Shown one piece after another: positions 1 through 64,000 of a DNA stretch of 64,000 nt. The DNA is from an uncultured Clostridia bacterium (GTDB taxonomy: Bacteria; Bacillota; Clostridia; Christensenellales; CAMQZB01). Numbering within the stretch: position 1 is the first letter of the stretch; each line of letters begins with the position of its first letter. The stretch spans positions 15,877-79,876 of the forward strand of contig CAMQZB010000001.1 of assembly GCA_947039455.1 (NCBI GenBank), given 5' to 3'. The position numbers were made by a program, and so were the translations under genes. The notes beneath the pieces are model-generated. The model made no database searches. It worked only from the letters and a program-made list of their open reading frames with translations, and was not told the DNA's origin.

Positions 1-450
1 GGATTGTTCTTTGCCACTGAAAAAGGAATGTGCTTACGATGTGAATCTGATGACGTACCGCAACAAGGCAGAGTGTCAATTGGAGTTAAAGGAATTAACC
101 TAAATCCAGGTGATAAAGTTGTTTCGACTGCTATTATTGGAAACAGTGGCGAGATTTATGTAGTAACAAATGAGGGGTTAGCAAAACGAGTAATTTTGTC
201 TAATATCCCAATTACTGCAAGATACAGAAAAGGCGTAAAACTTATGGAATTTAAGAACAAAAATTCCGACTACGTAGTTTCAGCTGGTCACGTTAAAATA
301 CCTAAAAACATTGCAATAATCGGTGATACTAGTGATGTAACAGTAGAAAATACTGAAAATATCCCAATCGAAAAACGTGAAACTAAAGGCAAACCAGTAG
401 CTGATGTGAAATACTTCGACCACGTAGCCCTAGTAGTAGAAGTACTGTAA
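1..450 (+). CDS. C-terminal fragment of a type IIA topoisomerase A subunit (GyrA/ParC C-terminal domain); 5' end lies outside the window
   Basis: The reading frame is open to the window edge. Repeated blade-like segments (QGRVSIGVKGINL, YVVTNEGLAKRV, RKGVKLMEF) resemble the GyrA/ParC CTD. gyrA and parC cannot be told apart by eye. Confidence 0.55.
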   Translation, partial: GLFFATEKGMCLRCESDDVPQQGRVSIGVKGINLNPGDKVVSTAIIGNSGEIYVVTNEGLAKRVILSNIPITARYRKGVKLMEFKNKNSDYVVSAGHVKIPKNIAIIGDTSDVTVENTENIPIEKRETKGKPVADVKYFDHVALVVEVL

Positions 451-511
451 AAAGGTATCTATGTAGTTGTTTTTGAAATTGTTAAAACAAACAATTTTGG
501 TGATTAATATT

Positions 512-714
512 ATGAATATTGGAATTAGAATAAACAATTAAGAATAGAGAAGGGCGTAAGTCAAAAGACTGTGGCGGAAGCTGTTGGTGTAAATAAACGA
601 GCAGTGATATTTTGGGAGCAGGGAGTTAATGAGCCAAAAGCAAGTTATATTGCAAATCTAGCAACCTATTTTGGAGTTAGTTCAGATTATTTATTAGGAC
701 TTAAAGAGTATTAA
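512..714 (+). pseudogene. Small XRE-family HTH regulator interrupted by a -1 frameshift near codon 6-9
   Basis: ATG at 512 gives MNIGIRINN then stop. The adjacent frame continues NKQLRIEKGVSQKTVAEAVGVNKRAVIFWEQGVNEPKASYIANLATYFGVSSDYLLGLKEY, a canonical Cro/C1 HTH, but has no start codon of its own (TAG at 526-528). Confidence 0.5.
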
Positions 715-737
715 ACTACAATAATTTAACAAAAAGA

Positions 738-774
738 AAAGGCACTGTTTCAGTTGAAACAGTGCCTTATTTTA
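738..774. terminator. Bidirectional intrinsic terminator between the HTH remnant (+) and pyrE (-)
   Basis: Perfect 11-bp stem ggcactgtttc/gaaacagtgcc (741-751 and 756-766), with an A-run on one side and a T-run on the other. Confidence 0.8.
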
Positions 775-795
775 TGTTTTAATAGTGGTTTTAGG

Positions 796-1440
796 CTATA
801 AATCTAACCAAGAAGGGTCTTGTGGATTCTTTTGGAAAGCAGTAACCATAATTTTTTCTTTAGGAGTTATGTAACCGTGTTCACAAGCAACTTCAGTTAA
901 AGTAGTGAAGTTTGAAAGAGAGATGTTAGTAATATTAGCCTCTTGCAATCTTGTGATACCTTTCGCCATTTCGTAAGTAAAGATAGACACAATACCAAGA
1001 ACAACAGCACCAGCATCTCTTAAAGCCTCAACAACTTCAAGACATGAACCGCCAGTTGAAATTAAATCTTCAACAACAACAACCTTTTTTCCTTTAACTT
1101 GAAAGCCTTCAATTTGGTTTTGTCTACCGTGTGATTTAGCACCGCCACGAACGTAACCCATAGGTAAATCTAAGATTTCTGAAACGATAGCAGCGTGAGG
1201 AATGCCAGCAGTGGAAGTACCCATAACACCTTCACAATCACCGAAGTATTCTTTGATAGTAGAAGCGATAGAGTTTTCAATTAAACCACGAGTTGAGGGA
1301 TACGCAAGTGTTAAACGGTTGTCGCAGTAGATTGGTGACTTAATTCCTGAAGCCCAAGTGAAAGGTTCAGAAGGACTAAGGAACACAGCTTTTATTTCAA
1401 GTAACGCTTTAGCTACTTCAGTTGCAATATTTTTATTCAT
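796..1440 (-). CDS. pyrE: Orotate phosphoribosyltransferase
   Basis: PRTase motif VVVVEDLISTGGS, last position in the pyr operon. Start moved to the second Met (1440), which follows AAGGAG by 8 nt. Confidence 0.9.
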   Translation of the reverse strand: MNKNIATEVAKALLEIKAVFLSPSEPFTWASGIKSPIYCDNRLTLAYPSTRGLIENSIASTIKEYFGDCEGVMGTSTAGIPHAAIVSEILDLPMGYVRGGAKSHGRQNQIEGFQVKGKKVVVVEDLISTGGSCLEVVEALRDAGAVVLGIVSIFTYEMAKGITRLQEANITNISLSNFTTLTEVACEHGYITPKEKIMVTAFQKNPQDPSWLDL

Positions 1441-1531
1441 ATAAAATTCTCCTTTTAAGTACAAGAAATTAAGCTTTGAAAATCATAATTAGTGATAAAA
1501 ACAAAACTATATTTACTAATAAAATAACTAA

Positions 1532-2227
1532 TTAACCAACAAATTCAGCAATACATTGACGGTAAGCTGCAAGGGGATTAGTAGCACCAGTAATACTACG
1601 ACCAACCACAATGAAAGTACTTCCAAGGTCGCTAGCGATTTTTGGAGTAGTAACACGCATTTGATCGTCAGCAGAGTCACCAGCAAGACGGATACCTGGA
1701 GTCACGGAAATGAAGTTGTCCATTTTCGCAATAATAGGTGCCTCAAGTGGAGAACAAACCACGCCGTCAAGACCAGCAAGTTGTGCATTTTCAGCGTATT
1801 TTTTCACAGTATCAGCCATAGAAGCGTTAATAAGAAGTTCATCTTTCAAGGCGAAATCTGAAGTGGAAGTAAGTTGAGTAACAGCAATTAGAAGTGGAGT
1901 TTTTCCACCTTTTGCACCCTCAATTAAACCTTGTTTCGCTTGTTTCATCATTTCAATACCGCCACTAGCGTGAAGATTAGTGATATCAACGCCAAGCTTG
2001 GCAAGGTTTCGCATAGTTCTTTTTACAGTATTTGGAATATCGTAAAGTTTCAAATCTAGGAAGATTTTGAACCCACGTTCTTTCAGTTCAGTAACAAGAG
2101 TAGGGCCTTCTTTGTAGAAAAGCTCCATACCAACTTTAATGTAAGGTTTTTCCTCAGTAAAGTTAGCTAAAAAAGTGTTAAGTTCTAAACGTGATGAAAA
2201 ATCACAAGCAATAATTACGTCTTTCAT
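1532..2227 (-). CDS. pyrF: Orotidine 5'-phosphate decarboxylase
   Basis: DLKLYDIPNTV motif, 231 aa, operon context. Confidence 0.9.
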   Translation of the reverse strand: MKDVIIACDFSSRLELNTFLANFTEEKPYIKVGMELFYKEGPTLVTELKERGFKIFLDLKLYDIPNTVKRTMRNLAKLGVDITNLHASGGIEMMKQAKQGLIEGAKGGKTPLLIAVTQLTSTSDFALKDELLINASMADTVKKYAENAQLAGLDGVVCSPLEAPIIAKMDNFISVTPGIRLAGDSADDQMRVTTPKIASDLGSTFIVVGRSITGATNPLAAYRQCIAEFVG

Positions 2228-3135
2228 TTGAAGGACCTCCCAATAATATCATTTAAATTTTGTATATTTAGTTCTTTCATAACAACAGGTAAATTTTCGA
2301 TAATGTTTTTACAAGCGAAAGGCTCGATCAGATTAGCAGAACCAATCATCACAGCGGAAGCGCCAGCCATCATCATTTCAATAACGTCATAAGCGGAAGA
2401 AACACCGCCCATGCCAACAACAGGAATAGAAACAGCGTTAGCCACTTCGTAAACCATACGCAAAGCCACAGGAAAAATACCAGGGCCAGAGTAACCACCT
2501 TTAGTAACGGAAATAATCGGCTTGCCCGTTTTAGTATTAATACGCATGCCAAGAAGCGTATTAATCAATGAAATCCCGTCCGCCCCAGCATTCTCACAAG
2601 CTTTCGCCATAGCAACAATGTCAGTAACATTAGGAGATAACTTAACCAAAATAGGTTTAGTAGAAATCTTTTTCACCGCAACAACTAAATCGTGTGCAGT
2701 GGTAGGATCAACTCCAAAAGCCATACCGCCGCCTTTTACGTTAGGACAGCTTATGTTCAATTCGATAGCAAAAACATCTTCACAATCATTGAATTTAGCC
2801 ACAGCGGAAGTGTAATCTTCAACTGAATGACCGCCTACATTAGCAATAAGTTTTCCAGAAAAGTGTTTCTTGCAGTGTGGTATTTCATCAGATATAACTT
2901 TGTCAACACCAGGGTTTTGCAAACCCACAGCATTAATCAAACCGCTAGGACATTCAGCGATACGAGGCAACGGATTGCCGTATCGTGAAGCGATAGTGCT
3001 ACCTTTAAGGGATATAGAACCAAGACAGTTGATATCGTAAAATTCAGCGAACTCATAGCCGAACCCAAAAGTTCCACTAGCAGGAATTACAGGATTTTTC
3101 AATTCATAACCGAATAAATTAATTTTAGTATTCAT
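2224..3135 (-). CDS. pyrD: Dihydroorotate dehydrogenase B, catalytic subunit
   Basis: Class 1B features (NISCPNV catalytic Cys, GGV/GG FMN-binding C-terminus). ATGA overlap with pyrF. Confidence 0.9.
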   Translation of the reverse strand: MNTKINLFGYELKNPVIPASGTFGFGYEFAEFYDINCLGSISLKGSTIASRYGNPLPRIAECPSGLINAVGLQNPGVDKVISDEIPHCKKHFSGKLIANVGGHSVEDYTSAVAKFNDCEDVFAIELNISCPNVKGGGMAFGVDPTTAHDLVVAVKKISTKPILVKLSPNVTDIVAMAKACENAGADGISLINTLLGMRINTKTGKPIISVTKGGYSGPGIFPVALRMVYEVANAVSIPVVGMGGVSSAYDVIEMMMAGASAVMIGSANLIEPFACKNIIENLPVVMKELNIQNLNDIIGRSFK

Positions 3136-3136
3136 A

Positions 3137-3859
3137 TTAAAAAATCACCTCCGAAGCCTTAAACACAGGACCTTCCTTGCAAACACGAGCATAGCCTTTT
3201 GTAGTTTGAATAGTACAACCCATGCAAGCACCAAAGCCACAACCCATGCGAGCCTCAAGAGAAAGTTCCCCCATATCGGAATGAGAAGCCAAGGCTTTTA
3301 GCATAACCATAGGACCGCAAGCAAAGTATTTATCGTAAGCAATGTTAGAACGCTTTAAGCACTCAACAACGTTACCAGCGAACCCAAAAGAGCCGTCATC
3401 AGTAGCAATAGTTACGTTAGCAATCTTCTTAAATTCCTCAACATAAAACATCTCGTCTTTGTTCCTAAACCCCAAAATCACATTAGCAGTAATCCCTTTT
3501 TCAGCAAAATCATTAGCTAAATTAAATAGTGGAGCGATACCGATACCACCGCCAATAAGCAGTGGGGAAGTAACATTAGAAATGTCAAAAGTATTCCCAA
3601 GTTCAGATAGAACATCAAACACAGTCCCAAAACCAACTTCCGTCATATCAGAAGTGCCAGCCCCAAGAACCTTATATAGTAAAGTCAAGGTATTGTCTTT
3701 ATAACGAGCAACGGAGAAAGGACGACGAAGGTATTTGTTAGGCAGTTGAAGTTCGATAAATTGTCCTGAACGAAGAATTGTATCACCAGTTAAAATCATT
3801 TCAAAAGTGTCGTGTCCAACAGAAGTGTTGGACAGCACAGTCATTTTAATTTGTTTCAT
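3137..3859 (-). CDS. pyrK: Dihydroorotate dehydrogenase B, electron-transfer (FAD/2Fe-2S) subunit
   Basis: C-terminal Cys cluster CGFGACMGC...C, 240 aa, directly upstream of pyrD. Confidence 0.85.
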   Translation of the reverse strand: MKQIKMTVLSNTSVGHDTFEMILTGDTILRSGQFIELQLPNKYLRRPFSVARYKDNTLTLLYKVLGAGTSDMTEVGFGTVFDVLSELGNTFDISNVTSPLLIGGGIGIAPLFNLANDFAEKGITANVILGFRNKDEMFYVEEFKKIANVTIATDDGSFGFAGNVVECLKRSNIAYDKYFACGPMVMLKALASHSDMGELSLEARMGCGFGACMGCTIQTTKGYARVCKEGPVFKASEVIF

Positions 3860-3868
3860 AAAACCTCT

Positions 3869-6800
3869 CTAGCTAATAGTTGAGATACCCATAGTAATTT
3901 CTTCAAGCACATTAAGAAGTACTGCAACGGTATCTAAAGAAGTGAACACAGGCACGTTATTTTCCACCGCAGTGCGACGAATAATAACACCGTCATGTTG
4001 AGTATGAGAGTTACTTTCGCTACTAGTGTTTACGATGTAAGTAACATAACCTTTGCGAAGTGAAGTAAGAATTTCGTCACTACCTTCGCTGATTTTCTTT
4101 TTCTCACGAGTCTTGATACCATGTTCTTTCAAATAAGTTGCAGTACCAGCAGTTGCCTCGATGTTGAAACCAAGTTGATAGAAACGTTTAATCAAAGGAA
4201 GAGCAGCCTCTTTAGTAGAGTCATTTAGCGTAGCCAAAACAGTACCATAGTTAGAAACCTTCAACCCAGAAGCCTTCAATGCTTTGTAAACAGCACGAGT
4301 CAAACTCTTATCGTAACCAATAGCCTCTCCAGTAGATTTCATTTCAGGAGAAAGTACAGAGTCAAGACCTGATAGTTTAGAGTAAGAGAAAGTAGGAGCT
4401 TTCACGTAGAACTTTTCTTTATTAGGAAGAAGTCCAACATAACCAAGGTCTTTCAAAGAAGTACCAAGCATAACCTTAGTTGCAATATTAGCAATAGGAG
4501 CGCCAGTGGTTTTAGCTAAGAAAGGCACAGAACGGCTAGACCTAGGATTAACTTCGATAATGTATACTTTGTTGTTTCTATCAATAACAAATTGAATGTT
4601 GAAAGGACCAACGATACCGATAGCCATAGCTATGCGAGTGGAGTAGTCAACAATAGTATTACGAGTTTCAGCACTTAGAGAGAAGTCAGGGTAAACGCTC
4701 ATAGAGTCACCACTATGAACACCAGCACGCTCAATATGTTCCATGATGCCAGGGATAAATACATCAGTACCGTCACAAATCGCATCAACCTCACATTCTT
4801 TACCTACCACATATTTATCAATAAGCACAGGGTGTTTTTCGTTAATAGCAATAGCCTCTTTCACAAAAGGAGCTAGCGTTTCGTCATCGTAACAAATGTG
4901 CATCATACGACCACCAAGAACGAATGAAGGACGAACAAGAACAGGATAACCAATTTGGTTAGCAGTAGCAACCCCTTCTTCAACGCTGTAAACTCCCTTA
5001 CCCTCAGGCATAGGAATATTTACGCTATTAAGCACCTCAGCGAACAAATCTCTGTCCTCAGCTAAAGCGATAGAATGACTTGAAGTACCCATAATAGGCA
5101 CGCCAGCATTATGCAAATCTTCCGCTAAGTTAATAGCAGTTTGGCCACCAAGAGCAACAATAACGCCCTTAGGTTTTTCGTATGTAATAATATTCATAAC
5201 ATCTTCATAAGTCAAAGGTTCGAAGTAAAGCTTGTCTGAAAGGGTATGGTCAGTAGAAACTGTTTCAGGGTTATTGTTAATAATGATAGCCTCGAAACCC
5301 GCTTCTTGAATAGCCCAAACAGCGTGAACAGTAGAGTAGTCAAACTCAACCCCTTGCCCAATCCTAATAGGCCCAGACCCAAGAACAATTACTTTCTCTC
5401 TGTCGGATACGATAGACTCATTACCGTTAGAGTAAGTAGAGTATAGGTAAGGAACATAAGACTTAAATTCGTTACCGCAAGTATCGATACTTCTGTATAC
5501 AGGGAACAAGTGGTTTTCTTTACGCAAATTGAACATAGCGTATTCATCAGTACCCCAAAGTTTCGCAATTTCCTTATCTGAGAAACCCATAACCTTAGCA
5601 TCATAAAGAATTTCCATGTTGTTTACGTTGTCCGCAACTACTTTTTCCATAGCAGTAATAGATTGTAGCTTATCAAGGAAGAAGCGATCTATTTTAGTTA
5701 AGTGGTATAAGTAGTCAAGAGGAATATCACGACGAATAGCCTCAGTAAGAGCAAAAATTCTTTCATCGTTGTTAAGGATAATATAATCAATCAAATCGTG
5801 GTTAGACAATTTTCCTAATTTTTCAATCTCCATGTGGCAAACACCGATTTCAAGAGAGCGAACAGCCTTCAAGAAACTTTCCTCAATAGTTCTTCCGATA
5901 CTCATAACTTCGCCAGTAGCTTTCATTTGAGTTGAAAGACGGCGGTCAGCACTTTGGAACTTGTCGAAAGGAAAACGAGGGAATTTAGCTACAACGTAGT
6001 CAAGAGTAGGAGAGAAACTTGCGTTTAAATCTCCAATAGGAATTTCCTCAAGTTTAAGCCCACAAGCAATCTTTGCTGAAACACGAGCGATAGGAAAACC
6101 AGAAGCTTTTGAAGCTAAAGCGGAAGACCTAGAAACACGAGGATTAACTTCGATTACGAAATATTCAAAAGAAGTAGGGTCAAGAGAGTATTGAACGTTG
6201 CAACCACCCTCAATTTTCAGTTCTTTAATGATTTTCAAAGAAGATTGAGCAAGCATGTTGTATTCTTTAGAAGTCAAAGTTTGACAAGGAGCAACAACGA
6301 TTGAGTCGCCAGTGTGAATACCAACAGCGTCAACGTTTTCCATAGAACAAATTACGATTGCAGTATCGTTTTTATCACGCATAACTTCAAATTCGATTTC
6401 CTTGAAACCTTTGATAGATTTCTCAACAAGAACTTGATGAACAGGAGACAATTTCAAAGCGTTAATAGAAAGTTCTCTGATTTCTTTTTCGTTATCAGCA
6501 AAACCACCGCCAGTTCCACCAAGAGTGAAAGCAGGACGAAGGATAATAGGATAACCAATTTTATCCGCCGCCTGAACGATTTCTTCGATAGTGGAAGCAG
6601 TGTAAGATTCTAAAATAGGTTCGCCAATGCGGTTACATAAATCTGAGAAAAGTTGTCTATCTTCCGCTTGACTGATAGCGTCAAACTTAGTGCCAAGAAG
6701 CTCCACTTGACATTCTTCAAGTATTCCTTTGTTGTGGAGTTGCATACCAAGATTAAGCCCAGTTTGACCACCGATAGAGCAAAGTAATCCGTCAGGACGT

Positions 6801-7042
6801 TCGAAACGAATAATTTTAGCAATGTTTTCTAAATCAAGAGGTTCCATGTAAACTTTATCAGCGATTTTTGTGTCAGTCATGATAGTGGCAGGGTTGCTGT
6901 TAGCTAAAATAACTTCATAACCTTCTTCCATAAGTGCCAAGCACGCTTGAGTACCTGCATAGTCAAACTCAGCAGCTTGACCAATAACGATTGGACCTGA
7001 TCCAATAACCATTATTTTCTTAATATCTGTTCTCTTCGGCAT
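3869..7042 (-). CDS. carB: Carbamoyl-phosphate synthase large subunit
   Basis: 1057 aa with duplicated ATP-grasp halves (VIGSGPIVIGQAAEFDY and VLGSGPIRIGQGVEFDY). GGGAGG RBS inside the 3' end of carA. Confidence 0.95.
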   Translation of the reverse strand: MPKRTDIKKIMVIGSGPIVIGQAAEFDYAGTQACLALMEEGYEVILANSNPATIMTDTKIADKVYMEPLDLENIAKIIRFERPDGLLCSIGGQTGLNLGMQLHNKGILEECQVELLGTKFDAISQAEDRQLFSDLCNRIGEPILESYTASTIEEIVQAADKIGYPIILRPAFTLGGTGGGFADNEKEIRELSINALKLSPVHQVLVEKSIKGFKEIEFEVMRDKNDTAIVICSMENVDAVGIHTGDSIVVAPCQTLTSKEYNMLAQSSLKIIKELKIEGGCNVQYSLDPTSFEYFVIEVNPRVSRSSALASKASGFPIARVSAKIACGLKLEEIPIGDLNASFSPTLDYVVAKFPRFPFDKFQSADRRLSTQMKATGEVMSIGRTIEESFLKAVRSLEIGVCHMEIEKLGKLSNHDLIDYIILNNDERIFALTEAIRRDIPLDYLYHLTKIDRFFLDKLQSITAMEKVVADNVNNMEILYDAKVMGFSDKEIAKLWGTDEYAMFNLRKENHLFPVYRSIDTCGNEFKSYVPYLYSTYSNGNESIVSDREKVIVLGSGPIRIGQGVEFDYSTVHAVWAIQEAGFEAIIINNNPETVSTDHTLSDKLYFEPLTYEDVMNIITYEKPKGVIVALGGQTAINLAEDLHNAGVPIMGTSSHSIALAEDRDLFAEVLNSVNIPMPEGKGVYSVEEGVATANQIGYPVLVRPSFVLGGRMMHICYDDETLAPFVKEAIAINEKHPVLIDKYVVGKECEVDAICDGTDVFIPGIMEHIERAGVHSGDSMSVYPDFSLSAETRNTIVDYSTRIAMAIGIVGPFNIQFVIDRNNKVYIIEVNPRSSRSVPFLAKTTGAPIANIATKVMLGTSLKDLGYVGLLPNKEKFYVKAPTFSYSKLSGLDSVLSPEMKSTGEAIGYDKSLTRAVYKALKASGLKVSNYGTVLATLNDSTKEAALPLIKRFYQLGFNIEATAGTATYLKEHGIKTREKKKISEGSDEILTSLRKGYVTYIVNTSSESNSHTQHDGVIIRRTAVENNVPVFTSLDTVAVLLNVLEEITMGISTIS

Positions 7043-8129
7043 AAGTGTTTCCTCCCATTTTGTTCATATATTCCAAGAATTTATCAAATTCCGTGTCATA
7101 TTTGTTAGTGTTAATAATGTTATCAGGGTAAAATTGAATACCGATAACCATATTTTCCTCATCGATAACACCCTCAATGTCGTTATCCATAAGATTGATT
7201 TTGTTCACTTTCAAAGTAGTGTTTTCTATTGATAGTGGGTCGATAGAGAAACGATGATTTTGCACATATGTACCTACTTTTTCAGTAATAGTATCTTTAA
7301 CTGGGTGGTTAGCACCGCTGTGAGGAACTTTCATTGGAGAAACTTTTCCACCGTAAGACATGGCGATAAGAGAAGCCCCAAGAGCGATACCAAAAATCGG
7401 AAGTTTTCCACGAAGTTTAGCAAGTAGTTTAGCAATCTCAGGATAATCTGAAGGATTATCAACACCGCTAGAAACAAGAAGCCCGTCGGGATTGTGGCTT
7501 AAAATATCTTCGTAAGTGGAAGTTAGTGGAGCGACTATAACATTGCAACCAGCATTGTTTAGTTGTTTAATGAAAGAGTTTTTGATACCAAAATCAAGAG
7601 CAACTACGTTGTAAACAGGGTTTTTAGTTCTTGAATGAAAAGTAGGGCGTAAAAGATGTTTTTCGGCAAGTCTTTTCTCTACTTTGTAACCTTTAATTTC
7701 AGCTAAAGCCATTTCGATGTTAGCATCAGCGGAAGTAATCATACAAACCATAGAGCCGTTGTTACGAAGTTCTTTCACGATCATGCGAGTGTCAAGATTA
7801 GAAATACCAGCTGAATCGGAAGTTTCCATAACTTCCCCAAGAGTACGAGTGAATCTAAAGTTTGAAGGCTTGTGGTTGTATTCAGTAACAACAAGACCAG
7901 AAGTAGCAACATTTCTTGACTCATAGTCCTCATCGGACATACCACAGTTGCCAATAAGTGGATAATTCATCACCAAAATTTTACCTAAGTTACTGCTGTC
8001 AGTAACGATTTCTTGATAACCAATCATTGATGTGTTAAACACCATTTCCGCAACAACTGTCTTTTGACTACCGAATCCAGTGCCAAGGAAAGTTTTGCCG
8101 TTTTCAAGAATTAATATTCTGTCGTTCAT
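7020..8129 (-). CDS. carA: Carbamoyl-phosphate synthase small subunit homolog with a degenerate glutaminase site
   Basis: Full-length CarA architecture and operon position. The class-I GATase motifs read GIALGAS (expected GICLGHQ) and QFYPD (expected QxHPE). See the corresponding finding. Confidence 0.85.
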   Translation of the reverse strand: MNDRILILENGKTFLGTGFGSQKTVVAEMVFNTSMIGYQEIVTDSSNLGKILVMNYPLIGNCGMSDEDYESRNVATSGLVVTEYNHKPSNFRFTRTLGEVMETSDSAGISNLDTRMIVKELRNNGSMVCMITSADANIEMALAEIKGYKVEKRLAEKHLLRPTFHSRTKNPVYNVVALDFGIKNSFIKQLNNAGCNVIVAPLTSTYEDILSHNPDGLLVSSGVDNPSDYPEIAKLLAKLRGKLPIFGIALGASLIAMSYGGKVSPMKVPHSGANHPVKDTITEKVGTYVQNHRFSIDPLSIENTTLKVNKINLMDNDIEGVIDEENMVIGIQFYPDNIINTNKYDTEFDKFLEYMNKMGGNTYAEENRY

Positions 8130-8149
8130 ATTTCTTCCTCCTAAATTAA

Positions 8150-9361
8150 TTAATCTACAAAATTTCTATAAACTATTTCACCGTTAATCAGTGTTAAACA
8201 GTTTTTACCAAAGTAAGTTTCTCCAATAAATGGAGTGTTGGAACTTTTACTAACAATCTCACAAGCAGTGAAAGTGTGAGAGTTATTTATATCAAGCAAA
8301 GCCAAGTCCGCCGTGGCCCCTTCTTCAATAGAAGTGAAAGGCAAGTTAAACCTAGTTGCAGGATTTTCTGAAGTAATTTCAATAAATTGTTTGTGAGAAA
8401 TTAATCCGTTTTTCACAAAATGAGTATATATAAGGGGCAAAGCAGTTTCCAATCCAGTGATACCGTTAGGCGATTTCTCGCTGTTTTTCTCCTCCGCCGT
8501 GTGTGGTGCATGGTCAGTAGCAATCATTGAAGCCGTACTTGATATAAGTGCGTTAACAGCAGCTTGTACATTCTCACTTGACCGCAAAGGTGGGTTCATT
8601 TGATAGTTATTATTTGGAATACCGTTGTCATTGTTAAGTAATAAATGGTGTGGAGTAACTTCGCAAGTCACGTTCAAACCTTCTTTTTTCGCATTGCTAA
8701 TGAGCCTAAAACTCTCAGCAGTTGATATATGGCAAAAGTGATATTTACAAGGGTGAGAACGAAGCAATTCGATTTCTTTTTCACAAGCTAAGTATTCCGC
8801 CTTTTCGCTAGTACCGTATCCAGTTAGTTCCGCATGAGAAGCAATAACAATATTGTTTTTACCTGCAATGTCCATAGCCTCCGCTAAAATTTCGTAATTA
8901 TTTACACCAACACCGTCGTCTGTAAAGCCTTTTACGTAACTAGACAATTCCGCCAAATCACTTATTTTCTCACCTTTCTCACCAACAGTAACGCTAGCGA
9001 AAGGATAGCAGTGAACAAGAGAATCAGTTGCAAGAATATCAAGCTGAACTTTCAAATTCGCCACAGAATCAGGAGTAGGATTTAAGTTCGGCATAGTCAT
9101 AATTGTACCAAAACCGCCCTTCACCGCAGCAAGAGTACCTGTTTTCACAGTTTCCTTGTGGCAAAACCCAGGTTCACGTAAATGCACATGAACATCAACC
9201 CCAGCGGGTATCAACCACATTTCCTTACAATCAATAACAGGAACATCACAAGCGTGAAGAGCATCTCCAATTTTGTCAATCTTTCCTGAAGATATAGCAA
9301 CATCTTTTTTCACTAAGTTGTTTTCACCTTCAAGTATTAAAACATTTTTTAGTATAATCAT
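8150..9361 (-). CDS. pyrC: Dihydroorotase
   Basis: DVHVHLREPG and ATDHAPH metal-binding motifs, 403 aa. Confidence 0.9.
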   Translation of the reverse strand: MIILKNVLILEGENNLVKKDVAISSGKIDKIGDALHACDVPVIDCKEMWLIPAGVDVHVHLREPGFCHKETVKTGTLAAVKGGFGTIMTMPNLNPTPDSVANLKVQLDILATDSLVHCYPFASVTVGEKGEKISDLAELSSYVKGFTDDGVGVNNYEILAEAMDIAGKNNIVIASHAELTGYGTSEKAEYLACEKEIELLRSHPCKYHFCHISTAESFRLISNAKKEGLNVTCEVTPHHLLLNNDNGIPNNNYQMNPPLRSSENVQAAVNALISSTASMIATDHAPHTAEEKNSEKSPNGITGLETALPLIYTHFVKNGLISHKQFIEITSENPATRFNLPFTSIEEGATADLALLDINNSHTFTACEIVSKSSNTPFIGETYFGKNCLTLINGEIVYRNFVD

Positions 9362-10236
9362 AAATTCCCCTCCAAAACCATTGTGATAATCGCCATACGA
9401 GTGAAAACCCCGTTAGTCATTTGAGTCAAAATCCGAGATTTCTCACACTCAACAACATCGTCCGCAATCTCAATTCCACGATTAACAGGAGCAGGGTGCA
9501 TGATGATAGCATTGTCTTTCATTTTAGCAACTCGCTCAGTTGTCATGCCAAAGTCCTTGTGAAAAGAGCTAGCATTCATAGTTTCATGGTGTTCATGTCT
9601 TTCAAATTGCACACGAAGAAGATTGATAATATCGCAAGTTTCAAGTGCAGTATCAATAGAAATGCTTTTTGCAGTATCGTCAGCAAAGTCAGGTGGACAG
9701 CAAATGAAAACCTCCATACCAAGGCGTTTCATAACTTCCGCATTGCCGTGAGCAACACGAGAGTGCTTGATGTCACCCATAAGGCAAATCTTCAAACCTT
9801 GAAATTTTCCAAAGTTTTCGTAAATAGACATAAGGTCAAGAAGTGTTTGAGAAGGGTGATTGATTTTTCCGTCGCCACCGTTAAAGATTGGAACGCCGAT
9901 GTTTTCAAGTTGGTTGTAATACTTATCATCGCCGTGACGAATAACTAAACCGTCAACACCAAGACATTCAAAAGTTTTGCAAGTATCGTAAAGTGTTTCC
10001 CCTTTTTTCACTGAAGAACAATCAGTGTTAAAATCGATAGGAGTAATTCCAAGGTTCAGCATAGCCATGTGAAAACTGTAAAGAGTTCTTGTGGAGTTCT
10101 CAAAAAACAAGTTAGCCATTTTAACATTGGGGAAACTTTTCTTCTTACCATTTTTGAAAGCAATAGCAAGATCAATAATTTCTTGTATTTTTTTTGTTGA
10201 AACATTTTCTAGTGTAAGTAAACCATTCATAATCAT
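9358..10236 (-). CDS. pyrB: Aspartate carbamoyltransferase catalytic subunit
   Basis: ENSTRT and HPSQTLLD motifs. First gene of the operon, ATGA overlap with pyrC. Confidence 0.9.
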   Translation of the reverse strand: MIMNGLLTLENVSTKKIQEIIDLAIAFKNGKKKSFPNVKMANLFFENSTRTLYSFHMAMLNLGITPIDFNTDCSSVKKGETLYDTCKTFECLGVDGLVIRHGDDKYYNQLENIGVPIFNGGDGKINHPSQTLLDLMSIYENFGKFQGLKICLMGDIKHSRVAHGNAEVMKRLGMEVFICCPPDFADDTAKSISIDTALETCDIINLLRVQFERHEHHETMNASSFHKDFGMTTERVAKMKDNAIIMHPAPVNRGIEIADDVVECEKSRILTQMTNGVFTRMAIITMVLEGNL

Positions 10237-10262
10237 TTTCTCCTAAACTTTGAAATTTTGCC

Positions 10263-10297
10263 CAAAAAAAAACACAGTTAATAAAAATAACTGTGTT
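10263..10297 (-). terminator. Intrinsic terminator / attenuator in the pyr leader
   Basis: On the minus strand: 10-bp stem aacacagtta/taactgtgtt, 7-nt loop, then a run of 8 U. It ends 27 nt upstream of the pyrB ATG. Confidence 0.8.
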
Positions 10298-10306
10298 TTG
10301 GAAATA

Positions 10307-10390
10307 CTAATATAAAAAGGAAATGCGACCACTGCGAAAAATCAAACTAGTCTTGAAATCGTTGAAATTGTAGACGTATTGGTTTTTCAT
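10307..10390 (-). CDS. Candidate 27-codon pyr leader peptide (MKNQYVYNFNDFKTSLIFRSGRISFLY)
   Basis: AAGGAG sits 7 nt upstream of the ATG. The stop lies 9 nt before the 5' arm of the attenuator stem. The 3' half of the ORF is U-rich. Coding status is not demonstrable from sequence alone. Confidence 0.35.
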   Translation of the reverse strand: MKNQYVYNFNDFKTSLIFRSGRISFLY

Positions 10391-10419
10391 TGGCATTCTC
10401 CTTAAATTTTACTCCTAAT

Positions 10420-10448
10420 ATTGTACCTAATATTTGGGAATATAGCAA
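10420..10448 (-). promoter_or_regulatory. Sigma-A type promoter of the pyr operon
   Basis: Minus strand reads TTGCTA, a 17-nt spacer, then TACAAT. Confidence 0.6.
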
Positions 10449-10464
10449 CTAAAAAAGTGTAGTT

Positions 10465-11205
10465 TTAGAAAATAATTTTAGCTAATTTAAATTCAGCCAC
10501 AGCGTTAATGGAATTATCATGAAGATAAGACACAACGATGTGAGAAACTGAGTTGTCAGCATTGACAATTTCGCAGTATTTAATAGTCAAAATCGAATGC
10601 AAAGGAGCTTCCGCCTTAAAGTGCAAATTCATTTCCGTTATGTAACCGCAAGCGATGTTAGGAACAAAGTCCGCAAGTATATCACCGTAATTAGAGTTTG
10701 TAAGATGCATATTTAAATCACATTGACTGTAAGTAACAGTGTGAGAGCCAACAACGGAAAGACCGTCTTTAGGAATCATTACTCTCTTTTTCAGCGTACT
10801 TTCAAGTGGTGGTGCATAACCATAGTTAGATAAATCCACCGAATTAATTTTCAAAAGACTGCGAGTGTTCACATCAATCAACGCCCAAACCCCAGTGCCT
10901 TCCATAACCACTTTGCCATTTAAAATAACATTGTAAGAACGAATAGAAGTGAATCCCGTGGTAGCCTCAGTAGGCCAAGTGTTAACAGTAATTTCTTCAG
11001 ATTGTGTAATTTTATCCCGTACAATAATATTTAGTTTGCTAATAACAAAAGCCATACCAGAATTAAATAAATCGTCATAAGAAGGTTTTTTGCTAACCAT
11101 TTGCTCCATAGCGGATTCTTGAATATATTTAATTAATTCAGTAGGACGAATATTTCCGTTAGGGTAGCAGTCCTTGTAAGCCACAATATATTTAGAAGTA
11201 TGCAT
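10465..11205 (-). CDS. Acyl-ACP thioesterase (double hot-dog, FatA/B-like)
   Basis: Length of 246 aa and overall resemblance to bacterial acyl-ACP thioesterases (two hot-dog halves; N-terminal YPNGNIRPTELIKYIQESAMEQ). Assigned by eye. Confidence 0.6.
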   Translation of the reverse strand: MHTSKYIVAYKDCYPNGNIRPTELIKYIQESAMEQMVSKKPSYDDLFNSGMAFVISKLNIIVRDKITQSEEITVNTWPTEATTGFTSIRSYNVILNGKVVMEGTGVWALIDVNTRSLLKINSVDLSNYGYAPPLESTLKKRVMIPKDGLSVVGSHTVTYSQCDLNMHLTNSNYGDILADFVPNIACGYITEMNLHFKAEAPLHSILTIKYCEIVNADNSVSHIVVSYLHDNSINAVAEFKLAKIIF

Positions 11206-11293
11206 AAAAAAATCTCCTTAGTAAATCATAAAAACCGAATCATTATCTAGTGTAAATTAGGTACAAAAAAACACTGTATATATAATGTTAATA

Positions 11294-12808
11294 TTAAAAC
11301 CAATTATTTGATATGAAATTTACAGTTTCAACCTGTGAATCTTCATCTAATTCAGTGGGTGCTTCTTCAGCTAATTCCGACTGTATTTCTTCCGTAAATT
11401 CATTCTGTGTTTCTTCAATTAATTCAATTTTATCATCAGCATAAAGCAAACGAAGAATGTATGAAAAAAGAAGAAGGAATGAAATCAAACCTAACCAACC
11501 GCCAATAACCATACGATTATCAGTGTAGTCGAAAGATTTGTGTGCAATAATCATTAAAAGCCCAGTGTTCATGAAAACGGTGATAATGCACATAATAGTA
11601 GTGGCGAACAAATGCCAATCGAACTTCCTAACAAGAAGAATAATCAAAGCAATTATAGCACCAAACATATAACGTTCATGCATTTTAAATGAGAATACAA
11701 ACACAGTAGTAATGACAAATGCCGCCATAAGTGGAACGCTCCAAACAGAAGGTTTCTTGTATAAGTAGTAAGCTGTAAAAGCACATGGAACAGCGATTGA
11801 TAAGAAGTTGAACATACCGAATAATATAGTATTAGGAAGTTCCGCAAAGTTCAAATTTAAGATACCCCAAACATTGAAAGCATTTAGAGTATAGTAAGAG
11901 TAATTGCTAACTTGATTGAAGTAAATCTCAAACGGGAATAAAATATTACCAGATAGAATAATTTTATAAGTGAAAGGAATGTTGATAATCAAAAAGAAAA
12001 TCGCACCGTACAAAAACCCCATCATAGAAGGAATAAAAGTTTCATTATGTTTAATCCAACGGAAAACGTAGTACATTCCGATAGCAGGAGCAAGGAAAAT
12101 AAATTGTATTTTAAAGCACATACCAATCATACAAACGAAAATAGCAATCAAGTCCTTTTCCTTTAGCATATAGTAAAATGCAATAATAAAAATCATAGAA
12201 GTGATACCGTCAACTTGTCCCCACATGGCGCTATTAAGTATAACCGCAGGGCAAAGGAAGTAAAAAGCTGAAATAGCCATAGCGTAAAAAGATTTTTTAG
12301 TAACCAATTTAGCGATTTTAAAAATAAATATAGTAGCAAACACATCGCAAATAATAGCAGGCAATCTTTGCAAGAAAAGCATACCAAGTTCACTAACATC
12401 AAATGTTTTAGAAAGAAATCCAATGAAAGATAACACGTACATATATAAAGGTGTGTAGTCGTGTAGCCTATTGATATTAGAAGGATCGCCATTCAAGAAA
12501 TAGAAATCGGAAAGGGGATTATTTATTAAAGATTCCGTCCAAGGAATAAAGAAAGTAGTCACATCAGGGTGAACAAGAGGGCTATAAGCATAAGTTAATC
12601 GAACTACAAGACCGACTAAAATTATAGTAGAAAAAACAACGTAAAAAATATAAGGGAATTTTTGTTCAAAATTATCCTTTTCAAAACGGTGTAATATTGC
12701 TAACCCAACTAAAAATATAGCGGTATAAATTAAAATAATTAATAATAATTTTTCAGGGGATTTCCCATCAATATATAAAGTATCCATAATATAAATAATT
12801 ATCTCCAA
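11294..12808 (-). CDS. Polytopic membrane protein, putative GT-C type glycosyl/mannosyltransferase; start codon uncertain
   Basis: More than 10 predicted TM segments. An N-terminal loop motif (HDYTPLYMYVLSFIG) resembles Gpi18/PMT/ArnT-like enzymes. Acidic C-terminal tail. Confidence 0.4.
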   Translation of the reverse strand: MEIIIYIMDTLYIDGKSPEKLLLIILIYTAIFLVGLAILHRFEKDNFEQKFPYIFYVVFSTIILVGLVVRLTYAYSPLVHPDVTTFFIPWTESLINNPLSDFYFLNGDPSNINRLHDYTPLYMYVLSFIGFLSKTFDVSELGMLFLQRLPAIICDVFATIFIFKIAKLVTKKSFYAMAISAFYFLCPAVILNSAMWGQVDGITSMIFIIAFYYMLKEKDLIAIFVCMIGMCFKIQFIFLAPAIGMYYVFRWIKHNETFIPSMMGFLYGAIFFLIINIPFTYKIILSGNILFPFEIYFNQVSNYSYYTLNAFNVWGILNLNFAELPNTILFGMFNFLSIAVPCAFTAYYLYKKPSVWSVPLMAAFVITTVFVFSFKMHERYMFGAIIALIILLVRKFDWHLFATTIMCIITVFMNTGLLMIIAHKSFDYTDNRMVIGGWLGLISFLLLFSYILRLLYADDKIELIEETQNEFTEEIQSELAEEAPTELDEDSQVETVNFISNNWF

Positions 12809-12892
12809 AATTCAAATTTCCAATCAATATTTTACCATTTAATTGTTAATATGGCAAGTTAAATAATAACATGAGAAAAAATAGTAAAATAA

Positions 12893-12921
12893 TTGACAAG
12901 AAGATAATAGAAGTATATAAT
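12893..12921 (+). promoter_or_regulatory. Sigma-A type promoter of the ribU leader
   Basis: TTGACA, a 17-nt spacer, then TATAAT. Confidence 0.7.
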
Positions 12922-12934
12922 GAAGATAACATTT

Positions 12935-13072
12935 AAATAAAACAAATTGTCTTCAGGGCAGGGTGCAATTCCCGATCGGCGGTGATAGTCCGCAAGCTAG
13001 CATAAAAATGCTGGCAGATTTGGTTAAATACCAAAACCGACAGTTAAAGTCTGGATGAAAGAAGGCGTGATT
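12935..13072 (+). promoter_or_regulatory. FMN riboswitch (RFN element)
   Basis: Matches the conserved RFN core: cttcagggcagggtgcaattcccgatcggcggt...agtccgcaagc...gatttggttaaataccaaaaccgacagttaaagtctggatgaaagaagg. It sits upstream of a riboflavin transporter gene. Confidence 0.9.
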
Positions 13073-13230
13073 TAGGCAAAATAATGAAAATAAGGGCATT
13101 TTCTATAATACCAATATAAATTATAGAAAACGCAACAAACACAATCATTAAAATTATCTTAATCACCTGCAAGACAAAAATACAGTCTTTTAGGTGTAAT
13201 AATAATTTTAAGGAGGGTGTTTTTTTTATT

Positions 13231-13896
13231 ATGAAAAATACAAAAACCCAAAAGCTTACAATCATAGCAATGCTGTCAACCCTAGCATTTATCAGCGTAT
13301 TAATGTTCCGATTACCAATATCAGTGCTACCATTTTTAAAGTACGATCCAAAGGATATAATAATCGTAATCGCAGGATTTATCTATACCCCAATGACAGC
13401 AGTAGTGATTTCAGTAATCGTTTCCACTTTAGAAATGGTAACAATAAGTGACACATTATTTATAGGATTTATCATGAATATTTTGTCAACCTGTGCTTTT
13501 ACGGTGCCGGCAAGCATAATATATCATAGACGGAAATCAATGAAAAGTGCAATATTAGGACTAGGAGTAGGAATTGTAGCTATGGTAATCGTAATGACCG
13601 CATGGAATTATTTCCTAACACCGCTGTACGCAAAAATACCACGAGAAGAAGTAATAGCAATGCTAGCACCGATAATCGTGCCATTTAACTTAATAAAAGG
13701 CGGACTAAATGCAGCAATCACAATGTTAGTATATAAACAAGCCTCAAGTGCGTTGAAAAGTGCAAACCTAATCCCAAAAACCAGTGAAAAATCAAGTAGT
13801 GTTACAAAAGAAACCAACTGGATAGTATTAATAAGTAGCGGAATAATTGTGGTTTCACTAATATTTATAATATTGGTGATGAAAGGAATACTATAA
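13231..13896 (+). CDS. ribU: Riboflavin transporter, ECF S-component
   Basis: Six-TM small membrane protein with a RibU-like N-terminus (LTIIAMLSTLAFISVLMFRLP...FLKYDPKD), preceded by the FMN riboswitch. Confidence 0.8.
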   Translation: MKNTKTQKLTIIAMLSTLAFISVLMFRLPISVLPFLKYDPKDIIIVIAGFIYTPMTAVVISVIVSTLEMVTISDTLFIGFIMNILSTCAFTVPASIIYHRRKSMKSAILGLGVGIVAMVIVMTAWNYFLTPLYAKIPREEVIAMLAPIIVPFNLIKGGLNAAITMLVYKQASSALKSANLIPKTSEKSSSVTKETNWIVLISSGIIVVSLIFIILVMKGIL

Positions 13897-14003
13897 CAGC
13901 TATGAAATATGCTTGACGAAAAGTAGTTGCAGGTGCTATATTTAATAAAGATAATAAAAGCAAGAAAAGTAAAGATAATAAATGAAAAAAATGTGAGGAT
14001 AAT

Positions 14004-14987
14004 ATGAAAATAAGAATAGGAATATACGGCTATGGAAATCTAGGCAGAGGAGTTGAATCTTCAGTGTTGCAAAATAAAGATATGGAGTTGGTGGGAGTAT
14101 TTACAAGACGTCTACCAAAAAACGTAACGACTTTATTTGACACACCAGTTTATAATGCAAAAGACATTGGCACTTTTAAAGACAAAATTGACGTATTAAT
14201 TGTATGCGGTGGATCAGCAACTGATTTGCCAATTCAAACGCCATTCTTGGCGGAAATGTTCAACGTAGTTGACAGCTTCGATACTCACGCAAATATCCCT
14301 GCGCATTTTGATAATGTAGACAGATCTTCAAGACTTTGCGGAACAACAAGTATGATTTCAGTGGGTTGGGATCCAGGAATTTTCTCACTAGGCAGACTAT
14401 ATTCTGAAACAATCCTTCCAGAAGGAAACACATATACATTCTGGGGTGAAGGTGTAAGCCAAGGTCACTCTGATGCAATCAGAAGAATCGAAGGCGTAGC
14501 TGATGCAAAACAATACACAATCCCAGTGCCAGCAACGGTTGAAAAAGTTCGTGCAGGCTCAACTGATACGTTCTCAGCAAGAGAAATGCATACAAGAGAG
14601 TGTTATGTAGTAGTGAAAGACGGCGCAGATAAATCACGTATCGAAAGAGAAATCATTCATATGCCAAACTACTTTGAAAACCATAAAACAACAGTAGCGT
14701 TTGTGTCACAAGAAGTATTAAACAAAGATTTCAGTGGCTACCCACACGGCGGATCAGTTATCCGTGCGGGAAAAACTGGAGTAGACGGAAAATCTACAGG
14801 AATAATCGAATGTTCATTGAAACTAGACAGCAATCCTGAATTTACAGCATCAGTGTTAGTAGCATATGCAAGAGCGTTAACAAGACTACACAACGACGGA
14901 GTAATCGGCTGTCTAACAGTCTACGATATCCCACCAAAATACCTAACAACAAAATCCGACCAAGAAATAATCAAAAACCTACTATAA
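14004..14987 (+). CDS. ddh: meso-Diaminopimelate D-dehydrogenase
   Basis: N-terminal IRIGIYGYGNLGRGVE closely resembles the Ddh Rossmann start. 327 aa. Confidence 0.8.
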   Translation: MKIRIGIYGYGNLGRGVESSVLQNKDMELVGVFTRRLPKNVTTLFDTPVYNAKDIGTFKDKIDVLIVCGGSATDLPIQTPFLAEMFNVVDSFDTHANIPAHFDNVDRSSRLCGTTSMISVGWDPGIFSLGRLYSETILPEGNTYTFWGEGVSQGHSDAIRRIEGVADAKQYTIPVPATVEKVRAGSTDTFSAREMHTRECYVVVKDGADKSRIEREIIHMPNYFENHKTTVAFVSQEVLNKDFSGYPHGGSVIRAGKTGVDGKSTGIIECSLKLDSNPEFTASVLVAYARALTRLHNDGVIGCLTVYDIPPKYLTTKSDQEIIKNLL

Positions 14988-14992
14988 AACAC

Positions 14993-15026
14993 AAACCCTT
15001 GCAAAAACTTGCAAGGGTTTTTTTTA
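14993..15026. terminator. Bidirectional intrinsic terminator (ddh / SLOG gene)
   Basis: 12-bp stem aaacccttgcaa/ttgcaagggttt, 4-nt loop, T-run. Confidence 0.8.
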
Positions 15027-15473
15027 TATCTCAATAACCTTTACCCGCCCCAAAGCGTATTTCTGTGTGGTCCAAGCACCGCCCGTTGTGTAAGTAATAT
15101 GTGTAATAGCAAAACACGAATTTTTAACCATCCATTCATTACGTTTGGAAATGGCGAATCTATATGGAACTTGCTCAAGTTCAGGGAAAATTATATTATC
15201 AAATAATTTTGTTTTAAGAATATTGTTAAGCTTTTCTTGTGCATTAATGCAAATATATGGTGTGATATAGTATGATTTTATAGAATAAATTGCTTTTAAA
15301 TCAAATATTAACCGAGCCATCGCACTGTCAAAATTACCATATCCGCCGCAAAAGAATGTATCTATATTTTCATTAACAATAAGGTCAATAATAGTCTTTT
15401 TTGCTTTATTAAGCAACTCAGTGGTAATATGGCATTTGCTATTTCCAATAAAAATACAAGTTTTTTCCTTCAT
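15024..15473 (-). CDS. SLOG-family protein (DUF1273/YpsA-like)
   Basis: Pattern TCIFIGNS...FFCGGYGNFDSAMARLIFDLK...KRNEWMV...TGGAWTTQKYA matches the YpsA/DUF1273 layout. Start moved to Met5 after a GAGGGGA RBS. Confidence 0.55.
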   Translation of the reverse strand: MKEKTCIFIGNSKCHITTELLNKAKKTIIDLIVNENIDTFFCGGYGNFDSAMARLIFDLKAIYSIKSYYITPYICINAQEKLNNILKTKLFDNIIFPELEQVPYRFAISKRNEWMVKNSCFAITHITYTTGGAWTTQKYALGRVKVIEI

Positions 15474-15608
15474 AAATCCCCTCACTACTGTAATATATAG
15501 CAGTATAACACATTCAGCAACATTTGTAAAGTGCTAAATATAGCAGTAATAATTTTTAATAAATTAACTATACTACTAGTGCTATCAATAGCAGTTCGGA
15601 GGTAGGTT

Positions 15609-15872
15609 ATGAAATTAGAAGATGCAGTAATTGCAAGAATTGAGGAGTTGAAAGGAATTCACGGATACACGCAATATAGATTATCGGAAGAATCAGGTGT
15701 GCCACAAACTACACTTATTTCTATTAAAAGAAAAAGAAGCAAAGATGTTGGAATTAGCAATATTTGGAAAATTAGTAGTGGTTTTGGAATAACTGTAATT
15801 GACTTTTTTAGTTCGCCATTATTTGAAAATATTGAACAAGATATAATAAAAAATATCAGCGAAATTAAATAA
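15609..15872 (+). CDS. XRE-family HTH protein
   Basis: HTH core GYTQYRLSEESGVPQTTLISIKR. 87 aa. Divergent from the SLOG gene. Confidence 0.7.
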   Translation: MKLEDAVIARIEELKGIHGYTQYRLSEESGVPQTTLISIKRKRSKDVGISNIWKISSGFGITVIDFFSSPLFENIEQDIIKNISEIK

Positions 15873-15878
15873 ATTATT

Positions 15879-15910
15879 AAACTCAAATTGTTATAATTTG
15901 AGTTTTTTAT
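15879..15910 (+). terminator. Intrinsic terminator
   Basis: 11-bp stem aaactcaaatt/aatttgagttt followed by a T-run. Confidence 0.8.
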
Positions 15911-16037
15911 TTTACAAAGTTTGGTTAACCTTACGGTAACTTGTAATTTTTTCTAAAGTGTGATAAAATATATGAAACCAAAAGAAAGAATATATTGTTT
16001 ATATTATTGAAGGGTGAAATGATAATGGGGGCGCGAA

Positions 16038-16589
16038 ATGTTTATAGTTTGTGGCATTGCAATAGATTCCAAAAACAGCGAAAAGTTTCAAGAAGTTTAT
16101 AACAGCTACGCAGGCAAGATGTTTGCGGTGGCTTTAAACTTGACGAAAAACAAGCAAGATGCGGAAGATGTTTTACAACAAACTTTGATTAGCGTATACA
16201 AAAACATATCGAAAATCGATAGTGTAACAAGCAGTCAAACCTCATGCTATTTAGTGAAAGCAACAAAAAATACTGCAATAAATCTTATGAAAAAACGTGG
16301 AAAAGATACAACGATGTGTATTGATTACATGGAAATTCAAAGTAAAACCAACGTTGAGAACGATGTGGAAATCAACTCTGACGTGGAAAAAGTTTATCAG
16401 CGTATTTTGTCACTTGATATGAAATATCGTGACGTGTTGACCTTGCATTATCTAAATCATTTCAAAACCCGTGAGATAGCAAAAATACTAAAAATCCCCA
16501 ACAACACAGTGAAAACCCGACTTGTTCGAGGAAGAAATATCTTGCTGTCTAAATTTTATAATGGAGAATTAAACAATGAAACAAAATAA
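16038..16589 (+). CDS. ECF-type sigma-70 family sigma factor
   Basis: Region 2 (AEDVLQQTLISVYKNI) and region 4 HTH (TREIAKILKIPNNTVKTRLVRGR). 183 aa. Confidence 0.8.
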   Translation: MFIVCGIAIDSKNSEKFQEVYNSYAGKMFAVALNLTKNKQDAEDVLQQTLISVYKNISKIDSVTSSQTSCYLVKATKNTAINLMKKRGKDTTMCIDYMEIQSKTNVENDVEINSDVEKVYQRILSLDMKYRDVLTLHYLNHFKTREIAKILKIPNNTVKTRLVRGRNILLSKFYNGELNNETK

Positions 16590-18054
16590 TAAAAACAATA
16601 TTAATAAAGAAGAAAATCAACTACTAGAACAAGCCTTTGATAAGTATGGAAAAGAGCTTGACGCTAGTTTTAAAGCGGTTCAACCTGAACAAGTTCCACA
16701 AGCAGTAAAGGATAAATTTCAACAAAAAAAGAAGAAACCAATCTTTAATTTCACCAAACTAAAACTAGGAATAGCAACCTCCCTTATGGCAGTTTTAATA
16801 GTCCTAGTATCAGTAATCAGCTTTGGAAACAGCGGAATTGACGGTGACGGATTAGTCTATGCAAGCGTGTATCCTGACGGATTGACTTCAACGGAATATC
16901 GTAAATACGCTAATGATTTCCAAGATAATGAAGATTATAAAACTAATGTAAACGATTTCGCAATGGCAACAGCATCTAAACTTTTAGGAGATAATGAAAG
17001 CAACGAAATTTACTCTCCACTAAGCTTATATTTCGCAATGACACTTTTAACAAGTGGTGCTGATGGTGAAACCCTAGAAGAACTTTTAGCTGTAATGAAC
17101 GAAACAACAGTTGATGAATTAGTGGATAATGCAAACACAATGTATAATGTGCTATACACAAATAACGACACATCAAAAACGCAAATTGCTAATTCATTGT
17201 GGATAGCGGATAATTTAAATTTCCAAAAAAACTATCTTGATTATGCGGAAAAGTTATTTGCTTCGATATATAATGTAGATTTTTCCGACCCCAAAACATT
17301 AGAACTTCAAAACCAATGGATAGAAGAAAACACAAATGGCACTTTAGATACTACCGATAGAAGAATTGACGCCAACGCAATTATTTCTATAATCAACACG
17401 ATATATTACTACTCAGAATGGAACGAAGAATTTGTTTCTGATGATAATATTGACGGTCAATTCACACTTGATAATGGCGAAATTATCGATACGGAATTTA
17501 TGACAAGGTACTTTAAAAAGAGTGCTACATTTTATGAAAATGAGAAATTTCAACGCTCATCATATGGACTTGATTTAAAGGACGGATCGAACGTGGTTTT
17601 CGTTCTTCCAAAAGACGGATATAATGTTTATGACTTACTAGAAACTGAAGATAGTTTAAATGAAAGTTTCTTTGGTGGAACAAAGTATAAAGGTGAATTA
17701 ACATATGAAATTCCAAAATTCACAGCAAAAAGCGAGTTTGATATTATTGAAACCATGAAAGAGCTAGGAGTGGAAAAAGCATTTGACGCTGATAATGCTG
17801 AATTTCAAAACATGTTAGCAGGAATTGAAACGGGCAGTGTATCAAAAATCAGTCAAAAAGCAAGTTTTTCTATTGACGAAAACGGCGTAGAAGCATCATC
17901 ATACACGGAAGTTGCACTGCGTGGTACTGGCGGACCTATCGCATCAATCTACAAATGCGACATGATACTTAACAAACCATTTTTGTACGGTATCGAAAAA
18001 GATGGTGTACTAATGTTCGTTGGAGTATGCAACAATCCAAATGAAATTAACTGA
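16576..18054 (+). CDS. Membrane-anchored serpin in anti-sigma position (short cytoplasmic N-terminus, one TM segment, extracytoplasmic serpin domain)
   Basis: 14-nt overlap with the sigma gene. TM segment LGIATSLMAVLIVLVSVISFG. Serpin hallmarks YSPLSLYFAMTLLTSGADGETLEEL, hinge ENGVEASSYTE and C-terminal NKPFLYGIEK...GVCNNP. Confidence 0.75.
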   Translation: MKQNNKNNINKEENQLLEQAFDKYGKELDASFKAVQPEQVPQAVKDKFQQKKKKPIFNFTKLKLGIATSLMAVLIVLVSVISFGNSGIDGDGLVYASVYPDGLTSTEYRKYANDFQDNEDYKTNVNDFAMATASKLLGDNESNEIYSPLSLYFAMTLLTSGADGETLEELLAVMNETTVDELVDNANTMYNVLYTNNDTSKTQIANSLWIADNLNFQKNYLDYAEKLFASIYNVDFSDPKTLELQNQWIEENTNGTLDTTDRRIDANAIISIINTIYYYSEWNEEFVSDDNIDGQFTLDNGEIIDTEFMTRYFKKSATFYENEKFQRSSYGLDLKDGSNVVFVLPKDGYNVYDLLETEDSLNESFFGGTKYKGELTYEIPKFTAKSEFDIIETMKELGVEKAFDADNAEFQNMLAGIETGSVSKISQKASFSIDENGVEASSYTEVALRGTGGPIASIYKCDMILNKPFLYGIEKDGVLMFVGVCNNPNEIN

Positions 18055-18136
18055 AAACATAAATCAAACTAACGTAGTAAAAAACACAAACTAAATCACC
18101 GAAAAAGCACTAAACTAAAAGAACGTAGCATATAAT

Positions 18137-18175
18137 AAAATGATGTTATTACAAAAGTAGTAACATCATTTTATA
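18137..18175 (+). terminator. Strong hairpin between the two serpin genes (terminator or 5'-UTR structure)
   Basis: 16-bp stem with 1 mismatch (aaaatgatgttattac/gtagtaacatcatttt), aaaa loop, then ttttat. It ends about 15 nt before the RBS of the next gene. Confidence 0.6.
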
Positions 18176-18202
18176 GATAAAACAGCAAGGAGAACGGAAA
18201 AA

Positions 18203-19414
18203 ATGAAGAATGACGTATTAGTATATCAAGCGGTATACCCAGATGATTTAACAGAAAATCAAGTAAATGAAACAAAAGCGGTATTGTCTAACATGCCCAA
18301 TTACATAAGAACGGTAAACGAATTTGCCCTGTCAACCGCAGCGGAATTGCTAGGTAGTGAACAAGGAAACGAAATATTTTCCCCTATTAGTTTATACTTT
18401 GCAATGGCAATTTTAACATCAGGAGCGGAAGGAAATACCCTTGAAGAATTGCTTGATGTTATGCACGGATCAAGCGTTGACCAAATCAACCAAAACGCCC
18501 ACGCAATGTATAATGCACTGTATATTAACAACGAAAAATCTAAATGTCAAATAGCAAATTCCCTTTGGCTAGATAAAACATTGACCTTTGCTGAACAGTA
18601 TTTAAACTACGCAAAAAACCTGTATAGTTCCCTTTACAGCGTAGATTACACAGACGATAACACAGCTAAATTGCAAAACAAATGGATAACGGAAAACACA
18701 AACAGCGTACTTGATGTATCCGAGAGAACAGTGCCAAAAGACACGGTTTTAACTATCCTAAACACAGTATATTTTAAATCCGCTTTCTACGATAATTTCG
18801 ACGAAAGAGCAACAGCAGTTGGGAAATTTGAACTAGCTGACGGTAGCGAAGTAGATGTTGATTACATGAAAAAATACTTCTATAGCGATGGCGAATTTAC
18901 CGATGGCGAAAAGTATTTGAGAACATCACACAACCTATATTTCAAAGACGATTCAAAAGCGATTTTTATACTACCAAAAGACGGATATACAGTTGATGAC
19001 CTAATAAAATCACAAGACACCCTTCAAGAATGTTTCTATGGCGGTGAAGATTTGTACGGTGAGTTGACCTATGAAATACCAAAATTCACAGCAAAAAGTG
19101 AGTACGGAATAGTGGATGCAATGAAAGCACTTGGAGTTCATGACGCATTTTGCGAATCTGCAAATTTCAGTAATATGATGTCTAACAGCGAAGGTGTGAT
19201 GGTGTCTGATATCTCACAACAAGCCAGTTTTGAGATAGACGAATACGGCGTGGAAGCGGCAGCATTCACGGAAATCCGCATGGTGAGAACCTCAATGCCA
19301 ATGCCACCAGAAAACAAATGCGAAATGATTTTCAACAAACCTTTCTTATACGGTATTGAAAAGAACGGAATTCTAATGTTTTTAGGAGTTTGTAACAACC
19401 CAAAAGAGATGTAA
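18203..19414 (+). CDS. Serpin paralog without signal peptide or TM segment
   Basis: Collinear with the ectodomain of 16576..18054 (FSPISLYFAMAILTSGAEGNTLEEL, hinge EYGVEAAAFTE, NKPFLYGIEK). In-frame stop at 18161-18163 and AAGGAGA RBS fix the start. Confidence 0.8.
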   Translation: MKNDVLVYQAVYPDDLTENQVNETKAVLSNMPNYIRTVNEFALSTAAELLGSEQGNEIFSPISLYFAMAILTSGAEGNTLEELLDVMHGSSVDQINQNAHAMYNALYINNEKSKCQIANSLWLDKTLTFAEQYLNYAKNLYSSLYSVDYTDDNTAKLQNKWITENTNSVLDVSERTVPKDTVLTILNTVYFKSAFYDNFDERATAVGKFELADGSEVDVDYMKKYFYSDGEFTDGEKYLRTSHNLYFKDDSKAIFILPKDGYTVDDLIKSQDTLQECFYGGEDLYGELTYEIPKFTAKSEYGIVDAMKALGVHDAFCESANFSNMMSNSEGVMVSDISQQASFEIDEYGVEAAAFTEIRMVRTSMPMPPENKCEMIFNKPFLYGIEKNGILMFLGVCNNPKEM

Positions 19415-19452
19415 ATTATTTACAAAAATGTATAATTATAGATAAATAACCC

Positions 19453-19490
19453 AAAAAAGAGTAAAATTTCGATATTTTACTCTTTTTTTA
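19453..19490 (+). terminator. Intrinsic terminator
   Basis: Stem gagtaaaat/attttactc with A-run and T-run flanks. Confidence 0.75.
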
Positions 19491-19620
19491 ATGTAAAATA
19501 TTTGTGTTTATTACTTTATTATGATAAACTGTAAAAGGAAAATTAAAAATCAAAATTTACAAAAAAAGAAGTAAAAAGAGATTAAGGGAAAAGGAAATTA
19601 CATTTAGGAGGATTTATTCA

Positions 19621-21153
19621 ATGGAAAATACAATTTGGGCAATATTGCCACCATTGATTGCGATAGCGTTAGCATTGATGACAAAAGAAGTTTTGTCTTC
19701 ATTAATGATCGGAATTTTAGCAGGAGCATTAATGTTTGCAAATTTCAACGTAATTCAAGCAATGGAAACAACATTTAATATTATGGGAACGAAGATTGGT
19801 GACAATGCTTCAATAATATTATTCTTGGCATTTCTAGGAATTATCGTAGTATTAGTAACAAAAGCAGGTGGCGCAAGAGCATACGGAAATTGGGCAGGAC
19901 GAAAGATAAAAAGCAAACGAGGAGCGTTGTTAGCAACATCAGCGCTAGGAGCAATCATCTTCGTTGACGATTATTTCAACTGCCTAACAGTGGGAACAGT
20001 AATGCGTCCAGTGACTGATGCACACAATGTTTCACGAGCAAAATTAGCATATATAATTGACTCAACAGCAGCACCGATTTGCATAATAGCACCAATCTCA
20101 AGTTGGGCAGTAGCAGTAGGTGTAGCGATAGAAGACGTAGGAGCAGAAGTAGGAATTACAAACGGTTTCTCAGCATTCTTGTCAACGATACCGTACAATT
20201 TATATGCAATTTTAACAATAACAATGGTAATTTTGTTGTCAGTATTCTTATTTGACTTTAGCAAAATGAAAAAAATGAACGATTCACACGAAAACGGCGA
20301 AGATCAAACGGAAGTAGTTCACAAGCTAGACGAGGTAGAAATATCATCTAAAGGCACAGTGTTAGACCTAATATTACCGATATTAGTATTAATAATTTCA
20401 TGTATAGCAATGATGGTATACACAGGAATTTCAAGCCTAAACCTTGATGGCGAAGCAATAACATTAATCAGCATTTTCGGAGCAACAAACGTAAATATAT
20501 CAATCGTAATCGCAGCATTTATAACAATAGTCTTTGCGATGTTGATGTATATTCCAAGAAAAGTAATCACATTCGGCGAATTTATGGCATCAATAACAGA
20601 AGGCATAAAATCAATGGTACCAGCGATTTGCATACTAACATTAGCATGGACATTGTCAGGAATATGTGACGGAGATTACCTAATGACAGGAGCGTATGTA
20701 GGCGGAATAATCAAAACAAGCGGAATCAGCTTGATATTTATCCCAGCGATAATCTTTGCAGTAGCAGGTGCTTTAGCATTTGCAACAGGCACATCATGGG
20801 GAACCTTTGGAATACTAATTCCGATTATAGTATCAATATTTGCAGAAAGTGGACAAGCAGGCGAATTGCTAATAATCACATTGTCAGCAACGCTAGCAGG
20901 ATCAGTATTCGGAGATCACATATCACCAATATCCGATACAACAATCTTGTCATCAACAGGAGCAGAGTGCAACCATATCGACCACGTAAAAACGCAAATG
21001 CCATACGCATTCGTAGTAGCAGCAGCGTGTTTTATTGGATATATCGTTGCAGGAATAGTGCAAAATTGGTACGTTCCATTATTAGTTTCAATGGGAATAA
21101 TGATAGTAACATTGTTAGTAATTAAGAAAAGAGAAGCAACAAAAACAAACTAA
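19621..21153 (+). CDS. NhaC-family Na+/H+ antiporter-like transporter
   Basis: 510-aa polytopic protein with an NhaC-type N-terminus (IWAILPPLIAIALALMTKEV). Confidence 0.65.
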   Translation: MENTIWAILPPLIAIALALMTKEVLSSLMIGILAGALMFANFNVIQAMETTFNIMGTKIGDNASIILFLAFLGIIVVLVTKAGGARAYGNWAGRKIKSKRGALLATSALGAIIFVDDYFNCLTVGTVMRPVTDAHNVSRAKLAYIIDSTAAPICIIAPISSWAVAVGVAIEDVGAEVGITNGFSAFLSTIPYNLYAILTITMVILLSVFLFDFSKMKKMNDSHENGEDQTEVVHKLDEVEISSKGTVLDLILPILVLIISCIAMMVYTGISSLNLDGEAITLISIFGATNVNISIVIAAFITIVFAMLMYIPRKVITFGEFMASITEGIKSMVPAICILTLAWTLSGICDGDYLMTGAYVGGIIKTSGISLIFIPAIIFAVAGALAFATGTSWGTFGILIPIIVSIFAESGQAGELLIITLSATLAGSVFGDHISPISDTTILSSTGAECNHIDHVKTQMPYAFVVAAACFIGYIVAGIVQNWYVPLLVSMGIMIVTLLVIKKREATKTN

Positions 21154-21183
21154 ATAAAAATATTGGCAAAAATAGCCAAAAAA

Positions 21184-21214
21184 AAGGAATTGCATTGCAG
21201 TTCCTTTTATTTTG
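21184..21214 (+). terminator. Intrinsic terminator
   Basis: Stem aaggaattgc/gcagttcctt followed by a T-run. Confidence 0.7.
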
Positions 21215-21391
21215 TGTTACAATATATAAATAGAGTATAATCATAATAGCAAGTAAAAAATTGGTAAAAATATTTATGTATAAAAACGAGAAAATGTGAT
21301 ATGAAATCAAGAGTTATTGTGTTATTTATGTATAAGGGAAAAAACAAATAGTTACTAGAGAATTATTTGAGAGAAAATACGAGGTAGAGAT

Positions 21392-23647
21392 ATGAATAAA
21401 TTAGCGAAATTAATAGTAAGGGGCCGTTTTATAGTTCTAGCAATCTTCATAGTGGCAGTAGTACTGTCAGTGATTGCGATACCAAAAGTTGGGCAAAACA
21501 CTGATATAACATCATACCTACCAGAGGGAATGGATACAGTTGAAGGGTTGGAGCTGATGAAAGAAGAGTTCGGAATGGACTCAACAATAGTCTTAACAAT
21601 CAAAGACAAATCTATTGACGAAATGAACGAAATAATCGCAAATATCATGACAGTAGATAATATCGGTGACGTAATGTGGCTAGGATTGTTTGCGGATTTA
21701 GAAACTAAAGACATAGAAACGTTAGATCCAAAGCTACTTGAAATGTTCTATGTAAACGACACTTTTGTAATATTCATAACCCTAGCAATCAGCAGTACCG
21801 ACCCAGCAGCAATCACAGCACTAAACGAAATAGAGAGTTTCTGTAGCGGAAATTACTTCCTTGGGGGCTCAGCAGTACAGTCGAAAGACATGATAGAAAG
21901 TTCCATGGGGGAAAGCGTAACCTACGTAACAGTGGGAATAATCATAATTTTAATAATCTTATTGTTGACAACAAAGTCATACATAGAGCCATTTATTTTC
22001 TTAATCACAATCGGAATAGCAATAGTAATAAACATGGGAACGAACATAATTTTTGGTGAAATATCAATTATAACATTCGCCGCCGCCGCAATATTACAGC
22101 TAGCCCTAGCCATGGATTATTCAGTATTTATGATGCACGCGTTCCAAGAAGAAAAAGAGAAATGCGGAGATTCAATGTTAGCAATGCAAGCTGCGATACC
22201 AAAAACATTCAAGTCGGTATTTTCATCAGCATTAACAACAATAGGCGGATTTTTAGCATTATTCTTCATGAGATTTACAATCGGAATGGACTTAGGCGCA
22301 GTACTAGCAAAAGGCGTTTTCTTGTCACTAATAACAGTAATTTTCTTACAACCAGTACTAATCTTAATTTTCGATAAATTACTAGAAAAAACAAGCCATA
22401 AACTAAGATTTCCAAAGTTCAACAAATTAGCATACAAAACAATATCAGCAAGAAAAATAATATCAATAATCGGACTTGTGGTGTTAATACCAGCACTAAT
22501 CGGATCACAAATGGTGCAGTATAACTACCTAAAAATGGCAGAAATACCAGAACCAGTAAATGAAGCACACGCAACCCAACTAGAAATGGGCTCACAAATA
22601 ATAGTAATTGTACCAGATACCAAAATGTCAGTGCAGTATTCATTCTTGCAACAAGCAAATAATGTTGAAGGAATTAATCAAGTAATAGGAAAATACTCAT
22701 TCGTACCGCCTATATTCGCACCAGCAATTCCTGAAATGTTGCATGACGCATTCACAAGTGAGAACAATTATACTTACTATATGATCATGTTAGAAGGCAG
22801 TGATGAAGACCCAACAACCCAAGGAATATTAAGTGAAATAAGAGATATATGTGACTCAACATTCTCAAGTTTCTACATCACAGGAAACGCGCAAGCCATA
22901 AGTGATTTAGCATCAATTACCCCAACGGATTTAATGGTGGTAAACGTAGTATCAGCAGTGATAATTTTCTTAATATTGTTGTTAACAATGAAGAAATTCG
23001 GACTAAGTTTGCTAATTCTAATAATCGTAGAATTAGGAATATTCATAAACCTATCAATCACAGCGATTTCAGGCACATCAATAAACTTCATGTCCTATAT
23101 AATTATAAGTGCAATTCAACTTGGAGCAACGGTAGATTATGCAATTTACCTTGTGAATAAGTATTTAGAGAACCGCAAAACAATGGGAAATGCATTGTCA
23201 GTATATCGATCAATAGTTGATTCAACACAAACGATTTTAACCTGTATGTTAATTCTAGCATCAGCGTGTCTGTCAGTGTATTTCATAACATCAAACTTGA
23301 TTGTAGGAGAAATTACTTTGCTAATCGCAAGGGGTGCAGGGCTATCAGCAGTGCTAGTTTTAGTGCTATTGCCAGCCAGCTTATTAGTATTTGGAAATAT
23401 CAACGATAGCTATAAAAGCAAGCGAGTTGGAAAGGTGAAAAAGCAACCTAAAACTAAAGAAATTCAAGAAAATGAAGTTGATTTAATTGAAGAAAATAAT
23501 GAAACAAAGCAAATGGAAAAAGCAAGATTACAAGAAGAAAAACGTCAACGAAAGATTGATGAGCAACGAGCTTTTGAAGAGAAATTAATTGAAGACGATA
23601 AATTAAGAAACCAAAGTGAAACTAAGGAGAATACTAACAATGACTAA
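21392..23647 (+). CDS. MMPL/RND-superfamily membrane transporter (YdfJ-like) with a Lys/Glu-rich C-terminal tail
   Basis: Two blocks of about 6 TM segments separated by soluble loops. MMPL-like N-terminus (LAKLIVRGRFIVLAIFIVAVVLSV...TSYLPEG). Confidence 0.65.
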   Translation: MNKLAKLIVRGRFIVLAIFIVAVVLSVIAIPKVGQNTDITSYLPEGMDTVEGLELMKEEFGMDSTIVLTIKDKSIDEMNEIIANIMTVDNIGDVMWLGLFADLETKDIETLDPKLLEMFYVNDTFVIFITLAISSTDPAAITALNEIESFCSGNYFLGGSAVQSKDMIESSMGESVTYVTVGIIIILIILLLTTKSYIEPFIFLITIGIAIVINMGTNIIFGEISIITFAAAAILQLALAMDYSVFMMHAFQEEKEKCGDSMLAMQAAIPKTFKSVFSSALTTIGGFLALFFMRFTIGMDLGAVLAKGVFLSLITVIFLQPVLILIFDKLLEKTSHKLRFPKFNKLAYKTISARKIISIIGLVVLIPALIGSQMVQYNYLKMAEIPEPVNEAHATQLEMGSQIIVIVPDTKMSVQYSFLQQANNVEGINQVIGKYSFVPPIFAPAIPEMLHDAFTSENNYTYYMIMLEGSDEDPTTQGILSEIRDICDSTFSSFYITGNAQAISDLASITPTDLMVVNVVSAVIIFLILLLTMKKFGLSLLILIIVELGIFINLSITAISGTSINFMSYIIISAIQLGATVDYAIYLVNKYLENRKTMGNALSVYRSIVDSTQTILTCMLILASACLSVYFITSNLIVGEITLLIARGAGLSAVLVLVLLPASLLVFGNINDSYKSKRVGKVKKQPKTKEIQENEVDLIEENNETKQMEKARLQEEKRQRKIDEQRAFEEKLIEDDKLRNQSETKENTNND

Positions 23648-25391
23648 AAAAATCATATCAATTATATTAGCAATTAGCGTAGTGTTAGCATTCAGTGGCT
23701 GTGGACTTTTTCCTGAAAAAGTTCCACCAACGCCACGCCCAACAGTAGATCCTAATGCACCAATTTACATGAATGGAGTGGGAGTTTTCACTCTTTACAA
23801 CATTGAAACGGAAGAATTAGAAGAAGGATATCAAACTGTTTCAAGTGGAGGAAGCAAAGAGTATAACGTGAGAACCCAAGTAACTCTTGACATGAAAAAC
23901 AACAAAAATAACAAGATAGTATTTGATATAAAAGACAGGTTCAACCCATATAAAACCATAGCGGAAATATCATATGATGGAAGTCGTGAATTGATTACTG
24001 TTGACTTGTCGGGGCTTGGATTAACATCATTCAAAAAGCACGGGTTTGACCTAAATGCGTTTCTAAAAACAGTAGATTTCGCAAGTTTAACACCACCTGA
24101 ATTTGAAGATATGTTGCCAGACGGCGTGGAGATTGAAATTGACTTTGAGAAAGTAGACATGATGGATTACCTAATGAGTATTCTTTATTCAATCGATACA
24201 ACAGCGTTAGTAATCAATGAAGAAAGCATAGCAAAAATCGCTGAAGAAAACGGAACAGTATTTGAAGCGAAAGAGCCATTTGATATTACTGTAGGAGTGT
24301 ATTCTAAGGACAATATGTTCGAAAACATGCAAGTAACCTACGAAAAATCAGGTGCAAAAGTAGCGAATATAACTTTTACTGAACTGAAATTTGTTGAAGG
24401 CGAGCAAGTGGTGGATTTCAAAGATTACGGAATTAACATTGAAGAAAACGATCCATTTGAGATTATGAAAACAGCCTTTGAAGATATAGAAATCGGCGAA
24501 GGGTTCACAATAGAATACCAGTTAAACAACGGATACAGAGTGGACGATAAAGGTAATATTCTAACAATCCAAAACCGACTAAATCTAGTGAAACGATCCG
24601 TTACAGAAATGGAAGTTGACGTATATCAAAAAGTACTTGGAAACGGTGGATACAACCATATTTTGAGTGTAACAACTTTCGATTTTGAAGAGTGGAAAGT
24701 AACCTTGAAAGAGGGGTTAGCCTATGTTGTGGCGAATCCAACAGCGGAAGCGTCAATTAAAACTTTAATAGGATACATAGATCCGTTCATGGTTTTCAGT
24801 GACGATATTCGTGACGCATTAACAGCAAAAAGCGAAGCGGAGAATACAACTGTAATGGAAAGTATATCCTCCCTTTACGCTGGACTTGCAATCGCCCAAA
24901 CAACGGAGAATACTGAAATCAAAGGGTCTATTTTAGCTAAAGAATTTAATGAAATGCAGTCAATAATATTAAATGAGTTGAAAGACAACGGCTACGATTA
25001 CAATCCAACCACAGAAAATATCAATAACGCAATTACACGAAAAGTAATGACAAAAATCGCCGAAGATTTAAAAGACGTAGTAAACGGCTCAAGTACTGAT
25101 ACAATACTAGGCGGAATTATATCAGGCATACTAGGTTCTCAAGTAGGCAGTGGTTCAATCGACGCAATATACAAAGAACTGACAAAACAAGTTTCAGGTA
25201 TGCTAAAAAGTGTGCTTGACGGAATATTGCCATTGCCTGAAATCGCCGAAGGAAGCCTAACCGCAAACTTCGATGTGGACGGTCTAAAAAATATAAAACT
25301 AATCGGTTCAAACAACAAACCTGACCAAGAAAACCGCCATTTCAATTTCACCCTAACCCCCAACCTAACAAAAACCCAAAACATCGCATAA
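23640..25391 (+). CDS. Lipoprotein of unknown function, translationally coupled to the MMPL gene
   Basis: Lipobox LAFSGC after the MTKKIISIILAISVV signal. Its ATG overlaps the MMPL stop (ATGACTAA). AAGGAG RBS. Confidence 0.7.
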   Translation: MTKKIISIILAISVVLAFSGCGLFPEKVPPTPRPTVDPNAPIYMNGVGVFTLYNIETEELEEGYQTVSSGGSKEYNVRTQVTLDMKNNKNNKIVFDIKDRFNPYKTIAEISYDGSRELITVDLSGLGLTSFKKHGFDLNAFLKTVDFASLTPPEFEDMLPDGVEIEIDFEKVDMMDYLMSILYSIDTTALVINEESIAKIAEENGTVFEAKEPFDITVGVYSKDNMFENMQVTYEKSGAKVANITFTELKFVEGEQVVDFKDYGINIEENDPFEIMKTAFEDIEIGEGFTIEYQLNNGYRVDDKGNILTIQNRLNLVKRSVTEMEVDVYQKVLGNGGYNHILSVTTFDFEEWKVTLKEGLAYVVANPTAEASIKTLIGYIDPFMVFSDDIRDALTAKSEAENTTVMESISSLYAGLAIAQTTENTEIKGSILAKEFNEMQSIILNELKDNGYDYNPTTENINNAITRKVMTKIAEDLKDVVNGSSTDTILGGIISGILGSQVGSGSIDAIYKELTKQVSGMLKSVLDGILPLPEIAEGSLTANFDVDGLKNIKLIGSNNKPDQENRHFNFTLTPNLTKTQNIA

Positions 25392-25396
25392 TATTA

Positions 25397-25432
25397 AAAG
25401 CATTCTTGTAAAACAAGAATGCTTTTTTTTGT
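25397..25432 (+). terminator. Intrinsic terminator
   Basis: 12-bp stem aaagcattcttg/caagaatgcttt followed by a T-run. Confidence 0.85.
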
Positions 25433-25450
25433 TTTTTTGGGATTGGTTGT

Positions 25451-25507
25451 TAAGGAAAATGGAGCTCCGCCCCAAACCCCGCAAGGGGCTGACCCCCTTG
25501 ACCCTCT
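25451..25507 (-). repeat. GC-rich repeat element, copy 3 (G-rich strand is the minus strand)
   Basis: The reverse complement reads agagggtcaagggggtcagccccttgcggggtttggggcggagctcc, closely matching 46525-46580 and 46708-46763. Confidence 0.75.
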
Positions 25508-25734
25508 CTATGTATGGGAATTTTACTAGGAAAGTAGGGGCATATTTTTTCTTCGCAATTATGATAAAGCCAAACAAAAACTCAACAAAAACCAAAATCC
25601 AAACCCTAAAACCCCCTTAATAAATCACGGAACTTATAAAGCAAGTAAAGAAAAACTTTAGTCTAACTCGTTCACTTATTTTTATAGAGAGCAAGCAACA
25701 AAACTCGTTTATCTCGGACTGAACTCATGTCCAA

Positions 25735-25793
25735 GAGGGTTTCAAAAGGGACGGTAACGTGCCCTTTGCGGGGGCGTCGGGGGCAGAGCCCTG
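25735..25793 (+). repeat. GC-rich repeat element, diverged copy 4
   Basis: agagggtttcaaaagggacggtaacgtgccctttgcgggggcgtcgggggcagagccc shares the gggt..aaggg..ccctttgcgggg..gggg..gagc order with the other copies. It is inverted relative to copy 3. Confidence 0.5.
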
Positions 25794-25879
25794 ACAAAAA
25801 CGTGAAGACCTTGATAAACAAAACAACCTTAGTCAGGTAGCAAGAATAGATTTATCAAAGAACTTTACTCACGAACAAA

Positions 25880-25919
25880 CAAAATCAAAAAGGAGATATA
25901 TCAACCGATATATCTCCCT
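25880..25919 (-). terminator. Intrinsic terminator of the tandem-HTH gene
   Basis: 11-bp stem ggagatatatc/gatatatctcc, followed by tttttgatttt on the minus strand. Confidence 0.8.
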
Positions 25920-25935
25920 ATAAAATACAATAAAA

Positions 25936-26361
25936 TTATTCTCTACCAACCAAATAATCAAGCGAACAATCCAAATAATCCGCCATAATCACAAGTGTAG
26001 AAACTTTCGCTTCGCTACCTTTTGACCAGCGGTAAAAATGGGCAGACTTAATAGATGTGTCTTTGCAAATACGATATTGCGTAACTTTTTCTTTGTGCAA
26101 AACTGCCTTAATTTGATTGTAAAAAGCAGGACAATCCAAGAAAGTAGTTTTAAAATCCTTATCATTTCTTCCCACTAAATAATCAAGCGTGCATTGAAAT
26201 AAATTGCAAAGACTTAATGCGTTGGACAATAAAAGCGAACCGTTATTTTGTCCCCAACGAGAAATAACTGAAGGCGAAACCCCAATCTTTAAACCTAATT
26301 CAACTGAATTAATTCCAATCTCTGACATCAACAAATCTAATCTTTCTTCAAAAGTACTCAT
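25936..26361 (-). CDS. Regulator with two tandem XRE-type HTH domains
   Basis: Two repeats each end in LDYLVGR (INSVELGLKIGVSPSVISRWGQ... and VTQYRICKDTSIKSAHFYRWSKG...). Confidence 0.7.
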   Translation of the reverse strand: MSTFEERLDLLMSEIGINSVELGLKIGVSPSVISRWGQNNGSLLLSNALSLCNLFQCTLDYLVGRNDKDFKTTFLDCPAFYNQIKAVLHKEKVTQYRICKDTSIKSAHFYRWSKGSEAKVSTLVIMADYLDCSLDYLVGRE

Positions 26362-26409
26362 AATTTTTCACCTCTCTATAAAATTATGCTACTTTAACGC
26401 ACATTTTAT

Positions 26410-26670
26410 TTGCTTTTTGTGTTTTGTTGTAGTATTATTAAAATAAATAATACAAAAGAGGGGGCAAATTATGGCAATAGCAGAATTATACCAATTTTTA
26501 TACAACCATCTGGGGAAGAAGTGTTTGACTTGACGTTAAACGGCGATTGTGAAATAGAACTGCGTTTAGTAAATTCGCAAAGATTTAAAATTAAAGTAAC
26601 TGATATCGTTCAAACAAAATATTCAATGCAAGAAGAAAGAGCTAAAGAATGTCTTGGAAAATTTAGGTAA
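26410..26670 (+). CDS. Hypothetical ORF; true start unclear, possibly frameshifted
   Basis: The only strong RBS (AGAGGGGG) serves an ATG at 26471 in another frame, giving a 20-codon ORF that ends at 26533. The long frame has no credible start near that RBS. Confidence 0.25.
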   Translation: MLFVFCCSIIKINNTKEGANYGNSRIIPIFIQPSGEEVFDLTLNGDCEIELRLVNSQRFKIKVTDIVQTKYSMQEERAKECLGKFR

Positions 26671-26756
26671 TTAAATTCAATAGATAAATAGCAAGATTGC
26701 ATCTAGCATAATTTACCAATTTTTGCATAGAATAGTCTTGTGCATAAGGGGGATTT

Positions 26757-27485
26757 ATGGTAAATTATGTAATTAGTGACAATAAAATTGAAACAATAGA
26801 AAAAATCAAAAACGGTATTGAACGCCTAGCAAAAGAACTAAATTGCAACATGGTTTGTTCAACTGTTGATGACCGTGAATTTATAAATTTAGAAGTGCCT
26901 GAAAAAGTGGAGGACTACTTCAAAACCGAATTTTTAGAGATGTTTGCTAGCAAAATTCTCTATATTAATAAAGACCAGTATTATAGAGATATGCTAAAAT
27001 TAAATTGCAATAAAAATGTTCATTCCTTTATGTTGTTGAAAACTTTGATTTTCGCTGACTTTCATTATGTAAAAGAAGCGTTTAAAAAGGAAATAGAAAA
27101 GTTTCACGAATTTTCTATTGACGGTATCGAAAATTTCATTTTACGAAAAAACAAAGAAGGGTGGAAAACTATTGCCCTTGAAACCAACCGAAATTTAGCT
27201 ACCATTGCAAGTAGAAAAACTTTTCGCCAATTTATAAGATACCTAATCGAGAACTTAAACAACTCTCAAGGTGCAGTAAATCTAATGAGCGACGAAATCC
27301 CATATCTAGTGACAAATGACCTGAAAAAACTAGAATATTCTTTTTCTGAACTTGAAGACCTTTCCAACGATCAACTGATTTTAGCTACTTTAATAGAACA
27401 TTTTCCAGCGAAAGTCAACGTATTTTCAAAAAATTTATCGGAAGAATTAACTTATACTTTAGAAATTTTGTACGATTTGCAATAA
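26757..27485 (+). CDS. Hypothetical protein, possibly YtxC-like (assigned by position upstream of thrS)
   Basis: 242-aa soluble protein immediately upstream of the thrS T-box, as ytxC is in B. subtilis. Assignment rests on synteny only. Confidence 0.4.
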   Translation: MVNYVISDNKIETIEKIKNGIERLAKELNCNMVCSTVDDREFINLEVPEKVEDYFKTEFLEMFASKILYINKDQYYRDMLKLNCNKNVHSFMLLKTLIFADFHYVKEAFKKEIEKFHEFSIDGIENFILRKNKEGWKTIALETNRNLATIASRKTFRQFIRYLIENLNNSQGAVNLMSDEIPYLVTNDLKKLEYSFSELEDLSNDQLILATLIEHFPAKVNVFSKNLSEELTYTLEILYDLQ

Positions 27486-27517
27486 AAAAATAATTCGTCA
27501 AAAAACTGTAAAGTTGC

Positions 27518-27546
27518 TTGACAAAACCTAATAATGAGTATATAAT
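27518..27546 (+). promoter_or_regulatory. Sigma-A promoter of the thrS leader
   Basis: TTGACA, a 17-nt spacer, then TATAAT. Confidence 0.8.
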
Positions 27547-27552
27547 TAATTT

Positions 27553-27797
27553 AATTAAATGAACATATCAAGCGGACAAATAGCAGTTGAAAAGTTTAGT
27601 TTTAGAGAAAAGTGCCACGGCTGAAAGTACTTACTAAAATCAACGATAGCGAAACTACCGATTTTGAGTTCGAAGTACTTGCAAATACTTCTTGAAATTT
27701 GCGAAATTAAGGTTGAGTTTTCTCAACGAATTAAGGTGGAACCACGAATTATCGTCCTTATTTTATGTCACGTGATATAGAATAAGGACTTTTTTTA
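27553..27797 (+). promoter_or_regulatory. T-box riboswitch with Thr specifier (ACU at 27654-27656) and terminator/antiterminator
   Basis: AGAGA motif at 27603. Specifier-loop context GAA-ACU-A. T-box sequence gaattaaggtggaaccacg (27728-27746). Terminator stem gtccttatt/aataaggac followed by T7 (27754-27797). Confidence 0.9.
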
Positions 27798-27822
27798 TTA
27801 TTGTCTAGGAGGACTTGAAAAA

Positions 27823-29763
27823 ATGTTATTGAATTTAAAAGACGGAAACAAAATAGAAGTTGAAAATGGCTTAAACGCTTTTGACTGTATAAAGAATGTT
27901 GGTGACGGACTAGTGAAAACTGCCGTTGCGGTGAAGATTGATGGTGTATTAAAGGACTTGCGTGAAGTGATTTCTGCTGATTGCGACTTTGAAATCATAA
28001 CATTCCAACACCCTGATGGAAGAGAAATTTTTCACCACAGCACAGCTCATTTATTAGCGGAAGCTGTGAAGATTTTATATCCAACAGCTAAACTTGGAAT
28101 AGGACCTGCAATCGAAGCTGGGTTCTACTATGACATCGAGTTTGACCACCAAATTAACGAAGAAGAACTTGACAAAATTCAAGCAACTATGAAAAAATTA
28201 GTTAAAAAAGCCGAGCGTATTGAGCGTTTCGAACTCCCTAAAAAAGAAGCAATCGCACTTATGGAAGAACGCAACGAGCCATACAAAGTAGAGCTTATTA
28301 GCGAACTACCTGAAAACGAAGTTTTGACTTTCTACAAACAAGGCGATTATGTTGATTTCTGCCGTGGACCACATTTAATGAGTACATCAGCAATGAAAGC
28401 TGTGAAACTACTTCAAATTACTGGAGCATACTGGAGAGGTAACGATAAAAACAAAATGTTAACGCGTATTTACGGTACATCATACGACAATAAAGAAGCT
28501 CTTGAAGCCCATTTATTAGTACTTGAAGAAGCAAAATCTCGTGACCACAACAAACTTGGTCGTGAAATGAAAGTATTTACAACTGACGAAAACGTAGGGC
28601 AAGGTTTACCGTTAATTATGCCAAACGGTGCGAAAATCATGCAAACATTAATTAGATTTGTTGAAGACGAAGAAGAACGTCGTGGCTATGTTATGACAAG
28701 AACGCCTTTCATGGCAAAATCTGATTTATATAAAATTTCAGGACATTGGTCACATTATAAAGACGGAATGTTCGTTATGGGAGACGAGGAGAAAGAGGAA
28801 GAAGTGATGGCACTTCGTCCAATGACTTGCCCGTTCCAATACCTAATCTATAAAACCGATTTGCATTCATACAGAGACCTTCCAATCAGATACGGTGAGA
28901 CTTCAACTCTATTCAGAAACGAGAGTTCTGGTGAGATGCACGGGCTTATTCGTGTACGTCAATTCACAATTTCAGAAGGACATTTAGTTGTTCGCCCTGA
29001 TCAATTAGCTGAAGAATTCAAAGGCGTTTTAGACTTGATTTATTACCTACTTGACTGTATCGGACTACGTGATGATGTATCTTTCCGTTTCAGTAAATGG
29101 GATAAAAACAACCGTGATAAATACGAAGGCGAAGCTAGCGAGTGGGAAGATGTTCAAGCGAAAATGAAAGTAATTCTTGACGAAATCGGTCTTGATTACT
29201 ACGAAGCTGACGGCGAAGCTGCTTTCTATGGCCCTAAACTTGATATCCAAGCGAAAAATGTTTACGGAAAAGAAGACACGATTATTACTATACAACTTGA
29301 CTTCATGGCAGGCAAAAAATTCGGCATGGAATACGTTGATGCGGAAGGTAACAAAAAATCTCCTTACGTTATTCACAGAACTAGTATCGGTTGTTACGAA
29401 CGTACAATGGCTTTGCTAATCGAGAAATATTACGGTGCATTACCACTTTGGTTGATGCCTACTCAAGTTGCCGTTTTGTCACTAACTGATAGAACAGCGG
29501 ATGAAGCAAGTGCAACGGCAGCAGCGTTACAACGTGCAGGAATCAGAGTGAAACTTGACAACAGAAGCGAGAAATTAGGTAAGAAAATCAGAGAAGCTCA
29601 GCTTGAAAAAACTCCTTACATGGTTGTTATCGGCGACAAAGACGTTGAAAGTAATGTAGTTTCAGTAAGAAACAGAAAGCTAGGGGACATCGGTCAAATG
29701 TCTTTAGAAGAATTCATTGCTAAAATCCAAGATGAAATCAAAACTTTCAACAAAGAAGTTTAG
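27823..29763 (+). CDS. thrS: Threonine--tRNA ligase
   Basis: 646 aa with TGS, editing and class II core motifs (HRTSIGCYERTMALLIE). Preceded by the Thr T-box. Confidence 0.95.
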   Translation: MLLNLKDGNKIEVENGLNAFDCIKNVGDGLVKTAVAVKIDGVLKDLREVISADCDFEIITFQHPDGREIFHHSTAHLLAEAVKILYPTAKLGIGPAIEAGFYYDIEFDHQINEEELDKIQATMKKLVKKAERIERFELPKKEAIALMEERNEPYKVELISELPENEVLTFYKQGDYVDFCRGPHLMSTSAMKAVKLLQITGAYWRGNDKNKMLTRIYGTSYDNKEALEAHLLVLEEAKSRDHNKLGREMKVFTTDENVGQGLPLIMPNGAKIMQTLIRFVEDEEERRGYVMTRTPFMAKSDLYKISGHWSHYKDGMFVMGDEEKEEEVMALRPMTCPFQYLIYKTDLHSYRDLPIRYGETSTLFRNESSGEMHGLIRVRQFTISEGHLVVRPDQLAEEFKGVLDLIYYLLDCIGLRDDVSFRFSKWDKNNRDKYEGEASEWEDVQAKMKVILDEIGLDYYEADGEAAFYGPKLDIQAKNVYGKEDTIITIQLDFMAGKKFGMEYVDAEGNKKSPYVIHRTSIGCYERTMALLIEKYYGALPLWLMPTQVAVLSLTDRTADEASATAAALQRAGIRVKLDNRSEKLGKKIREAQLEKTPYMVVIGDKDVESNVVSVRNRKLGDIGQMSLEEFIAKIQDEIKTFNKEV

Positions 29764-29882
29764 AAACTAAAACGGAATTTAGAATACTAACAAAAAGAAG
29801 TTTAGAATACAAGAAATGGAATTTAGAGTACTCAAAAAAAGTGTTTAAGATACTAACAAAAAATAATTTAGATTATTCAAAT
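29755..29882 (+). repeat. Six phased degenerate repeats (consensus about AATTTAGAATACTAACAAAAA), period 19-23 bp
   Basis: TTTAG/TTTAA cores at 29759, 29778, 29801, 29822, 29844 and 29867. The first copy overlaps the thrS stop codon. Confidence 0.6.
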
Positions 29883-29991
29883 AACAAACTACTAAATCAT
29901 AAATAACATAACCTAAATAGCGGGGTTCTGTCCTTATATAAGGCTGTCAATAAAATTATTTCATTTCTACCAAAATACTAAGAGTTTTTAG

Positions 29992-30020
29992 TTGACAACC
30001 CACATTATTTATGTTAATAT
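29992..30020 (+). promoter_or_regulatory. Sigma-A promoter of the infC-rpmI-rplT operon
   Basis: TTGACA, a 17-nt spacer, then TAATAT. Confidence 0.75.
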
Positions 30021-30026
30021 ACTATT

Positions 30027-30172
30027 ATTGATAAAGAAGGAACTGCCCGTTTCTCACCGAAAGACCTTGTAAGATGTGTTTTGTCGGTCACTATTTTTAA
30101 AACTTGATTGTATTAAACAATCATAACGCGAAATTATTTGCGGGCAAGAAATTCTTGTCCGCATTTTTTTGT
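30027..30172 (+). promoter_or_regulatory. Probable ribosomal protein L20 leader with intrinsic attenuator
   Basis: Leader of about 195 nt between promoter and infC, with a GC-rich terminator (gcgggcaag/cttgtccgc followed by T7 at 30139-30172). This is the arrangement of the Firmicute L20-autoregulated infC leader. The motif itself was not verified. Confidence 0.55.
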
Positions 30173-30221
30173 ATTTAAAAGCACTAGCTTTTAAAAATAT
30201 ATTTCAAGGGAGAACAGACTT

Positions 30222-30743
30222 ATTAATATTAAGCATCAAATTAATGAAGCAATTAGAGAAAGCGAAATTCGACTAGTTGGTGAAGATGGCGAGCAAATCG
30301 GCATAATTGCTACAGAAGAAGCACAACGCATGGCTGATGACAAAACTTTAGATTTAGTAAAAATATCGCCAACTGCAAATCCTCCAGTTTGTAAAATTAT
30401 GAACTACGGAAAATACAAGTTTGATATTTTGAAAAAAGAAAAAGAACAAAGAAAAAATCAAAAGACTAGTGAGGCTAAAGAGCTTTCATTGTCTGCAACG
30501 ATTGATCTTCATGACCTTGAAACAAAGGCAAAACACTGCATCAAATTCTTTAACGATTTTGATAAAGTAAAAATCGCAATTCGCATGAAAGGTCGTCAAC
30601 AAGCACGTCCTCAATTAGCAGTGGACGTAATGTATAAATTCCACGAACTAGTAGGCGAATATTGCACTATTGAACTTAAGCCAAAGCAAGAAGGTAGAAA
30701 TATCTTTATGGTCTTGGCTAGGAATAAAGAAGTTAAGAAATAA
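30222..30743 (+). CDS. infC: Translation initiation factor IF-3 with an AUU start codon
   Basis: The frame extends upstream of the listed Met to ATT at 30222, preceded by AAGGGAGA. The N-terminus [22 protein letters not shown] is canonical IF-3. 173 aa. Confidence 0.9.
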
Positions 30744-30772
30744 ATTTAACGATAATTAGGAGGAGCAAGATA

Positions 30773-30973
30773 ATGCCAAAACAAAAATCACATAGCGCTT
30801 CAAAAAAGCGTTTCAGCTTTACAGCTACTGGAAAGATTAAAAGAGCGAAAGCTTTCAAAAATCATATCTTGAACAAGAAATCAAGAAAGACAAAAAGAAA
30901 CCTACGTCATGGTGGATATGTTGATGCAACTTGTGCAAAAACAGTTAAACGCATGATTCCTTATAAGGCATAA
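30773..30973 (+). CDS. rpmI: 50S ribosomal protein L35
   Basis: 66-aa basic protein beginning [14 protein letters not shown]. Confidence 0.95.
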
Positions 30974-30989
30974 TTGGAGGCAAAATAAA

Positions 30990-31346
30990 ATGGCTAGAAT
31001 TAAAAGAGCGGTAAACGCAGTTAAGAAAAGAAGAAAAATTTTAAAACTATCAAAAGGTTACTTTGGTGGTAAGAGTAAATTATACAGAACGGCTCGTCAA
31101 GCGGTTATGAAATCTCAAGAGTATGCTTATGTAGGCAGAAAATTGAAGAAAAGAGATTTCCGTGCATTGTGGATCACAAGAATCAACGCAGCGACTCGTC
31201 TAAATGATATGTCATACAGCACATTCATTAATGGTTTGAAGAAAGCAGAAATCACTTTAGATAGAAAGATTTTGGCTGAAATCGCTGTTTCTGATCCAGC
31301 TGGCTTCACAGTTCTTGTTGAAAAAGCAAAAGCTGCTTTGAAGTAA
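30990..31346 (+). CDS. rplT: 50S ribosomal protein L20
   Basis: [26 protein letters not shown]. 118 aa. Confidence 0.95.
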
Positions 31347-31368
31347 TAGATAGAAATTAAGTTTATTT

Positions 31369-31396
31369 GCAGTCAATTTATGTTGACTGCTTTTTA
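31369..31396 (+). terminator. Intrinsic terminator after rplT
   Basis: Stem gcagtcaa/ttgactgc followed by T5. It lies inside the N-terminal extension of the listed ORF 31367. Confidence 0.75.
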
Positions 31397-31402
31397 ACTA
31401 TT

Positions 31403-32167
31403 ATGAGAGAGATTTTATCGAAAAACAACGAACTTGTAAAGTCTGATGCGAAGTTACTAACTAAGAAAGCAAGAGACGCACAAGGTTTGTTCATACTAGA
31501 GGGAATAAAACTTATATCCGAAGCGAAAGCGGAGGGATATGAGGTTATTCGAGTATACGTTGACAGCAATGATTTAGAGAAATATCAAGAGGTTTTGAAT
31601 ACATATTCAGAAATGGACATAATATCCACAAAAGCGGAAGTTATGGAGAAACTCACTGATGCAAAATCTAATCAAGGCATAATTGGCATAGCGAAAAAAC
31701 TAGTAAAAACAAGACAAAATCCACAAGGATTGTCTTTAATACTAGAAAATTTGCAAGACCCAAAGAACGTAGGCGCATTGCTAAGAACCGCAGCTGCTAC
31801 CAACTTTGTTGACGTATATCTAATAAATTCCGCCGACCCATATTCAGCAAAAAGCGTTCGATCTTCAATGAGCGGATTGTTCAAAGTGAATTTGTATCAA
31901 ATGGAGCTTGAAGAAGTTTTGTTGAAACTTTCTCACTGCGAAATTTTGTGTGGTGATATGGACGGAATAGATATTTTCAAATGCGATTTGCCTAGTTATA
32001 ATATTGCGATAGCGGTAGGAAACGAGGGAAATGGTGTATCGGACAACCTAGTAAAAGGCGCAACAAAAACAGTGTCAATACCAATGGAAAACGGTTTAGA
32101 GAGTTTGAATGTAGCAATTTCAGGCAGTATATTAATGTATGAAACAAGAAGAAAGCAAAGTTTATAA
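31403..32167 (+). CDS. SpoU/TrmH-family RNA 2'-O-methyltransferase (YsgA/RlmB-like)
   Basis: LENLQDPKNVGALLRTA and VGNEGNGVS motifs. Start moved downstream of the rplT terminator. Same position as ysgA in B. subtilis. Confidence 0.8.
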   Translation: MREILSKNNELVKSDAKLLTKKARDAQGLFILEGIKLISEAKAEGYEVIRVYVDSNDLEKYQEVLNTYSEMDIISTKAEVMEKLTDAKSNQGIIGIAKKLVKTRQNPQGLSLILENLQDPKNVGALLRTAAATNFVDVYLINSADPYSAKSVRSSMSGLFKVNLYQMELEEVLLKLSHCEILCGDMDGIDIFKCDLPSYNIAIAVGNEGNGVSDNLVKGATKTVSIPMENGLESLNVAISGSILMYETRRKQSL

Positions 32168-32225
32168 CGTAAAGAATATATAATAAACAATTATAAAATA
32201 AATACTCTATGGGAGGATTAAGATT

Positions 32226-32951
32226 ATGTCAGGACATAGCAAGTGGGCTAATATTAAGCACAGAAAAGCAAAAGGCGATGCCGCAAAAGCTAATATTTTC
32301 ACAAAAATTGGACGTGAAATCGCAGTAGCAGTTAAACTTGGTGGACCAGATCCAACAATAAACACGAAACTTGGTGATATAATTCAAAAGGCAAAAAAAT
32401 GCAATATGCCTAATGATACAATCAAAAGTGGAATAAAAAAAGCATCTGGAGAGCTTGGTGCAATCAACTATGAAGAGTTGACGTACGAAGGCTACGGAGT
32501 TGACGGCGTTGCAGTAATCGTTGAAACCTTGACTGATAATAAAAACAGATCTAGTAGTGATATTAGATGGTTATTTGATAAGCATAACGGACAAATGGGT
32601 GCAACAGGTTGCGTAAGTTTCATGTTTGACAGAAAGGGAATTATCATAGTAGAAAAAGCGGGAAGTCCTGATTTTGATACAATGATGGATTACTGTTTGG
32701 AAGCGGGAGCGGACGACATAGCTGAGGTTGAAGACTTCTATGAAATCACAACTGATATCACAGCGTATCACACAGTGTGCGTATTTTTAAAAAGCCATGC
32801 AATCAAAATTGAGTCATCTCAACTTGAATGGATTCCACAAAATACAGTAACGATCCCAGATCATAGCATAGATAAATTCGAAAAAATGATAGATAGATTA
32901 GACGACCTAGACGACGTCCAAAACATCTGGCACAACGCGGATAACGAATAG
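32226..32951 (+). CDS. yebC: YebC/PmpR-family transcriptional regulator
   Basis: MSGHSKWANIKHRKAKGDAAKA is a canonical N-terminus. 241 aa. Confidence 0.9.
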   Translation: MSGHSKWANIKHRKAKGDAAKANIFTKIGREIAVAVKLGGPDPTINTKLGDIIQKAKKCNMPNDTIKSGIKKASGELGAINYEELTYEGYGVDGVAVIVETLTDNKNRSSSDIRWLFDKHNGQMGATGCVSFMFDRKGIIIVEKAGSPDFDTMMDYCLEAGADDIAEVEDFYEITTDITAYHTVCVFLKSHAIKIESSQLEWIPQNTVTIPDHSIDKFEKMIDRLDDLDDVQNIWHNADNE

Positions 32952-32984
32952 AAATAAATATATAATACATATAACATAATGATT

Positions 32985-33027
32985 AAAAGCTATGAAATGC
33001 AAAAACGTATTTCATAGCTTTTTTTAT
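32985..33027 (+). terminator. Intrinsic terminator
   Basis: 12-bp stem aagctatgaaat/atttcatagctt followed by a T-run. Confidence 0.8.
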
Positions 33028-33268
33028 AAATAAATCATGGATAATTAATTATATGTTGTTAAGTTACATATGTAATGCAAATAAATGTTTTATTTTCAAT
33101 TGCCTATTGACAATGGTAAATTTTAGGAGTATGCTATTAATAGATAGAAAATTCACAATATAACATAGGGTGAAATTGTGGAAGAATAAATATAAATTTT
33201 ACGTAGATTGACAATTAAATAGAGAAATACAAAAAGAAAAAACATTATAATATGTAGGGGTACGAATT

Positions 33269-36200
33269 ATGAAATGTATTAGAAGAGCAGTTGTTATTAC
33301 AACATGTATGGTATTTGTATTATCAGCAATTTTAGGGATAGTTATAGTTGTGGATAACGTTAGATATGATTATGAAAACGTAATCATGTCTGACAAAGTG
33401 GACTTCAGTGAAGGGTATAATGATATGGGGCAAGTGGCCGAAACCAGCTTGAACAACCCCATAATCAATGATCTTTCACCGAATTTACAACAATTCTCAA
33501 AAGATGAAGCCGATCAGGTAAATGATTCGGCTAATTTTGCGTTATCTGAAATGATGGCGGGATCAAATGAACTTATCGAGAGTAGTGAAAAAACATTGGA
33601 AAGATTGAACCAAAATGTTCCAGTGCCAAGATACAGTGGAGAGTATTTAGCAGAGTCAGCTCCAGCATTTAGCTGGCAAGATCCTAGTATTGTGAAAACA
33701 CCTCTACAAGGTACAGGAACTGAGATCGATCCATTTCAAATTTGGACTGGTGCGGATTTAGCACAAATGGTTCCAATGATTGCGGCTACACATGAAACAG
33801 GTAATAAAAAAGAATGGAATTATTTAGCATTTTATAAGCTAATGGACGATATAGATTTAGGTGAGCATGAATGGGAATCAATTGGTAGAGATAAGAAAGA
33901 ATTCCATGGTACTTTTTTAGGCAACAATAAAACAATTAGTAATTTATACTGTACATCTATTGGGGTGCAAAACGGGCTCAACGGGATTTATGGAGAAATG
34001 GGCTTATTTGGTACAACTTCATATTATGCAACAATAAAAGATTTAATAGTAGAGAATCCGTACATATTATATGCCTACGATGCAGGAGCTATAGTTACAA
34101 CTTCAAATGGTTTTCTAAAAAACTGTCACGTTGTTGGTGGTGAATTTAGATTAATCAAAGGTAATACAAAAGGTGATGATTGGAGTTATAATCATAATGG
34201 TTATGTAGGTGGATTAGTTGGTCAATCGACAGAACATGTAAATATTCAAAATTGTACTAACAGCAGTGATATTATAGGGTATCTAGGTGAAGATATGGAT
34301 CAGGCGACGGAATATATTGCAGGTGGTATAATTGGATCAGCCTACACTAGTTACGATTATATTGATTCGTATATATATAACTGTGCTAATAGTGGTAATT
34401 TAATTGATATGTCTGATGCCGGTGGAATTGCAGGTAATGCGTATCAAGGTAAAATGAGTTCTAGATTTTGGATAGAAAAATGTTATAACAAAGGTGATCT
34501 GCAAGCTGGTCGATCTATAGGTGGAATTGTTGCCAGTTTATATATGGAAACCACTATTCTTAATTCTGTTAATGTGGGAAATATAATTGGTATCAACCTT
34601 TACTATTATTCTGAAAACAATCAATCAACTTTAGGTGGAATAGTTGGTGATGCTAATGGCGTAGGGCAGTGGAACACGCCAAGTAAAGATTATATATTTA
34701 TTGAAAATTGTTTCAATGCTGGAAATATTACCAGTCAGAATAAATTTTCAGGTGGAATTTTAGGAACTTTGTCAGGTCAATGGATAATTGATAATACTGT
34801 ACCTGTGGAAGATATGATAGGTAGAAAAGTGAAAAACTGTTATAATTCTGGTATTATGATGGCTGGTGATGGTTCTACGCGAGAAGGCGGAGTAATAGGA
34901 TGTATAGCCCATGTAATTGGTAGTGAGACGTCAGAGCTGTTTAACAGTATGGAAAACTGTTATTATTTAGAAGGCACAAGTCCTAGGGGTGTTGCAAATT
35001 CTTCTTACGGTGATAGTATAGCTTATGTAGTAGCAATCGACGGATCTATAATAAACGGACCAGCGGGATATCCAGTTGAATTAGTAACAGCATTAAATCA
35101 GTGGAAAACAACTGAATATGATAAATTTACTTGGAAAGACAAAGGTACGGCTTCAGTAACAGATACATACTTATATATGGGAACAAAAACATACTGGAAA
35201 GACCCTGAAAACGTAGCAACAAACTTCCAAAGCGGTAACGGTAGTGAAAACAGCCCATACTTAATATCAACCCAGCAACAACTTTCTTTGTTGGCACATA
35301 ACATAAATCTATCAATAAAGAATACTTCTCACTATAAATTAGTAAGCAATATAGACTTATCAGCCCATGAATGGGAGCCAATAGGTAAAAGCAAATCAAC
35401 TCCATTTGGCGGAACATTTGACGGAAATAATATGATAATCACAGGAATGTCAATAACAGACGCCACGGATTATTCAGGATTATTTGGTTATGTAACAGGG
35501 CCTAAAATTGATAATGTACAAATAATCAATGCTGAAGTTACAGGTGGATCACAAGTAGGTGGATTAGTAGGTGAAAACACATCTGCAACAATAAGAAACA
35601 GTTCATATACAGGAAAAGTCACAGGAACTAACAACGTTGGCGGATTAGTAGGCGTAAGCAAAGGACTAATCGCAAATAGTTATTCAGCAGGAACAGTAAG
35701 TGGAACATCAAATGTAGGCGGATTTATTGGAAGCAATAGCAATAAGATAAATAACTGTTACAGTTCATCAACCGCTAAGGGAACAAGTGCAGTTGGTGGA
35801 TTCATTGGAAACAATACAAACGCAGCAGTGTCAAATTCATACTGGATAAACACAGCAACCAATAGCATAGGATCTGGAACAGCAACAAATGAAACTGTTA
35901 AAACTTTCAAAACGGGTGGTACATTTACCACTCCATTCACAACGCCAATTTATGGAAAAACTATACCAACGAATTTGTTTACAGCGTTAAACCAAGGCGG
36001 ATTAGTGGTAGTAAATCCAACTGAATATAAAGAATGGACAAATGGAACAAATGGATTTGCATTACACACAACAAGATTTCAACAATCAGTTTTGAATTTT
36101 GCAGCAAACCAAGAAAGTTTAAATACAACAACTTTTAGCAATGAAATATATAACAAAGCAGTTGGCAACATAACATATCAAACAAGCTCAATAGTTGGTG

Positions 36201-39200
36201 GAACAGGTGCTGGAGCAATGTCCTATTCAATAAAACCAACAACATCAATTACAGGCAATATGTTTATGGACGATACAAATAAATTAACAATTCCACATGC
36301 AGGAATATATAATATTACAGCAACGAAAGCCCAAGGAACAGTAGACGGAAAAATATATGCACCAAGAGAATTTACATATACAGCAACAGTAAATAAAGCA
36401 ACAGACAACGCATTTACTGAAACGTCAATTGTAGGTTGGACTTATGGTGAATTTGAGTACGTAAAAAACAGCCCTGTTTACACAACAAAATACGGAAATA
36501 ACGTAGTAATCAGTTATGAAACAGCAAGCGGAAGTTCATTATTAAAAACTCCTTCAAATGCAGGACGATATAAAGTAGTTGGCAAAGTAGATGAGAATCC
36601 GAACTTCAACGCAGTCTCAGCAGTTGCAATTGATTTTGAAATAACAAAAGCAAACTACGATATGAGTAAAGCCAACCTTAAGGATATTTCAAAAACTTAT
36701 AACGGAAAAGTACAAACAATAAATTCACATACACTGCCTACAGGCGCGGACGAAATAAAATTAGTTGCAGAGTATACTGATGGAATAACAAACGTAGGTG
36801 AAAAAAGCATTACAGCAACATTTAGTACAACTTCAAACAACTATTTCACACCAGCCATAAGCACAGCAAAACTAACAATTACACCAGCAGAAACACCAAA
36901 TATTACCACATTGGGACTTGACGCAACAAGAGTTTATGGAGCAAAACTAAGTGATTTTAAATTTACTGGTGGTGTTATAAAAGGAACAAATATTGACGCA
37001 ATTAATGGAAGCGGTTGGGCTTGGAGTAGTGAAACCCCAGAAACAATTTTTCCAACTGTTGGAAACAAAGGCCACGTAGCAAAATACAATGTTCCAATAG
37101 TAGATGAGCGTAATTATCTATGGAATAATTTGCCACAAGACTATATATATTCTAACGGTGTAATAACAAAAACTATCGCCCCAATTATCACAAATGCAAC
37201 AATAAAAACTCCAACAATTACAATATTCAACGACAATTACGATGGAAAAACTCACTCTATTGATATTATCGGAGCGGAAACAGTAAACAGACAAGAGCTT
37301 ACATATCAATACAAAGTAGGTAGTGGAAATTTTTCAGAAACCAACCCAACATTTAAAAATCAAGGCGTATACCTAATAAATTACCAAATAACAGCGCCAA
37401 ATCACAGTACAATTACAGGTAGCGAAACAATCAAAATTTCTCTGAAACCGCTTGAATGGATATCAGGAACAGCAAATTTACGTATTTACAACGGAAATGA
37501 TCAAGGGACAGTGAAAATTGCACCTACATTAAGTGGCGAAATTGAGAATGAAACAGTAGAAATAACTATTGGTGAAATCACATTTGCAACAGCCAATGCA
37601 GGAAACCAAGCTGTGACAGCTACAGGTTATGGAATTGAGGGGGATATATCAAAAAACTACACAATTAAAGTACAACCAATATTTGAAAACCAAGAGATTC
37701 TACCAAAAGAAATCGATGCCGTTTGGGGTGAAAATAATGTAGTAACAGACTTTATTTACAACACAAAACAACAAAACCCAACAGCAACAGCGGATACAGA
37801 AGTGAGTATATTCGGAACAAAAGAAGAAGTTTCATTGACATATACAATCAATGAAAAATCTGACGGAATAGTTTCAGGAATTCACAATGCAATCGCAACA
37901 ATCAGCAATGATCCAAATGGAAATTACCTATTGAAAAATACAAATATTGACTATAATATCCTTGATGCAGACATCAATAAAGTAGAAATCCAAGGAAGAA
38001 TTAACCCAGCTGTAACAGCTGAACAGTCCGTATTATTAACAAAAGAGCATACTTCAAACTACGGTGATTTAACGGTTGTGTGGAGTAAATCAACTGATAA
38101 TGGAGCAACATATACACAAGTTTTAGCTGATGATGAAACCTTCGTTGCAAACACACTTTACAGAGCAACAGTAACAGCTGAAGCAAATGTGAACTATAAT
38201 TTTGCAACTAATATTACAGTAGAGATTGATGATAAAACTGATGTAATAGTAACAAACCAGCAAAATTTAATAAAAATCACAATGGATTATGAAGCTCTTG
38301 ACCTACTTAAACAATCTAGCATTACATTAGGAGGAATAACTGGTGGTGCAGAAACTGAACTTTCGGGATTAACAATCGGCAAAGGAAACATTGACACAAA
38401 ATTAAACAAATTTAACTTACCATTAACAGGTGGAAATACGGAAAAAACAGTAGCTATTACAGGATCAACAGCTGTGGGAACTCATGAAAACGACGTGCTT
38501 ACAGTAACGACTGCAGGTGAAATGTTGATTACCGTGACTGCTGAAGAAACTGATGAATATGAAGAAAAAATAGTAACATATGTTATAGAAATCACAAAAG
38601 GAAGCAACGCAATTGCATTTACTGATGTGAACAAAAAACTATATATCTTCGACAATCACTATACAAATGAACTAATAAATAAATCAACAGCAAAAACCAA
38701 CAACATAGAATTTACAAGTAGTGATGCAGGAATTACTGTATCAAAAGAAGGAAAACTTGACATAGTAGATTTCCCAACAGCCGTAACAACAATTACAGCA
38801 GTCCTTGCTGAAAATGAGTTGTGGTATAGTAACACAGATACCTACGAAGTTAATGTCCCATCTGACAAACTAGTTCTAAATGTAGAAATAAAACCAACAG
38901 CAACGGATTTATATTACCAAGATACATTAAGTGAAAGTAGCATATCAGGTGGTGTTATAAAATCTGAAGGCGAAACAGTTGAAGGCACATGGATTTGGAT
39001 TATAGACTATGAAAACCTAACAGCAATAGCCGATGAAAACACATATAAAGCAACATTTGTGCCATCATATAACCCAAGTAAATATGAAACGATGACTGCT
39101 GATATTCCAGTAAAAGTAAAAAATAGAACAGTTTTATCTATCGAAAAAATTGAAGATATAACTACTAAACCGCTAGGAACTGAATTTGCCGATCTACAAT

Positions 39201-42001
39201 TACCAACAGAAGTTCAGGTAACTGTTTCAAGTTTAGACAGTGTCAAGGGCGAAGCGTGGAACGTAAAAACTCCAGTCAGTTATACTGCTGGAATTTATCA
39301 ACCATCAATGAGCGGAATACAAACTATCAACGGAACAATCACAACAGTTGAAGGACTTGTTGCAGACAGCGTAACTGGTTTTGAAGTTAAAGTAAGCCTA
39401 GGGGAAGCGGTAGTAGGATATGTTCCAGAATTCAACGGTGATACAGTAGTTAAATACGACGGAAAAGCACATAATCTTGAAATAAAAAACTCTCCAAACA
39501 CAGAAAAATTTGTTGAAAGCGTAACAATATTATATACAACAGCGGATAACGAAGTGGTAACTGAACCAATTAATGCAGGCACTTATACGGCAACTGCAAG
39601 ATTTAAAATGAAGGGCGATTACGCGGAAATTGCTCCTAAAGAAATTATAATAGCTATCAACCCTGCTGAACTTATAGTTAATAAAACTGAAGTAGCATTA
39701 GAGAAAGAATACGACGGAAGCAAGGTTTTAGACAAGGAGAAATTCACTGAAGAAAACTACGAAATCGATGGATTAGTTGATACTGATTCTGTGGAACTTG
39801 AAGTAGTTAGAGCAAGATTTAATACTAAAAATGCCGATGCAAAAACAGTAGAAGTTACATATGAACTTTCAGGTGCAAACGCGTCAAACTATGTTTTAGA
39901 AAATGAAAAAGCAACATTTGACGGTGCAATTTCACCATTACAAATTAGTTTCACTGATGAAATATCAGTAGACAGTCAAGCTATCGACGAAGAAGCTCCA
40001 TTGTTTATGCAATATAGTTTAGGTGGTGAATTAGAAGATGAGAAAGTGAATCTTGAAATTGAATATAAAGACGTAACAAAAGAAATAGGCACGCAAGAAG
40101 TAGAAATTTCCGATATTAAAATAGCAGCAATTGGCTACAACGCAATCAACTATGCCGCCCCTGTAATACCAACTGATGTAACAGTTGATATCACAGGACT
40201 AAGCGGAATTAATATTGCTATGGAAAATCTAACTCGTGAATACGGCACAATCAAAGTTGAAGGGGAAACAGTGGAAATAACTGTTGACCCAATGGAGTAT
40301 TCAGCAAGTGACAAAGACACAAATGTTGATATTTTTGGAACAATGGTGCTGATTATTGACAACACGGATTTATCCACTGGAAAATATTTAAACCAAGGCG
40401 AGCATATGGTGAAATATAATTTCACAGCCAATAATGGAGTAGAAGAAAATGGAAGAATAGCTCTTACAATCACACAAAAAGAGTTATCTTTAGAAGAAAT
40501 TAAGATCAGCCTATTTAAATATGCCGACGGAAGTTGTGTAATACCATTCACAGGCGGAGAAATAATTGCAAGCACAATCATGACAAATGATGTAGTAAAA
40601 AGTATGATTACAGTTACTTCAAGCGAAGTGACTGGTGAAGTAGACGTAACTTCAAAAAGAATATTGCAAGGTGCTGATGCGGGTAATTATACAATTGCAG
40701 TAGGCGAAGAAGTTTCACTTGGACAGTTCAAAATCATTCCAGGAACTGAAAATGAGTCAATTGATAAAATCATACCGCTTTTCCCAAATTCAGTTGATTA
40801 TCTAGACATCGAAGCAATTGAAAATGCAATGAAAGAATCTCTAATTTCATCATCAATGACGGCTGAAGAAGTAGAAATATTTAGCGATCTATACTATGAA
40901 ATCTATGCCCCTGAAAAAGTTAAAGCATCATTAGGCGGAAGAGAAGTAGTAATCTCAGCAAAAGGCAAATTATCTGAAGAAATCCCAACAAGAACAGCGA
41001 AAACATCTGTTGAAAATCATGGCGAAGTATATGGAATTATTTCAAGTATCGGCTTAACTGGAAACGAAATTGACGTAACAATCAACACAGCAATTTCAAA
41101 TATTTCAGGCTATGACTTTGAGAACAAGAACTTAGATATCCTAGATGAAAAAATAGTCAAAAACGCATTCAAAGTTTCTATTAAATGTAATGCGGTAGAA
41201 AAACAAGTAATTCAAGATAAAAACGTGGTTATTAAGTTGAAAGTAGGCAACGAAGTTAACGGATATAACCCTGATATTTATATTTCAAATGCTCAAAATG
41301 AAATAGTAGAAAAAGCCGAAAATATTAAATTTATAACTGAAAACGGAGAAACTTTCGCATTATTCTCAGCTAGCCAAGTTGGCGAAGTATTCGTAGTTGC
41401 AAGCGAAGAACAAGAAAGTAGTGGTTCGTCAAGAAGGAAAAAATCTCGTAAAACACCATACTGGACAAAAATTTTAGAAGAGCTTGACAAAACTAATGAG
41501 GAAGAAATGTATATTTCAGCGATTCTTGGTGACGATTTAGTACCAGATAACGTTTTAGAAGAACACAAATCAAAAGATATGACAATCGAATTGGAGTTCA
41601 CAGAAGGCGCAATAATCATCACAGCGGAAATGTCTGATGGAGTTGAGTATATACTTTCTGCATACACTTACGAAGACCTAATGAACTTATTTGCGGTGGA
41701 TGAAGATGGAAAACCGATTCCTGAACCAGAAGCTGATGAACCAGAAAGCAACCCGTTTGCTTTTGCATTGTGGATGATACTGTTGATATTGGTATTAATG
41801 ATAATAATCACAATTATTATTGTAGTACGTAAAGAAAAACAAAGAAAGCTAGCTGAATTACTTGAACAAGAAAACACTCTAAAACTAGCATCACAAGAAG
41901 TAGTTGATATAAGCGACGAAGAAAAAACTGAAATAGAAGAAGAAGAAGAAGAAGAAGAAGAAGAAGAAGAAGAAGAAGAAGAAACTAAAGAAGATAAATA
42001 A
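33269..42001 (+). CDS. Giant (2910 aa) surface protein: N-terminal hydrophobic anchor/signal, GLUG-type beta-helix repeats, many MBG/Ig-like repeats, C-terminal TM helix and acidic tail
   Basis: GLFG motifs (EMGLFGTT, YSGLFGYV). Tandem repeats of about 22 aa, VGGLVG/VGGFIG. Recurring YNGK/YDGK strands. C-terminal FAFALWMILLILVLMIIITIIIVV followed by RKEKQRK and E16. No LPXTG motif seen. Confidence 0.85.
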   Translation: MKCIRRAVVITTCMVFVLSAILGIVIVVDNVRYDYENVIMSDKVDFSEGYNDMGQVAETSLNNPIINDLSPNLQQFSKDEADQVNDSANFALSEMMAGSNELIESSEKTLERLNQNVPVPRYSGEYLAESAPAFSWQDPSIVKTPLQGTGTEIDPFQIWTGADLAQMVPMIAATHETGNKKEWNYLAFYKLMDDIDLGEHEWESIGRDKKEFHGTFLGNNKTISNLYCTSIGVQNGLNGIYGEMGLFGTTSYYATIKDLIVENPYILYAYDAGAIVTTSNGFLKNCHVVGGEFRLIKGNTKGDDWSYNHNGYVGGLVGQSTEHVNIQNCTNSSDIIGYLGEDMDQATEYIAGGIIGSAYTSYDYIDSYIYNCANSGNLIDMSDAGGIAGNAYQGKMSSRFWIEKCYNKGDLQAGRSIGGIVASLYMETTILNSVNVGNIIGINLYYYSENNQSTLGGIVGDANGVGQWNTPSKDYIFIENCFNAGNITSQNKFSGGILGTLSGQWIIDNTVPVEDMIGRKVKNCYNSGIMMAGDGSTREGGVIGCIAHVIGSETSELFNSMENCYYLEGTSPRGVANSSYGDSIAYVVAIDGSIINGPAGYPVELVTALNQWKTTEYDKFTWKDKGTASVTDTYLYMGTKTYWKDPENVATNFQSGNGSENSPYLISTQQQLSLLAHNINLSIKNTSHYKLVSNIDLSAHEWEPIGKSKSTPFGGTFDGNNMIITGMSITDATDYSGLFGYVTGPKIDNVQIINAEVTGGSQVGGLVGENTSATIRNSSYTGKVTGTNNVGGLVGVSKGLIANSYSAGTVSGTSNVGGFIGSNSNKINNCYSSSTAKGTSAVGGFIGNNTNAAVSNSYWINTATNSIGSGTATNETVKTFKTGGTFTTPFTTPIYGKTIPTNLFTALNQGGLVVVNPTEYKEWTNGTNGFALHTTRFQQSVLNFAANQESLNTTTFSNEIYNKAVGNITYQTSSIVGGTGAGAMSYSIKPTTSITGNMFMDDTNKLTIPHAGIYNITATKAQGTVDGKIYAPREFTYTATVNKATDNAFTETSIVGWTYGEFEYVKNSPVYTTKYGNNVVISYETASGSSLLKTPSNAGRYKVVGKVDENPNFNAVSAVAIDFEITKANYDMSKANLKDISKTYNGKVQTINSHTLPTGADEIKLVAEYTDGITNVGEKSITATFSTTSNNYFTPAISTAKLTITPAETPNITTLGLDATRVYGAKLSDFKFTGGVIKGTNIDAINGSGWAWSSETPETIFPTVGNKGHVAKYNVPIVDERNYLWNNLPQDYIYSNGVITKTIAPIITNATIKTPTITIFNDNYDGKTHSIDIIGAETVNRQELTYQYKVGSGNFSETNPTFKNQGVYLINYQITAPNHSTITGSETIKISLKPLEWISGTANLRIYNGNDQGTVKIAPTLSGEIENETVEITIGEITFATANAGNQAVTATGYGIEGDISKNYTIKVQPIFENQEILPKEIDAVWGENNVVTDFIYNTKQQNPTATADTEVSIFGTKEEVSLTYTINEKSDGIVSGIHNAIATISNDPNGNYLLKNTNIDYNILDADINKVEIQGRINPAVTAEQSVLLTKEHTSNYGDLTVVWSKSTDNGATYTQVLADDETFVANTLYRATVTAEANVNYNFATNITVEIDDKTDVIVTNQQNLIKITMDYEALDLLKQSSITLGGITGGAETELSGLTIGKGNIDTKLNKFNLPLTGGNTEKTVAITGSTAVGTHENDVLTVTTAGEMLITVTAEETDEYEEKIVTYVIEITKGSNAIAFTDVNKKLYIFDNHYTNELINKSTAKTNNIEFTSSDAGITVSKEGKLDIVDFPTAVTTITAVLAENELWYSNTDTYEVNVPSDKLVLNVEIKPTATDLYYQDTLSESSISGGVIKSEGETVEGTWIWIIDYENLTAIADENTYKATFVPSYNPSKYETMTADIPVKVKNRTVLSIEKIEDITTKPLGTEFADLQLPTEVQVTVSSLDSVKGEAWNVKTPVSYTAGIYQPSMSGIQTINGTITTVEGLVADSVTGFEVKVSLGEAVVGYVPEFNGDTVVKYDGKAHNLEIKNSPNTEKFVESVTILYTTADNEVVTEPINAGTYTATARFKMKGDYAEIAPKEIIIAINPAELIVNKTEVALEKEYDGSKVLDKEKFTEENYEIDGLVDTDSVELEVVRARFNTKNADAKTVEVTYELSGANASNYVLENEKATFDGAISPLQISFTDEISVDSQAIDEEAPLFMQYSLGGELEDEKVNLEIEYKDVTKEIGTQEVEISDIKIAAIGYNAINYAAPVIPTDVTVDITGLSGINIAMENLTREYGTIKVEGETVEITVDPMEYSASDKDTNVDIFGTMVLIIDNTDLSTGKYLNQGEHMVKYNFTANNGVEENGRIALTITQKELSLEEIKISLFKYADGSCVIPFTGGEIIASTIMTNDVVKSMITVTSSEVTGEVDVTSKRILQGADAGNYTIAVGEEVSLGQFKIIPGTENESIDKIIPLFPNSVDYLDIEAIENAMKESLISSSMTAEEVEIFSDLYYEIYAPEKVKASLGGREVVISAKGKLSEEIPTRTAKTSVENHGEVYGIISSIGLTGNEIDVTINTAISNISGYDFENKNLDILDEKIVKNAFKVSIKCNAVEKQVIQDKNVVIKLKVGNEVNGYNPDIYISNAQNEIVEKAENIKFITENGETFALFSASQVGEVFVVASEEQESSGSSRRKKSRKTPYWTKILEELDKTNEEEMYISAILGDDLVPDNVLEEHKSKDMTIELEFTEGAIIITAEMSDGVEYILSAYTYEDLMNLFAVDEDGKPIPEPEADEPESNPFAFALWMILLILVLMIIITIIIVVRKEKQRKLAELLEQENTLKLASQEVVDISDEEKTEIEEEEEEEEEEEEEEEETKEDK
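41936..41983 (+). repeat. (GAA)16 microsatellite encoding poly-Glu in the cytoplasmic tail
   Basis: 48 nt of perfect GAA repeats, in frame with the ORF. Confidence 0.95.
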
Positions 42002-42009
42002 TAGCAAAT

Positions 42010-42040
42010 AAAAAAAACACCTGAAAAGGTGTTTTTTTTA
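42010..42040. terminator. Bidirectional intrinsic terminator
   Basis: Stem acacct/aggtgt with a gaaa loop. A8 upstream and T8 downstream. Confidence 0.8.
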
Positions 42041-42085
42041 TAATCAGTTGCAAAGAGCTCATGATTTTTTAAACAAGTTAAAATG

Positions 42086-42424
42086 CTAGATCATTAAAGC
42101 AATTTTAGAGTAGTTATATTTTTTAGTTCTACTAATGGCAGTGCATATATCAACTAAATGCCAAATACCAAAAGTCAGCCAACCAACTAGAAGTTTAGCA
42201 ATACCGCTACCAATTTGTCCAAGAATGAATCTATCAACCCCAAGTGAACCCAAAAAAATTGATAAAAGCAAAACAGTAATAGGTGATTTAGCCTCAAGAG
42301 CAAGGATTTCGTCCACACGCTCATCGGGAGCATTAGTAAGCTTATTTTTGATAACTACCAAATGATCAGGTGCAACTTGACCCGATAATTGGGTCATAAT
42401 AATTGAAATGTTTTCTTGTGTCAT
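42086..42424 (-). CDS. TM2 domain-containing membrane protein
   Basis: GVDRFILGQIGSGIAKLL resembles the TM2 motif. Two TM helices. 112 aa. Confidence 0.65.
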   Translation of the reverse strand: MTQENISIIMTQLSGQVAPDHLVVIKNKLTNAPDERVDEILALEAKSPITVLLLSIFLGSLGVDRFILGQIGSGIAKLLVGWLTFGIWHLVDICTAISRTKKYNYSKIALMI

Positions 42425-42440
42425 AATATTTCCTCCTATG

Positions 42441-42512
42441 TATAGAAAATTCTATACAATAATATTAACATAGAATTTTCTATATGTCAAGTAGTATAAT
42501 AGAATATTCTAT
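42441..42512. promoter_or_regulatory. Three palindromic operator-like sites (ATAGAA-NN-TTCTAT) in the divergent TM2/XRE promoter region
   Basis: tatagaaaattctata (42441-42456), atagaattttctatat (42470-42485), atagaatattctat (42499-42512). The last overlaps a TATAAT box (42495-42500). Confidence 0.65.
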
Positions 42513-42549
42513 ATAATCTTGTTAATAATACTAAAGCAGGAGGGCGAGT

Positions 42550-42783
42550 ATGGTTAGCAAAATAAACGAGAATATGGAAATGGAGTTTAAGGAAATATTA
42601 GAAGAATTGATGATCAACCAAAATTACACACAAACGGAGTTAGCGGTGTTAATTGGAGTAAAGCAAAGTCAAGTGAGCGAATGGTTGAAAGGAAAGGCAA
42701 AACCGGGGTATGATACATTGCGAAAAATGGCGTTAAATTTAAATTGCACAGCTGAATATTTGCTTGGAATATCCGATATATAA
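42550..42783 (+). CDS. XRE-family HTH regulator
   Basis: HTH YTQTELAVLIGVKQSQVSEWLKG. 77 aa. Confidence 0.75.
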   Translation: MVSKINENMEMEFKEILEELMINQNYTQTELAVLIGVKQSQVSEWLKGKAKPGYDTLRKMALNLNCTAEYLLGISDI

Positions 42784-42925
42784 AGAAAAGTGCATATAAA
42801 TAAATGCGAATTTCTCAATTGGATAACATCACAAGCAGTATATTGAGTAGCAGTGTAAAGGAATGAAAACTGTTGACAAAAAACGTTAAAAATGGTTTAA
42901 TTAATCAAAGACAGGAGGGTAGCAT

Positions 42926-44170
42926 ATGAATGAAATTATGAAAGTATTAGAAAGTGTAAAAAACGGAATTAGTGCGATAGCGTATTTATCAAATGAGAAA
43001 AGAAACGAAATTCTTGATATATGTGGGGAATCGTTAACAAGTGAAATGGCGGAAATTCTGAAAGCTAATATAGTAGACGTGGAAATAGCAAAAAACAGTG
43101 AAAAACCACAGTCATTTATTGATAGATTATCCCTTGATAAAAACCGTATTCAAACAATGGTGGAAGGGCTAAAACAGCTGAAAAATATCATGTCGCCTGT
43201 GGGGGAAGAAATCAGTTCATGGTCAACGGAAAGCCAACTTGAAATAAGGAAAATCACAGTTCCGCTAGGAGTTTTTTGCATAATATTCGAAGCTCGCCCA
43301 AACGTAGTTGCGGACACCGTAGGGCTAGCAATTAAAAGCGGAAACGGAATAGTTTTGCGTGGAAGTAAAGATGCGATAAATTCAAATATAGCAATAGTAA
43401 AAGCGATAAAAAACGGTATAGAGAAAGCAGGAATTAACAGTGATTTCATTGGTTTAATTGAAGATACAACCCATGATGGAGTGAATTTTCTTATGAAACA
43501 GCGTGATAAAATTGATGTAATAATTCCACGTGGCGGAAGTGGATTGATTAAAAACGTAGTGGAAAATTCTCTAATTCCAACTATTGAAACAGGACTTGGA
43601 AACTGCCATATTTATATAAATAAAGATTGTGACAGAGATTTAGCTAAAAAAATCACTACAAGCGGAAAAATCTCACGTGTTTCAGTGTGTAATTCGCTAG
43701 AAAGCCTTGTGATTGATAGAGAAATTTCCGTTGAATTACTACCAATATTGCTTGAAGATTTAATAGCAAATGGCGTAGAAATTCGTGGTGATGAAGAAGT
43801 GAAATTACTGTGTAAAAAAGCAAAAATAGCTACCCATGAGGACTATTTCAGGGAGTATAATGACTATATAATGTCCGTTAAAATTGTAGAAAATCTTGAC
43901 AAAGCAATAGAGTGGATAAACAAGCACAGCACACATCATTCCGAATCGATAATTTCAAACAATAAAACAGCGGTGGAAAAGTTCAATGAGCGTATAGATT
44001 CAGCTTGCGTTTTTCATAATACATCAACACGTTTTAGTGACGGATTTCAGTTCGGTTTTGGAGCGGAAGTAGGAATTTCCACACAAAAATTACACGCAAG
44101 AGGACCAATGGGCGTACGTGAATTAACAACATATAAATACACAATAACAAGCAAAGGCGAAGTGCGTTAG
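42926..44170 (+). CDS. proA: Gamma-glutamyl phosphate reductase
   Basis: 414-aa aldehyde dehydrogenase fold with catalytic VCNSLESL and C-terminal HARGPMGVRELTTYK. Confidence 0.9.
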   Translation: MNEIMKVLESVKNGISAIAYLSNEKRNEILDICGESLTSEMAEILKANIVDVEIAKNSEKPQSFIDRLSLDKNRIQTMVEGLKQLKNIMSPVGEEISSWSTESQLEIRKITVPLGVFCIIFEARPNVVADTVGLAIKSGNGIVLRGSKDAINSNIAIVKAIKNGIEKAGINSDFIGLIEDTTHDGVNFLMKQRDKIDVIIPRGGSGLIKNVVENSLIPTIETGLGNCHIYINKDCDRDLAKKITTSGKISRVSVCNSLESLVIDREISVELLPILLEDLIANGVEIRGDEEVKLLCKKAKIATHEDYFREYNDYIMSVKIVENLDKAIEWINKHSTHHSESIISNNKTAVEKFNERIDSACVFHNTSTRFSDGFQFGFGAEVGISTQKLHARGPMGVRELTTYKYTITSKGEVR

Positions 44171-44300
44171 AACTACCAAAATCACCAAATTTATCAAAAA
44201 ACACCCCAAAAACCCTCCAAAACATACAAAAAATACCTAAAACATACAAAAAACACCCTAAAAATACACAAAAAAACAAACTATAACTTAAATATCATCT
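44171..44300 (+). repeat. 130-nt G-free C/A-rich tract directly after the proA stop codon
   Basis: No G on the plus strand between 44171 and 44300. Internal near-repeats aaaacatacaaaaaa. Confidence 0.9.
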
Positions 44301-44323
44301 GATTATTTTACACAGTGTAATAC

Positions 44324-44352
44324 TTGACATAGTTCATGTTTTGGAGTAAGAT
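44324..44352 (+). promoter_or_regulatory. Sigma-A promoter upstream of mrp
   Basis: TTGACA, a 17-nt spacer, then TAAGAT. Confidence 0.6.
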
Positions 44353-44486
44353 ACTATATGAATTAAAGATAAAATAAAAAATGAAAAATATAAGATAAGA
44401 TATGAAAAACCATATTAAAAATACAAAGATATAATATAAAAAGATTAATATATAAAGATAATAAAAACATAAAGTGAGGACGGAAA

Positions 44487-45308
44487 ATGAGTGAATGTAA
44501 TAGTGATTGCGGAAGTTGCAGTTCTAATTGTGCGGATAGAACGAAAGAGAGTAATTTTGAAAAAACTCATGAACTTAGCAACGTAAAAAAAGTTATAGGA
44601 ATAGTAAGTGGCAAAGGCGGAGTAGGAAAATCATCAGTAACATCAATGCTAGCCACTTTAACAAGAAGAATGGGATTTAATACAGCAATTCTTGATGCGG
44701 ATATCACAGGCCCATCAATTCCAAAAGCATTTGGAATAAAAGGTCATGCGGAAGGAAGCGAAGCAGGGCTAATTCCAATGTTATCGAAAACGGGAATAGA
44801 AGTAATGTCAACGAATTTATTGCTTGAAAACGAAACTGATCCAGTTGTTTGGAGAGGTCCAGTAATTGCAGGAATGGTGAAGCAATTTTGGACTGATGTA
44901 ATCTGGAATGAAGTTGATTTCATGTTTATCGATATGCCACCAGGAACAGGCGATGTGCCGTTGACAGTGTATCAATCAATTCCAGTTGACGGAATAATTA
45001 TTGTAACATCACCACAAGAACTTGTTGGAATGATAGTTGAAAAAGCTGTGAACATGGCCAATAAAATGAATATAAAAGTACTTGGAATTGTTGAAAATTT
45101 GTCTTACTTTGTATGTCCAGACAATGGCAAAAAATACAACATTTTCGGAAAAAGCAAAGTAGAAGAAGTGGCGCAAAAGCATAAAATTAAAAACTTAGCA
45201 AAACTTCCAATCAAACCAGAAATAGCGGAACTTTGCGACAGCGGAAATATAGAATTATTTGAGGGCGATGAGTTGAACGGAATGGTTTCAATGATCACAA
45301 GTTTATAA
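44487..45308 (+). CDS. Mrp/NBP35-family P-loop ATPase (Fe-S cluster carrier-like)
   Basis: Deviant Walker A SGKGGVGKSS. N-terminal CNSDCGSCSSNC. See the finding on the C-terminal CxxC motif. Confidence 0.85.
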   Translation: MSECNSDCGSCSSNCADRTKESNFEKTHELSNVKKVIGIVSGKGGVGKSSVTSMLATLTRRMGFNTAILDADITGPSIPKAFGIKGHAEGSEAGLIPMLSKTGIEVMSTNLLLENETDPVVWRGPVIAGMVKQFWTDVIWNEVDFMFIDMPPGTGDVPLTVYQSIPVDGIIIVTSPQELVGMIVEKAVNMANKMNIKVLGIVENLSYFVCPDNGKKYNIFGKSKVEEVAQKHKIKNLAKLPIKPEIAELCDSGNIELFEGDELNGMVSMITSL

Positions 45309-45312
45309 AATT

Positions 45313-45783
45313 ATGAGTGAATTAACTAGAGTAGAAAAAGCGGTGGAGTTGTTTAAATCGGGGTATAATTGTAGCCAAGCGGTGGCGATAGCATTTGCGG
45401 ATAAACTAGAAATGGATGAAAAAACCATAGCGAAATTAACATCAGGCTATGGTGGCGGAATGGGAAGATTGCGAGAAACTTGCGGAACGATTTCAGGTGC
45501 GGTGTTCGTGGTGAGCAGTCTTTATGGCTACGATGACAAGGATGCAACAACTGAAAAAGCTAGATTATATGAACAAATAACAAACATAGGCGAGAAGTTC
45601 AAAAGTGAATTCACAACATTAAAATGTGGTGAGTTATTGGCTAATATAAAAACAACAATCGGCTCAATGCCAGAAGCGCGTACTGCAAAATATTATAAAG
45701 TCCGCCCATGCGTACACTTTGTAGTAAAATCAACTGAACTAGTAGAAGAACTTATAAATCAAATGGAATCACCAAAAATCTAA
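45313..45783 (+). CDS. C_GCAxxG_C_C family protein
   Basis: GYNCSQAV, TCGTISGAV, LKCGELL and RPC motifs in the family order. 156 aa. Confidence 0.7.
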   Translation: MSELTRVEKAVELFKSGYNCSQAVAIAFADKLEMDEKTIAKLTSGYGGGMGRLRETCGTISGAVFVVSSLYGYDDKDATTEKARLYEQITNIGEKFKSEFTTLKCGELLANIKTTIGSMPEARTAKYYKVRPCVHFVVKSTELVEELINQMESPKI

Positions 45784-45804
45784 CAAAAAATCAACTAAAA
45801 TCTA

Positions 45805-45845
45805 TAAAAAAACAGCCCAGTATCAATACCGAGCTGTTTTTTTTG
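45805..45845 (+). terminator. Probable intrinsic terminator
   Basis: Imperfect stem acagc...gctgt with an A7 flank and a T-run of about 8. Confidence 0.5.
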
Positions 45846-46174
45846 TATTTGTTAATAGTGTTATTACACTTAAAATTGTTATGAAATTTACATTAGCGTT
45901 AATAGAATTATAAACGCAATAAGAATTGTAATTTTGTTTACACGCCCAAGGGCGTATATTTAATTATTGAGCTCGCTAGGTGCTATAATTATAATTGTAA
46001 TGAAATTATATTATGAATTTTAATTATTGAAGAAAAACTTAATGAAGTTTTTTTTTCAATAAGTTTGTGTTAATCAGTCTGCTTTAATTCCTATGGGCAT
46101 GCATGAAATCACATTGTGAAAAATTATGATATAGTTTTAAAAAAATAAAAATAATAATCAAATGAGGTGAAAAA

Positions 46175-46444
46175 ATGAGCATGATAAAACAAATGAAATT
46201 TGGAAACATTGGCAGTATGGAAAGTTTTCGAGTAGCAACAAAAACAGCTGCGATTTATGGGAAAATTGATAAAGCACATGAAAAATTAGTAGCAACTCTC
46301 AATGAAGAACAAAAAACTTTTTTAAAAACTCTAATTGATAATATCGAAGAGCAACAATGTGAAGAAAATGCCGATATATACCAATACGCTTTCTCAATAG
46401 GTCTAGGTCTAGGCTACGAATCAGGAATAATAATCCAAGAGTAA
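46175..46444 (+). CDS. Small hypothetical helical protein
   Basis: GAGGTG RBS. 89 aa. No recognisable catalytic motif. Confidence 0.45.
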   Translation: MSMIKQMKFGNIGSMESFRVATKTAAIYGKIDKAHEKLVATLNEEQKTFLKTLIDNIEEQQCEENADIYQYAFSIGLGLGYESGIIIQE

Positions 46445-46447
46445 AAC

Positions 46448-46583
46448 CAAACTCCAACAACTCCCAAACACCCCCTTAATAAACCACACCCAAACCATTC
46501 CCCAAAAAAACCACCCCCCAAAAAGCGGGTCAAGGGGCTCAGCTCCTTGTGGGGTTTGGGGTGAAACCCCATGTAACTTAACC
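46448..46583 (+). repeat. Direct repeat unit A (C/A-rich arm plus GC-rich core 46525-46580)
   Basis: Matches unit B at a +183 bp offset. Both ends are near-identical and the central ~30 nt diverge. Confidence 0.9.
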
Positions 46584-46631
46584 AAACCCAAACCCAAACC
46601 CAAACCCAAACCCAAACCCAAACCCAAACCC
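46584..46631 (+). repeat. (AAACCC)8 hexanucleotide microsatellite
   Basis: Eight perfect units. The complement is (GGGTTT)8. Confidence 0.95.
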
Positions 46632-46766
46632 AAACTCCAACAACTCCCAAACACCCCCTTAATAAACCACACCCCAACAAACCCTAAAAAAAAACACCCC
46701 CCAAAAAGCGGGTCAAGGGGCTCAGCTCCTTGTGGGGCTTGGGGTGAAACCCCATGTAACTTACCT
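46631..46766 (+). repeat. Direct repeat unit B (C/A-rich arm plus GC-rich core 46708-46763)
   Basis: See unit A. The core differs by 1 nt (ggggtttgggg versus ggggcttgggg). Confidence 0.9.
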
Positions 46767-46823
46767 ATAACCACCATAAAAAAAACACCACCAAAAAAAA
46801 CAAAATAAATTTACTGTATATAC

Positions 46824-46854
46824 TTGACATATTGTGTGTGATACAGTATACTGT
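46824..46854 (+). promoter_or_regulatory. Sigma-A promoter of the padR operon, overlapped by a 12-bp perfect palindrome
   Basis: TTGACA (46824), a 17-nt spacer, then TATACT (46847). Palindrome ACAGTATACTGT at 46843-46854. Confidence 0.65.
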
Positions 46855-46879
46855 GTGTAACACTATAAGGAGGTGGCGA

Positions 46880-47218
46880 ATGAATCATAATGAAATAGTG
46901 GCAGGACTGACGCAAGAATTCCGACGCGGAACATTGATATTGGTAGTGCTAGGACAAATGAGAGAGCCAACTTATGGGTATATACTTGTGAAAAAGCTAG
47001 CTGAATGTGAAATACAAATTGAAGCAAACACATTGTATCCATTGATGAGACGATTGGAAGGGCAGGGATTGCTTGAAAGTCGATGGGAAACGGAAGAAGC
47101 AAAACCGAGAAAGTATTACTTATTGTCGGAGGACGGCAAAATAGTTTATGAAAAACTGAAAGCTAGTTGGGAGAAATACGCTAGCAATGTTGATAATTTA
47201 TTAAAAGGGGAAATATAA
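46880..47218 (+). CDS. PadR-family transcriptional regulator
   Basis: YGYILVKKL...TLYPLMRRLEGQGLLESRWE...RKYY winged-helix signature. Start moved to the Met after AAGGAGG. Confidence 0.85.
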   Translation: MNHNEIVAGLTQEFRRGTLILVVLGQMREPTYGYILVKKLAECEIQIEANTLYPLMRRLEGQGLLESRWETEEAKPRKYYLLSEDGKIVYEKLKASWEKYASNVDNLLKGEI

Positions 47219-48228
47219 TGAAAAACGATTTATTGGAACGCTATATTTATGCAGTGGCAAAAAGATTGCCTAAAAAGCAACGTGAGGAAGTGTCTAGAGA
47301 ACTTCAGGAATTACTGAACGACTTAGTTGAAGCAAGATGTGGCGAAATGACACCTACTGAAAAAGACATCAAAGTAGTGTTGACAGAGTTTGGCACGGTG
47401 TCAGAAGTAGTGGCAAAATATCGTGACGATAGCGGTCGATTAATTGGCGAACCGTACTATACCACTTACTTGTATGTGATGAAAATAGTATTAATAGTAT
47501 CGCTGTCAATAGCAGTTGCTGCTGTAGCAATTATATCATTGATAGACGGATTTTCGGGTGAATTATCAATACTAGAATTGTTTGGAAGAATAATTGCATG
47601 GCCTATTGAAGCTGTGGTTGGAAGCTTTGCAACTGTAACTATTGTGTTTGCGGTACTAGATTATTTCAAAGTGAACATAACAAAAGAAGTTGATGCAATT
47701 GAAATGTTACCTAAAGTGCCAAAACAAGCAACAAAGAAATTCGGAATATCAAAAGGCGAAACAATTACTGAACTTGTATTAACATTGGTATTCGTTGTAG
47801 GCTTTATGACAGCGCCATTATGGTTATCGCAAGCTTTGTCAACTAGCGGATCATCATTTATGGAAGCACATGCAACAAGAGCGATTGTTTGGATAGAGCA
47901 GTCAATGATGTTTGTTATGATGTTAATCGTGCTTGATTTAATACAAAATATATTCGCAATAAAAGAAAAGTTGTACAACAAAACGTATTTGATTGTATCA
48001 ATAGTAACAACAGCTATTGGAACAGTGATTGCTGTTATATGGGGAATGAGTGTGGAAATGTTCATAAAAATCAATGGCGTTTTCGTAAGCGAAGGGGTGC
48101 AGTTAATTTTCATCACTCTTCTAATTATTGGTGCATTGGGGCAATTAGCTCATGTAGTTTATCGTTATATGCATGATAACAAAGTAGGTGTGTATAATTT
48201 AAATAAACCAACAAATAACAACAAATAA
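47218..48228 (+). CDS. Membrane protein with a PadR-associated N-terminal helical (HAAS/DUF1700-like) domain
   Basis: N-terminus LLERYIYAVAKRLPKKQREEVSRELQELLND, then about 6 TM segments. TAATG overlap with padR. Confidence 0.55.
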   Translation: MKNDLLERYIYAVAKRLPKKQREEVSRELQELLNDLVEARCGEMTPTEKDIKVVLTEFGTVSEVVAKYRDDSGRLIGEPYYTTYLYVMKIVLIVSLSIAVAAVAIISLIDGFSGELSILELFGRIIAWPIEAVVGSFATVTIVFAVLDYFKVNITKEVDAIEMLPKVPKQATKKFGISKGETITELVLTLVFVVGFMTAPLWLSQALSTSGSSFMEAHATRAIVWIEQSMMFVMMLIVLDLIQNIFAIKEKLYNKTYLIVSIVTTAIGTVIAVIWGMSVEMFIKINGVFVSEGVQLIFITLLIIGALGQLAHVVYRYMHDNKVGVYNLNKPTNNNK

Positions 48229-48249
48229 ACAACAATAAATAACAACAAT

Positions 48250-48288
48250 AAACCTCAATAGAATTAATCTATTGAGGTTTTAATTTTA
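48250..48288. terminator. Bidirectional intrinsic terminator
   Basis: 11-bp stem aacctcaatag/ctattgaggtt followed by ttttaatttt. Confidence 0.75.
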
Positions 48289-48308
48289 TATATTATTAAT
48301 AATAATTA

Positions 48309-48929
48309 TTACTTCAAGAAAATACTTTTTTCGATAATATCCATAACGTAAACATCAACAAGTTTATCGAATTTAGCGTCATCATATTCACCTTCGAACA
48401 TAGCTTTCAAACCCATGAAGTTGGTGATACCCATAAGCACATAAGACAAGGTTTCAACATCAACAAATTCTGCTATTTCATCGCATTCTGATAGATGTTT
48501 AGTGTAAGTTTCCGCAAATGACATATAGTAATCTTTGAATATTTTTTTATCAACAGAAAGACTTCCCCAAATAATATCGTATACGTGAGGATTTTCGTAA
48601 ACATATTTCACGAAAGTTTTAATACCAACACGCTCTTTATCACGACGAGAAGATTCCTTAATAATAGCATCACGTAAAACGTCCTTGATCTCACGCTTAT
48701 AGCTTTGCACTAAAAGACGATAGACAGCAAGACGATCGGTGAAGTATATGTAAAAAGTCCCAACGGCAACACCAGCCTCATGACAAATGTCCCGAATAGA
48801 GGTGTCATAGAACCCCTTTTTGATGAACATTTTTTGAGCTGATTCTGCAATCTTCACTAATTTTTCTTTACCTAATAATGTTTTAGGCGTGTTTACGCCC
48901 TCAATGTTTTTTGTTAAAATTATTTCCAT
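48309..48929 (-). CDS. TetR/AcrR-family regulator
   Basis: HTH FYDTSIRDICHEAGVAVGTFYIYF. Start moved to Met17 because a promoter lies inside the longer ORF. Confidence 0.8.
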   Translation of the reverse strand: MEIILTKNIEGVNTPKTLLGKEKLVKIAESAQKMFIKKGFYDTSIRDICHEAGVAVGTFYIYFTDRLAVYRLLVQSYKREIKDVLRDAIIKESSRRDKERVGIKTFVKYVYENPHVYDIIWGSLSVDKKIFKDYYMSFAETYTKHLSECDEIAEFVDVETLSYVLMGITNFMGLKAMFEGEYDDAKFDKLVDVYVMDIIEKSIFLK

Positions 48930-48935
48930 GAAATA

Positions 48936-48964
48936 ACTATAATACATTTTTTGACAATTTGCAA
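48936..48964 (-). promoter_or_regulatory. Promoter of the TetR gene, possibly producing a leaderless mRNA
   Basis: Minus strand reads TTGCAA, a 17-nt spacer, TATAGT, then only 6 nt before the ATG at 48929. No RBS. Confidence 0.5.
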
Positions 48965-48989
48965 TAGTTTTTAGCAAAAAATGCTAAAA

Positions 48990-49008
48990 TTATGAATATT
49001 TTTCATAA
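48990..49008. promoter_or_regulatory. Operator-like palindrome A (TTATGAA-N5-TTCATAA)
   Basis: Perfect 7-bp inverted arms, upstream of the tetR promoter. Confidence 0.6.
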
Positions 49009-49065
49009 AAAAGAAAAGATTGTTAAATTTTTTTCAAAAAAAACAAATTATTTTTCAAAAAGGTA

Positions 49066-49094
49066 TTGACAAACGTAAAAGAAAGGGGTATTAT
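49066..49094 (+). promoter_or_regulatory. Sigma-A promoter of the maoC-bcd-etfBA operon
   Basis: TTGACA, a 17-nt spacer, then TATTAT. Confidence 0.75.
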
Positions 49095-49107
49095 AGAAGT
49101 AGATGTA

Positions 49108-49128
49108 ATTATGAATATAGTTCATAAT
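49108..49128. promoter_or_regulatory. Operator-like palindrome B (ATTATGAA-N5-TTCATAAT)
   Basis: Perfect 8-bp inverted arms, 14 nt downstream of the -10 box. Confidence 0.65.
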
Positions 49129-49146
49129 TAATATAAGGAGAGCATT

Positions 49147-49551
49147 ATGAAGTACTCAGAAATTTCTATTGGAATGAAAGACAGTCTTTCAAAAACTTTT
49201 TCAGAAGCCGACATCGTTATGTTTGCTGGCGTATCATTGGATGTAAATCCATTGCATATGAATGAAGAGTTTGCAAAAACAACAGTATTTGGCAAAAGAA
49301 TTTGTCACGGAATGTTGTCTTGTGGATTAATATCTGCGTGCCTAGCAAACAAATTGCCAGGTGCTGGAACAATCTACTTGGGTCAAGAAGTAAAATTCAC
49401 TGCACCAGTATTTATTGGTGACACAGTAACAGCTGAGCTTGAAATAGTTGAGATGAGAGATGATAAACATATTATCAAACTTTCTACAAACTGTTTTAAT
49501 CAAGACGGAAAACAAGTTATAGCAGGAACAGCAACTGTAAAGTTGCCATAA
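49147..49551 (+). CDS. MaoC-like (R)-specific enoyl-CoA hydratase (PhaJ-type)
   Basis: 134-aa single hot-dog with DVNPLHMNEEFAKTTVFGKRICHGML (hydratase 2 motif). Confidence 0.8.
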   Translation: MKYSEISIGMKDSLSKTFSEADIVMFAGVSLDVNPLHMNEEFAKTTVFGKRICHGMLSCGLISACLANKLPGAGTIYLGQEVKFTAPVFIGDTVTAELEIVEMRDDKHIIKLSTNCFNQDGKQVIAGTATVKLP

Positions 49552-49571
49552 TTTTATTAGAGGTGTATTAA

Positions 49572-50711
49572 ATGAGTAAAGTTTATAAGTATGATTTATT
49601 CAATCAAATGATTGAAGAATTCGCATTAAGAGAAGTTAAACCAATAGCTGAAGAAGTTGATGAAGAAGAAAGATTTCCAACTGAAACAGTAGCAAAAATG
49701 TCTAAGATTGGACTTATGGGAACAATCGTGCCAAAGCAATACGGCGGAATGGGCGGAGATTATCAAATGTATGTCAAAGCCGTTGCTGAACTTAGTAAAC
49801 ATTGCGGAACTACAGGAGTAATCTTGTCAGCGCATATGTCACTATGTGTAGCACCGATTCTTGACTTTGGAACAGAAGAACAAAAAATGAGATACTTACC
49901 AAGAATGTCAACAGGTGAATGGATCGGAGCATTTGGTTTAACAGAGCCAAACGCAGGAACTGATGCAAGTAACCAACAAACTATCGCAGTTGAACATGAC
50001 GATCATTGGGTAATCAACGGATCAAAAATCTTCATCACAAATGCAGGTTATGCAGAAGTGTACGTTATCGTTGCGGTAACAGCACGTGAAGGCAGAAAAG
50101 TTGAAATGACTACTTTCTTAATGGAAGCGTCAATGCCTGGATTTACTATTGGTAAGAAAGAAAAGAAAATGGGAATTCGTGGTTCATCAACTTGCGAGCT
50201 AATTTTCAAAGACGTAATCGTACCAAAAGAGAACATGCTTGGAAAACGTGGTGAAGGATTCAAAATCGCAATGAAAACTCTTGACGGAGGCCGTATCGGA
50301 ATCGCAGCTCAAGCACTAGGCTTAGCAGAAGGCGCGTTAAACGAAACAGTTTCATACGTTAAAGAAAGAAAACAATTCGGTCGTCCTATTGCACAACTAC
50401 AAAACACGCAATTCACATTAGCTGATATGTCAGTTAGAGTAGAAGCCTCAAGATTGTTAGTAGAAAGAGCGATGAATGCAAAACAAAACAAAGATAGAGC
50501 GTTGTCAGTATATGCTGCTGAAGCTAAATTATTTGCTTCTGAAACAGCGTCATATGTAACATCAAAAGCGGTGCAATTGCACGGTGGATATGGATATACA
50601 AGAGAATATCCAGTTGAACGTATGATGAGAGATGCAAAGATTACTGAAATCTACGAAGGTACTAGCGAAGTGCAAAAGATGGTTATATCTGGCGCATTAT
50701 TGAAGAAGTAG
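49572..50711 (+). CDS. bcd: Short-chain (butyryl-CoA type) acyl-CoA dehydrogenase
   Basis: 379 aa. GLTEPNAGTDA and the catalytic-base context YEGTSEVQ. Followed by etfBA. Confidence 0.85.
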   Translation: MSKVYKYDLFNQMIEEFALREVKPIAEEVDEEERFPTETVAKMSKIGLMGTIVPKQYGGMGGDYQMYVKAVAELSKHCGTTGVILSAHMSLCVAPILDFGTEEQKMRYLPRMSTGEWIGAFGLTEPNAGTDASNQQTIAVEHDDHWVINGSKIFITNAGYAEVYVIVAVTAREGRKVEMTTFLMEASMPGFTIGKKEKKMGIRGSSTCELIFKDVIVPKENMLGKRGEGFKIAMKTLDGGRIGIAAQALGLAEGALNETVSYVKERKQFGRPIAQLQNTQFTLADMSVRVEASRLLVERAMNAKQNKDRALSVYAAEAKLFASETASYVTSKAVQLHGGYGYTREYPVERMMRDAKITEIYEGTSEVQKMVISGALLKK

Positions 50712-50723
50712 GAGATAATTAAT

Positions 50724-51509
50724 ATGAGAATAGCAGTATGTATTAAACAAGTTCCAAATACAACTGAGATCAAAATTGATCCAGTAACAAATACATTGAA
50801 GAGAGATGGTGTACCATCAATCATGAACCCAGACGACAAAGCAGCACTAGAGAGCGCATTAGTATTAAAAGACAAATACAATGCAGAAGTAGTTGTAGTA
50901 ACAATGGGTCCTCCACAAGCTGAGTTGATATTGCGTGAAGCAATGTCAATGGGTGCTGACGAAGCGTTCCTAGTAACAGATAGAGCATTTGCTGGATCTG
51001 ACACATGGGCAACTTCAACTATCCTAGCAGCAGCTTTGAAAAAAGTAGGCTATGATATTATTATCGGAGGCCGTCAAGCAATCGATGGAGATACAGCGCA
51101 AGTTGGACCTCAAATCGCTGAGCATCTTGATATCCCACAAGTAACTTATGTTGTAGAAATCGACATTGACGAGAAAAATAATGTATGTAGAGTTAAAAAA
51201 GAATTCGAAGACAGATATCAAATCGTTGAAGTAAAAGGCAAAGCATTGTTCACAGTATTGTCAGGAATGAATGAGCCAAGATATATGTTAGTAGGGGGAA
51301 TCGTAGACCAAGAAGAAAAAGCAATCACAGTGATAACAGTTAATGATATCGAAGTTGATCGTGGAAACATTGGACTATTGGGTTCACCAACAAAAGTTAA
51401 ATCATCATTCAGCAAAACAGTTGACTCAAACAAAGAGTTAATTGAGCTTAGCCCACAAGAAGCGGCTAAAGTAATCGCTGACAAACTTGCTGAAAAGCAT
51501 ATCATATAG
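50724..51509 (+). CDS. etfB: Electron transfer flavoprotein beta subunit
   Basis: MRIAVCIKQVPNT is a canonical start. 261 aa. Confidence 0.9.
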   Translation: MRIAVCIKQVPNTTEIKIDPVTNTLKRDGVPSIMNPDDKAALESALVLKDKYNAEVVVVTMGPPQAELILREAMSMGADEAFLVTDRAFAGSDTWATSTILAAALKKVGYDIIIGGRQAIDGDTAQVGPQIAEHLDIPQVTYVVEIDIDEKNNVCRVKKEFEDRYQIVEVKGKALFTVLSGMNEPRYMLVGGIVDQEEKAITVITVNDIEVDRGNIGLLGSPTKVKSSFSKTVDSNKELIELSPQEAAKVIADKLAEKHII

Positions 51510-51520
51510 AGGAGACTAGA

Positions 51521-52501
51521 ATGAGTAAAGATATTTTCGTTTATATAGAGCAAAGAGATAGAGTAATTCAAAATGTAAGTTTTGAGTTAATTGGCGAGGC
51601 TCGTCGTCTTGTAGCCGTTTCAGGCGGTAATGTATGTGGTGTGTTAGTTGGAAACAACATAGCAAGCCTAGCAAAAGAAGTAGTAGCAAACGGAGCTGAT
51701 AAAGTTTTCGTAGTTGATAACAAAGAGTTAGAATACTATACTACTGAATGTTACGCACAAGCAGTGACAGCGGTTGTTAGAAAACATTCACCAAACGCAA
51801 TGTTGTTTGGCGCATCAACAATCGGACGTGACTTAGCACCAAGAATTTCAGCAAGAGTTCATACAGGACTTACAGCTGATTGTACTGATTTGAAAATTGA
51901 TGAAGAAGGCAACTTGTTTATGACAAGACCTGCATTTGGCGGAAGTTTATTCGCAACAATTGCATGCCCAGATCACAGACCACAAATGTCAACAGTACGT
52001 CCTGGCGTTATGAAAAAAGTAGAGTATGATACAAACCGTGCAGGTGAAATAATCACTGAAGACGTTGCAATCGATGCTACAAAATTCGCAGTGAAAATAG
52101 TTGAAGAAGTTAAAGAAACTAAAGCAGCTGTAAAAATCGAAGACTCTAAAATCTTAGTATCAATGGGTCGTGGATTAGAGAATAACCTAGCACAAGTGAA
52201 AAACTTCGCAACAGTTATTGGTGGAACAGTTTCATGTTCAAGAGCCGTAGTAGATGCTGGAGTATGGAAATCTGACAGACAAGTTGGTCAAACAGGAAAA
52301 ACAGTTCGCCCTGATGTGTATTTCGCAATGGGAATTTCTGGAGCGGTACAACATATCGCAGGAATGGACGGATCTGACTTGATAATTGCAATCAACAAAG
52401 ACAAAACTGCAGCGATATTCAATACTGCACACCTTGGAATTGTAGGCGATGCAACAGCGATTATGCCAGAGCTAGAGAAAGAAATCTTAGCAAGAAAGTA
52501 A
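51521..52501 (+). CDS. etfA: Electron transfer flavoprotein alpha subunit
   Basis: C-terminal FAD motif AIGISGAVQHIAGM. 326 aa. Confidence 0.9.
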   Translation: MSKDIFVYIEQRDRVIQNVSFELIGEARRLVAVSGGNVCGVLVGNNIASLAKEVVANGADKVFVVDNKELEYYTTECYAQAVTAVVRKHSPNAMLFGASTIGRDLAPRISARVHTGLTADCTDLKIDEEGNLFMTRPAFGGSLFATIACPDHRPQMSTVRPGVMKKVEYDTNRAGEIITEDVAIDATKFAVKIVEEVKETKAAVKIEDSKILVSMGRGLENNLAQVKNFATVIGGTVSCSRAVVDAGVWKSDRQVGQTGKTVRPDVYFAMGISGAVQHIAGMDGSDLIIAINKDKTAAIFNTAHLGIVGDATAIMPELEKEILARK

Positions 52502-52717
52502 ACTTATAAGGAATTATAAGGGAACTATAAAAAACAGAGTTAATTTTAAAATTGATTACTAGTATACTGAAATATAGCAGTAAATTTTTTTTCATATTAT
52601 CTAAAAGAGGCTTGCCTAATGGGAGATTGTAAAACGCAATTTTCCATGGGCGAAATTCTTTAAAATGATAGTAGAAAAATAATATGAAAGTTTTTCATGT
52701 TATTTTTCATTTTAGTA

Positions 52718-52746
52718 TTGACAAACTCAATTTTGTGTGTTAAAAT
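52718..52746 (+). promoter_or_regulatory. Extended -10 sigma-A promoter upstream of the thiolase operon
   Basis: TTGACA, a 17-nt spacer ending in TGT, then TAAAAT. Confidence 0.65.
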
Positions 52747-52827
52747 TTTATCGAAACAGATTACAGTTGTAAAGAACAATGAAATAGTCATTGCACTTAC
52801 ATAAATCTTCTTTTTTTTCCACAAAAA

Positions 52828-52894
52828 TGTGAACATAATTCATTACATAATATGGCAGATTTTTTTTGCACATAATTATGAACATAATTCAACA
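52828..52894. promoter_or_regulatory. Two further operator-like sites C and D related to TTATGAA-N5-TTCATAA
   Basis: Site C: atgtgaa-cataa-ttcatta (52827-52845). Site D: ttatgaa-cataa-ttcaaca (52876-52894). Confidence 0.5.
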
Positions 52895-52918
52895 ATTTTA
52901 GACAATAGGAGAAAAAAG

Positions 52919-54124
52919 ATGAGTAAAGTATTTTTAGTTAGTGGTAAAAGAACTGCAATTGGTTCAATGCTAGGTGGTTTAAAATCAGTTTCGCCAGCAG
53001 ACATGGGCGCGGAAGTAGTAAAAGCGTTAATATCTGACAGCAAAGTAAACCCAGCTAATATAGATGAAGTTATCATGGGAAATATACTATGTGCAGGACT
53101 AGCACAAGGTGTAGCACGTCAAGTATCAATCAAAGCAGGAATTCCACAAGAAGTACCAGCGTATTCATTGAATATGATATGCGGAAGCGGAATGAAAGCA
53201 GTGTTGAACGCATACGGAAACATCAAAGCAGGTCTACATCATATAGTAGTTGCAGGTGGAACTGAATCAATGTCATCAGCTCCAATGTTGATACCATCAA
53301 AAGTTAGAACAGGAACAAAATTCGGAAATTTCCAAGTGGTAGATCACATGGTAAATGACGCTCTAACTGACGCATTCACAGGAGTGCATATGGGAGTAAC
53401 AGCTGAGAACATCGCTGAAAAATATTCTATTACAAGAGAAGCACAAGACAATTTCGCAGCTTATTCACAAGCGAAAGCAATCAAAGCAGTTGATGCAGGA
53501 TTGTTTAAAGAAGAAATCGTTCCAATCAATGTTAAAGAAGGCAGAAACGAGTTTGTATTTGATACAGACGAGTATCCAAACAGAAAATCAACTGCTGAAA
53601 AACTTGGAACACTTCGTCCAGCTTTCAAAAAAGATGGATCAGTAACAGCTGGAAACGCATCAGGAATTAACGACGGTGCAAGTGCAGTGTTGTTAGCAAG
53701 TGAAGAAGCAGTAGCAAAATATAACTTAAACCCAATTTGTGAAATCGTAGGAGTTGGACAAGGGGGAGTAGACCCACAAGTAATGGGACTAGGACCAGTA
53801 CCAGCAGTTAAAATGGCATTGAAAAATGCGGGATTAACTCTTCAAGATATGGAGATACTTGAACTTAACGAGGCATTTGCCGCACAAAGTATTGGCGTAG
53901 TAACAGAATTAGCTGAACACTACGGAATGAGCATGGAAGATATATTCGCAAGAACAAATCCACGTGGAGGAGCGATTGCCCTAGGACATCCAGTAGGAGC
54001 TTCAGGAAACAGAATATTAGTAACACTTGTTCATGAAATGAAACAAAACAAAAACAAACTTGGTTTAGCATCATTGTGTATCGGTGGTGGAATGGGAACA
54101 GCAGTTGTAGTAAAATTCAACTAA
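52919..54124 (+). CDS. Acetyl-CoA C-acetyltransferase (thiolase II)
   Basis: Catalytic NMICGSGMKA (Cys), GNASGINDGA and CIGGGMG. Start moved to MSKVFLVSGKRTAIG after AGGAG. Confidence 0.9.
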   Translation: MSKVFLVSGKRTAIGSMLGGLKSVSPADMGAEVVKALISDSKVNPANIDEVIMGNILCAGLAQGVARQVSIKAGIPQEVPAYSLNMICGSGMKAVLNAYGNIKAGLHHIVVAGGTESMSSAPMLIPSKVRTGTKFGNFQVVDHMVNDALTDAFTGVHMGVTAENIAEKYSITREAQDNFAAYSQAKAIKAVDAGLFKEEIVPINVKEGRNEFVFDTDEYPNRKSTAEKLGTLRPAFKKDGSVTAGNASGINDGASAVLLASEEAVAKYNLNPICEIVGVGQGGVDPQVMGLGPVPAVKMALKNAGLTLQDMEILELNEAFAAQSIGVVTELAEHYGMSMEDIFARTNPRGGAIALGHPVGASGNRILVTLVHEMKQNKNKLGLASLCIGGGMGTAVVVKFN

Positions 54125-54208
54125 CAAAAACGAAATATAAATAATTGATTTATATAATATAAAAACATATTGAAAACAGAAAAATTGGATTAATGAGGAG
54201 ACAAGATT

Positions 54209-54928
54209 ATGAGATTAAAAAACAAAGTAGCTATAGTTACAGGTGGATCAAGAGGATTAGGACAAGCAATGGCGGAGTTATTCGCAGCTGAAGGCGCAAA
54301 AGTTATCGCAGTAGATATGGGCGATATGGTTTATGAATGTGCAAACGTTGAGTACTATAAACTTAACGTAACAGACAGAGACGCTTGTAAATCATTCTAT
54401 GATTGGGCAATTGCAAAATACGGACAAATCGACGTTCTAGTAAATAATGCTGGAGTAACTCGTGATTCAATGACAAGAAAAATGACAGACGAAATGTTTG
54501 ATTTCGTACTTGATGTAAACTTGAAAGGCGTATTTAACCTAACTAGATATATCGGACCACAAATGGAAGAAATCGGTGGCGGATCTATCATTAACATCTC
54601 ATCAGTAGTAGGCGTATTCGGAAATATCGGACAAGCAAACTATGCAGCTACAAAATCTGGCGTAATCGGAATGACAAAATCATGGGCAAAAGAATTTGCT
54701 AGAAAAGGTGTTCCAGTAAGAGTAAATGCACTTGCACCAGGATACACAATGACAGACATGATGAAAACAGTACCAGAAGATTTGTTGAAACAATTCGCTG
54801 GACAAACTATGTTAAAAAGACTTGGAGAGCCAGAAGATATTGCTAAAGCAACATTGTTCTTAGCATCTGATGATTCATCATATGTTACAGGACACGTACT
54901 TGAAGTAACAGGCGGAATGAGACTTTAG
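54209..54928 (+). CDS. SDR-family 3-oxoacyl reductase (FabG/PhaB-like)
   Basis: TGGSRGLG, NNAG and S...YAATK motifs. 239 aa. Confidence 0.8.
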   Translation: MRLKNKVAIVTGGSRGLGQAMAELFAAEGAKVIAVDMGDMVYECANVEYYKLNVTDRDACKSFYDWAIAKYGQIDVLVNNAGVTRDSMTRKMTDEMFDFVLDVNLKGVFNLTRYIGPQMEEIGGGSIINISSVVGVFGNIGQANYAATKSGVIGMTKSWAKEFARKGVPVRVNALAPGYTMTDMMKTVPEDLLKQFAGQTMLKRLGEPEDIAKATLFLASDDSSYVTGHVLEVTGGMRL

Positions 54929-54961
54929 AATAACACAGTAATTGATAATATGGAGGACAAA

Positions 54962-55975
54962 ATGGTGAATGTAGGAATAGTTGGAGTTGGAACATACTTC
55001 CCAAAATCATACAAAACAGCAAGCGACATTGCGGAAGCAACAAACGGAGTTTGGAGTGCAGATGCAGTTGAGAACAAGCTAGGAATAAAGAAAGTATTTA
55101 TTCCAGGCCCTGAAGACGGCACACAAGAAATGGGTGCAAAAGCGGGCTTGAAATGTTTAGAAAACACAGGAGTTGACCCAAAGGAAATCGACGTAGTTCT
55201 TTGCATAGGCGAAGAGTGGAAAGAGTATCCTTTGACAACATCAGCACTATACATTCAAGATCGTATCGGAGCAGTAAACGCTTGGGGCATTGATGTAGCA
55301 AATAGATGTTGCACATGCGTATCAGCTATGAAAATTGCAAAAGATATGTTGATTGCCGATGATGAAATCAATACTATCATGGTAGTTGGCGGATACAGAA
55401 ACGGTGACTTCGTTGATTACACAGACAAGAATATGTCTATGATGTTCAACTTGTCAGCAGGTGGTGGAGCTATAATCTTGAAAAAGAACTATGGCAAAAA
55501 CTTACTTCTAGGATCAAAAGTAATTGCAGACGGAAGTTTAGCAAGAACAGCAGGAGTAGAGATTGGCGGAACAGTTAATCCAATAACTGCTGATAACCTA
55601 GAAGCGTCAAGAAAATCCCTAAGATTACTAGACCCAGTTAAAATGAAAACTCGTTTAAACGAAGTTTCAATGCCAAACTGGTTTAAATGTATAGATGAGA
55701 GTTTGAAACAAGCTAAGATGACAAGAGCAGATATCGACTATCTTGATGTATTGCACATGAAGAAAAGCGGACATATCGGAATGCTTAATGATCTTGGAAT
55801 GACTGAAGACCAATCAATCTACCTAGAAGATTATGGACACGTTGGACAAATTGACCAAATCCTATCACTAGAACTTGGATTAAAAGAAGGAAAAGTGAAA
55901 GACGGCTCAGTAGTATGTATGATCGCAGCCGGAATAGGATATGTTTGGTCAGCAAATATAATTAAGTGGGGGTAA
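54962..55975 (+). CDS. Thiolase-fold condensing enzyme (KAS III / archaeal-type HMG-CoA synthase-like); alternative start at 54950
   Basis: VGIVGVGTYFPK N-terminus, GEEW, and DVANRCCTC (candidate nucleophile Cys). GGAGG 5 nt upstream of 54962. Confidence 0.65.
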   Translation: MVNVGIVGVGTYFPKSYKTASDIAEATNGVWSADAVENKLGIKKVFIPGPEDGTQEMGAKAGLKCLENTGVDPKEIDVVLCIGEEWKEYPLTTSALYIQDRIGAVNAWGIDVANRCCTCVSAMKIAKDMLIADDEINTIMVVGGYRNGDFVDYTDKNMSMMFNLSAGGGAIILKKNYGKNLLLGSKVIADGSLARTAGVEIGGTVNPITADNLEASRKSLRLLDPVKMKTRLNEVSMPNWFKCIDESLKQAKMTRADIDYLDVLHMKKSGHIGMLNDLGMTEDQSIYLEDYGHVGQIDQILSLELGLKEGKVKDGSVVCMIAAGIGYVWSANIIKWG

Positions 55976-55982
55976 AAAAACT

Positions 55983-56873
55983 ATGGATTTAGGATTATTT
56001 TTACAAACAATAGTTAACAGTTTCCAAGGAATAGCAATGTACTCACTTGCAACCTTTGGGATTGTACTAATATTCCGTACTTCAGCAACAACAAACTTTG
56101 CTCAAGGAGCTATAGCAACATTCGGTTGTTATGTAGCAACACAATTCGGTGTAATAAACGGAATGAATCTTTGGGTATCGTTAGTACTTGGAATGTTGAC
56201 CGCATTTGCATTAGGCGTAATTATCGATAACTTTATCATAAGACGAGGAAAAGATGTAAACGCAGCAGGAAAGCAAATGATAACTATGGGATTGCTACTA
56301 GTATTTACAAATATAATACCAGTTATATTCTCAATGATAACTATCACAACACCAGCAACTAAGAACTTTGCAACAGGAAGTTTTAACTTTACGTTATTAG
56401 GGCAAGATATTTATTGGCCATATCAATCAATGATATGCGTACTTCTAGCGGTAGTATTGCTTGGAGCAGTATTTGCAGCATTGAAGTTCACAAAATGGGG
56501 ACTTGGAGTGCGTGCAACAGCGTCTAACGAAACTGTAGCAAAAATGATGGGCGTAAATACAAAGGTAATCACAGCATTAAGTTGGGCGATTGCCGGAGCA
56601 CTAGCAACAGTAGCAGCGTGTTCAATGCAAACAGTACTAAACCCAGCAATGATGGGAAAAGCTCAAACATACGGATTCTTAGCCTGCGTGCTTGGAGGAT
56701 TGTCAAGCTTTATAGCACCAATTATTGGAGCAATCATAATTCCAGTAGTAATAAACTTCGCAGCAATATACACATCAGCATGGGCTGAACTAATCATGTT
56801 CTGCATCGTATTGCTTCTAATTCTTATTAGACCAAATGGACTATTCGGCAAGAAGTTCATAAAGAAGGTGTAA
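55983..56873 (+). CDS. Branched-chain amino acid-type ABC permease (LivH family)
   Basis: 296-aa polytopic protein with a LivH-like layout. First of the permease pair. Confidence 0.75.
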   Translation: MDLGLFLQTIVNSFQGIAMYSLATFGIVLIFRTSATTNFAQGAIATFGCYVATQFGVINGMNLWVSLVLGMLTAFALGVIIDNFIIRRGKDVNAAGKQMITMGLLLVFTNIIPVIFSMITITTPATKNFATGSFNFTLLGQDIYWPYQSMICVLLAVVLLGAVFAALKFTKWGLGVRATASNETVAKMMGVNTKVITALSWAIAGALATVAACSMQTVLNPAMMGKAQTYGFLACVLGGLSSFIAPIIGAIIIPVVINFAAIYTSAWAELIMFCIVLLLILIRPNGLFGKKFIKKV

Positions 56874-56874
56874 A

Positions 56875-57945
56875 ATGATTAAAAATAAAATGAAAAATCC
56901 TTTAGTAGCGAAAATTGCTAAAGTATCAAAACATCCATATGCAACATTCATATACTTTGGATTAGCAACAGTAGTATTGTTATTACTTCAAATGTTTACT
57001 CCATTGATAAAATACTCATTTGTAGGCGCACTTGCACAAACAATGTGTTATGCAATCGTAGCCGTGGGGTTCTCGTATCTATTAGGATATGCAGGATTAT
57101 CATCACTAGGAACAGCGGGTTTCGTAGGACTAGGTTCATACATTACAGTTTATATGCTACGCACATATTCTGGAATGAACTATTTCGTAGTGATGTTAAT
57201 TGTGTTAGTAGTATCTATTATAATCGGATTAATAGTAGGATTTATCTCACTAAGAATTGAAGGAATTTTCCTTGCAATCGTAACTCTAGGATTATCTGAG
57301 GTATTCTATCAAGTATTTATGAACGCAACAGAGTTTACAGGTGGATCAAACGGAACATCATTCACAGGTGAAGTAAATATCTTCCCAGGAATAAGTTTAG
57401 GCCGTGAGGGTGTCTTTATAATGATAGCTGTATTCTTAACGGCAATGATCATAATGACATTCAACCTAGTAAACAGCCCAACAGGCAGAGCAATGCTAGC
57501 AATGAAAAACTCAACATCAGCAGCGCAAGCAATGGGAATTTCACTTCTAAAATACAGACTACTTGCATTTATCTTAGCAACAATTTACGCAGCAATCGCT
57601 GGTTCATTGCTAATGACATTTAACAAGTATACCGATCCAAAGAGTTGGACGATAATGTTCTCTCTAAACATCTTAGCAGCGTGTTTGTTGGGTGGCACAA
57701 GATCAATTTGGGGTATATTTATCGGTACGTTCTTCGTATTCGGTTTAACGCCTATGTTCCTAAACGACATAGTATTCTTGAGAAACAATCCATGGTTGTT
57801 GTCAACAATTATAGGTGTAGTACTAATTTTAGTTCTTATGTTCTATAAAGGTGGATTAATGCAATTATTACACGATATTAAGAAATTTGTAAATAACAAA
57901 ATAAGTAAGAGAAGGGAGTTTAAGTATGGAAAAGATGAAATCTAA
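56875..57945 (+). CDS. Branched-chain amino acid-type ABC permease (LivM family)
   Basis: 356-aa polytopic protein. GYAGLSSLGTAGFVGLGSY motif. Confidence 0.75.
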   Translation: MIKNKMKNPLVAKIAKVSKHPYATFIYFGLATVVLLLLQMFTPLIKYSFVGALAQTMCYAIVAVGFSYLLGYAGLSSLGTAGFVGLGSYITVYMLRTYSGMNYFVVMLIVLVVSIIIGLIVGFISLRIEGIFLAIVTLGLSEVFYQVFMNATEFTGGSNGTSFTGEVNIFPGISLGREGVFIMIAVFLTAMIIMTFNLVNSPTGRAMLAMKNSTSAAQAMGISLLKYRLLAFILATIYAAIAGSLLMTFNKYTDPKSWTIMFSLNILAACLLGGTRSIWGIFIGTFFVFGLTPMFLNDIVFLRNNPWLLSTIIGVVLILVLMFYKGGLMQLLHDIKKFVNNKISKRREFKYGKDEI

Positions 57946-59395
57946 TAGCAAAATAAATACTCTCGCATCAAAAATTGAGCAATTAAAACATAAACTTGAT
58001 TTGAACAAAGCACTTGTAGAGTTAGAGCAAAGCAAACTTGACGACGTACGTAAAAGTAAAGTTGATAGTTTTAAATTTAAATTATCAAAAAATCTTTTAA
58101 AACTTGAAAGAGAGTCAATTCCTGCTGAAGAATTGTTTAATGTTGAAAATCAAAAAAACTTTGTTAAATTTGATAAAAAGTTAGACCTTGAATACAGAGC
58201 AAAAAGACAAACTTTAAGAAGAGATGAGAACCTTGTAGATAAACAAAACAATGTAACAGGCGAACTTTCTAGCAAAGCTCAAGCTGAGCTAGTAGCTTTC
58301 AAAGGAGAACTTGACGCAAAGAAAATTGCACATGTTGAAGCATTAAGAGCAAAGTTCAAACAATTACAAGAACCAAAAACAACACAAGAACTAGCGCAAG
58401 CAGTTTCAGCTTATGAAAAAGCTCAAAGTGAGGCAGATGACGCAGCAAAAGCATTTGACCTAGAACTTATAGCTAAACATAACGAGAAAATAGAAGGGTA
58501 CAAAGCAAAAGTAGACGTAAAAATTACAGCAATGCAAAAAGGGTACGATGAATCTAAATCCGAGTTAAACGCTTTACAAAAAGAAGATCAAAAAAGTCAA
58601 TATCAACTTGCTGATGATACAATTTTAAAACTTGAACATCTAACAATGCAATTCGGTGGACTAAAAGCGGTAAATGATTTATCATTTGAAGTTAAGAAAG
58701 GCGAGATATTCGGTTTAATAGGACCAAACGGAGCGGGAAAAACAACAGTGTTTAACTGCATCACTCAATTCTATAAACCAACTTCAGGCGACGTTTGGTA
58801 TAAAGATGCCAAAGATCAAGTACATTATTTAAATGATTATGTAGTGCATAACGTTATTCGTTATGGAATCGTTAGAACATTCCAAAACGTAGAAGTTATT
58901 GCTGAATTAAGTATTTTAGAAAACCTTTTGATCGCAGCTCATACTCAGTATAAAACAAGTATTTTTGCACAAATGATAAATTCTCCACATTTAAAACGTG
59001 AAGAAATATTATTAAGAAGAAAAGCACAAAAGATTTTAAAATATCTAAAACTTGACGACATACAAGACGTACCACCAGTTGGAATGCCTTACGGTGTGTT
59101 AAAGAAAATAGAGCTTGCCCGTACACTAATGGCAGGAGCAAACTTGATTATCCTTGACGAGCCGGCGGCAGGTCTAAACGATCAAGAAACTTTAGAGCTA
59201 GCAGAGATAATCAAAGATATTAAAAACGAATATAAAGTAACAATCTTCCTAGTAGAACATGATATGGGACTTGTTATGGATATTTGCGATCACATCTGTG
59301 CAATATCTTTTGGTAGCAAACTTGCATACGGAACACCTTCAGAGATTCAATCTAACAAAAAAGTACAAGAAGCATATCTTGGAAGTGAGGACTAA
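57926..59395 (+). CDS. LivG-type ABC ATPase with a ~235-aa N-terminal coiled-coil-like extension
   Basis: Walker [10 protein letters not shown] is at about residue 268 of 489. The signature-motif position reads [11 protein letters not shown]. Walker [12 protein letters not shown]. The N-terminal region is K/E/Q/A-rich. Confidence 0.8.
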
Positions 59396-59396
59396 T

Positions 59397-60170
59397 ATGG
59401 GAATAGCATTAAAATTAGATAAATTATCAGTTTCTTACGGAGCAATAGCAGCCTTGAAAGAGGTGACTATTGAGGTAGAAGAAGGTTCAATAGTAGCACT
59501 GCTTGGTGCAAACGGTGCAGGTAAATCTACACTGTTACGTACAGTTTCTGGAATAGTTAAAGCAAGTGGTGGAGACATCACATTGTTTGATAAAAGCATA
59601 TTAGGAATTGAGCCATACAAAATTGCATACGCAGGAGTAATTCAGTCACCAGAAGGTCGTATGATTTTAAACGGACTTACTGTTGAAGATAATCTTCTAG
59701 TAGGAACTTATGGTCTAAAAAAACAAGAAACAACTTATTTTGAAGAAGGGCAAAAAATAACGAGAGTTATGAGTGTCAAAGAACAAAAAAAGAGAAATTT
59801 CGAAAGAGTATATAAATACTTCCCAATCTTGAAAGACAGAAAATCTCAACAAGCAAGTACATTGTCAGGAGGCGAGCAACAAATGCTAGCAATCGGACGT
59901 GCACTAATGGCAAGTCCAAAAGTGTTACTACTTGATGAGCCATCATTGGGATTAGCCCCTCTTATTGTTCGTGATATTTTTTCTATCATCGACCAAATTA
60001 GACAAGAGGGAAACACGATTCTAATAGTAGAACAAAATGCGTACCAAACATTGAAAATTGCAAACTACGGATATGTTCTAGAACTTGGAAAAGTAACAAT
60101 AGAAGGACCAGCTAAAGAGCTTCTTTCAAATGAGAAGTTAATTGAAGCGTACCTAGGTGGAAAACACTAA
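59397..60170 (+). CDS. LivF-type ABC ATPase
   Basis: GANGAGKST, LSGGEQQMLAIGRAL, LLLDEPSLGLAP. Start moved to the ATG after GAGG, 2 nt past the livG stop. Confidence 0.85.
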   Translation: MGIALKLDKLSVSYGAIAALKEVTIEVEEGSIVALLGANGAGKSTLLRTVSGIVKASGGDITLFDKSILGIEPYKIAYAGVIQSPEGRMILNGLTVEDNLLVGTYGLKKQETTYFEEGQKITRVMSVKEQKKRNFERVYKYFPILKDRKSQQASTLSGGEQQMLAIGRALMASPKVLLLDEPSLGLAPLIVRDIFSIIDQIRQEGNTILIVEQNAYQTLKIANYGYVLELGKVTIEGPAKELLSNEKLIEAYLGGKH

Positions 60171-60229
60171 AAAATAGCCATTAAGTCCAAAGAAATTGGA
60201 TTTATAATATAAAATGGAGGAAATGAATT

Positions 60230-61531
60230 ATGAAAAAATTAATAGCAATCGTATTAATTATCGCAATGCTAGTATCAACAGTAGCATGTGGCGGTGGAGC
60301 TGGTGAAATCACTATCGGCGCATCAATCACAAGCACAGGCCCTTATGCAGCAGTAGGTGTACCTTACGGTAACTTCTACAAAGCGTATGTTGATTACATC
60401 AACGCTCATCCAGAGAGTTATCCAGAAATGGGTGGGAAAACTCTAAATGCAATCGTTTATGACGATGCAGGTGATGGTGCTCAAGGAAAACAATACATCG
60501 AAAAACTTATCAATGATGATAAAGTTGATGCATTAGTAGGTATTCTTGGAACATGGAACGTAGTAGCTGCTCAAGAAGTTCTTGAGACTGCTGGTATTCC
60601 ATCAGTTTACTTCGGTACTGGATCATCAGCACAAATGTATGAGCCAGCAGAAGGCGACCAAAGATATATGATGGGTGTTCAACCTTTGTACAAAACTGAA
60701 GGAAGACTTATGTACCTTCGTGCAATTACAGAGTTCGAAGACGTAAAAACTATTGGTGTTATCCACTCTGACGCAGATGACGGAATTTCATTGAAAGACG
60801 GAATCATGGCGCAAATGGAAGAAGATAAACGTGAAAACAAACCTACAGTAATTTTCCAACAAATTTCATCATCAGCAACTAAAACAGATATCACTTCTCA
60901 AGTAGCTGCAATTGAAGGTTGTGACGTAATTATCGCTGCTGGTAACCAAGCACCATTCCAAGCAATCTACAAAGCAACTCAAGAAAATGTTTCAACAAAA
61001 GGTGTTCCAATTCTTACAACTTATGTAAACATTGCACCAACTAACATGCCTGAAGAAGCAATCGTAGAAGGTAACAGCGAAATTTTCGGTGCTTCATGGA
61101 TCGTATTTGGCGAAGAAGCAGGTTCATCAGATGAAGCAGACAGACGTCTTGCTGATTATGCTGAGTACTGTGCAGTAGTTGATTGGGATACAAAACATAT
61201 TCCAGCTGACCAAAAAGAAGCTTACAAAGCAAACGCATATGCAATGAGTTCATTCATCGCTATCCGTACATTCCTAGTAGGAATGGAAAGACTTACTGAA
61301 GGTGCATTAGAATTCACTCCAGAAAACTACTTGAAAGTTATGGAAGCTGAACGTGTTCCAATCGCAATCTCAGGATCAGCAAAATACGAAAACGGACAAC
61401 GTATCGGACTAGATTCATTGTCATTCGTAAAATTCGTACCAACTGCTGGAGAAGCAGCTGCTAAAGGTACTTTCGTAGAAATGGATGCTATGCAATCAAT
61501 CGACGATCTTATCTCTAAATTAGTAGGTTAA
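60230..61531 (+). CDS. ABC substrate-binding lipoprotein (type 1 PBP, Liv/amide-urea family)
   Basis: Lipobox VSTVACGG. 433 aa. Last gene of the transporter block. Confidence 0.7.
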   Translation: MKKLIAIVLIIAMLVSTVACGGGAGEITIGASITSTGPYAAVGVPYGNFYKAYVDYINAHPESYPEMGGKTLNAIVYDDAGDGAQGKQYIEKLINDDKVDALVGILGTWNVVAAQEVLETAGIPSVYFGTGSSAQMYEPAEGDQRYMMGVQPLYKTEGRLMYLRAITEFEDVKTIGVIHSDADDGISLKDGIMAQMEEDKRENKPTVIFQQISSSATKTDITSQVAAIEGCDVIIAAGNQAPFQAIYKATQENVSTKGVPILTTYVNIAPTNMPEEAIVEGNSEIFGASWIVFGEEAGSSDEADRRLADYAEYCAVVDWDTKHIPADQKEAYKANAYAMSSFIAIRTFLVGMERLTEGALEFTPENYLKVMEAERVPIAISGSAKYENGQRIGLDSLSFVKFVPTAGEAAAKGTFVEMDAMQSIDDLISKLVG

Positions 61532-61583
61532 TCTAAAGCCAATCTATTATTTGTGAAAGCAAATAAAATAAGTTATCATATTG

Positions 61584-61613
61584 TTGATTGGGGAGGGCGA
61601 CCTCCCCTTGATA
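61584..61613 (+). terminator. GC-rich hairpin without a U-tract (possible terminator or stabiliser)
   Basis: ggggagg-gcga-cctcccc, flanked by tattgt...acaata. Confidence 0.4.
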
Positions 61614-61802
61614 CAATAAATTATTTATTTATCAAAAACAACCAAATAAATACATACTAAAAACTAAAGAATATTGTATAATTGATGCAATATAAATCAG
61701 AAAAATCAAATGAAAAACAGTTTCTTGTTTTATTAAGTAAAAGCAAGCAAAAATTATCGAATAATTTCTCAAAAAAATATTATTAACAGGAGATTTATAT
61801 AC

Positions 61803-63113
61803 ATGGCAAAAATAATAACAGCTGAAAAAGCTCTAGAATTAGTAAAAGACGGTGATTATATAGTGGTGGGAATGGCTTCAAGCGAACCGCTAGAATTTTG
61901 TTCAAATCTGCACAAAATTGCACCAAGAATTGATCAAATCACACTAACAAACTGCCTAGCAATGAAAGCTTATGATTTTATGACTGATGAATCAATTAGA
62001 AGTAAATTCAATGTAGAAAGCTGGTTTTTTGATGGAACATCAAGAAAGAATTTCCAACAAGGAAACTTTTCATTCATACCAAACCACTTGCATTTCGCAT
62101 CATCAAAAAGATTAGTTCACAAAAGCCCTGACATCACAATAGTAAGTGCATCAATGCCTGATAAACACGGATATGTATCAGTAGCGCTAGCAAATGTGTA
62201 TGAGCAAGAGCATTTGAAACGTGCCAAAATCTCAATCCTAGAGATTAATCCAAATATTCCAAGAACATTCGGAGACGTGTCAGTGCATATTGACGACATC
62301 GACTATCTAGTTGAATGTAGTTACCAACCACCAATTATTCCTGAAGGCGTATCAAACGATAAAGACAAAAAAATCGGAGCATACATTGCTGATTACATTA
62401 AAGACGGCGACTGTCTACAAGTAGGCATAGGCGGAATTCCTGACGCAGTAGTAGCATCTTTATTCGACAAAAAAGACCTTGGTGTACATACCGAAATGAT
62501 GACAACAGGTCTTATGAAACTAGCAAAAGCTGGCGTAGTAAACGGTTCAAAAAAGCAAACACACGTAGGCAAAATAGTAGCATGTTTCGCTGCAGGAACA
62601 CAAGAATTATATGAATATATGGACGATAACCCATCAATTTTAATAATGGACGGCGCATATGTAAACGATTCATGGGTAATTTCTCAAAATGACAATCAAG
62701 TATCAATAAACACAACTTTGGAAATCGATTTAGTTGGACAATGTTGTTCAGAATCAATCGGTTCACGTCAATTCTCAGGAACAGGCGGACAAACTGATAC
62801 AGCGGTTGGCGCGAAAATGTCTAAAAACGGACGCTCATTTATTGCATTATATTCAACAGCAATGGTGAAAAATAAAGCAACAGGTGAAAGAGAAGAAAAG
62901 AGTAAAATCGTAGCACAATTAACAGCTGGTGCAATAGTTTCATTGTCAAGAAACGACGTGGATTATGTAGTAACTGAGTATGGTTGCGTATGCTTAACAG
63001 GAACATCATGTGCTGAGCGTGTGGAATTACTAATCTCAATCGCACACCCAGATTTCCGTGATCAACTATGGAACGACGCAATCAAATGCGGAGTAGCGGT
63101 TAAAAGGGTATAA
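61803..63113 (+). CDS. Acetyl-CoA hydrolase/transferase family CoA-transferase (butyryl-CoA:acetate or 4-hydroxybutyrate type)
   Basis: 436 aa. N-terminus ITAEKALELVKDGDYIVVGMASSEP. GIGGIPDAV and EMMT(T)G motifs. Confidence 0.75.
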   Translation: MAKIITAEKALELVKDGDYIVVGMASSEPLEFCSNLHKIAPRIDQITLTNCLAMKAYDFMTDESIRSKFNVESWFFDGTSRKNFQQGNFSFIPNHLHFASSKRLVHKSPDITIVSASMPDKHGYVSVALANVYEQEHLKRAKISILEINPNIPRTFGDVSVHIDDIDYLVECSYQPPIIPEGVSNDKDKKIGAYIADYIKDGDCLQVGIGGIPDAVVASLFDKKDLGVHTEMMTTGLMKLAKAGVVNGSKKQTHVGKIVACFAAGTQELYEYMDDNPSILIMDGAYVNDSWVISQNDNQVSINTTLEIDLVGQCCSESIGSRQFSGTGGQTDTAVGAKMSKNGRSFIALYSTAMVKNKATGEREEKSKIVAQLTAGAIVSLSRNDVDYVVTEYGCVCLTGTSCAERVELLISIAHPDFRDQLWNDAIKCGVAVKRV

Positions 63114-63117
63114 AATC

Positions 63118-63939
63118 ATGTCAGAATTTAATTTTAAAAACAATATAATACATTATGAAGTTTATGGAGAAGGGAAACCTCTAATTATTTTAAACGGAAT
63201 AATGATGACAACAAAAAGTTGGGAAATCTTTAAAACAGCATTTTCAAAAAACAATAAATTAATACTTGTTGACTTCCTTGATCAAGGAGCTAGCTGTCGA
63301 ATGACTGAAAGCTACACGCAAAAAGACCAAGTTGAAGTTCTTCGAGAATTATATAATGAATTAGGTATTGACAAAGCAAGCCTTTGTGGTATATCATATG
63401 GTGGAGAAGTAGCAATACAATTCGCAATAAAATACGGTGACTTAGTTGATAAACTAGTATTGTCAAACACAGCAGGAAGAACAAGCCCATGGCTACGTGA
63501 TATCGGAAACGCATGGAACGCAGCTGGAGAGAATGAAAACTGCGGACAACAGTACTATTTAACAGCAATTCCAGTTATATATTCACCGAAATTCTATGAA
63601 GATCGCCTTGATTGGATGAAAAATCGCGAGAAAATTCTAGTACCGTATTTCAATGACAAAACGGTAATGGCAACAATCAAACGTCTAGTAATCAGTGCGG
63701 AAAACTACAACGAAGTGAATAATTTAGAGAAAATAACAGCAAAAACATTGGTAATAAGTTGTGATGAAGACTATTTAACACCAATGAAAGAGCAAAACAT
63801 TTTGAAATCAAAAATTCCAAACAGCCAACTAGTAATAATACCAGAAGTGGGTCATGCGTCAATGTACGAAAAACCTGAATTATGGGCTACACTAGTTTTA
63901 GGATTTGTGAATTTGGATTGTAATATTAAACTTATATAA
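63118..63939 (+). CDS. Alpha/beta-fold hydrolase
   Basis: Nucleophile elbow GISYGG, C-terminal GHASMYEKP. 273 aa. 4-nt gap after the CoA-transferase gene. Confidence 0.7.
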   Translation: MSEFNFKNNIIHYEVYGEGKPLIILNGIMMTTKSWEIFKTAFSKNNKLILVDFLDQGASCRMTESYTQKDQVEVLRELYNELGIDKASLCGISYGGEVAIQFAIKYGDLVDKLVLSNTAGRTSPWLRDIGNAWNAAGENENCGQQYYLTAIPVIYSPKFYEDRLDWMKNREKILVPYFNDKTVMATIKRLVISAENYNEVNNLEKITAKTLVISCDEDYLTPMKEQNILKSKIPNSQLVIIPEVGHASMYEKPELWATLVLGFVNLDCNIKLI

Positions 63940-63960
63940 AATTTTAAGGAGGACGAATAA

Positions 63961-64000
63961 ATGATGAAGTTCGAGAAAAAAAGAGTAAATATAGGCAAAG
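63961..64000 (+). CDS. 5' end of an unidentified ORF running off the window
   Basis: AAGGAGG RBS 7 nt upstream of the ATG. Only 13 codons are visible. Confidence 0.3.
   Translation, partial: MMKFEKKRVNIGK

Follow-up and report, generated by a model that had tools for sequence, protein, structure and literature searches.

The pyr operon and its CarA homologue

The window, by which we mean the whole 64-kb stretch of DNA that was analysed, carries on its minus strand a pyrimidine operon in the order pyrB-pyrC-carA-carB-pyrK-pyrD-pyrF-pyrE, with all eight genes intact. The initial annotation had described the operon position of carA as undisturbed, and this description holds. The genes are listed below; ddh, which is syntenic in the closest relative, L082, is given for context only.

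9358-10236, minus strand: pyrB (aspartate carbamoyltransferase), first gene of the operon
8150-9361, minus strand: pyrC (dihydroorotase)
7020-8129, minus strand: carA homologue, 369 aa, with a carbamoyl-phosphate synthetase (CPS) small-chain N-terminal domain and a class-I GATase-like domain without catalytic triad
3869-7042, minus strand: carB, 1057 aa, intact, 1000 bits to E. coli CarB
3137-3859, minus strand: pyrK (DHODH electron-transfer subunit)
2224-3135, minus strand: pyrD (dihydroorotate dehydrogenase 1B)
1532-2227, minus strand: pyrF (OMP decarboxylase)
796-1464, minus strand: pyrE (orotate phosphoribosyltransferase)
14004-14987, plus strand: ddh (meso-diaminopimelate dehydrogenase, which uses free ammonium), 4 kb from the operon

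The true start of pyrE probably lies slightly 3' of the first TTG. An Rfam scan returned no PyrR attenuator 5' of pyrB, only an FMN riboswitch elsewhere, and the remainder of the 64-kb window held no other CPS, glutaminase, glnA, gdh or amt.

The carA product aligns with E. coli CarA over its full length (phmmer; 1JDB, 1C30 and other structures), gives matches to PF00988 at 1.9e-42 and PF00117 at 7e-33 in a domain profile search, and passes the family cutoffs of both NF009475 (323.8 bits, cutoff 221) and TIGR01368 (319.1 bits, cutoff 307.35). Its AF2 model (pLDDT 87.1, pTM 0.88), in which the two-domain CarA fold is predicted to be kept, has Foldseek TM scores of 0.88 to both 1JDB chain F (the small chain) and 1C30_B, and a TM of ~0.82 to the N-terminal moiety of human CPS1. 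Within the GATase-like domain, alignment (with a codon check for Ala249 and for residues 334-336) places the following departures from E. coli CarA.

7452-7466, minus strand: G-V-D-N-P (residues 222-226) for G-P-G-D-P, with Asp224 at the Gly243 position
7383-7385, minus strand: Ala249 (codon GCT) at the nucleophile Cys269
7371-7376, minus strand: Ala252-Ser253 for His272-Gln273, Gln273 being glutamine-binding in E. coli CarA
7122-7130, minus strand: Tyr334-Pro335-Asp336 for His353-Pro354-Glu355
7101-7121, minus strand: N-I-I-N-T-N-K (337-343) for A-S-P-G-P-H-D (E. coli 356-362), the small-subunit ammonia-tunnel wall and the lowest-confidence loop of the AF2 model

Neither the nucleophile Cys of the G-x-C-x-G elbow (Ala249) nor the His-x-Glu general base pair (Tyr334-Pro-Asp336) is present. 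Residue by residue from E. coli to the window, C269 corresponds to A249, H272 to A252, Q273 to S253, G243 to D224, H353 to Y334 and E355 to D336, and S47 and G241 are retained; phmmer pairs the motifs PIFGIALGAS, IQFYPDN and SSGVDNP with PVFGICLGHQ, FQGHPEA and SNGPGDP. The same triad columns emerged from MAFFT alignments with 120, 150 and 385 homologues, and in 239 intact homologues they read C/H/E without exception, so the replacements in the window are not chance. The initial annotation had read the Cys-His-Glu triad as Ala-Tyr-Asp and SNGPGDP as SSGVDNP, and had proposed a profile alignment to verify the columns. The first reading is borne out by phmmer alignments to structures and by the MAFFT columns, the second by the phmmer alignment to E. 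coli CarA, and the columns assigned are confirmed by alignments to profiles and structures; on recheck the codon positions it gave for A249 (7383-7385), Y334 (7128-7130) and D336 (7122-7124) proved exact. A triad shifted to other positions could be ruled out: the protein has Cys only at 62, 129 and 195 and C-terminal-domain His only at 212, 270, 275 and 292, each of which aligns with a non-catalytic E. coli position, and none lies near the pocket.

The window CarA therefore resembles canonical CarA/PyrAA (E. coli, B. subtilis; TIGR01368) in its two-domain architecture, predicted fold, operon position and passage of the HMM cut-offs, but unlike these proteins it lacks Cys269, His353, Glu355, Gln273, Gly243 and the S-P-G-P-H-D tunnel loop. 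With these lost, we predict that the glutamine-hydrolysing activity from which the family takes its name cannot be present, and yet 'glutamine-hydrolyzing' is the name that NCBI gives to triad-less CarA proteins.

The probability that the substitutions arose as artefacts of sequencing, of assembly or of a frameshift is negligible. Over 18,129 bp an ENA contig matches the window with 100% identity, and two natural alleles seen in other samples, which differ by 1 and 7 aa, retain A249, Y334 and D336, which together rule out sequencing error; furthermore, relatives at 54% identity have Ala and Tyr at the same columns.

Recurrent loss of the triad

A survey of relatives, suggested as a check in the initial annotation, turned up substitutions identical or equivalent to those of the window. 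The catalytic Cys and/or His is missing in 142 of 381 classified CarA homologues and the other 239 are intact, in a survey biased to sequences that resemble the triad-less query. In neighbour-joining trees, which carry no support values, and by CarB identity, the losses form a main clade (71-82%), a group of L003, L007 and L012 nested among intact lineages (78-81%), L014, and L093 (47-49%), and from these groupings the triad appears to have been lost in at least four lineages as separate events. The replacements vary by lineage, with G, A or S at position 269 and Y, A, E, Q, N or others at 353. Relative to the 239 intact proteins, loss in the 142 triad-less homologues follows a specific pattern: they have mostly lost S47 (present in 20%), Q273 (in 43%), C269, H353, E355, G359 and P360, and have kept the N-domain motifs (90-100% conserved) as well as G241, G292, N294, N311 and H312.

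Conservation of the pocket and tunnel residues N311, H312 and N294 implies that the pocket may have some other use, and one could envisage that the GATase-like domain has taken on new chemistry or a new ligand, for instance with a different nucleophile or amide donor, or with glutamine or some other metabolite bound as an allosteric signal. N311, H312, N294, G292 and H290 are indeed 87-97% conserved among the triad-less proteins, 18 of these have a Cys at position 272 (three residues past the lost nucleophile), and several, the window CarA included, have an Asp at the Gly243 position. We nevertheless regard such a change of function as improbable, because the window CarA carries Ala at 269 as well as at 272, its pocket is free of Cys, no replacement residue is common to all lineages, and the glutamine-binding S47 and Q273 are mostly lost across the triad-less set (the window CarA keeps S47). 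Rates of divergence also argue against it. Between proteins whose CarB partners are 70-80% identical, GATase-domain identity is 0.45 for dead-dead pairs versus 0.71 for intact-intact pairs, and N-domain identity is 0.60 versus 0.71. In the dead proteins the GATase domain evolves at a much higher rate than in those with an intact triad, which points to relaxed rather than redirected constraint, and the CarB-docking domain stays conserved.

This faster evolution of the GATase domain would also fit a decaying relic, in which carA is a pseudogene not yet disrupted, or in which the de novo pathway is giving way to salvage. However, carA has a dN/dS of 0.10 when compared with L090 (0.115 for its GATase part) and of 0.03 when compared with L091, at or below the level of pyrB and pyrC (0.09-0.17), and a full-length carA ORF is retained across lineages with CarB only 47-82% identical. 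The conserved N-domain motifs, the conserved overlap with carB and the eight intact operon genes likewise speak against decay, and we consider a relic of either kind very improbable. carA is under purifying selection, and a pseudogene is ruled out by the dN/dS of 0.03-0.10 together with this deep conservation.

The gene neighbourhood is equally stable, as carA lies between pyrC and carB in 10 out of 10 distinct triad-less contexts recovered (the window, L003, L007, L012, L082, L083, L085, L087, L089, L092 and L093, minus duplicates), and no second carA or carB was found in any of 93 loci of ~20 kb each. A complete argGHCJBDF cluster directly precedes the dead-CarA pyr operon in L092, and argG-argH-argF lie upstream of the operon in L083. 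L093 originates from an anaerobic digester, and the sample accession that was traced to a habitat (ERR7015089) is an anaerobic digester. Triad-less CarA thus appears to be widespread and recurrent in uncultured anaerobic Clostridia, and not peculiar to one genome.

The CarB partner and the proposed use of free ammonia

The carA stop and carB start overlap by 23 nt, an overlap common to four lineages, with GGAGG located 8 nt 5' of the carB ATG. The initial annotation was also right to call carB intact, since CarB is essentially unchanged: the gate residues C232, A251 and A314 are retained, and relative to the partners of intact CarA only 10 of 269 near-invariant columns differ in the window CarB, with 12 such columns changing across the triad-less lineages. 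Among CarB changes that track triad loss, and that could mark an adapted ammonia site, only P88 to C and R265 to A or K stood out, neither of them universal. P88C occurs in the main triad-less clade and in L092 and may simply be a lineage marker; the second change is located as follows.

6248-6250, minus strand: CarB Ala265; partners of intact CarA have Arg here in 31 of 31 cases, this lineage has Ala, and three further triad-less lineages have Lys

Our preferred reading, to which we give a probability of roughly 0.7, is that the operon encodes a functional CPS with free ammonia as its nitrogen donor and with CarA kept as a non-catalytic subunit. The initial annotation had likewise inferred a probably ammonia-dependent enzyme with a structural or allosteric CarA, and the checks at sequence level all favour that view. 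CarB would perform the entire synthesis, that is, phosphorylation of bicarbonate, attack by NH3 to yield carbamate, and phosphorylation of the carbamate. CarA would no longer bind or hydrolyse glutamine, and would be retained as a stoichiometric, translationally coupled, non-catalytic subunit that still docks on CarB through its conserved N-terminal domain and keeps the fold of its GATase-like domain; it would probably serve to stabilise CarB and/or help to lead NH3 from outside to the carboxyphosphate site. Against this reading, the Km of E. coli CPS for ammonium is very high (about 0.1 M NH4Cl), and an NH3-dependent CPS of physiological use would therefore need adaptations. In its favour, work cited in PMC8121099 and PMC4655335 describes NH4+-dependent CPS activity of the E. 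coli large subunit alone, and continued synthesis of carbamoyl phosphate from NH3 in E. coli mutants whose tunnel is blocked or perforated.

What we infer in this reading is the NH3-dependence, the reason for the retention of CarA and the link to an ammonia-rich anaerobic habitat. Circumstantial pointers to such a niche are the gut-type gene content, the nearby ddh and the one independent lineage from an anaerobic digester. As far as sequences can tell, bacteria with a dead CarA probably use free ammonia directly to build the precursors of pyrimidines and arginine, and the enzyme may serve arginine besides pyrimidines because arg genes adjoin the operon in two related loci. Evenly poised, in our estimation, is the broader proposition that CarB with a pseudo-glutaminase CarA is the only CPS of many gut, rumen and digester Clostridia, feeding both pyrimidines and arginine, and that it would have evolved repeatedly, with CarA turned to a new role, either structural or in ammonia entry, and with its NH3 affinity adapted.

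It is also conceivable, though unlikely, that an intact CarA or a second glutamine-dependent CPS is encoded elsewhere, in which case the triad-less CarAB would be a high-ammonium isozyme, an arrangement proposed for CarAB and CarB2 in Bacteroides thetaiotaomicron, and the organism would not be obligately ammonia-dependent. That species is described in PMC8121099 as running two CPS systems according to ammonium supply, and our view spans 64 kb of this genome and ~20 kb per fetched locus. Against a dual system stands the dead-CarA CPS of L092, which is flanked directly by the complete arg cluster on one side and the pyr genes on the other, where one would expect a sole CPS to lie. Moreover, a second CPS would leave unchanged the conclusion that the window enzyme is predicted to be unable to use glutamine.

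Comparison with known carbamoyl-phosphate synthetases

A close parallel to an ammonia-dependent window enzyme is vertebrate mitochondrial CPS I (human CPS1, PDB 5DOU/5DOT), which likewise retains a dead CarA-derived glutaminase-like module and, as stated in PMC4655335, takes ammonia from solution. CPS I is one fused 1500-residue chain, whereas the window CarA and CarB are separate overlapping ORFs; CPS I lost only the Cys (to Ser), whereas the window CarA lost all three triad residues together with glutamine-binding residues; and CPS I needs N-acetylglutamate, whereas nothing at the window locus suggests N-acetylglutamate control. The state seen in the window would be a bacterial parallel to CPS I, of independent, bacterial origin.

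In our literature searches we found no described triad-less bacterial CarA and no documentation of ammonia-dependence of bacterial CarAB enzymes. If true, our reading would supply a bacterial two-subunit counterpart of CPS I, overturn the view of bacterial CarAB as glutamine-dependent, and expose a systematic annotation error by which thousands of 'glutamine-hydrolyzing' database entries are misnamed. If confirmed, it would show the CPS II to CPS I transition replicated in nature, so that the purpose of the dead domain and the path of external ammonia to the synthetase site could be studied, and would offer a ready set of independent losses for the study of pseudoenzyme-subunit evolution. At the CPS step, many uncultured Clostridia of gut, rumen and digester would then assimilate nitrogen without passing through glutamine, which matters for metabolic models and for the recycling of host ammonia and urea nitrogen.

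Among bacteria, B. thetaiotaomicron CarB2 (BT3866) is an orphan large subunit that has been proposed as an ammonium-dependent CPS and linked in concept to diaminopimelate synthesis by the ammonium-dependent Ddh (Liu et al. 2021, PMC8121099). Both cases concern a gut anaerobe and a bacterial CPS that probably runs on free ammonium, with ddh 4 kb from the operon in the window. CarB2, however, is without any small subunit and coexists with a canonical CarAB, whereas in the window the small subunit is conserved, translationally coupled and dead. A dead-glutaminase CarA would thus point to a second bacterial solution, apparently a much more widespread one.

The window also holds natural equivalents of engineered E. 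coli mutants, at 269, 353, 359 and 360 of the small subunit and at CarB R265A; structures of the small-subunit mutants C269S (1C30), H353N-type and G359F (1M6V) are on record. Fan et al. reportedly published in 2009 the combination alphaP360A/alphaH361A/betaR265A as a 'perforation' mutant. Engineered E. coli small-subunit mutants, according to PMC4655335, lose glutamine use and keep NH3-dependent synthesis. These are single laboratory mutations, whereas the state in the window is natural, multi-site, ancient and under selection.

Direct use of ammonia is lastly a property of archaeal enzymes, namely the carbamate-kinase-like CPS of Pyrococcus and the small CPS of Methanobrevibacter smithii (cited in PMC8121099 and PMC6022934). 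These are likewise prokaryotic but differ in architecture from the window enzyme, being either of amino-acid-kinase fold or a half-size synthetase without small subunit.

The carA homologue and its missing catalytic triad

By sequence, fold and context the carA homologue in the window is a member of the CarA family. Its product matches the CPSase small chain over residues 6-131 (PF00988, E 1.9e-42) and the class-I glutamine amidotransferase (GATase) domain over residues 177-353 (PF00117, E 7e-33), and it passes the cutoffs of two CPS small-subunit equivalog models (NF009475, 323.8 bits, cutoff 221; TIGR01368, 319.1 bits, cutoff 307.35). An AlphaFold2 model built with 57 homologues (mean pLDDT 87, pTM 0.88) reaches a TM of 0.88 against E. 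coli CarA and of ~0.82 against the N-terminal part of human CPS1, the sole internal segment with pLDDT <50 being residues 338-343, the remodelled tunnel loop. The gene is part of a complete Firmicutes-type pyrimidine operon, pyrB-pyrC-carA-carB-pyrK-pyrD-pyrF-pyrE:

9358-10236, minus strand: pyrB
8150-9361, minus strand: pyrC
7020-8129, minus strand: carA homologue, 369-codon ORF with small-chain and class-I GATase domains
3869-7042, minus strand: carB, 1455 bits to NF003671
3137-3859, minus strand: pyrK
2224-3135, minus strand: pyrD
1532-2227, minus strand: pyrF
796-1464, minus strand: pyrE

The carA stop codon lies 23 nt within carB, whose ATG has a GGAGG eight bases 5' of it. Three further lineages whose CarA has lost the catalytic Cys and/or His (hereafter triad-less) share this 23-nt overlap, which is compatible with co-translation of the two subunits. 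In all 10 distinct triad-less contexts recovered, carA is flanked by pyrC and carB and belongs to the same operon.

The initial annotation had read Ala-Tyr-Asp in place of the Cys-His-Glu triad (Cys269, His353 and Glu355 in E. coli numbering), and this was borne out both by phmmer alignment against CarA chains from three E. coli structures (1JDB, 1C30 and 1BXR) and by identical triad columns from three independent MAFFT alignments. In the phmmer alignments PVFGIC269LGH272Q273 pairs with PIFGIA249LGA252S253 and FQGH353PE355A with IQFY334PD336N; the codons reported for Ala249 (7383-7385), Tyr334 (7128-7130) and Asp336 (7122-7124) are exact, and the reported change of SNGPGDP to SSGVDNP holds as well (SNG241PG243DP against SSGVD224NP). 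Beyond these differences, the loop after the His-x-Glu motif, ASPG359P360H361D in E. coli, where it makes up the small-subunit wall of the ammonia tunnel, has become NIINTNK. A triad at a shifted position is excluded, since the only cysteines are 62, 129 and 195 and the C-terminal-domain histidines (212, 270, 275 and 292) each lie opposite a non-catalytic E. coli residue. Judged from these alignments, the protein appears to fail every defining feature of a glutamine-hydrolysing amidotransferase.

Sequencing error as the source of these residues is ruled out by a separately deposited ENA contig that is identical to the window across 18,129 bp, and by two alleles from other metagenomes (1 and 7 amino acid differences) that retain Ala249, Tyr334 and Asp336. 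Nei-Gojobori comparison with these alleles gave, from small counts, a carA dN/dS of 0.10 for one (19.5 synonymous and 7.5 non-synonymous differences) and 0.03 for the other. The GATase-like half alone gave 0.115, and the adjoining pyrB and pyrC 0.09-0.17. Despite the small counts carA is clearly under purifying selection, and the idea that it is a wreck is disfavoured by the dN/dS of 0.03-0.10, the kept carB overlap and the retained predicted fold.

Distribution and recurrence of triad-less CarA

Among the 120 best homologues from a 5.8-billion-protein collection, 27 are missing one or more residues of the triad, including the three closest (53-54% identity; GVALGC ... FYPE); C-H-E is complete in only 77 of the 150 best representatives of 50% identity clusters, some 65 full-length representatives having the Cys replaced by Gly, Ala or Ser and/or scattered residues at the His and Glu positions; and the pooled sequences of 330-420 aa comprise 239 intact proteins and 142 without catalytic Cys and/or His, proportions that are no estimate of prevalence because the search started from a triad-less query and fast-evolving proteins form more clusters. 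A survey of relatives, as the initial annotation had proposed, thus indicates that the triad-less state is widespread and recurrent. All named members are metagenome-assembled Clostridia, Clostridiales or Clostridiaceae. They (MEG1519428.1, MBR6750989.1, NLZ25412.1, MBR2349394.1, NLB82326.1 and others) carry the NCBI pipeline label ‘glutamine-hydrolyzing carbamoyl-phosphate synthase small subunit’, a name that is very probably wrong for triad-less proteins.

Retention among the 142 triad-less proteins was scored at columns invariant in intact proteins. It falls to 20% at S47, 50% at Y48, 44% at Q51, 53% at N240, 12% at C269 (Gly in 95, Ala in 14, Ser in 12), 29% at H272, 43% at Q273, 22% at T283, 18% at H353, 40% at E355, 26% at G359, 32% at P360 and 51% at D362. 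The lost columns form a specific pattern that takes in the nucleophile, the general base pair, glutamine-binding residues and the tunnel-wall loop. N-domain motifs stay 90-100% conserved (G12, E29, T34, G38-Y-Q-E41, P58, G61, G64, D114-T-R116), and G241, L270, G271, H290, G292, N294, P296, Q351, P354, N311 (91%) and H312 (87%) are likewise kept. Position 269 holds small residues only, which is what a strained nucleophile elbow would tolerate. Eighteen of the 142 (for example the homologues P0002-P0004, P0176, P0179 and P0197) have Cys at the E. coli His272 position (GxA/GLGC), three residues past the lost nucleophile; the window protein differs, with Ala252.

With CarB identity as the clock, genome pairs with 70-80% identical CarB share 71% identity in both the GATase domain and the N-domain when both CarA are intact, and 45% and 60%, respectively, when both are triad-less. 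The window and its closest relative, locus L082, share 82% identity in CarB, 63% in the CarA N-domain and 50% in the GATase-like domain. The dead domain thus still evolves under some constraint, though a strongly relaxed one, and the docking domain is much less affected.

A neighbour-joining CarB tree, built without support values, groups the window with loci L082, L083, L089, L085 and L087 of other genomes in one triad-less clade (71-82% CarB identity) with the states AYD, AYE, GAE, GLD, GHA and CEV at positions 269/353/355. CarB of L003, L007 and L012 (N/G-Q) shares 78-81% identity with partners of intact CarA from Limiplasma-like genomes and only 65-68% with the main triad-less clade; L014 (G-H-E, only Cys lost) shares 72-74% with the intact group, L092 (GYD) forms a separate deep branch, and L093 (G-H-G) has only 47-49% identity to all others. 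The nesting of L003, L007 and L012 and the remoteness of L093 are robust on the strength of the identity matrix. Some lineages retain Cys and have lost His (C-E-V) and others have lost Cys and retain His-Glu (G-H-E), which points to different first hits. The count of separate triad inactivations comes to at least four.

CarB and the probable use of free ammonia

The initial annotation's impression of an intact carB was confirmed: the window protein aligns with E. coli CarB over residues 1-1037 (1000 bits), and C232, A251 and A314, which gate the ammonia tunnel at its end (PMC8674909), are retained. It departs from the reference at 10 of 269 near-invariant columns, defined by ≥97% conservation across 31 CarB proteins paired with intact CarA. 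One of the 10 is position 265, which is Arg in 31/31 of these partners, Ala in the window and L082, and Lys in three other triad-less lineages. Fan et al. (2009) are said to have mutated βR265, αP360 and αH361 as a trio to perforate the tunnel; the change at 265 is a lead only. At position 88 (window codon 6779-6781, minus strand) Pro is found in 31/31 partners of intact CarA, whereas the main triad-less clade (window, L082, L083, L085, L087, L089, all six) and L092 have Cys and L014 has Ala; P88C could simply mark a lineage, or it could be connected with the altered small subunit.

Most likely CarB performs all the chemistry with NH3 taken from the cytoplasm, CarA being kept as a partner that CarB would need for folding, stability or allosteric competence and/or as a shaper of the ammonia entry route. 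This proposal draws on three precedents: the isolated E. coli large subunit can use ammonium to make carbamoyl phosphate (Trotta et al. 1971, cited in PMC8121099); blocking or perforating the tunnel of the E. coli enzyme abolishes glutamine use and leaves activity with ammonia normal (PMC4655335); and human CPS1 has lost the catalytic Cys and kept the glutaminase-like domain, its ammonia path being thought to bypass the old active site (PMC4655335). Ammonia might enter by way of the vacated glutamine pocket and the old tunnel, which is lined by N311 and G292-N294, residues still conserved in triad-less CarA, or it might pass a gap where the remodelled 337-343 loop and CarB A265 lie; both routes are compatible with the data. 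Affinity for ammonia is the weak point of the NH3-dependent model: the apparent ammonium Km of E. coli CPS is very high, about 0.1 M, and no clear adaptive signature was found in CarB.

Every test made here, of sequence, fold and context, supports the ammonia-dependent CPSase that the initial annotation had considered probable, and the CarA-CarB pair would best be described as a bacterial, two-subunit analogue of CPS I. It belongs to a large group that has evolved repeatedly in anaerobic Clostridia and is apparently undescribed. Bacterial CPS appears solely as glutamine-using CPS II in a review of carbamoyl-phosphate sources (PMC6022934). According to Liu et al. 2021, every eubacterial CPS tested depends on glutamine, and ammonium-dependent CPSs of prokaryotes were known only from Archaea, with CarB2 proposed as a candidate exception (PMC8121099). 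We found no description of a bacterial CarA without the triad in the full-text literature, coverage of which is incomplete, so novelty is unproven.

Genomic surroundings and habitat

Locus L092 (GCA_031553555.1; 1-7715) carries a complete argG-argH-argC-argJ-argB-argD-argF cluster ending 160 bp upstream of pyrB, and L083 (1225-4817) has argG-argH-argF a few kb upstream of a pyr operon with triad-less carA. These clusters suggest that triad-less CPS also feeds arginine synthesis. Near the window operon lies a further nitrogen gene:

14004-14987, plus strand: ddh, meso-diaminopimelate dehydrogenase (DAPDH_C, 2e-66)

It is 4 kb from the pyr operon, holds the same place in L082, and as an ammonium-dependent DAP route is consistent with an ammonium-based nitrogen economy. 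The two ammonium-dependent alternatives of importance to B. thetaiotaomicron when ammonium is high are ddh and the orphan carB2 (PMC8121099).

The source of L093 is a mesophilic anaerobic digester. Elsewhere the window resembles the genome of a gut-type, butyrate-producing member of the Clostridia (35% G+C), with bcd-etfBA, thiolase, CoA-transferase, two serpins and a 2910-aa surface protein. Its butyrate-type cluster (49147-54928, plus strand) encodes a MaoC dehydratase, acyl-CoA dehydrogenase, EtfB, EtfA, thiolase and SDR reductase, and is followed by a branched-chain-amino-acid-type ABC transporter (55983-61531) and an acetyl-CoA hydrolase/transferase family gene (61803-63113, plus strand). 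Between the pyr operon and an FMN riboswitch (RF00050, 12945-13070, plus strand, 111.7 bits) lies a 504-aa ORF (11294-12808, minus strand) without Pfam or NCBIfam match, syntenic in L081/L091 and present in L082 as a 470-aa gene. Downstream of the riboswitch is an ECF-transporter S component (13231-13896, plus strand), presumably for riboflavin uptake (RibU-type) and syntenic in L082. At 16038-19414 (plus strand) an ECF-type sigma-70 gene (16038-16589) shares 14 nt with the gene of a 492-aa serpin. The serpin domain of this protein begins only at residue 124, and its N-terminal extension could be an anti-sigma-like or membrane anchor segment; a second serpin of 403 aa is next. The 2910-aa ORF (33269-42001, plus strand), with GLUG and YDG domain matches only, is probably a giant cell-surface protein, and a comparable 3155-aa YDG/MBG_2 protein adjoins the pyr operon in L085/L086.

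Follow-up and report, generated by a model that had tools for sequence, protein, structure and literature searches.

Two clostridial serpin paralogs with divergent reactive-centre loops, one of them membrane-anchored and encoded behind an overlapping ECF sigma factor gene

The reasons for which free-living and commensal bacteria retain serpins are still an open question (PMC8233489). A window of 64,000 nucleotides from an uncultured Clostridia bacterium, the whole stretch of DNA analysed here, bears on it. Two neighbouring genes in this window encode serpins, designated A and B, which differ in a block of 13 residues, and the first of the two lies behind a sigma factor gene (Table 1). The first-pass annotation had taken the block for a swapped bait loop on a conserved scaffold, and had proposed that the two proteins have different protease targets or act as a sensor and an effector. 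At issue, then, are where the block lies in the serpin fold, how it came to differ between the paralogs, and what the difference may mean for a serpin joined to a sigma gene.

Table 1. Features of the sigma-serpin locus, numbered from the first letter of the window
Feature	Position	Strand	Description and basis
ECF-type sigma-70 family gene	16038..16589	+	183 aa; regions 2 and 4 only
Serpin A	16576..18054	+	492 aa; predicted cytoplasmic N-terminus, one membrane helix, extracytoplasmic serpin domain; putative anti-sigma factor
Serpin A, cytoplasmic N-terminal region	16576..16764	+	Residues 1-63; AlphaFold secondary structure
Serpin A, predicted transmembrane helix	16765..16824	+	About L64-F83; sequence and AlphaFold helix 68-81
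Serpin A, hinge P17-P8 (ENGVEASSYT)	17878..17907	+	Alignment to hinges of solved serpins
Serpin A, distal reactive-centre loop, canonical P5-P8' ALRGTGGPIASIY	17914..17952	+	Translation, alignment, AlphaFold
Hairpin between serpins A and B	18135..18174	+	18 bp; just upstream of the serpin B ribosome-binding site
Serpin B	18203..19414	+	403 aa; no signal peptide; Pfam Serpin E 2.3e-65
Serpin B, hinge P17-P8 (EYGVEAAAFT)	19241..19270	+	Alignment
Serpin B, distal reactive-centre loop, canonical P5-P8' RMVRTSMPMPPEN	19277..19315	+	Translation, alignment, AlphaFold
Intrinsic terminator after serpin B	19453..19495	+	15-bp stem, then U run

Position of the variable block in the serpin fold

Both bacterial proteins belong to the serpin superfamily (PF00079) and stem from an ancient duplication; in each, the 13-residue block forms the distal part of the reactive-centre loop. 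Serpin A matches the Pfam Serpin profile over residues 124-488 (E 1.2e-58), and its AlphaFold model (mean pLDDT 82.8; 89.8 for serpin B) gave 415 Foldseek hits among solved structures (E<=0.001), of which the best 50 are all serpins; the best matches are latent or cleaved forms. A gene call for serpin A is present in L002. The two blocks, ALRGTGGPIASIY in serpin A and RMVRTSMPMPPEN in serpin B, translate exactly as first annotated and align to the loops of solved serpins, where they occupy P5-P8' by canonical numbering. Each begins three residues past a hinge of the form E-x-G-V-E-A-x-x-[YF]-T, ends before the s1C motif [ML]I[LF]NKPF, and coincides with the only stretch of the serpin domain modelled with low confidence (residues 450-462 in A, 363-375 in B); the blocks themselves are residues 447-459 of A and 359-371 of B.

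The first-pass annotation had named two outcomes that would undo its reading, a block lying outside the reactive-centre loop and a hinge incompatible with insertion. The alignment instead puts the block in the distal loop, and the hinge residues P17 Glu, P15 Gly, P12 Ala and P8 Thr (E435, G437, A440 and T444 in serpin A numbering) are invariant in 120 homologs. Inhibitory serpins carry the hinge motif E-x-G-T-E-A-A-A-A at P17-P9, with small uncharged residues at the inserting positions (PMC8233489). The hinges of serpin A (E-N-G-V-E-A-S-S-Y) and serpin B (E-Y-G-V-E-A-A-A-F) match this consensus at P17, P15, P13 and P12 and depart from it at P14 (Val rather than Thr) and P9 (Tyr or Phe rather than Ala); the even, buried hinge positions of both hold no charged residue and no proline. 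Val at P14 also occurs in the solved chain 3OZQ (Serpin48; EEGVEAAAAT), which we take to be an inhibitory serpin. Both AlphaFold models are loop-inserted and latent-like, with P15 to P4/P3 forming strand s4A in each; the hinge thus lends itself to modelling in that strand, but on metastability the models are silent. Because the block lies in the distal loop and the hinge is compatible with insertion, different protease specificities for the two loops would be the natural reading of these sequences.

In inhibitory serpins, which form a covalent complex with the protease, the scissile P1-P1' bond lies about 17 residues after P17. By the canonical count P1 would be T451 in serpin A and T363 in serpin B. 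The loop is indeed six residues longer than that of alpha-1-antitrypsin, as the annotation had it, the extra residues (2+4 gap columns in the alignment to Conserpin-AATRCL) falling on the prime side, and its caution over P1 was well placed: the register of so long a loop can shift, as in miropin. The placement of gaps in the loop by HMMER is arbitrary, and P1 is offered here by canonical count and miropin analogy only.

Divergence of the two loops

The alignment of serpins A and B spans 401 residues with a single gap and is 50% identical. In raw identity, 24 of 391 13-residue windows are as poor as the block, and the worst lie in the linker preceding the serpin core. Measured against flanking sequence, no other drop in the alignment is as sharp as that at the block (rank 2 of 351, the top window overlapping the block; column shuffle P = 0.023). 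Identity is 71% in the 30+30 residues flanking the block and 15% within it, where only 2 of 13 residues are common (Thr and Pro); the blocks do differ, although to call them unrelated, as had been done, slightly overstates it. Divergence of the reactive-centre loop between serpin paralogs is textbook, and a difference that falls mainly in the protease-bait loop is ordinary for this family.

So sharp a boundary is what speaks for a literal cassette swap, in which recombination or gene conversion would have evened out the scaffold while exchanging just the block that encodes the loop. However, synonymous differences between A and B have reached saturation in the flanks no less than elsewhere in the gene (pS 0.70 and 0.73, respectively), so the similarity of the flanks is due to selection on the protein rather than to recent exchange. 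Moreover, in a second species (L001) each paralog has its own ortholog, A' or B', with which it groups. The duplication is older than the split from that species, and the difference between the loops is therefore old divergence by point substitution, not recombination. Neither repeats nor alternative loop cassettes were seen. As an event, then, the swap does not hold up and is very improbable; ordinary substitution accounts for the divergence of the loops, while purifying selection has acted strongly on the scaffold.

Saturation of synonymous sites is found throughout (pS 0.64-0.81 over all comparisons), so that of the dN/dS check that had been proposed only the contrast in pN is informative. 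Between serpin A and A', pN is 0.56 in the block and 0.13 in the rest of the gene, and the block, with 4 of 13 residues identical, is the least conserved window of the protein; for serpin B the corresponding values are 0.195 and 0.209, with 9 of 13 residues identical. Thus, the loop of serpin A is the fastest-evolving part of its protein, whereas that of serpin B is conserved across species. Both are unchanged in variants at >=90% identity. Both also depart from the loop conserved in the wider Clostridial family, which in 81 relatives reads about DYAGAAMPEGR (P4 Tyr in 80%, P2 Gly in 90%, P1' Ala in 83%, P3' Pro in 96%): serpin A presents L-R-G-T-G-G-P and serpin B M-V-R-T-S-M-P at P4-P3', each with a 3-residue prime-side insertion.

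The near-neutral rate of the serpin A loop fits relaxed constraint as well as it fits retuning. If constraint were relaxed, serpin A would be mainly a membrane-anchored regulator or scaffold whose loop drifts, and the difference between A and B would carry no information on specificity; the pN of the block, near the saturated pS, and the loss in A' of the family's near-invariant P3' Pro both point this way. In inhibitory serpins, nevertheless, a fast-evolving loop usually marks retargeting, and A and A' retain the loop length (14 residues to Cys) and L-R at P4-P3, with hinge and s1C flanks that are still 81% identical; the loop is also the same in three variants at >=90% identity, a comparison of low power. 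We consider relaxed constraint unlikely. Serpin B, for its part, might be taken for a decaying partial duplicate without function, having neither anchor nor signal peptide: its first residue aligns with residue 88 of serpin A, only 13 codons separate its ATG from the upstream stop, and a signal peptide is absent from the L001 ortholog as well. Yet several variants, and the second species at 67% identity, preserve an intact reading frame; pN stands at 0.21 and pS at 0.74, the loop is conserved, and the gene comes with a good ribosome-binding site (AAGGAG) and a terminator of its own. With an intracellular serpin paralog also on record in Eubacterium siraeum (PMC5127057), decay of serpin B is scarcely credible.

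An ECF sigma gene coupled to the membrane serpin

The gene in front of serpin A encodes an ECF sigma factor by the criterion of regions 2 and 4, with matches to Sigma70_r2 (E 6.7e-11) and Sigma70_r4_2 (E 7.6e-13) in Pfam and to TIGR02937 sigma70-ECF in NCBIfam (70.6 bits, cut-off 42.9). Its stop codon overlaps the start of serpin A by 14 nt, an overlap found also in L001 and in L090, whose sigma factor is 44% identical to that of the window. Residues 1-63 of serpin A are predicted to contain helices at 9-34 and 42-49 (pLDDT about 80 over residues 11-30). A KKKK stretch, a 20-residue hydrophobic helix and acidic or Gly-rich residues follow in that order, and the lysines on the N-terminal side of the helix indicate an N-in orientation. 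Serpin A is thus a membrane protein of type II, and translational coupling links its gene to the ECF sigma gene.

The likeness of serpin A to an anti-sigma factor is one of architecture: the gene lies directly 3' of the sigma gene and the product is N-in and single-pass. As a class I anti-sigma factor it was rejected, with no match to zf-HC2- or RskA-like profiles and no H-x3-C-x2-C; its cytoplasmic region holds no Cys or His motif, and so no Zn motif. Residues 1-95 gave only chance-level matches in NCBIfam (E<=1) and Pfam (E<=10), none to a curated anti-sigma domain, and a large-database search with residues 1-92 returned no matches. By analogy of layout, we infer that serpin A is a protease-bait anti-sigma factor whose cytoplasmic N-terminus would sequester the sigma factor. 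In the literature searched we found no description of a serpin as an anti-sigma factor, nor of an anti-sigma factor with a macroglobulin. The proposed pairing of a sensor with an effector gains unlooked-for support in its first half, in that the serpin domain of A forms the ectodomain of a single-pass membrane protein coupled to a sigma gene; serpin B has a signal peptide in neither species and could hardly act outside the cell as an effector against the protease that A meets.

The sigma gene and serpin A might instead be merely co-transcribed, the N-terminus of A serving as a signal anchor and the sigma factor being regulated otherwise, a view that draws on the lack of any known anti-sigma domain detected in A (Pfam, NCBIfam). 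But a cytoplasmic region of 60 residues with a conserved motif ([IL][KE][QE]AF[DV]xY[GA]K[ED], or QAFDxYxKE, common to serpin A, L001 and L090) and confident helices exceeds the needs of an anchor. Sigma-serpin pairs recur, moreover, at about 37 of 80 related genome loci, and gene calls show overlaps of 4 nt. In this set the N-terminal motif of the relatives occurs with an adjacent sigma gene at 35 loci, alone at 2, the sigma gene alone at 2, and neither at 42, so that motif and sigma gene track each other almost perfectly; relatives without the sigma gene have degenerate N-termini or are lipoproteins. The same module also stands behind the same type of sigma gene on unrelated ectodomains. It is defined in this analysis as the FDAIT type (about KKxFDAITxVxDELIEEA, a basic stretch and a membrane helix, behind a sigma gene of ~185 aa) and is present on about 35 distant serpin relatives. 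Among 2,625 cluster representatives with this module, serpins were only 6 of the 96 examined, and all three non-serpin carriers that were checked, one of them alpha-2-macroglobulin-like, lie directly behind a 185-aa sigma gene. We therefore regard mere co-transcription as doubtful and see serpin A as the putative regulator of the sigma factor. Serpin A of the window is not itself a member of the FDAIT group: the motif is absent, hhalign finds no relationship (probability 5%), and QAFDxYxKE stands in its place.

A stable hairpin separates the two serpin genes (-20.2 kcal/mol, z = -8.5). It is kept in L001, where the sequence of the apical stem differs and pairing is retained, and it is possibly a leaky terminator or an RNA-processing element. 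The terminator behind serpin B has a folding energy of -14 kcal/mol (z = -5.3); a terminator consensus scan missed both structures because they are AT-rich. A promoter consensus scan gave 20 promoter-like sites against 17.3 expected, which is uninformative, and identified no sigma-dependent promoter; by eye, the A-B spacer and the sequence preceding the sigma gene have no convincing ECF-type promoter in common. None of the ten flanking ORFs is a protease gene.

Our joint reading, to which we give a probability of about 0.6, is that the two loops would have different specificities and that serpin A would be an anti-sigma factor with a bait sensor. Its cytoplasmic N-terminus would hold the sigma factor, and the serpin ectodomain would serve as the protease-bait sensor. 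In the most speculative steps, attack on the bait loop would lead to removal of the ectodomain and intramembrane cleavage, the freed sigma factor would re-induce the operon, coupling the use-up of a single-use inhibitor to its replacement, and serpin B, made by read-through of the intergenic hairpin, might act in the cytoplasm or after lysis. A broader version is more tentative: Clostridia may use suicide-type protease inhibitors, many of them serpins and at least one alpha-2-macroglobulin-like, as the extracytoplasmic sensors of ECF anti-sigma factors; a protease taking the bait would convert or strip the ectodomain, so that intramembrane cleavage could follow and free the sigma factor, with the window representing a case in which a cytoplasmic paralog has been added and both baits retuned.

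A difference between loops is by itself expected serpin biology; the sigma and membrane context is the less ordinary part, and hints at an undescribed protease-sensing switch. A recurrent, coupled pair of ECF sigma factor and membrane-anchored serpin offers a concrete and testable answer to why such inhibitors are kept, namely that the inhibitor would also be the receptor through which a transcriptional circuit is controlled. In that case the cell would sense attacking proteases directly and replace each inhibitor consumed, and the loop sequence would set both the target inhibited and the target sensed. The A/B pair would then be a natural experiment, with one scaffold carrying different baits in different compartments.

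Relation to known serpins and anti-sigma systems

Miropin of Tannerella forsythia (PDB 5NCS), a surface-anchored bacterial serpin, is among the best solved-structure matches of both proteins (E 7e-27 for A, 7.5e-32 for B). Its K368-T bond is P2-P1, and the P3-P2, P2-P1 and P1-P1' bonds are all usable (bioRxiv 10.1101/2025.09.05.674453). The core of its loop, M-V-K-T-S-S-P, stands in the same register as M-V-R-T-S-M-P of serpin B, which by this likeness is probably cut at Arg362-Thr363 (P2-P1) by an Arg-specific protease, as miropin is at Lys368-Thr369. Serpin B differs in having no export signal and Arg in place of Lys, and miropin is a lipoprotein of a diderm bacterium without sigma coupling. 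The loop of serpin A is unlike that of miropin; it would offer L-R-G-T-G-G-P to a different, lineage-specific target.

Siropins 1 and 2 of Eubacterium siraeum are a direct precedent for loop divergence between paralogs. They are 63% identical outside the signal sequence and only 48% in their reactive-centre loops, and both are inhibitory, acting on neutrophil elastase and proteinase 3 (PMC5127057). They too are two paralogs in one gut Clostridial genome, one predicted to be intracellular and the other extracellular (PMC5127057). No sigma link or anti-sigma-like membrane N-terminus is reported for them, whereas in the window the extracellular copy, serpin A, is anchored as a type II membrane protein and its gene is coupled to that of an ECF sigma factor.

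For that coupling the closest parallels are RsiV/sigma-V and RsiP/sigma-P of Bacillota, in which single-pass anti-sigma factors undergo regulated intramembrane proteolysis, at site 1 and then at site 2 (PMC4183432, PMC8844934). There, too, an ECF sigma gene is followed by the gene of an N-in single-pass membrane protein. The ectodomains of RsiV and RsiP directly recognise an external enzyme or antibiotic signal, whereas that of serpin A is a serpin, a suicide bait for proteases; its N-terminus also falls outside the curated anti-sigma families, and for it the cascade is only proposed. Were serpin A such a receptor, it would bring a new class of input to ECF signalling, with RsiV sensing lysozyme as its nearest analogue. 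The RsgI/SigI systems of Clostridium thermocellum are likewise a Clostridial family of sigma/anti-sigma pairs, in which the conserved module on the cytoplasmic side can carry various extracellular sensor domains, but the family has SigI-type sigma factors, an RsgI_N domain, and sensors that bind carbohydrates rather than inhibit proteases. Finally, Alvarez-Martin et al. in 2012 reportedly described a serpin of Bifidobacterium breve as autoregulated through a two-component system, in a protease-inducible operon. The sensor of that operon is a histidine kinase, whereas in the window the serpin itself would do the sensing, on behalf of an ECF system.

Placement and register of the variable block

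The neighbouring serpins A and B are 50% identical over 401 aligned residues with one gap, and differ in a 13-residue block in which only two residues are common to both; the 30 + 30 flanking residues are 71% identical. Low identity is not unique to the block, as 24 of 391 windows of the A/B alignment are equally poor, the worst being in the linker that precedes the serpin core; the block is the sharpest drop relative to its flanks (column-shuffle P = 0.023). It begins three residues past the hinge, which reads ENGVEASSYT in serpin A and EYGVEAAAFT in serpin B, and stops short of the s1C motif [ML]I[LF]NKPF. In HMMER alignments it falls on the loops of solved serpin structures, among them Serpin48, miropin, conserpin and antichymotrypsin. 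Canonical counting from P17 puts E435 of serpin A at P17, A447 at P5, T451 at P1, P454 at P3' and Y459 at P8', and E347 of serpin B at P17, R359 at P5, R362 at P2 and T363 at P1. Thus, the first-pass annotation correctly assigned the block to P5-P8'; the loop is also, as it claimed, six residues longer than that of alpha-1-antitrypsin, with the excess wholly on the prime side.

Features of the serpin locus and its surroundings (window positions)
Feature	Position	Location	Properties
XRE-type HTH_3 regulator gene	15609-15872	just upstream of sigma gene	small
Terminator hairpin of HTH_3 gene	15880-15913
Palindromic stretch	~15922-15940	between HTH_3 regulator and sigma gene	GGTTAACC / TTACGGTAA
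ECF-type sigma gene	16038..16589	immediately upstream of serpin A	183 aa; regions 2 + 4; TIGR02937 above cut-off
Serpin A	16576..18054	same strand as B	492 aa; Pfam Serpin end to end, E 1.2e-58
Variable block, A	17914-17952	serpin A	ALRGTGGPIASIY (translation)
Cys461 codon	17956-17958	serpin A
AT-rich hairpin	18135-18174	between A and B	18 bp; -20.2 kcal/mol, z -8.5
Serpin B	18203..19414	same strand as A	403 aa; Pfam Serpin end to end, E 2.3e-65
Variable block, B	19277-19315	serpin B	RMVRTSMPMPPEN (translation)
Cys373 codon	19319-19321	serpin B
Long ORF	33269-42001		2,910 aa; GLUG + YDG domains

Glu at P17, Gly at P15, Ala at P12 and Thr at P8 of the hinge are invariant among 120 homologs. Both window serpins have Val at P14 and Tyr or Phe at P9; Val at P14 also occurs in the solved chain 3OZQ (Serpin48), which we take to be an inhibitor. 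In the consensus published for inhibitory serpins, ExGTEAAAA, P14 is Thr and P9 is Ala (PMC8233489). AlphaFold models of A and B (mean pLDDT 82.8 and 89.8) place P15-P4/P3 in a strand, and confidence is low solely for residues 450-462 of A and 363-375 of B. The solved structures nearest to the models are serpins in the latent or cleaved form, so the models are in the loop-inserted state; they are compatible with an insertable hinge, which is no proof of inhibition. Directly after the block, in KC[DE]MI, A, B and their orthologs A' and B' have a Cys (residue 461 in A, 373 in B) at a position that is Ala in 90% of relatives; another Cys, in GVCNNP, is nearly invariant across the family. Judged from sequence, the extracellular copy could conceivably form a disulfide near s1C that is specific to the clade.

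Evolution and predicted specificity of the loops

A scan of species-representative genomes yielded relatives at 80 loci, all in Bacillota and mostly in Clostridia, with 33-41% identity to serpin A. Their loop is not hypervariable: its consensus, ~DYAGAAMPEGR, is conserved about as well as the average column (Tyr at P4 in 80%, Gly at P2 in 90%, Ala at P1' in 83%, Pro at P3' in 96%), which is unusual for serpins. Lipoprotein and sigma-linked forms alike carry this conserved loop. Its P3-P1 residues, Ala-Gly-Ala, suit elastase-like proteases, which prefer small residues, and also obey the Ala-x-Ala rule of signal peptidase I. The window paralogs A and B, like A' and B', deviate from the family loop and have a three-residue insertion after the conserved Pro. 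Serpin B reads M-V-R-T-S-M-P at P4-P3', in the same register as M-V-K-T-S-S-P of miropin, whose reactive bonds are Lys368-Thr (P2-P1) and two neighbouring bonds; by this analogy, the predicted target of serpin B is an Arg-specific protease. A and A' have only Leu-Arg, at P4-P3, in common. We infer that the A and B loops confer different specificities.

The arrangement in the window recurs on a metagenome scaffold of a second species (L001), with the end of a sigma gene, anchored serpin A', serpin B' and a Na/H antiporter gene. When the four proteins are aligned, A goes with A' (74% identity) and B with B' (67%); a neighbour-joining tree, which left out the partial A', put A and the B/B' pair on one long branch. 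Thus, the duplication is ancient and older than the split between the two species. All comparisons show saturated synonymous differences (pS 0.70 for the A/B block flanks), so flank conservation reflects selection on the protein and not recent gene conversion. The saturated flanks, together with the pairing of each paralog with its own ortholog, speak strongly against a swapped cassette as the mechanism.

Loop evolution has been asymmetric. The block of B and B' is as conserved as the whole protein (9/13 identical; pN 0.195 in the block, 0.209 in the rest of the gene), whereas that of A and A' is the least conserved window of the protein (4/13; pN 0.56 and 0.13, respectively). Among variants at >=90% identity the loops are identical in both genes.

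Serpin B lacks an export signal. Its start aligns with position 88 of A and, with just 13 codons between this start and the upstream stop, there is no signal peptide; B' likewise has none. Given this compartment, the suggested sensor and effector are disfavoured as a simple pair acting on one extracellular protease. The hairpin between A and B ends ~10 nt before the serpin B ribosome-binding site, follows a conserved TAGCATATA(T)AT stretch and is kept in L001, where the apical stem differs with pairing preserved; possible roles are those of a leaky terminator, a processing site or an element that controls translation of B. A canonical terminator lies 3' of serpin B.

Membrane anchoring and sigma coupling of serpin A

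The sigma stop overlaps the serpin A start by 14 nt. Serpin A begins with ~63 cytoplasmic residues (helices 9-34 and 42-49). After a KKKK stretch come a hydrophobic helix of 20 residues, a Gly/Asp linker and, last, the serpin domain. Single-pass anti-sigma factors are built in this way; a search of serpin A for curated anti-sigma domains gave no match. The 14-nt overlap recurs in L001 and in a further locus, L090, where a sigma gene product only 44% identical precedes a 479-aa anchored serpin that has a family-typical loop but, in common with serpin A, the N-terminal motif QAFDxYxKE. Serpin A is thus membrane-anchored and sigma-coupled, and we infer that its N-terminus holds the sigma factor. 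At another locus (L091:3001-4232), the gene for a sigma factor that has 30% identity to the window's is followed, overlapping by 4 nt, by one for a single-pass protein of 221 aa, whose ectodomain is DUF4367 and whose N-terminus (DVLNAALREV...) is of serpin A's general style. The long ORF downstream probably encodes a large surface protein and appears unrelated to the serpins.

By their N-termini, the serpins at the 80 loci are of two classes: lipoproteins or forms with a signal peptide, which have no adjacent sigma gene, and proteins that start with ~MKEKKIFDAITxVxDELIEEA (the FDAIT module) and continue into a basic stretch and then a membrane helix. The motif occurred with an adjacent sigma gene at 35 loci and without one at two; it was absent beside a sigma gene at two (both motif variants), and 42 had neither. 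Independent gene calls gave sigma/serpin overlaps of 4 nt. Some serpins nested among the sigma-linked ones in the tree have no adjacent sigma gene (L024, L034, L039, L045-L047, L051, L064, L078, L079); their motif is mostly truncated or degenerate, and intact in L024 and L045. This looks like sigma-gene loss followed by decay of the cytoplasmic module.

A profile of the module matched 2,625 cluster representatives among 1.84 billion proteins. Only six of 96 longer matches are serpins, most have no Pfam domain, and one is alpha-2-macroglobulin-like (MG2, bait-region domain, A2M). All three non-serpin carriers looked up, including the macroglobulin-like protein, are immediately preceded by a 185-aa sigma gene that overlaps by 4 nt. 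Thus, the module is a general sigma-partner domain to which ectodomains can be joined interchangeably, bait-type protease inhibitors being two of them. The second of these occupies the same sigma-partner slot on metagenome contig SRR21023574_10898 (L087:312-5869): a 1,667-aa protein with Big_5, MG2, bait-region and A2M domains, whose 'KKIYDAITDVSDSLIDEA' N-terminal module and membrane helix are as in sigma-linked serpins, and which has the 4-nt overlap with its 185-aa sigma gene. The serpin A N-terminus showed no detectable relationship to the FDAIT module, and represents a second type whose genomic arrangement is the same.

Proposed mechanism and known systems

We speculate that attack on the bait would lead to regulated proteolysis and sigma release; renewed synthesis of a single-use inhibitor might thereby be coupled to its consumption. 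We found no description in the literature searched of a serpin or macroglobulin as an anti-sigma ectodomain. That serpin paralogs diverge in the loop is well known, and the block difference alone is ordinary; the locus is worth an experiment. Siropins 1 and 2 of E. siraeum resemble A and B in this pattern: they are 63% identical overall versus 48% in the loop, and one is intracellular, the other extracellular (PMC5127057). The locus itself is a putative ECF sigma/anti-sigma module, a known kind of system in which a serpin ectodomain would be a new form.

Follow-up and report, generated by a model that had tools for sequence, protein, structure and literature searches.

Palindromic intergenic repeats are a known kind of sequence. 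The REP, BIME and REPIN repeats are mobilised by RAYT transposases of the Y1 type, and REPs are normally species-specific. The Correia elements of Neisseria are related to IS630 and carry a TA duplication. Both these elements and the REP and BIME repeats of E. coli act in transcripts as terminator-like or 3′-end-protecting structures. GC-rich repeats also lie scattered between genes in the AT-rich genomes of Staphylococcus aureus (STAR repeats) and of yeast mitochondria (GC clusters). In rolling-circle plasmids, an ssoT-type origin is a folded single-stranded DNA (ssDNA) signal at which second-strand synthesis starts.

Here, we analyse a GC-rich repeat in 64 kb of DNA from an uncultured Clostridia bacterium; this whole stretch is referred to as the window. 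The window belongs to a low-GC (~35%) chromosome and carries the thrS-infC-rpmI-rplT genes and an FMN riboswitch. Its four copies of the repeat are members of a widespread family of two-hairpin intergenic repeats that is present in several phyla.

Results

Four copies of the repeat at two loci

A preliminary description of the window, made from the letters alone, had reported a GC-rich repeat in four copies and both orientations. From 33 copies in other genomes we derived a covariance model, R1, and searched the window with it, no filters being applied. The same four copies were recovered, at two loci and on both strands, with no other full-length R1 match at E < 1 in the 64-kb window. The 35-nt core matches three times without a mismatch, at 25470-25504 (−), 46527-46561 (+) and 46710-46744 (+), where 100 dinucleotide-preserving shuffles give an expectation of 0. 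The features of the two loci are as follows.

25396-25436, plus strand: intrinsic terminator, with a 14-bp stem and then a T-run, belonging to the upstream gene at 23616-25391
25454-25507, minus strand: copy C, left arm of a head-to-head doublet; R1 49.5 bits, E 3.2e-13; exact core
25508-25735, no strand: doublet spacer of 228 nt, AT-rich, C/A-rich on the plus strand, containing the upstream box at 25604-25628
25604-25628, 46463-46487 and 46646-46670, plus strand: upstream 25-nt box CCCTAAAACCCCCTTAATAAATCAC, three copies 88-100% identical (repeat search)
25736-25799, plus strand: copy D, diverged right arm of the doublet; R1 14.4 bits, E 0.014
46432-46590, plus strand: first 159-nt unit, a C/A-rich leader, then the box, then copy A
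46524-46577, plus strand: copy A; R1 51.5 bits, E 7.5e-14; exact core
46582-46640, plus strand: (CCAAAC)n microsatellite bridging the two units; 9.7 copies, TRF score 109
46615-46773, plus strand: second 159-nt unit, which holds copy B (repeat search; aligned with L134, L135 and L136)
46707-46760, plus strand: copy B, tandem duplicate of copy A; R1 49.7 bits, E 2.7e-13

Copy A reads GGGT-P1(CAAGGGGC-TCA-GCTCCTTG)-TGGGGT-P2(TTGGGGT-GAA-ACCCCA), and its predicted two-hairpin ssDNA fold has a free energy of −12.5 kcal/mol (z −3.3). Copy C is close to the consensus, with CAAGGGG-GTCAG-CCCCTTG followed by TGGGGC-GGA-GCTCCA. The diverged copy D reads GGGT-TT-P1(CAAAAGGGAC..GTGCCCTTTG)-CGGGGG-P2(GTCGGGG-GCAGAG-CCCTGAC); its first stem has changed from CAAGGGG/CCCCTTG to CAAAGGG/CCCTTTG, and both hairpins and the overall architecture are retained. 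Folding each copy as ssDNA predicts the same two hairpins in all four: P1, of the form CAAGGGG(C)..(G)CYCCTTG, and P2, TGGGGT-GAA-ACCCCA or an equivalent. The 7-bp P1 hairpin of the preliminary description is therefore predicted in every copy, as is the second hairpin, which it had proposed for the 46-kb copies alone. The variable G-C or G-T position in P1 and the four G-runs that it listed are also present. On folding energy, the G-rich strand is favoured over its complement by ~2 kcal/mol.

The 46-kb pair is a recent local tandem duplication. Each copy lies in a 159-nt unit that is present twice, with 89% identity, at a period of 183 nt. The identical assembly L134 has the same two-unit arrangement; in the sister strains L135 and L136 the unit occurs once and the microsatellite is missing. 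Given this period and the single unit in the sister strains, copies A and B are not independent, and the earlier count of two separate copies here reduces to one. The G·T pair of the window corresponds to an A·C mismatch in the copy of one sister strain (CAAGGAGC..GCCCCTTG), so a single pairable variant is poor evidence for covariation on its own. The structure-preserving variation claimed in the preliminary description thus holds for the element as a whole, as judged from other genomes, and is weak at the one G-C/G-U position from which it had been argued. Each plus-strand copy has the 25-nt box (CCCNAAACCCCCTTAATAAAYCAC) 61-131 nt to its 5′ side, apparently as a 5′ extension of the repeat that is specific to this lineage.

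At 25 kb, copies C and D form the inverted pair that had been noted, with 228 nt between the arms, and (−,+) doublets of this architecture recur at at least 13 other loci. The spacer (25508-25735) has no Rfam match, and it does not align to the spacer of the related species L138. Copy C starts 18 nt past the terminator at 25396-25436; in other genomes, elements directly 3′ of terminator-like hairpins are likewise common. The statement that all copies lie immediately downstream of plus-strand genes is roughly right, with distances from the preceding stop codon of 63 to ~345 nt, and is only approximate for copy C, which begins at 25454, beyond the upstream gene's own terminator.

A comparison with L138, whose flanking genes share ~70% DNA identity with those of the window, shows how the doublet has fared over time. 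Both arms are kept in the same intergenic region with altered stems that still pair: the plus-strand arm has CTAGGGG/CCCCTAG, and the duplicated minus-strand arm has a TAAGGGGC/GCTCCTTA stem and a second hairpin, GGAGAC/GTCTTC. The intergenic DNA around the arms no longer aligns. Survival of GC-rich hairpins through such divergence in an AT-rich genome points to constraint on the fold. Relatives were compared through members of the thrS cluster, since a search for insertion polymorphism through the flanking HTH gene yielded distant homologues only. With one conserved doublet and one recent tandem duplication, the window copies look old and immobile.

In this lineage relatives share the positions of their copies, which is equally compatible with a function for the host and with a selfish element that is dead.

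A family spread across phyla

The repeat is not confined to the two loci of the window and is also present in other Clostridia, in Desulfovibrionaceae and in metagenomes. Searching one genome per species for an exact pattern yielded 13 loci in metagenome-assembled genomes of Clostridia, Ruminococcus and Desulfovibrionaceae, with GC contents from 43% to 66%. A relaxed pattern gave at least 120 metagenome loci, including loci in human-gut assemblies; one group of JGI metagenome records is probably from termite gut, to judge by the project identifiers. The covariance model recovered many copies that the patterns had not matched. Many metagenome matches come within a few bases of the point where a contig stops, the pattern expected when a repeat breaks assemblies, and a copy on a plasmid of the cultured Desulfobaculum bizertense argues that the spread across phyla is not a binning artefact. 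A scan of viral contigs gave 0 matches. The match to a supposed phage, MT838741, was set aside as a mislabelled chromosomal fragment with xylulokinase, ruvC and ruvA.

The consensus unit is ~55 nt long and reads GGGGT-(P1 CAAGGGG-variable top-CCCCTTG)-Y-GGGG-T-(P2 NNNGGGG-3-6 nt loop-CCCCNNN)-GGTYTT. Units occur singly, as tandem arrays of single hairpins and as inverted doublets, and reach 4-6 copies per 7-13 kb in L072, L098, L099 and L027, or up to one per ~2 kb. Across the head-to-head (−,+) doublets the spacers range from 9 to ~250 nt. Inverted pairs less than ~150 nt apart are all (−,+), with their GGGGT sides facing each other across 9-147 nt; the doublets of the window, L001 and L085 have longer spacers of 208-252 nt. 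In several doublets, for example L001 and L002, the palindrome runs beyond the module. About half of 14 doublets have TA on both flanks, a feature that is indistinguishable from extension of the palindrome.

No mobilising enzyme was found in the surroundings of the copies. Among 134 representative ORFs located within 1.5 kb of copies in other genomes there is no transposase; these are housekeeping genes with no recurrent family. No RAYT-like ORF lies inside the longer doublet spacers that were checked, and no parent insertion sequence with matching ends was found near the copies. No empty or filled site, which would point to transposition, was recovered for any copy.

Relative to genes, 99 placements are downstream and 70 upstream, often 45-100 nt past a stop codon or abutting the stop codon of a convergent gene. 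This bias towards gene 3′ ends is what would be expected if the repeat worked in RNA, as a terminator-like, 3′-end-protecting or 5′-UTR stem-loop that insulates neighbouring transcription units. A GGTTTT follows P2 in many genomes, the minus-strand copy was the only one of the window to be flagged as terminator-like, and different species keep the structure in the same intergenic region. In L099 and L028, 16-25 nt separate the end of the plus-strand copy from an AGGAGG Shine-Dalgarno sequence with its start codon; the minus-strand copy begins at the stop codon that precedes. Against such a role, orientation to the flanking genes is nearly random (56 sense and 43 antisense downstream; 36 and 34 upstream), and the 46-kb copies have no T-run after P2. 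Doublet spacers of 9-13 nt are too short for a transcription unit, and a terminator needs no 28-nt sequence conserved across phyla. The module is, moreover, DNA of functional origins on plasmids, as described below. We therefore regard an RNA-level function as unlikely.

Relationship to plasmid single-strand origins

A BLAST search of the consensus against plasmids gave matches in small MobV rolling-circle plasmids of Bacillus thuringiensis and B. wiedmannii. There the module scores 63 bits with the covariance model and lies ~170 nt upstream of mobV. The surrounding region aligns over ~200 nt with the ssoT origins of pTA1060 (6349-6549) and pTA1040 (5109-5307) (PMC4595007), and the module occupies the last ~55 nt. 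The published 3′ boundaries of ssoT coincide with the end of P2. A covariance model of the chromosomal copies matches pTA1060 at 6505-6555 (E 0.004) and pTA1040 (E 0.11), and ssDNA folds of both plasmid origins give a row of stem-loops of which the last two are P1 and P2. On the strength of these alignments and model matches, the module appears to be homologous to the two 3′-terminal stem-loops of ssoT, the only part of that origin that is shared. The preliminary description, which had named no REP- or BOX-type element and no RNA family as a relative, was right that no Rfam family corresponds and missed this known relative.

A 4.4-kb, 25%-GC metagenome contig encoding RepL and Mob_Pre also carries the module, upstream of mob and on the same strand if the contig is circular. 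The presence of the module in this contig and in the B. thuringiensis and B. wiedmannii plasmids may conceivably reflect secondary insertion of the repeat.

The terminal hairpins of the B. subtilis plasmids have the same layout with other stems (CCAACGG/CCGTTGG, TGGGT and TTGGGC-AAA-GCCCAA). The resemblance to the ssoT terminus of B. subtilis lies mainly in this architecture, and the strong matches are those to the B. thuringiensis and B. wiedmannii plasmids and the RepL contig.

The transfer origin was considered as an alternative identity and rejected: in the MobV plasmids of B. thuringiensis, an oriT-like inverted repeat with a GTGGG/CT loop is distinct from the module and located between it and mob. 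In pTA1060, 4 kb separate the ssoT from mob, and the ssoT shares its strand with rep and mob, which places the module with the sso and not with oriT. The window copies themselves were rejected as ssoT origins, being chromosomal, on both strands and devoid of the long 5′ hairpin and the GCCAACCGGCGAG box. Neither the long hairpin (GTCAACGG..GTTGAC) nor this box has a match in the window (0 at up to 3 mismatches), and GCCAACNGGCGAG is found in plasmid loci only and in none of the chromosomal loci.

The module could still serve as a small working origin: its G-rich strand, once exposed as ssDNA by conjugative or other single-strand transfer or by a stalled fork, would attract RNA polymerase or primase to begin the complementary strand. 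It ends experimentally defined ssoT origins, and the activity of the ssoT-related sso1 of ICEBs1 is orientation-specific (PMC4595007). Conservation across phyla would follow if the signal were read by a universal host enzyme, and the excess of G·T over A·C on the G-rich strand, given in the next section, points the same way. However, the long 5′ hairpin and the box are missing from every chromosomal locus, as they are from the window, and doublets carry both orientations at once. When solo copies are sorted by local GC skew, a rough stand-in for the direction of replication, the two orientations are equally frequent (39 versus 39). For these reasons a working chromosomal origin seems to us decidedly unlikely.

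Covariation, folding strand and Rfam comparison

The alternative hairpin CCCC-TTGY-GGGG, obtained when RNAalifold was run on a raw MAFFT alignment, was rejected as an artefact of copies with 6-nt and 7-nt loops lying out of register, and a curated alignment and structure took the place of the raw one. In the curated alignment 96% of cells are paired, compared with 41-62% in slid controls, and 56 cells carry double changes, compared with 19 in shuffles. Among 124 distinct copies from other genomes, compensatory changes occur at all 16 pairs and 94.9% of cells are paired (slid controls 32-58%), figures that lean towards the model structure as these copies were aligned by the model. The covariation supports both helices.

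The mismatches also carry information about the strand. G·T outnumbers A·C by 66 to 14 overall, by 15 to 5 in matches outside the search patterns and by 19 to 10 in P2, which no pattern constrained. This excess of G·T over A·C indicates that the G-rich strand is the one that folds.

Only the FMN riboswitch reaches its Rfam gathering threshold in the window. When the window was scanned by E value, the best overlap with the repeat was Clostridiales-2, at 12 bits against a threshold of 58.6, which is chance level; the sub-threshold matches to Clostridiales-2, RefA9 and tmRNA were all rejected as chance. An Rfam scan of 15 GC-rich loci likewise gave no matches, in agreement with the earlier impression that the element matches no known RNA family.

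Covarying helices at intergenic loci might also be expected of a small structured RNA gene or a riboswitch-like cis-regulatory RNA from an undescribed family. For such an RNA, however, the neighbouring genes are unrelated, the window shows no associated promoter, the loops and junction lengths vary, and the unpaired nucleotides are conserved only in the G-tracts. The occurrence of the unit in either orientation, in tandem and inverted arrays, at densities of up to one per ~2 kb, and on plasmid origins also speaks against it, and this explanation is highly improbable. A G-quadruplex regulatory motif is highly improbable as well: no positions of the module are more conserved than its four G3-5 tracts, but two of the four are always matched by C-tracts placed for pairing, which argues for hairpins as the selected structure, the pairs beside the G-tracts covary as hairpins do, and the central loop would have to span ~15-17 nt.

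Discussion

Taken together, the repeat is probably a non-coding, REP- or MITE-like hairpin cassette, active once its G-rich strand is single-stranded and sharing ancestry with the terminal module of ssoT. The unit is a dispersed module of ~55 nt made of two hairpins, each placed after a G-tract (GGGGT-P1-YGGGGT-P2-GGTYTT). It would act by folding once one strand becomes unpaired, with the G-rich strand under selection, and would have multiplied in the intergenic DNA of many anaerobes. We infer ssDNA, rather than RNA, as the relevant form, and a spread as a non-autonomous element moved by a trans-acting factor. The chromosomal module stands alone, separated from the rest of ssoT, in either orientation and in doublets or tandems, which suggests a portable cassette that multiplied between genes. 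The family, its breadth and its link to ssoT are apparently described neither in Rfam nor in the searchable literature.

A bolder version of this proposal is quite unlikely. The module might be a portable, host-independent start cassette for the second strand, read on ssDNA by a universal enzyme, that colonised the chromosomes of several phyla. If so, the family would represent either a new class of MITE with replication or repair by way of an ssDNA intermediate or a means by which incoming single-stranded chromosomal DNA is converted to duplex, and plasmid ssoT origins would be assemblies of the cassette and not its source.

A near-identical core of ~28 nt and a covarying two-hairpin fold span 25%-GC plasmids to 70%-GC chromosomes in Bacillota and Thermodesulfobacteriota. 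The module is the terminal part of a plasmid origin type that has already been tested experimentally, and an ssDNA-accumulation assay of the pHP13 type exists. Work on it could show whether the lagging-strand origins of plasmids and the palindromic repeats of chromosomes share an origin, and why REP-like repeats persist is a long-standing question. The repeat should also be modelled in RNA and repeat libraries, lest its copies be taken for novel small RNAs.

Comparison with known systems

A limited search of the literature for this repeat as a REP, a MITE or a part of ssoT returned nothing specific, and searches with sequence strings returned primer coincidences only. The STAR repeats consist of direct repeats and have no two-hairpin module, the GC clusters are mitochondrial, and neither is known to be related to the module in sequence.

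Like the REP, BIME and REPIN repeats of E. coli and Pseudomonas, the units are short GC-rich imperfect palindromes that lie between genes with a bias towards gene 3′ ends; they number four at two loci in the window and up to one per ~2 kb on some other contigs. They share with REPs a tag at the 5′ foot of the stem, which is GTAG in REPs and GGGT or GGGGT before P1 and P2 here, and with REPs and REPINs the inverted doublets with short spacers, the tandem mosaics and the covarying stems. In contrast to REPs, the unit here has two hairpins, the tag differs and no RAYT gene lies next to the copies, as judged from the 134 ORFs and the spacers checked. The conservation of the exact sequence across phyla is also atypical of REPs.

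The doublets resemble MITEs such as the Correia elements of Neisseria in being palindromes of 120-350 nt with long terminal inverted repeats and no coding capacity, some of them flanked by TA on both sides. As with Correia elements, they adjoin genes and could supply terminators or UTR structures. Unlike in MITEs, doublets are no more common than solo half-units and tandem single hairpins, and the spacers vary from 9 to 250 nt.

The closest relatives are the ssoT origins. In pBAA1, pTA1015, pTA1040, pTA1060 and the sso1 of ICEBs1, the 3′-terminal ~55 nt have the same architecture, TC-hairpin-T-GGG(G)T-hairpin (GGGCAAAGCCC), and in the Mob plasmids of B. thuringiensis and B. wiedmannii and the RepL/Mob contig the sequence itself is that of the module (GGGGTCAAGGGG..CCCCTTGTGGGGTGTGGGGCAAAGCCCC). 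The window copies differ from ssoT in being chromosomal, in lacking the upstream ~150 nt, in occurring in both orientations and in forming doublets and tandems. An ssoT origin acts as folded ssDNA in a strand-specific manner, and rep and mob are encoded on its G-rich strand.

Surroundings of the repeat copies

The two 159-nt duplicated units at 46 kb each carry one copy of the two-hairpin repeat and are bridged by a microsatellite, while a conserved box accompanies the (+) copies throughout the window.

46582-46640, telomere-like (CCAAAC)n microsatellite, about 9.7 copies, bridging the two units
25604-25628, 46463-46487 and 46646-46670, 25-nt conserved box CCCNAAACCCCCTTAATAAAYCAC, 5′ of every (+) copy

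Since the microsatellite is missing from the sister strains that have a single unit, it arose with or after the unit duplication. The complement of the box resembles a strong Shine-Dalgarno sequence (AAGGGGG). The box itself is absent from the related species L138, where a decayed (-) arm sits within a unit of ~117 nt that is tandemly duplicated (1152-1380), a second case in which the repeat was copied in tandem at one locus.

Copies in other genomes

In L099, a contig that we take to be of termite-gut origin, the repeat (612-674, 2279-2333, 2425-2479 and 3640-3692) occupies entire intergenic regions. Successive genes are each flanked by two copies: a (-) copy on the 3′ side that begins at the stop codon, and a (+) copy on the 5′ side that ends 16-25 nt ahead of the Shine-Dalgarno sequence and start codon. 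At many human-gut loci, and at 1660-1760 and 3740-3830 of the module-bearing locus L077, the module is regularly succeeded, about 50 nt further 3′, by a second GC-rich repeat (..GGCGCAGGCAGCGAAGCGTCCCTGCCAGTCACTTTGCGCTCCCGCAGGAGCGCCCC..). This second repeat is also found alone, and these genomes thus contain composite mosaics of several hairpin repeats.

The human-gut variant of the two-hairpin repeat is present on a 4.9-kb GenBank record labeled 'UNVERIFIED: Bacteriophage sp.' (MT838741). The record comes from the chromosome of a GC-rich gut Clostridia bacterium, not from a phage, and encodes xylulokinase, ruvC, and ruvA.

Other features of the window

12945-13070 (+), FMN riboswitch (RF00050, 111.7 bits)
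29752-29862, five tandem copies of the 22-nt unit AAAGAAGTTTAGAATACTAACAA, between thrS and infC
46824-46870, near-consensus promoter (TTGACA-17-TATACT), just 5′ of a PadR-family gene

The riboswitch is the sole Rfam family that reaches its gathering score within the window. The promoter overlaps a long palindrome, GTGTGTGATACAGTATACTGTGTGTAAC, which is probably an autoregulatory PadR operator. Intergenic DNA on the + strand is markedly C/A-rich, with degenerate AAAAACACCCC-type repeats at 44178-44275 and in further intergenic stretches, which fits the window's strongly positive AT skew.

Possible relation of P1 to a plasmid origin motif

In the single-strand origin (ssoT) of the rolling-circle plasmid pTA1040, the hairpin equivalent to P1 contains TAGCGT (L143, about 670-690), presumably the CS-6 motif of ssoA origins. 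CS-6 is the site where primer RNA synthesis ends; if the TAGCGT of pTA1040 is indeed CS-6, P1 would be the counterpart of the primer-termination hairpin.
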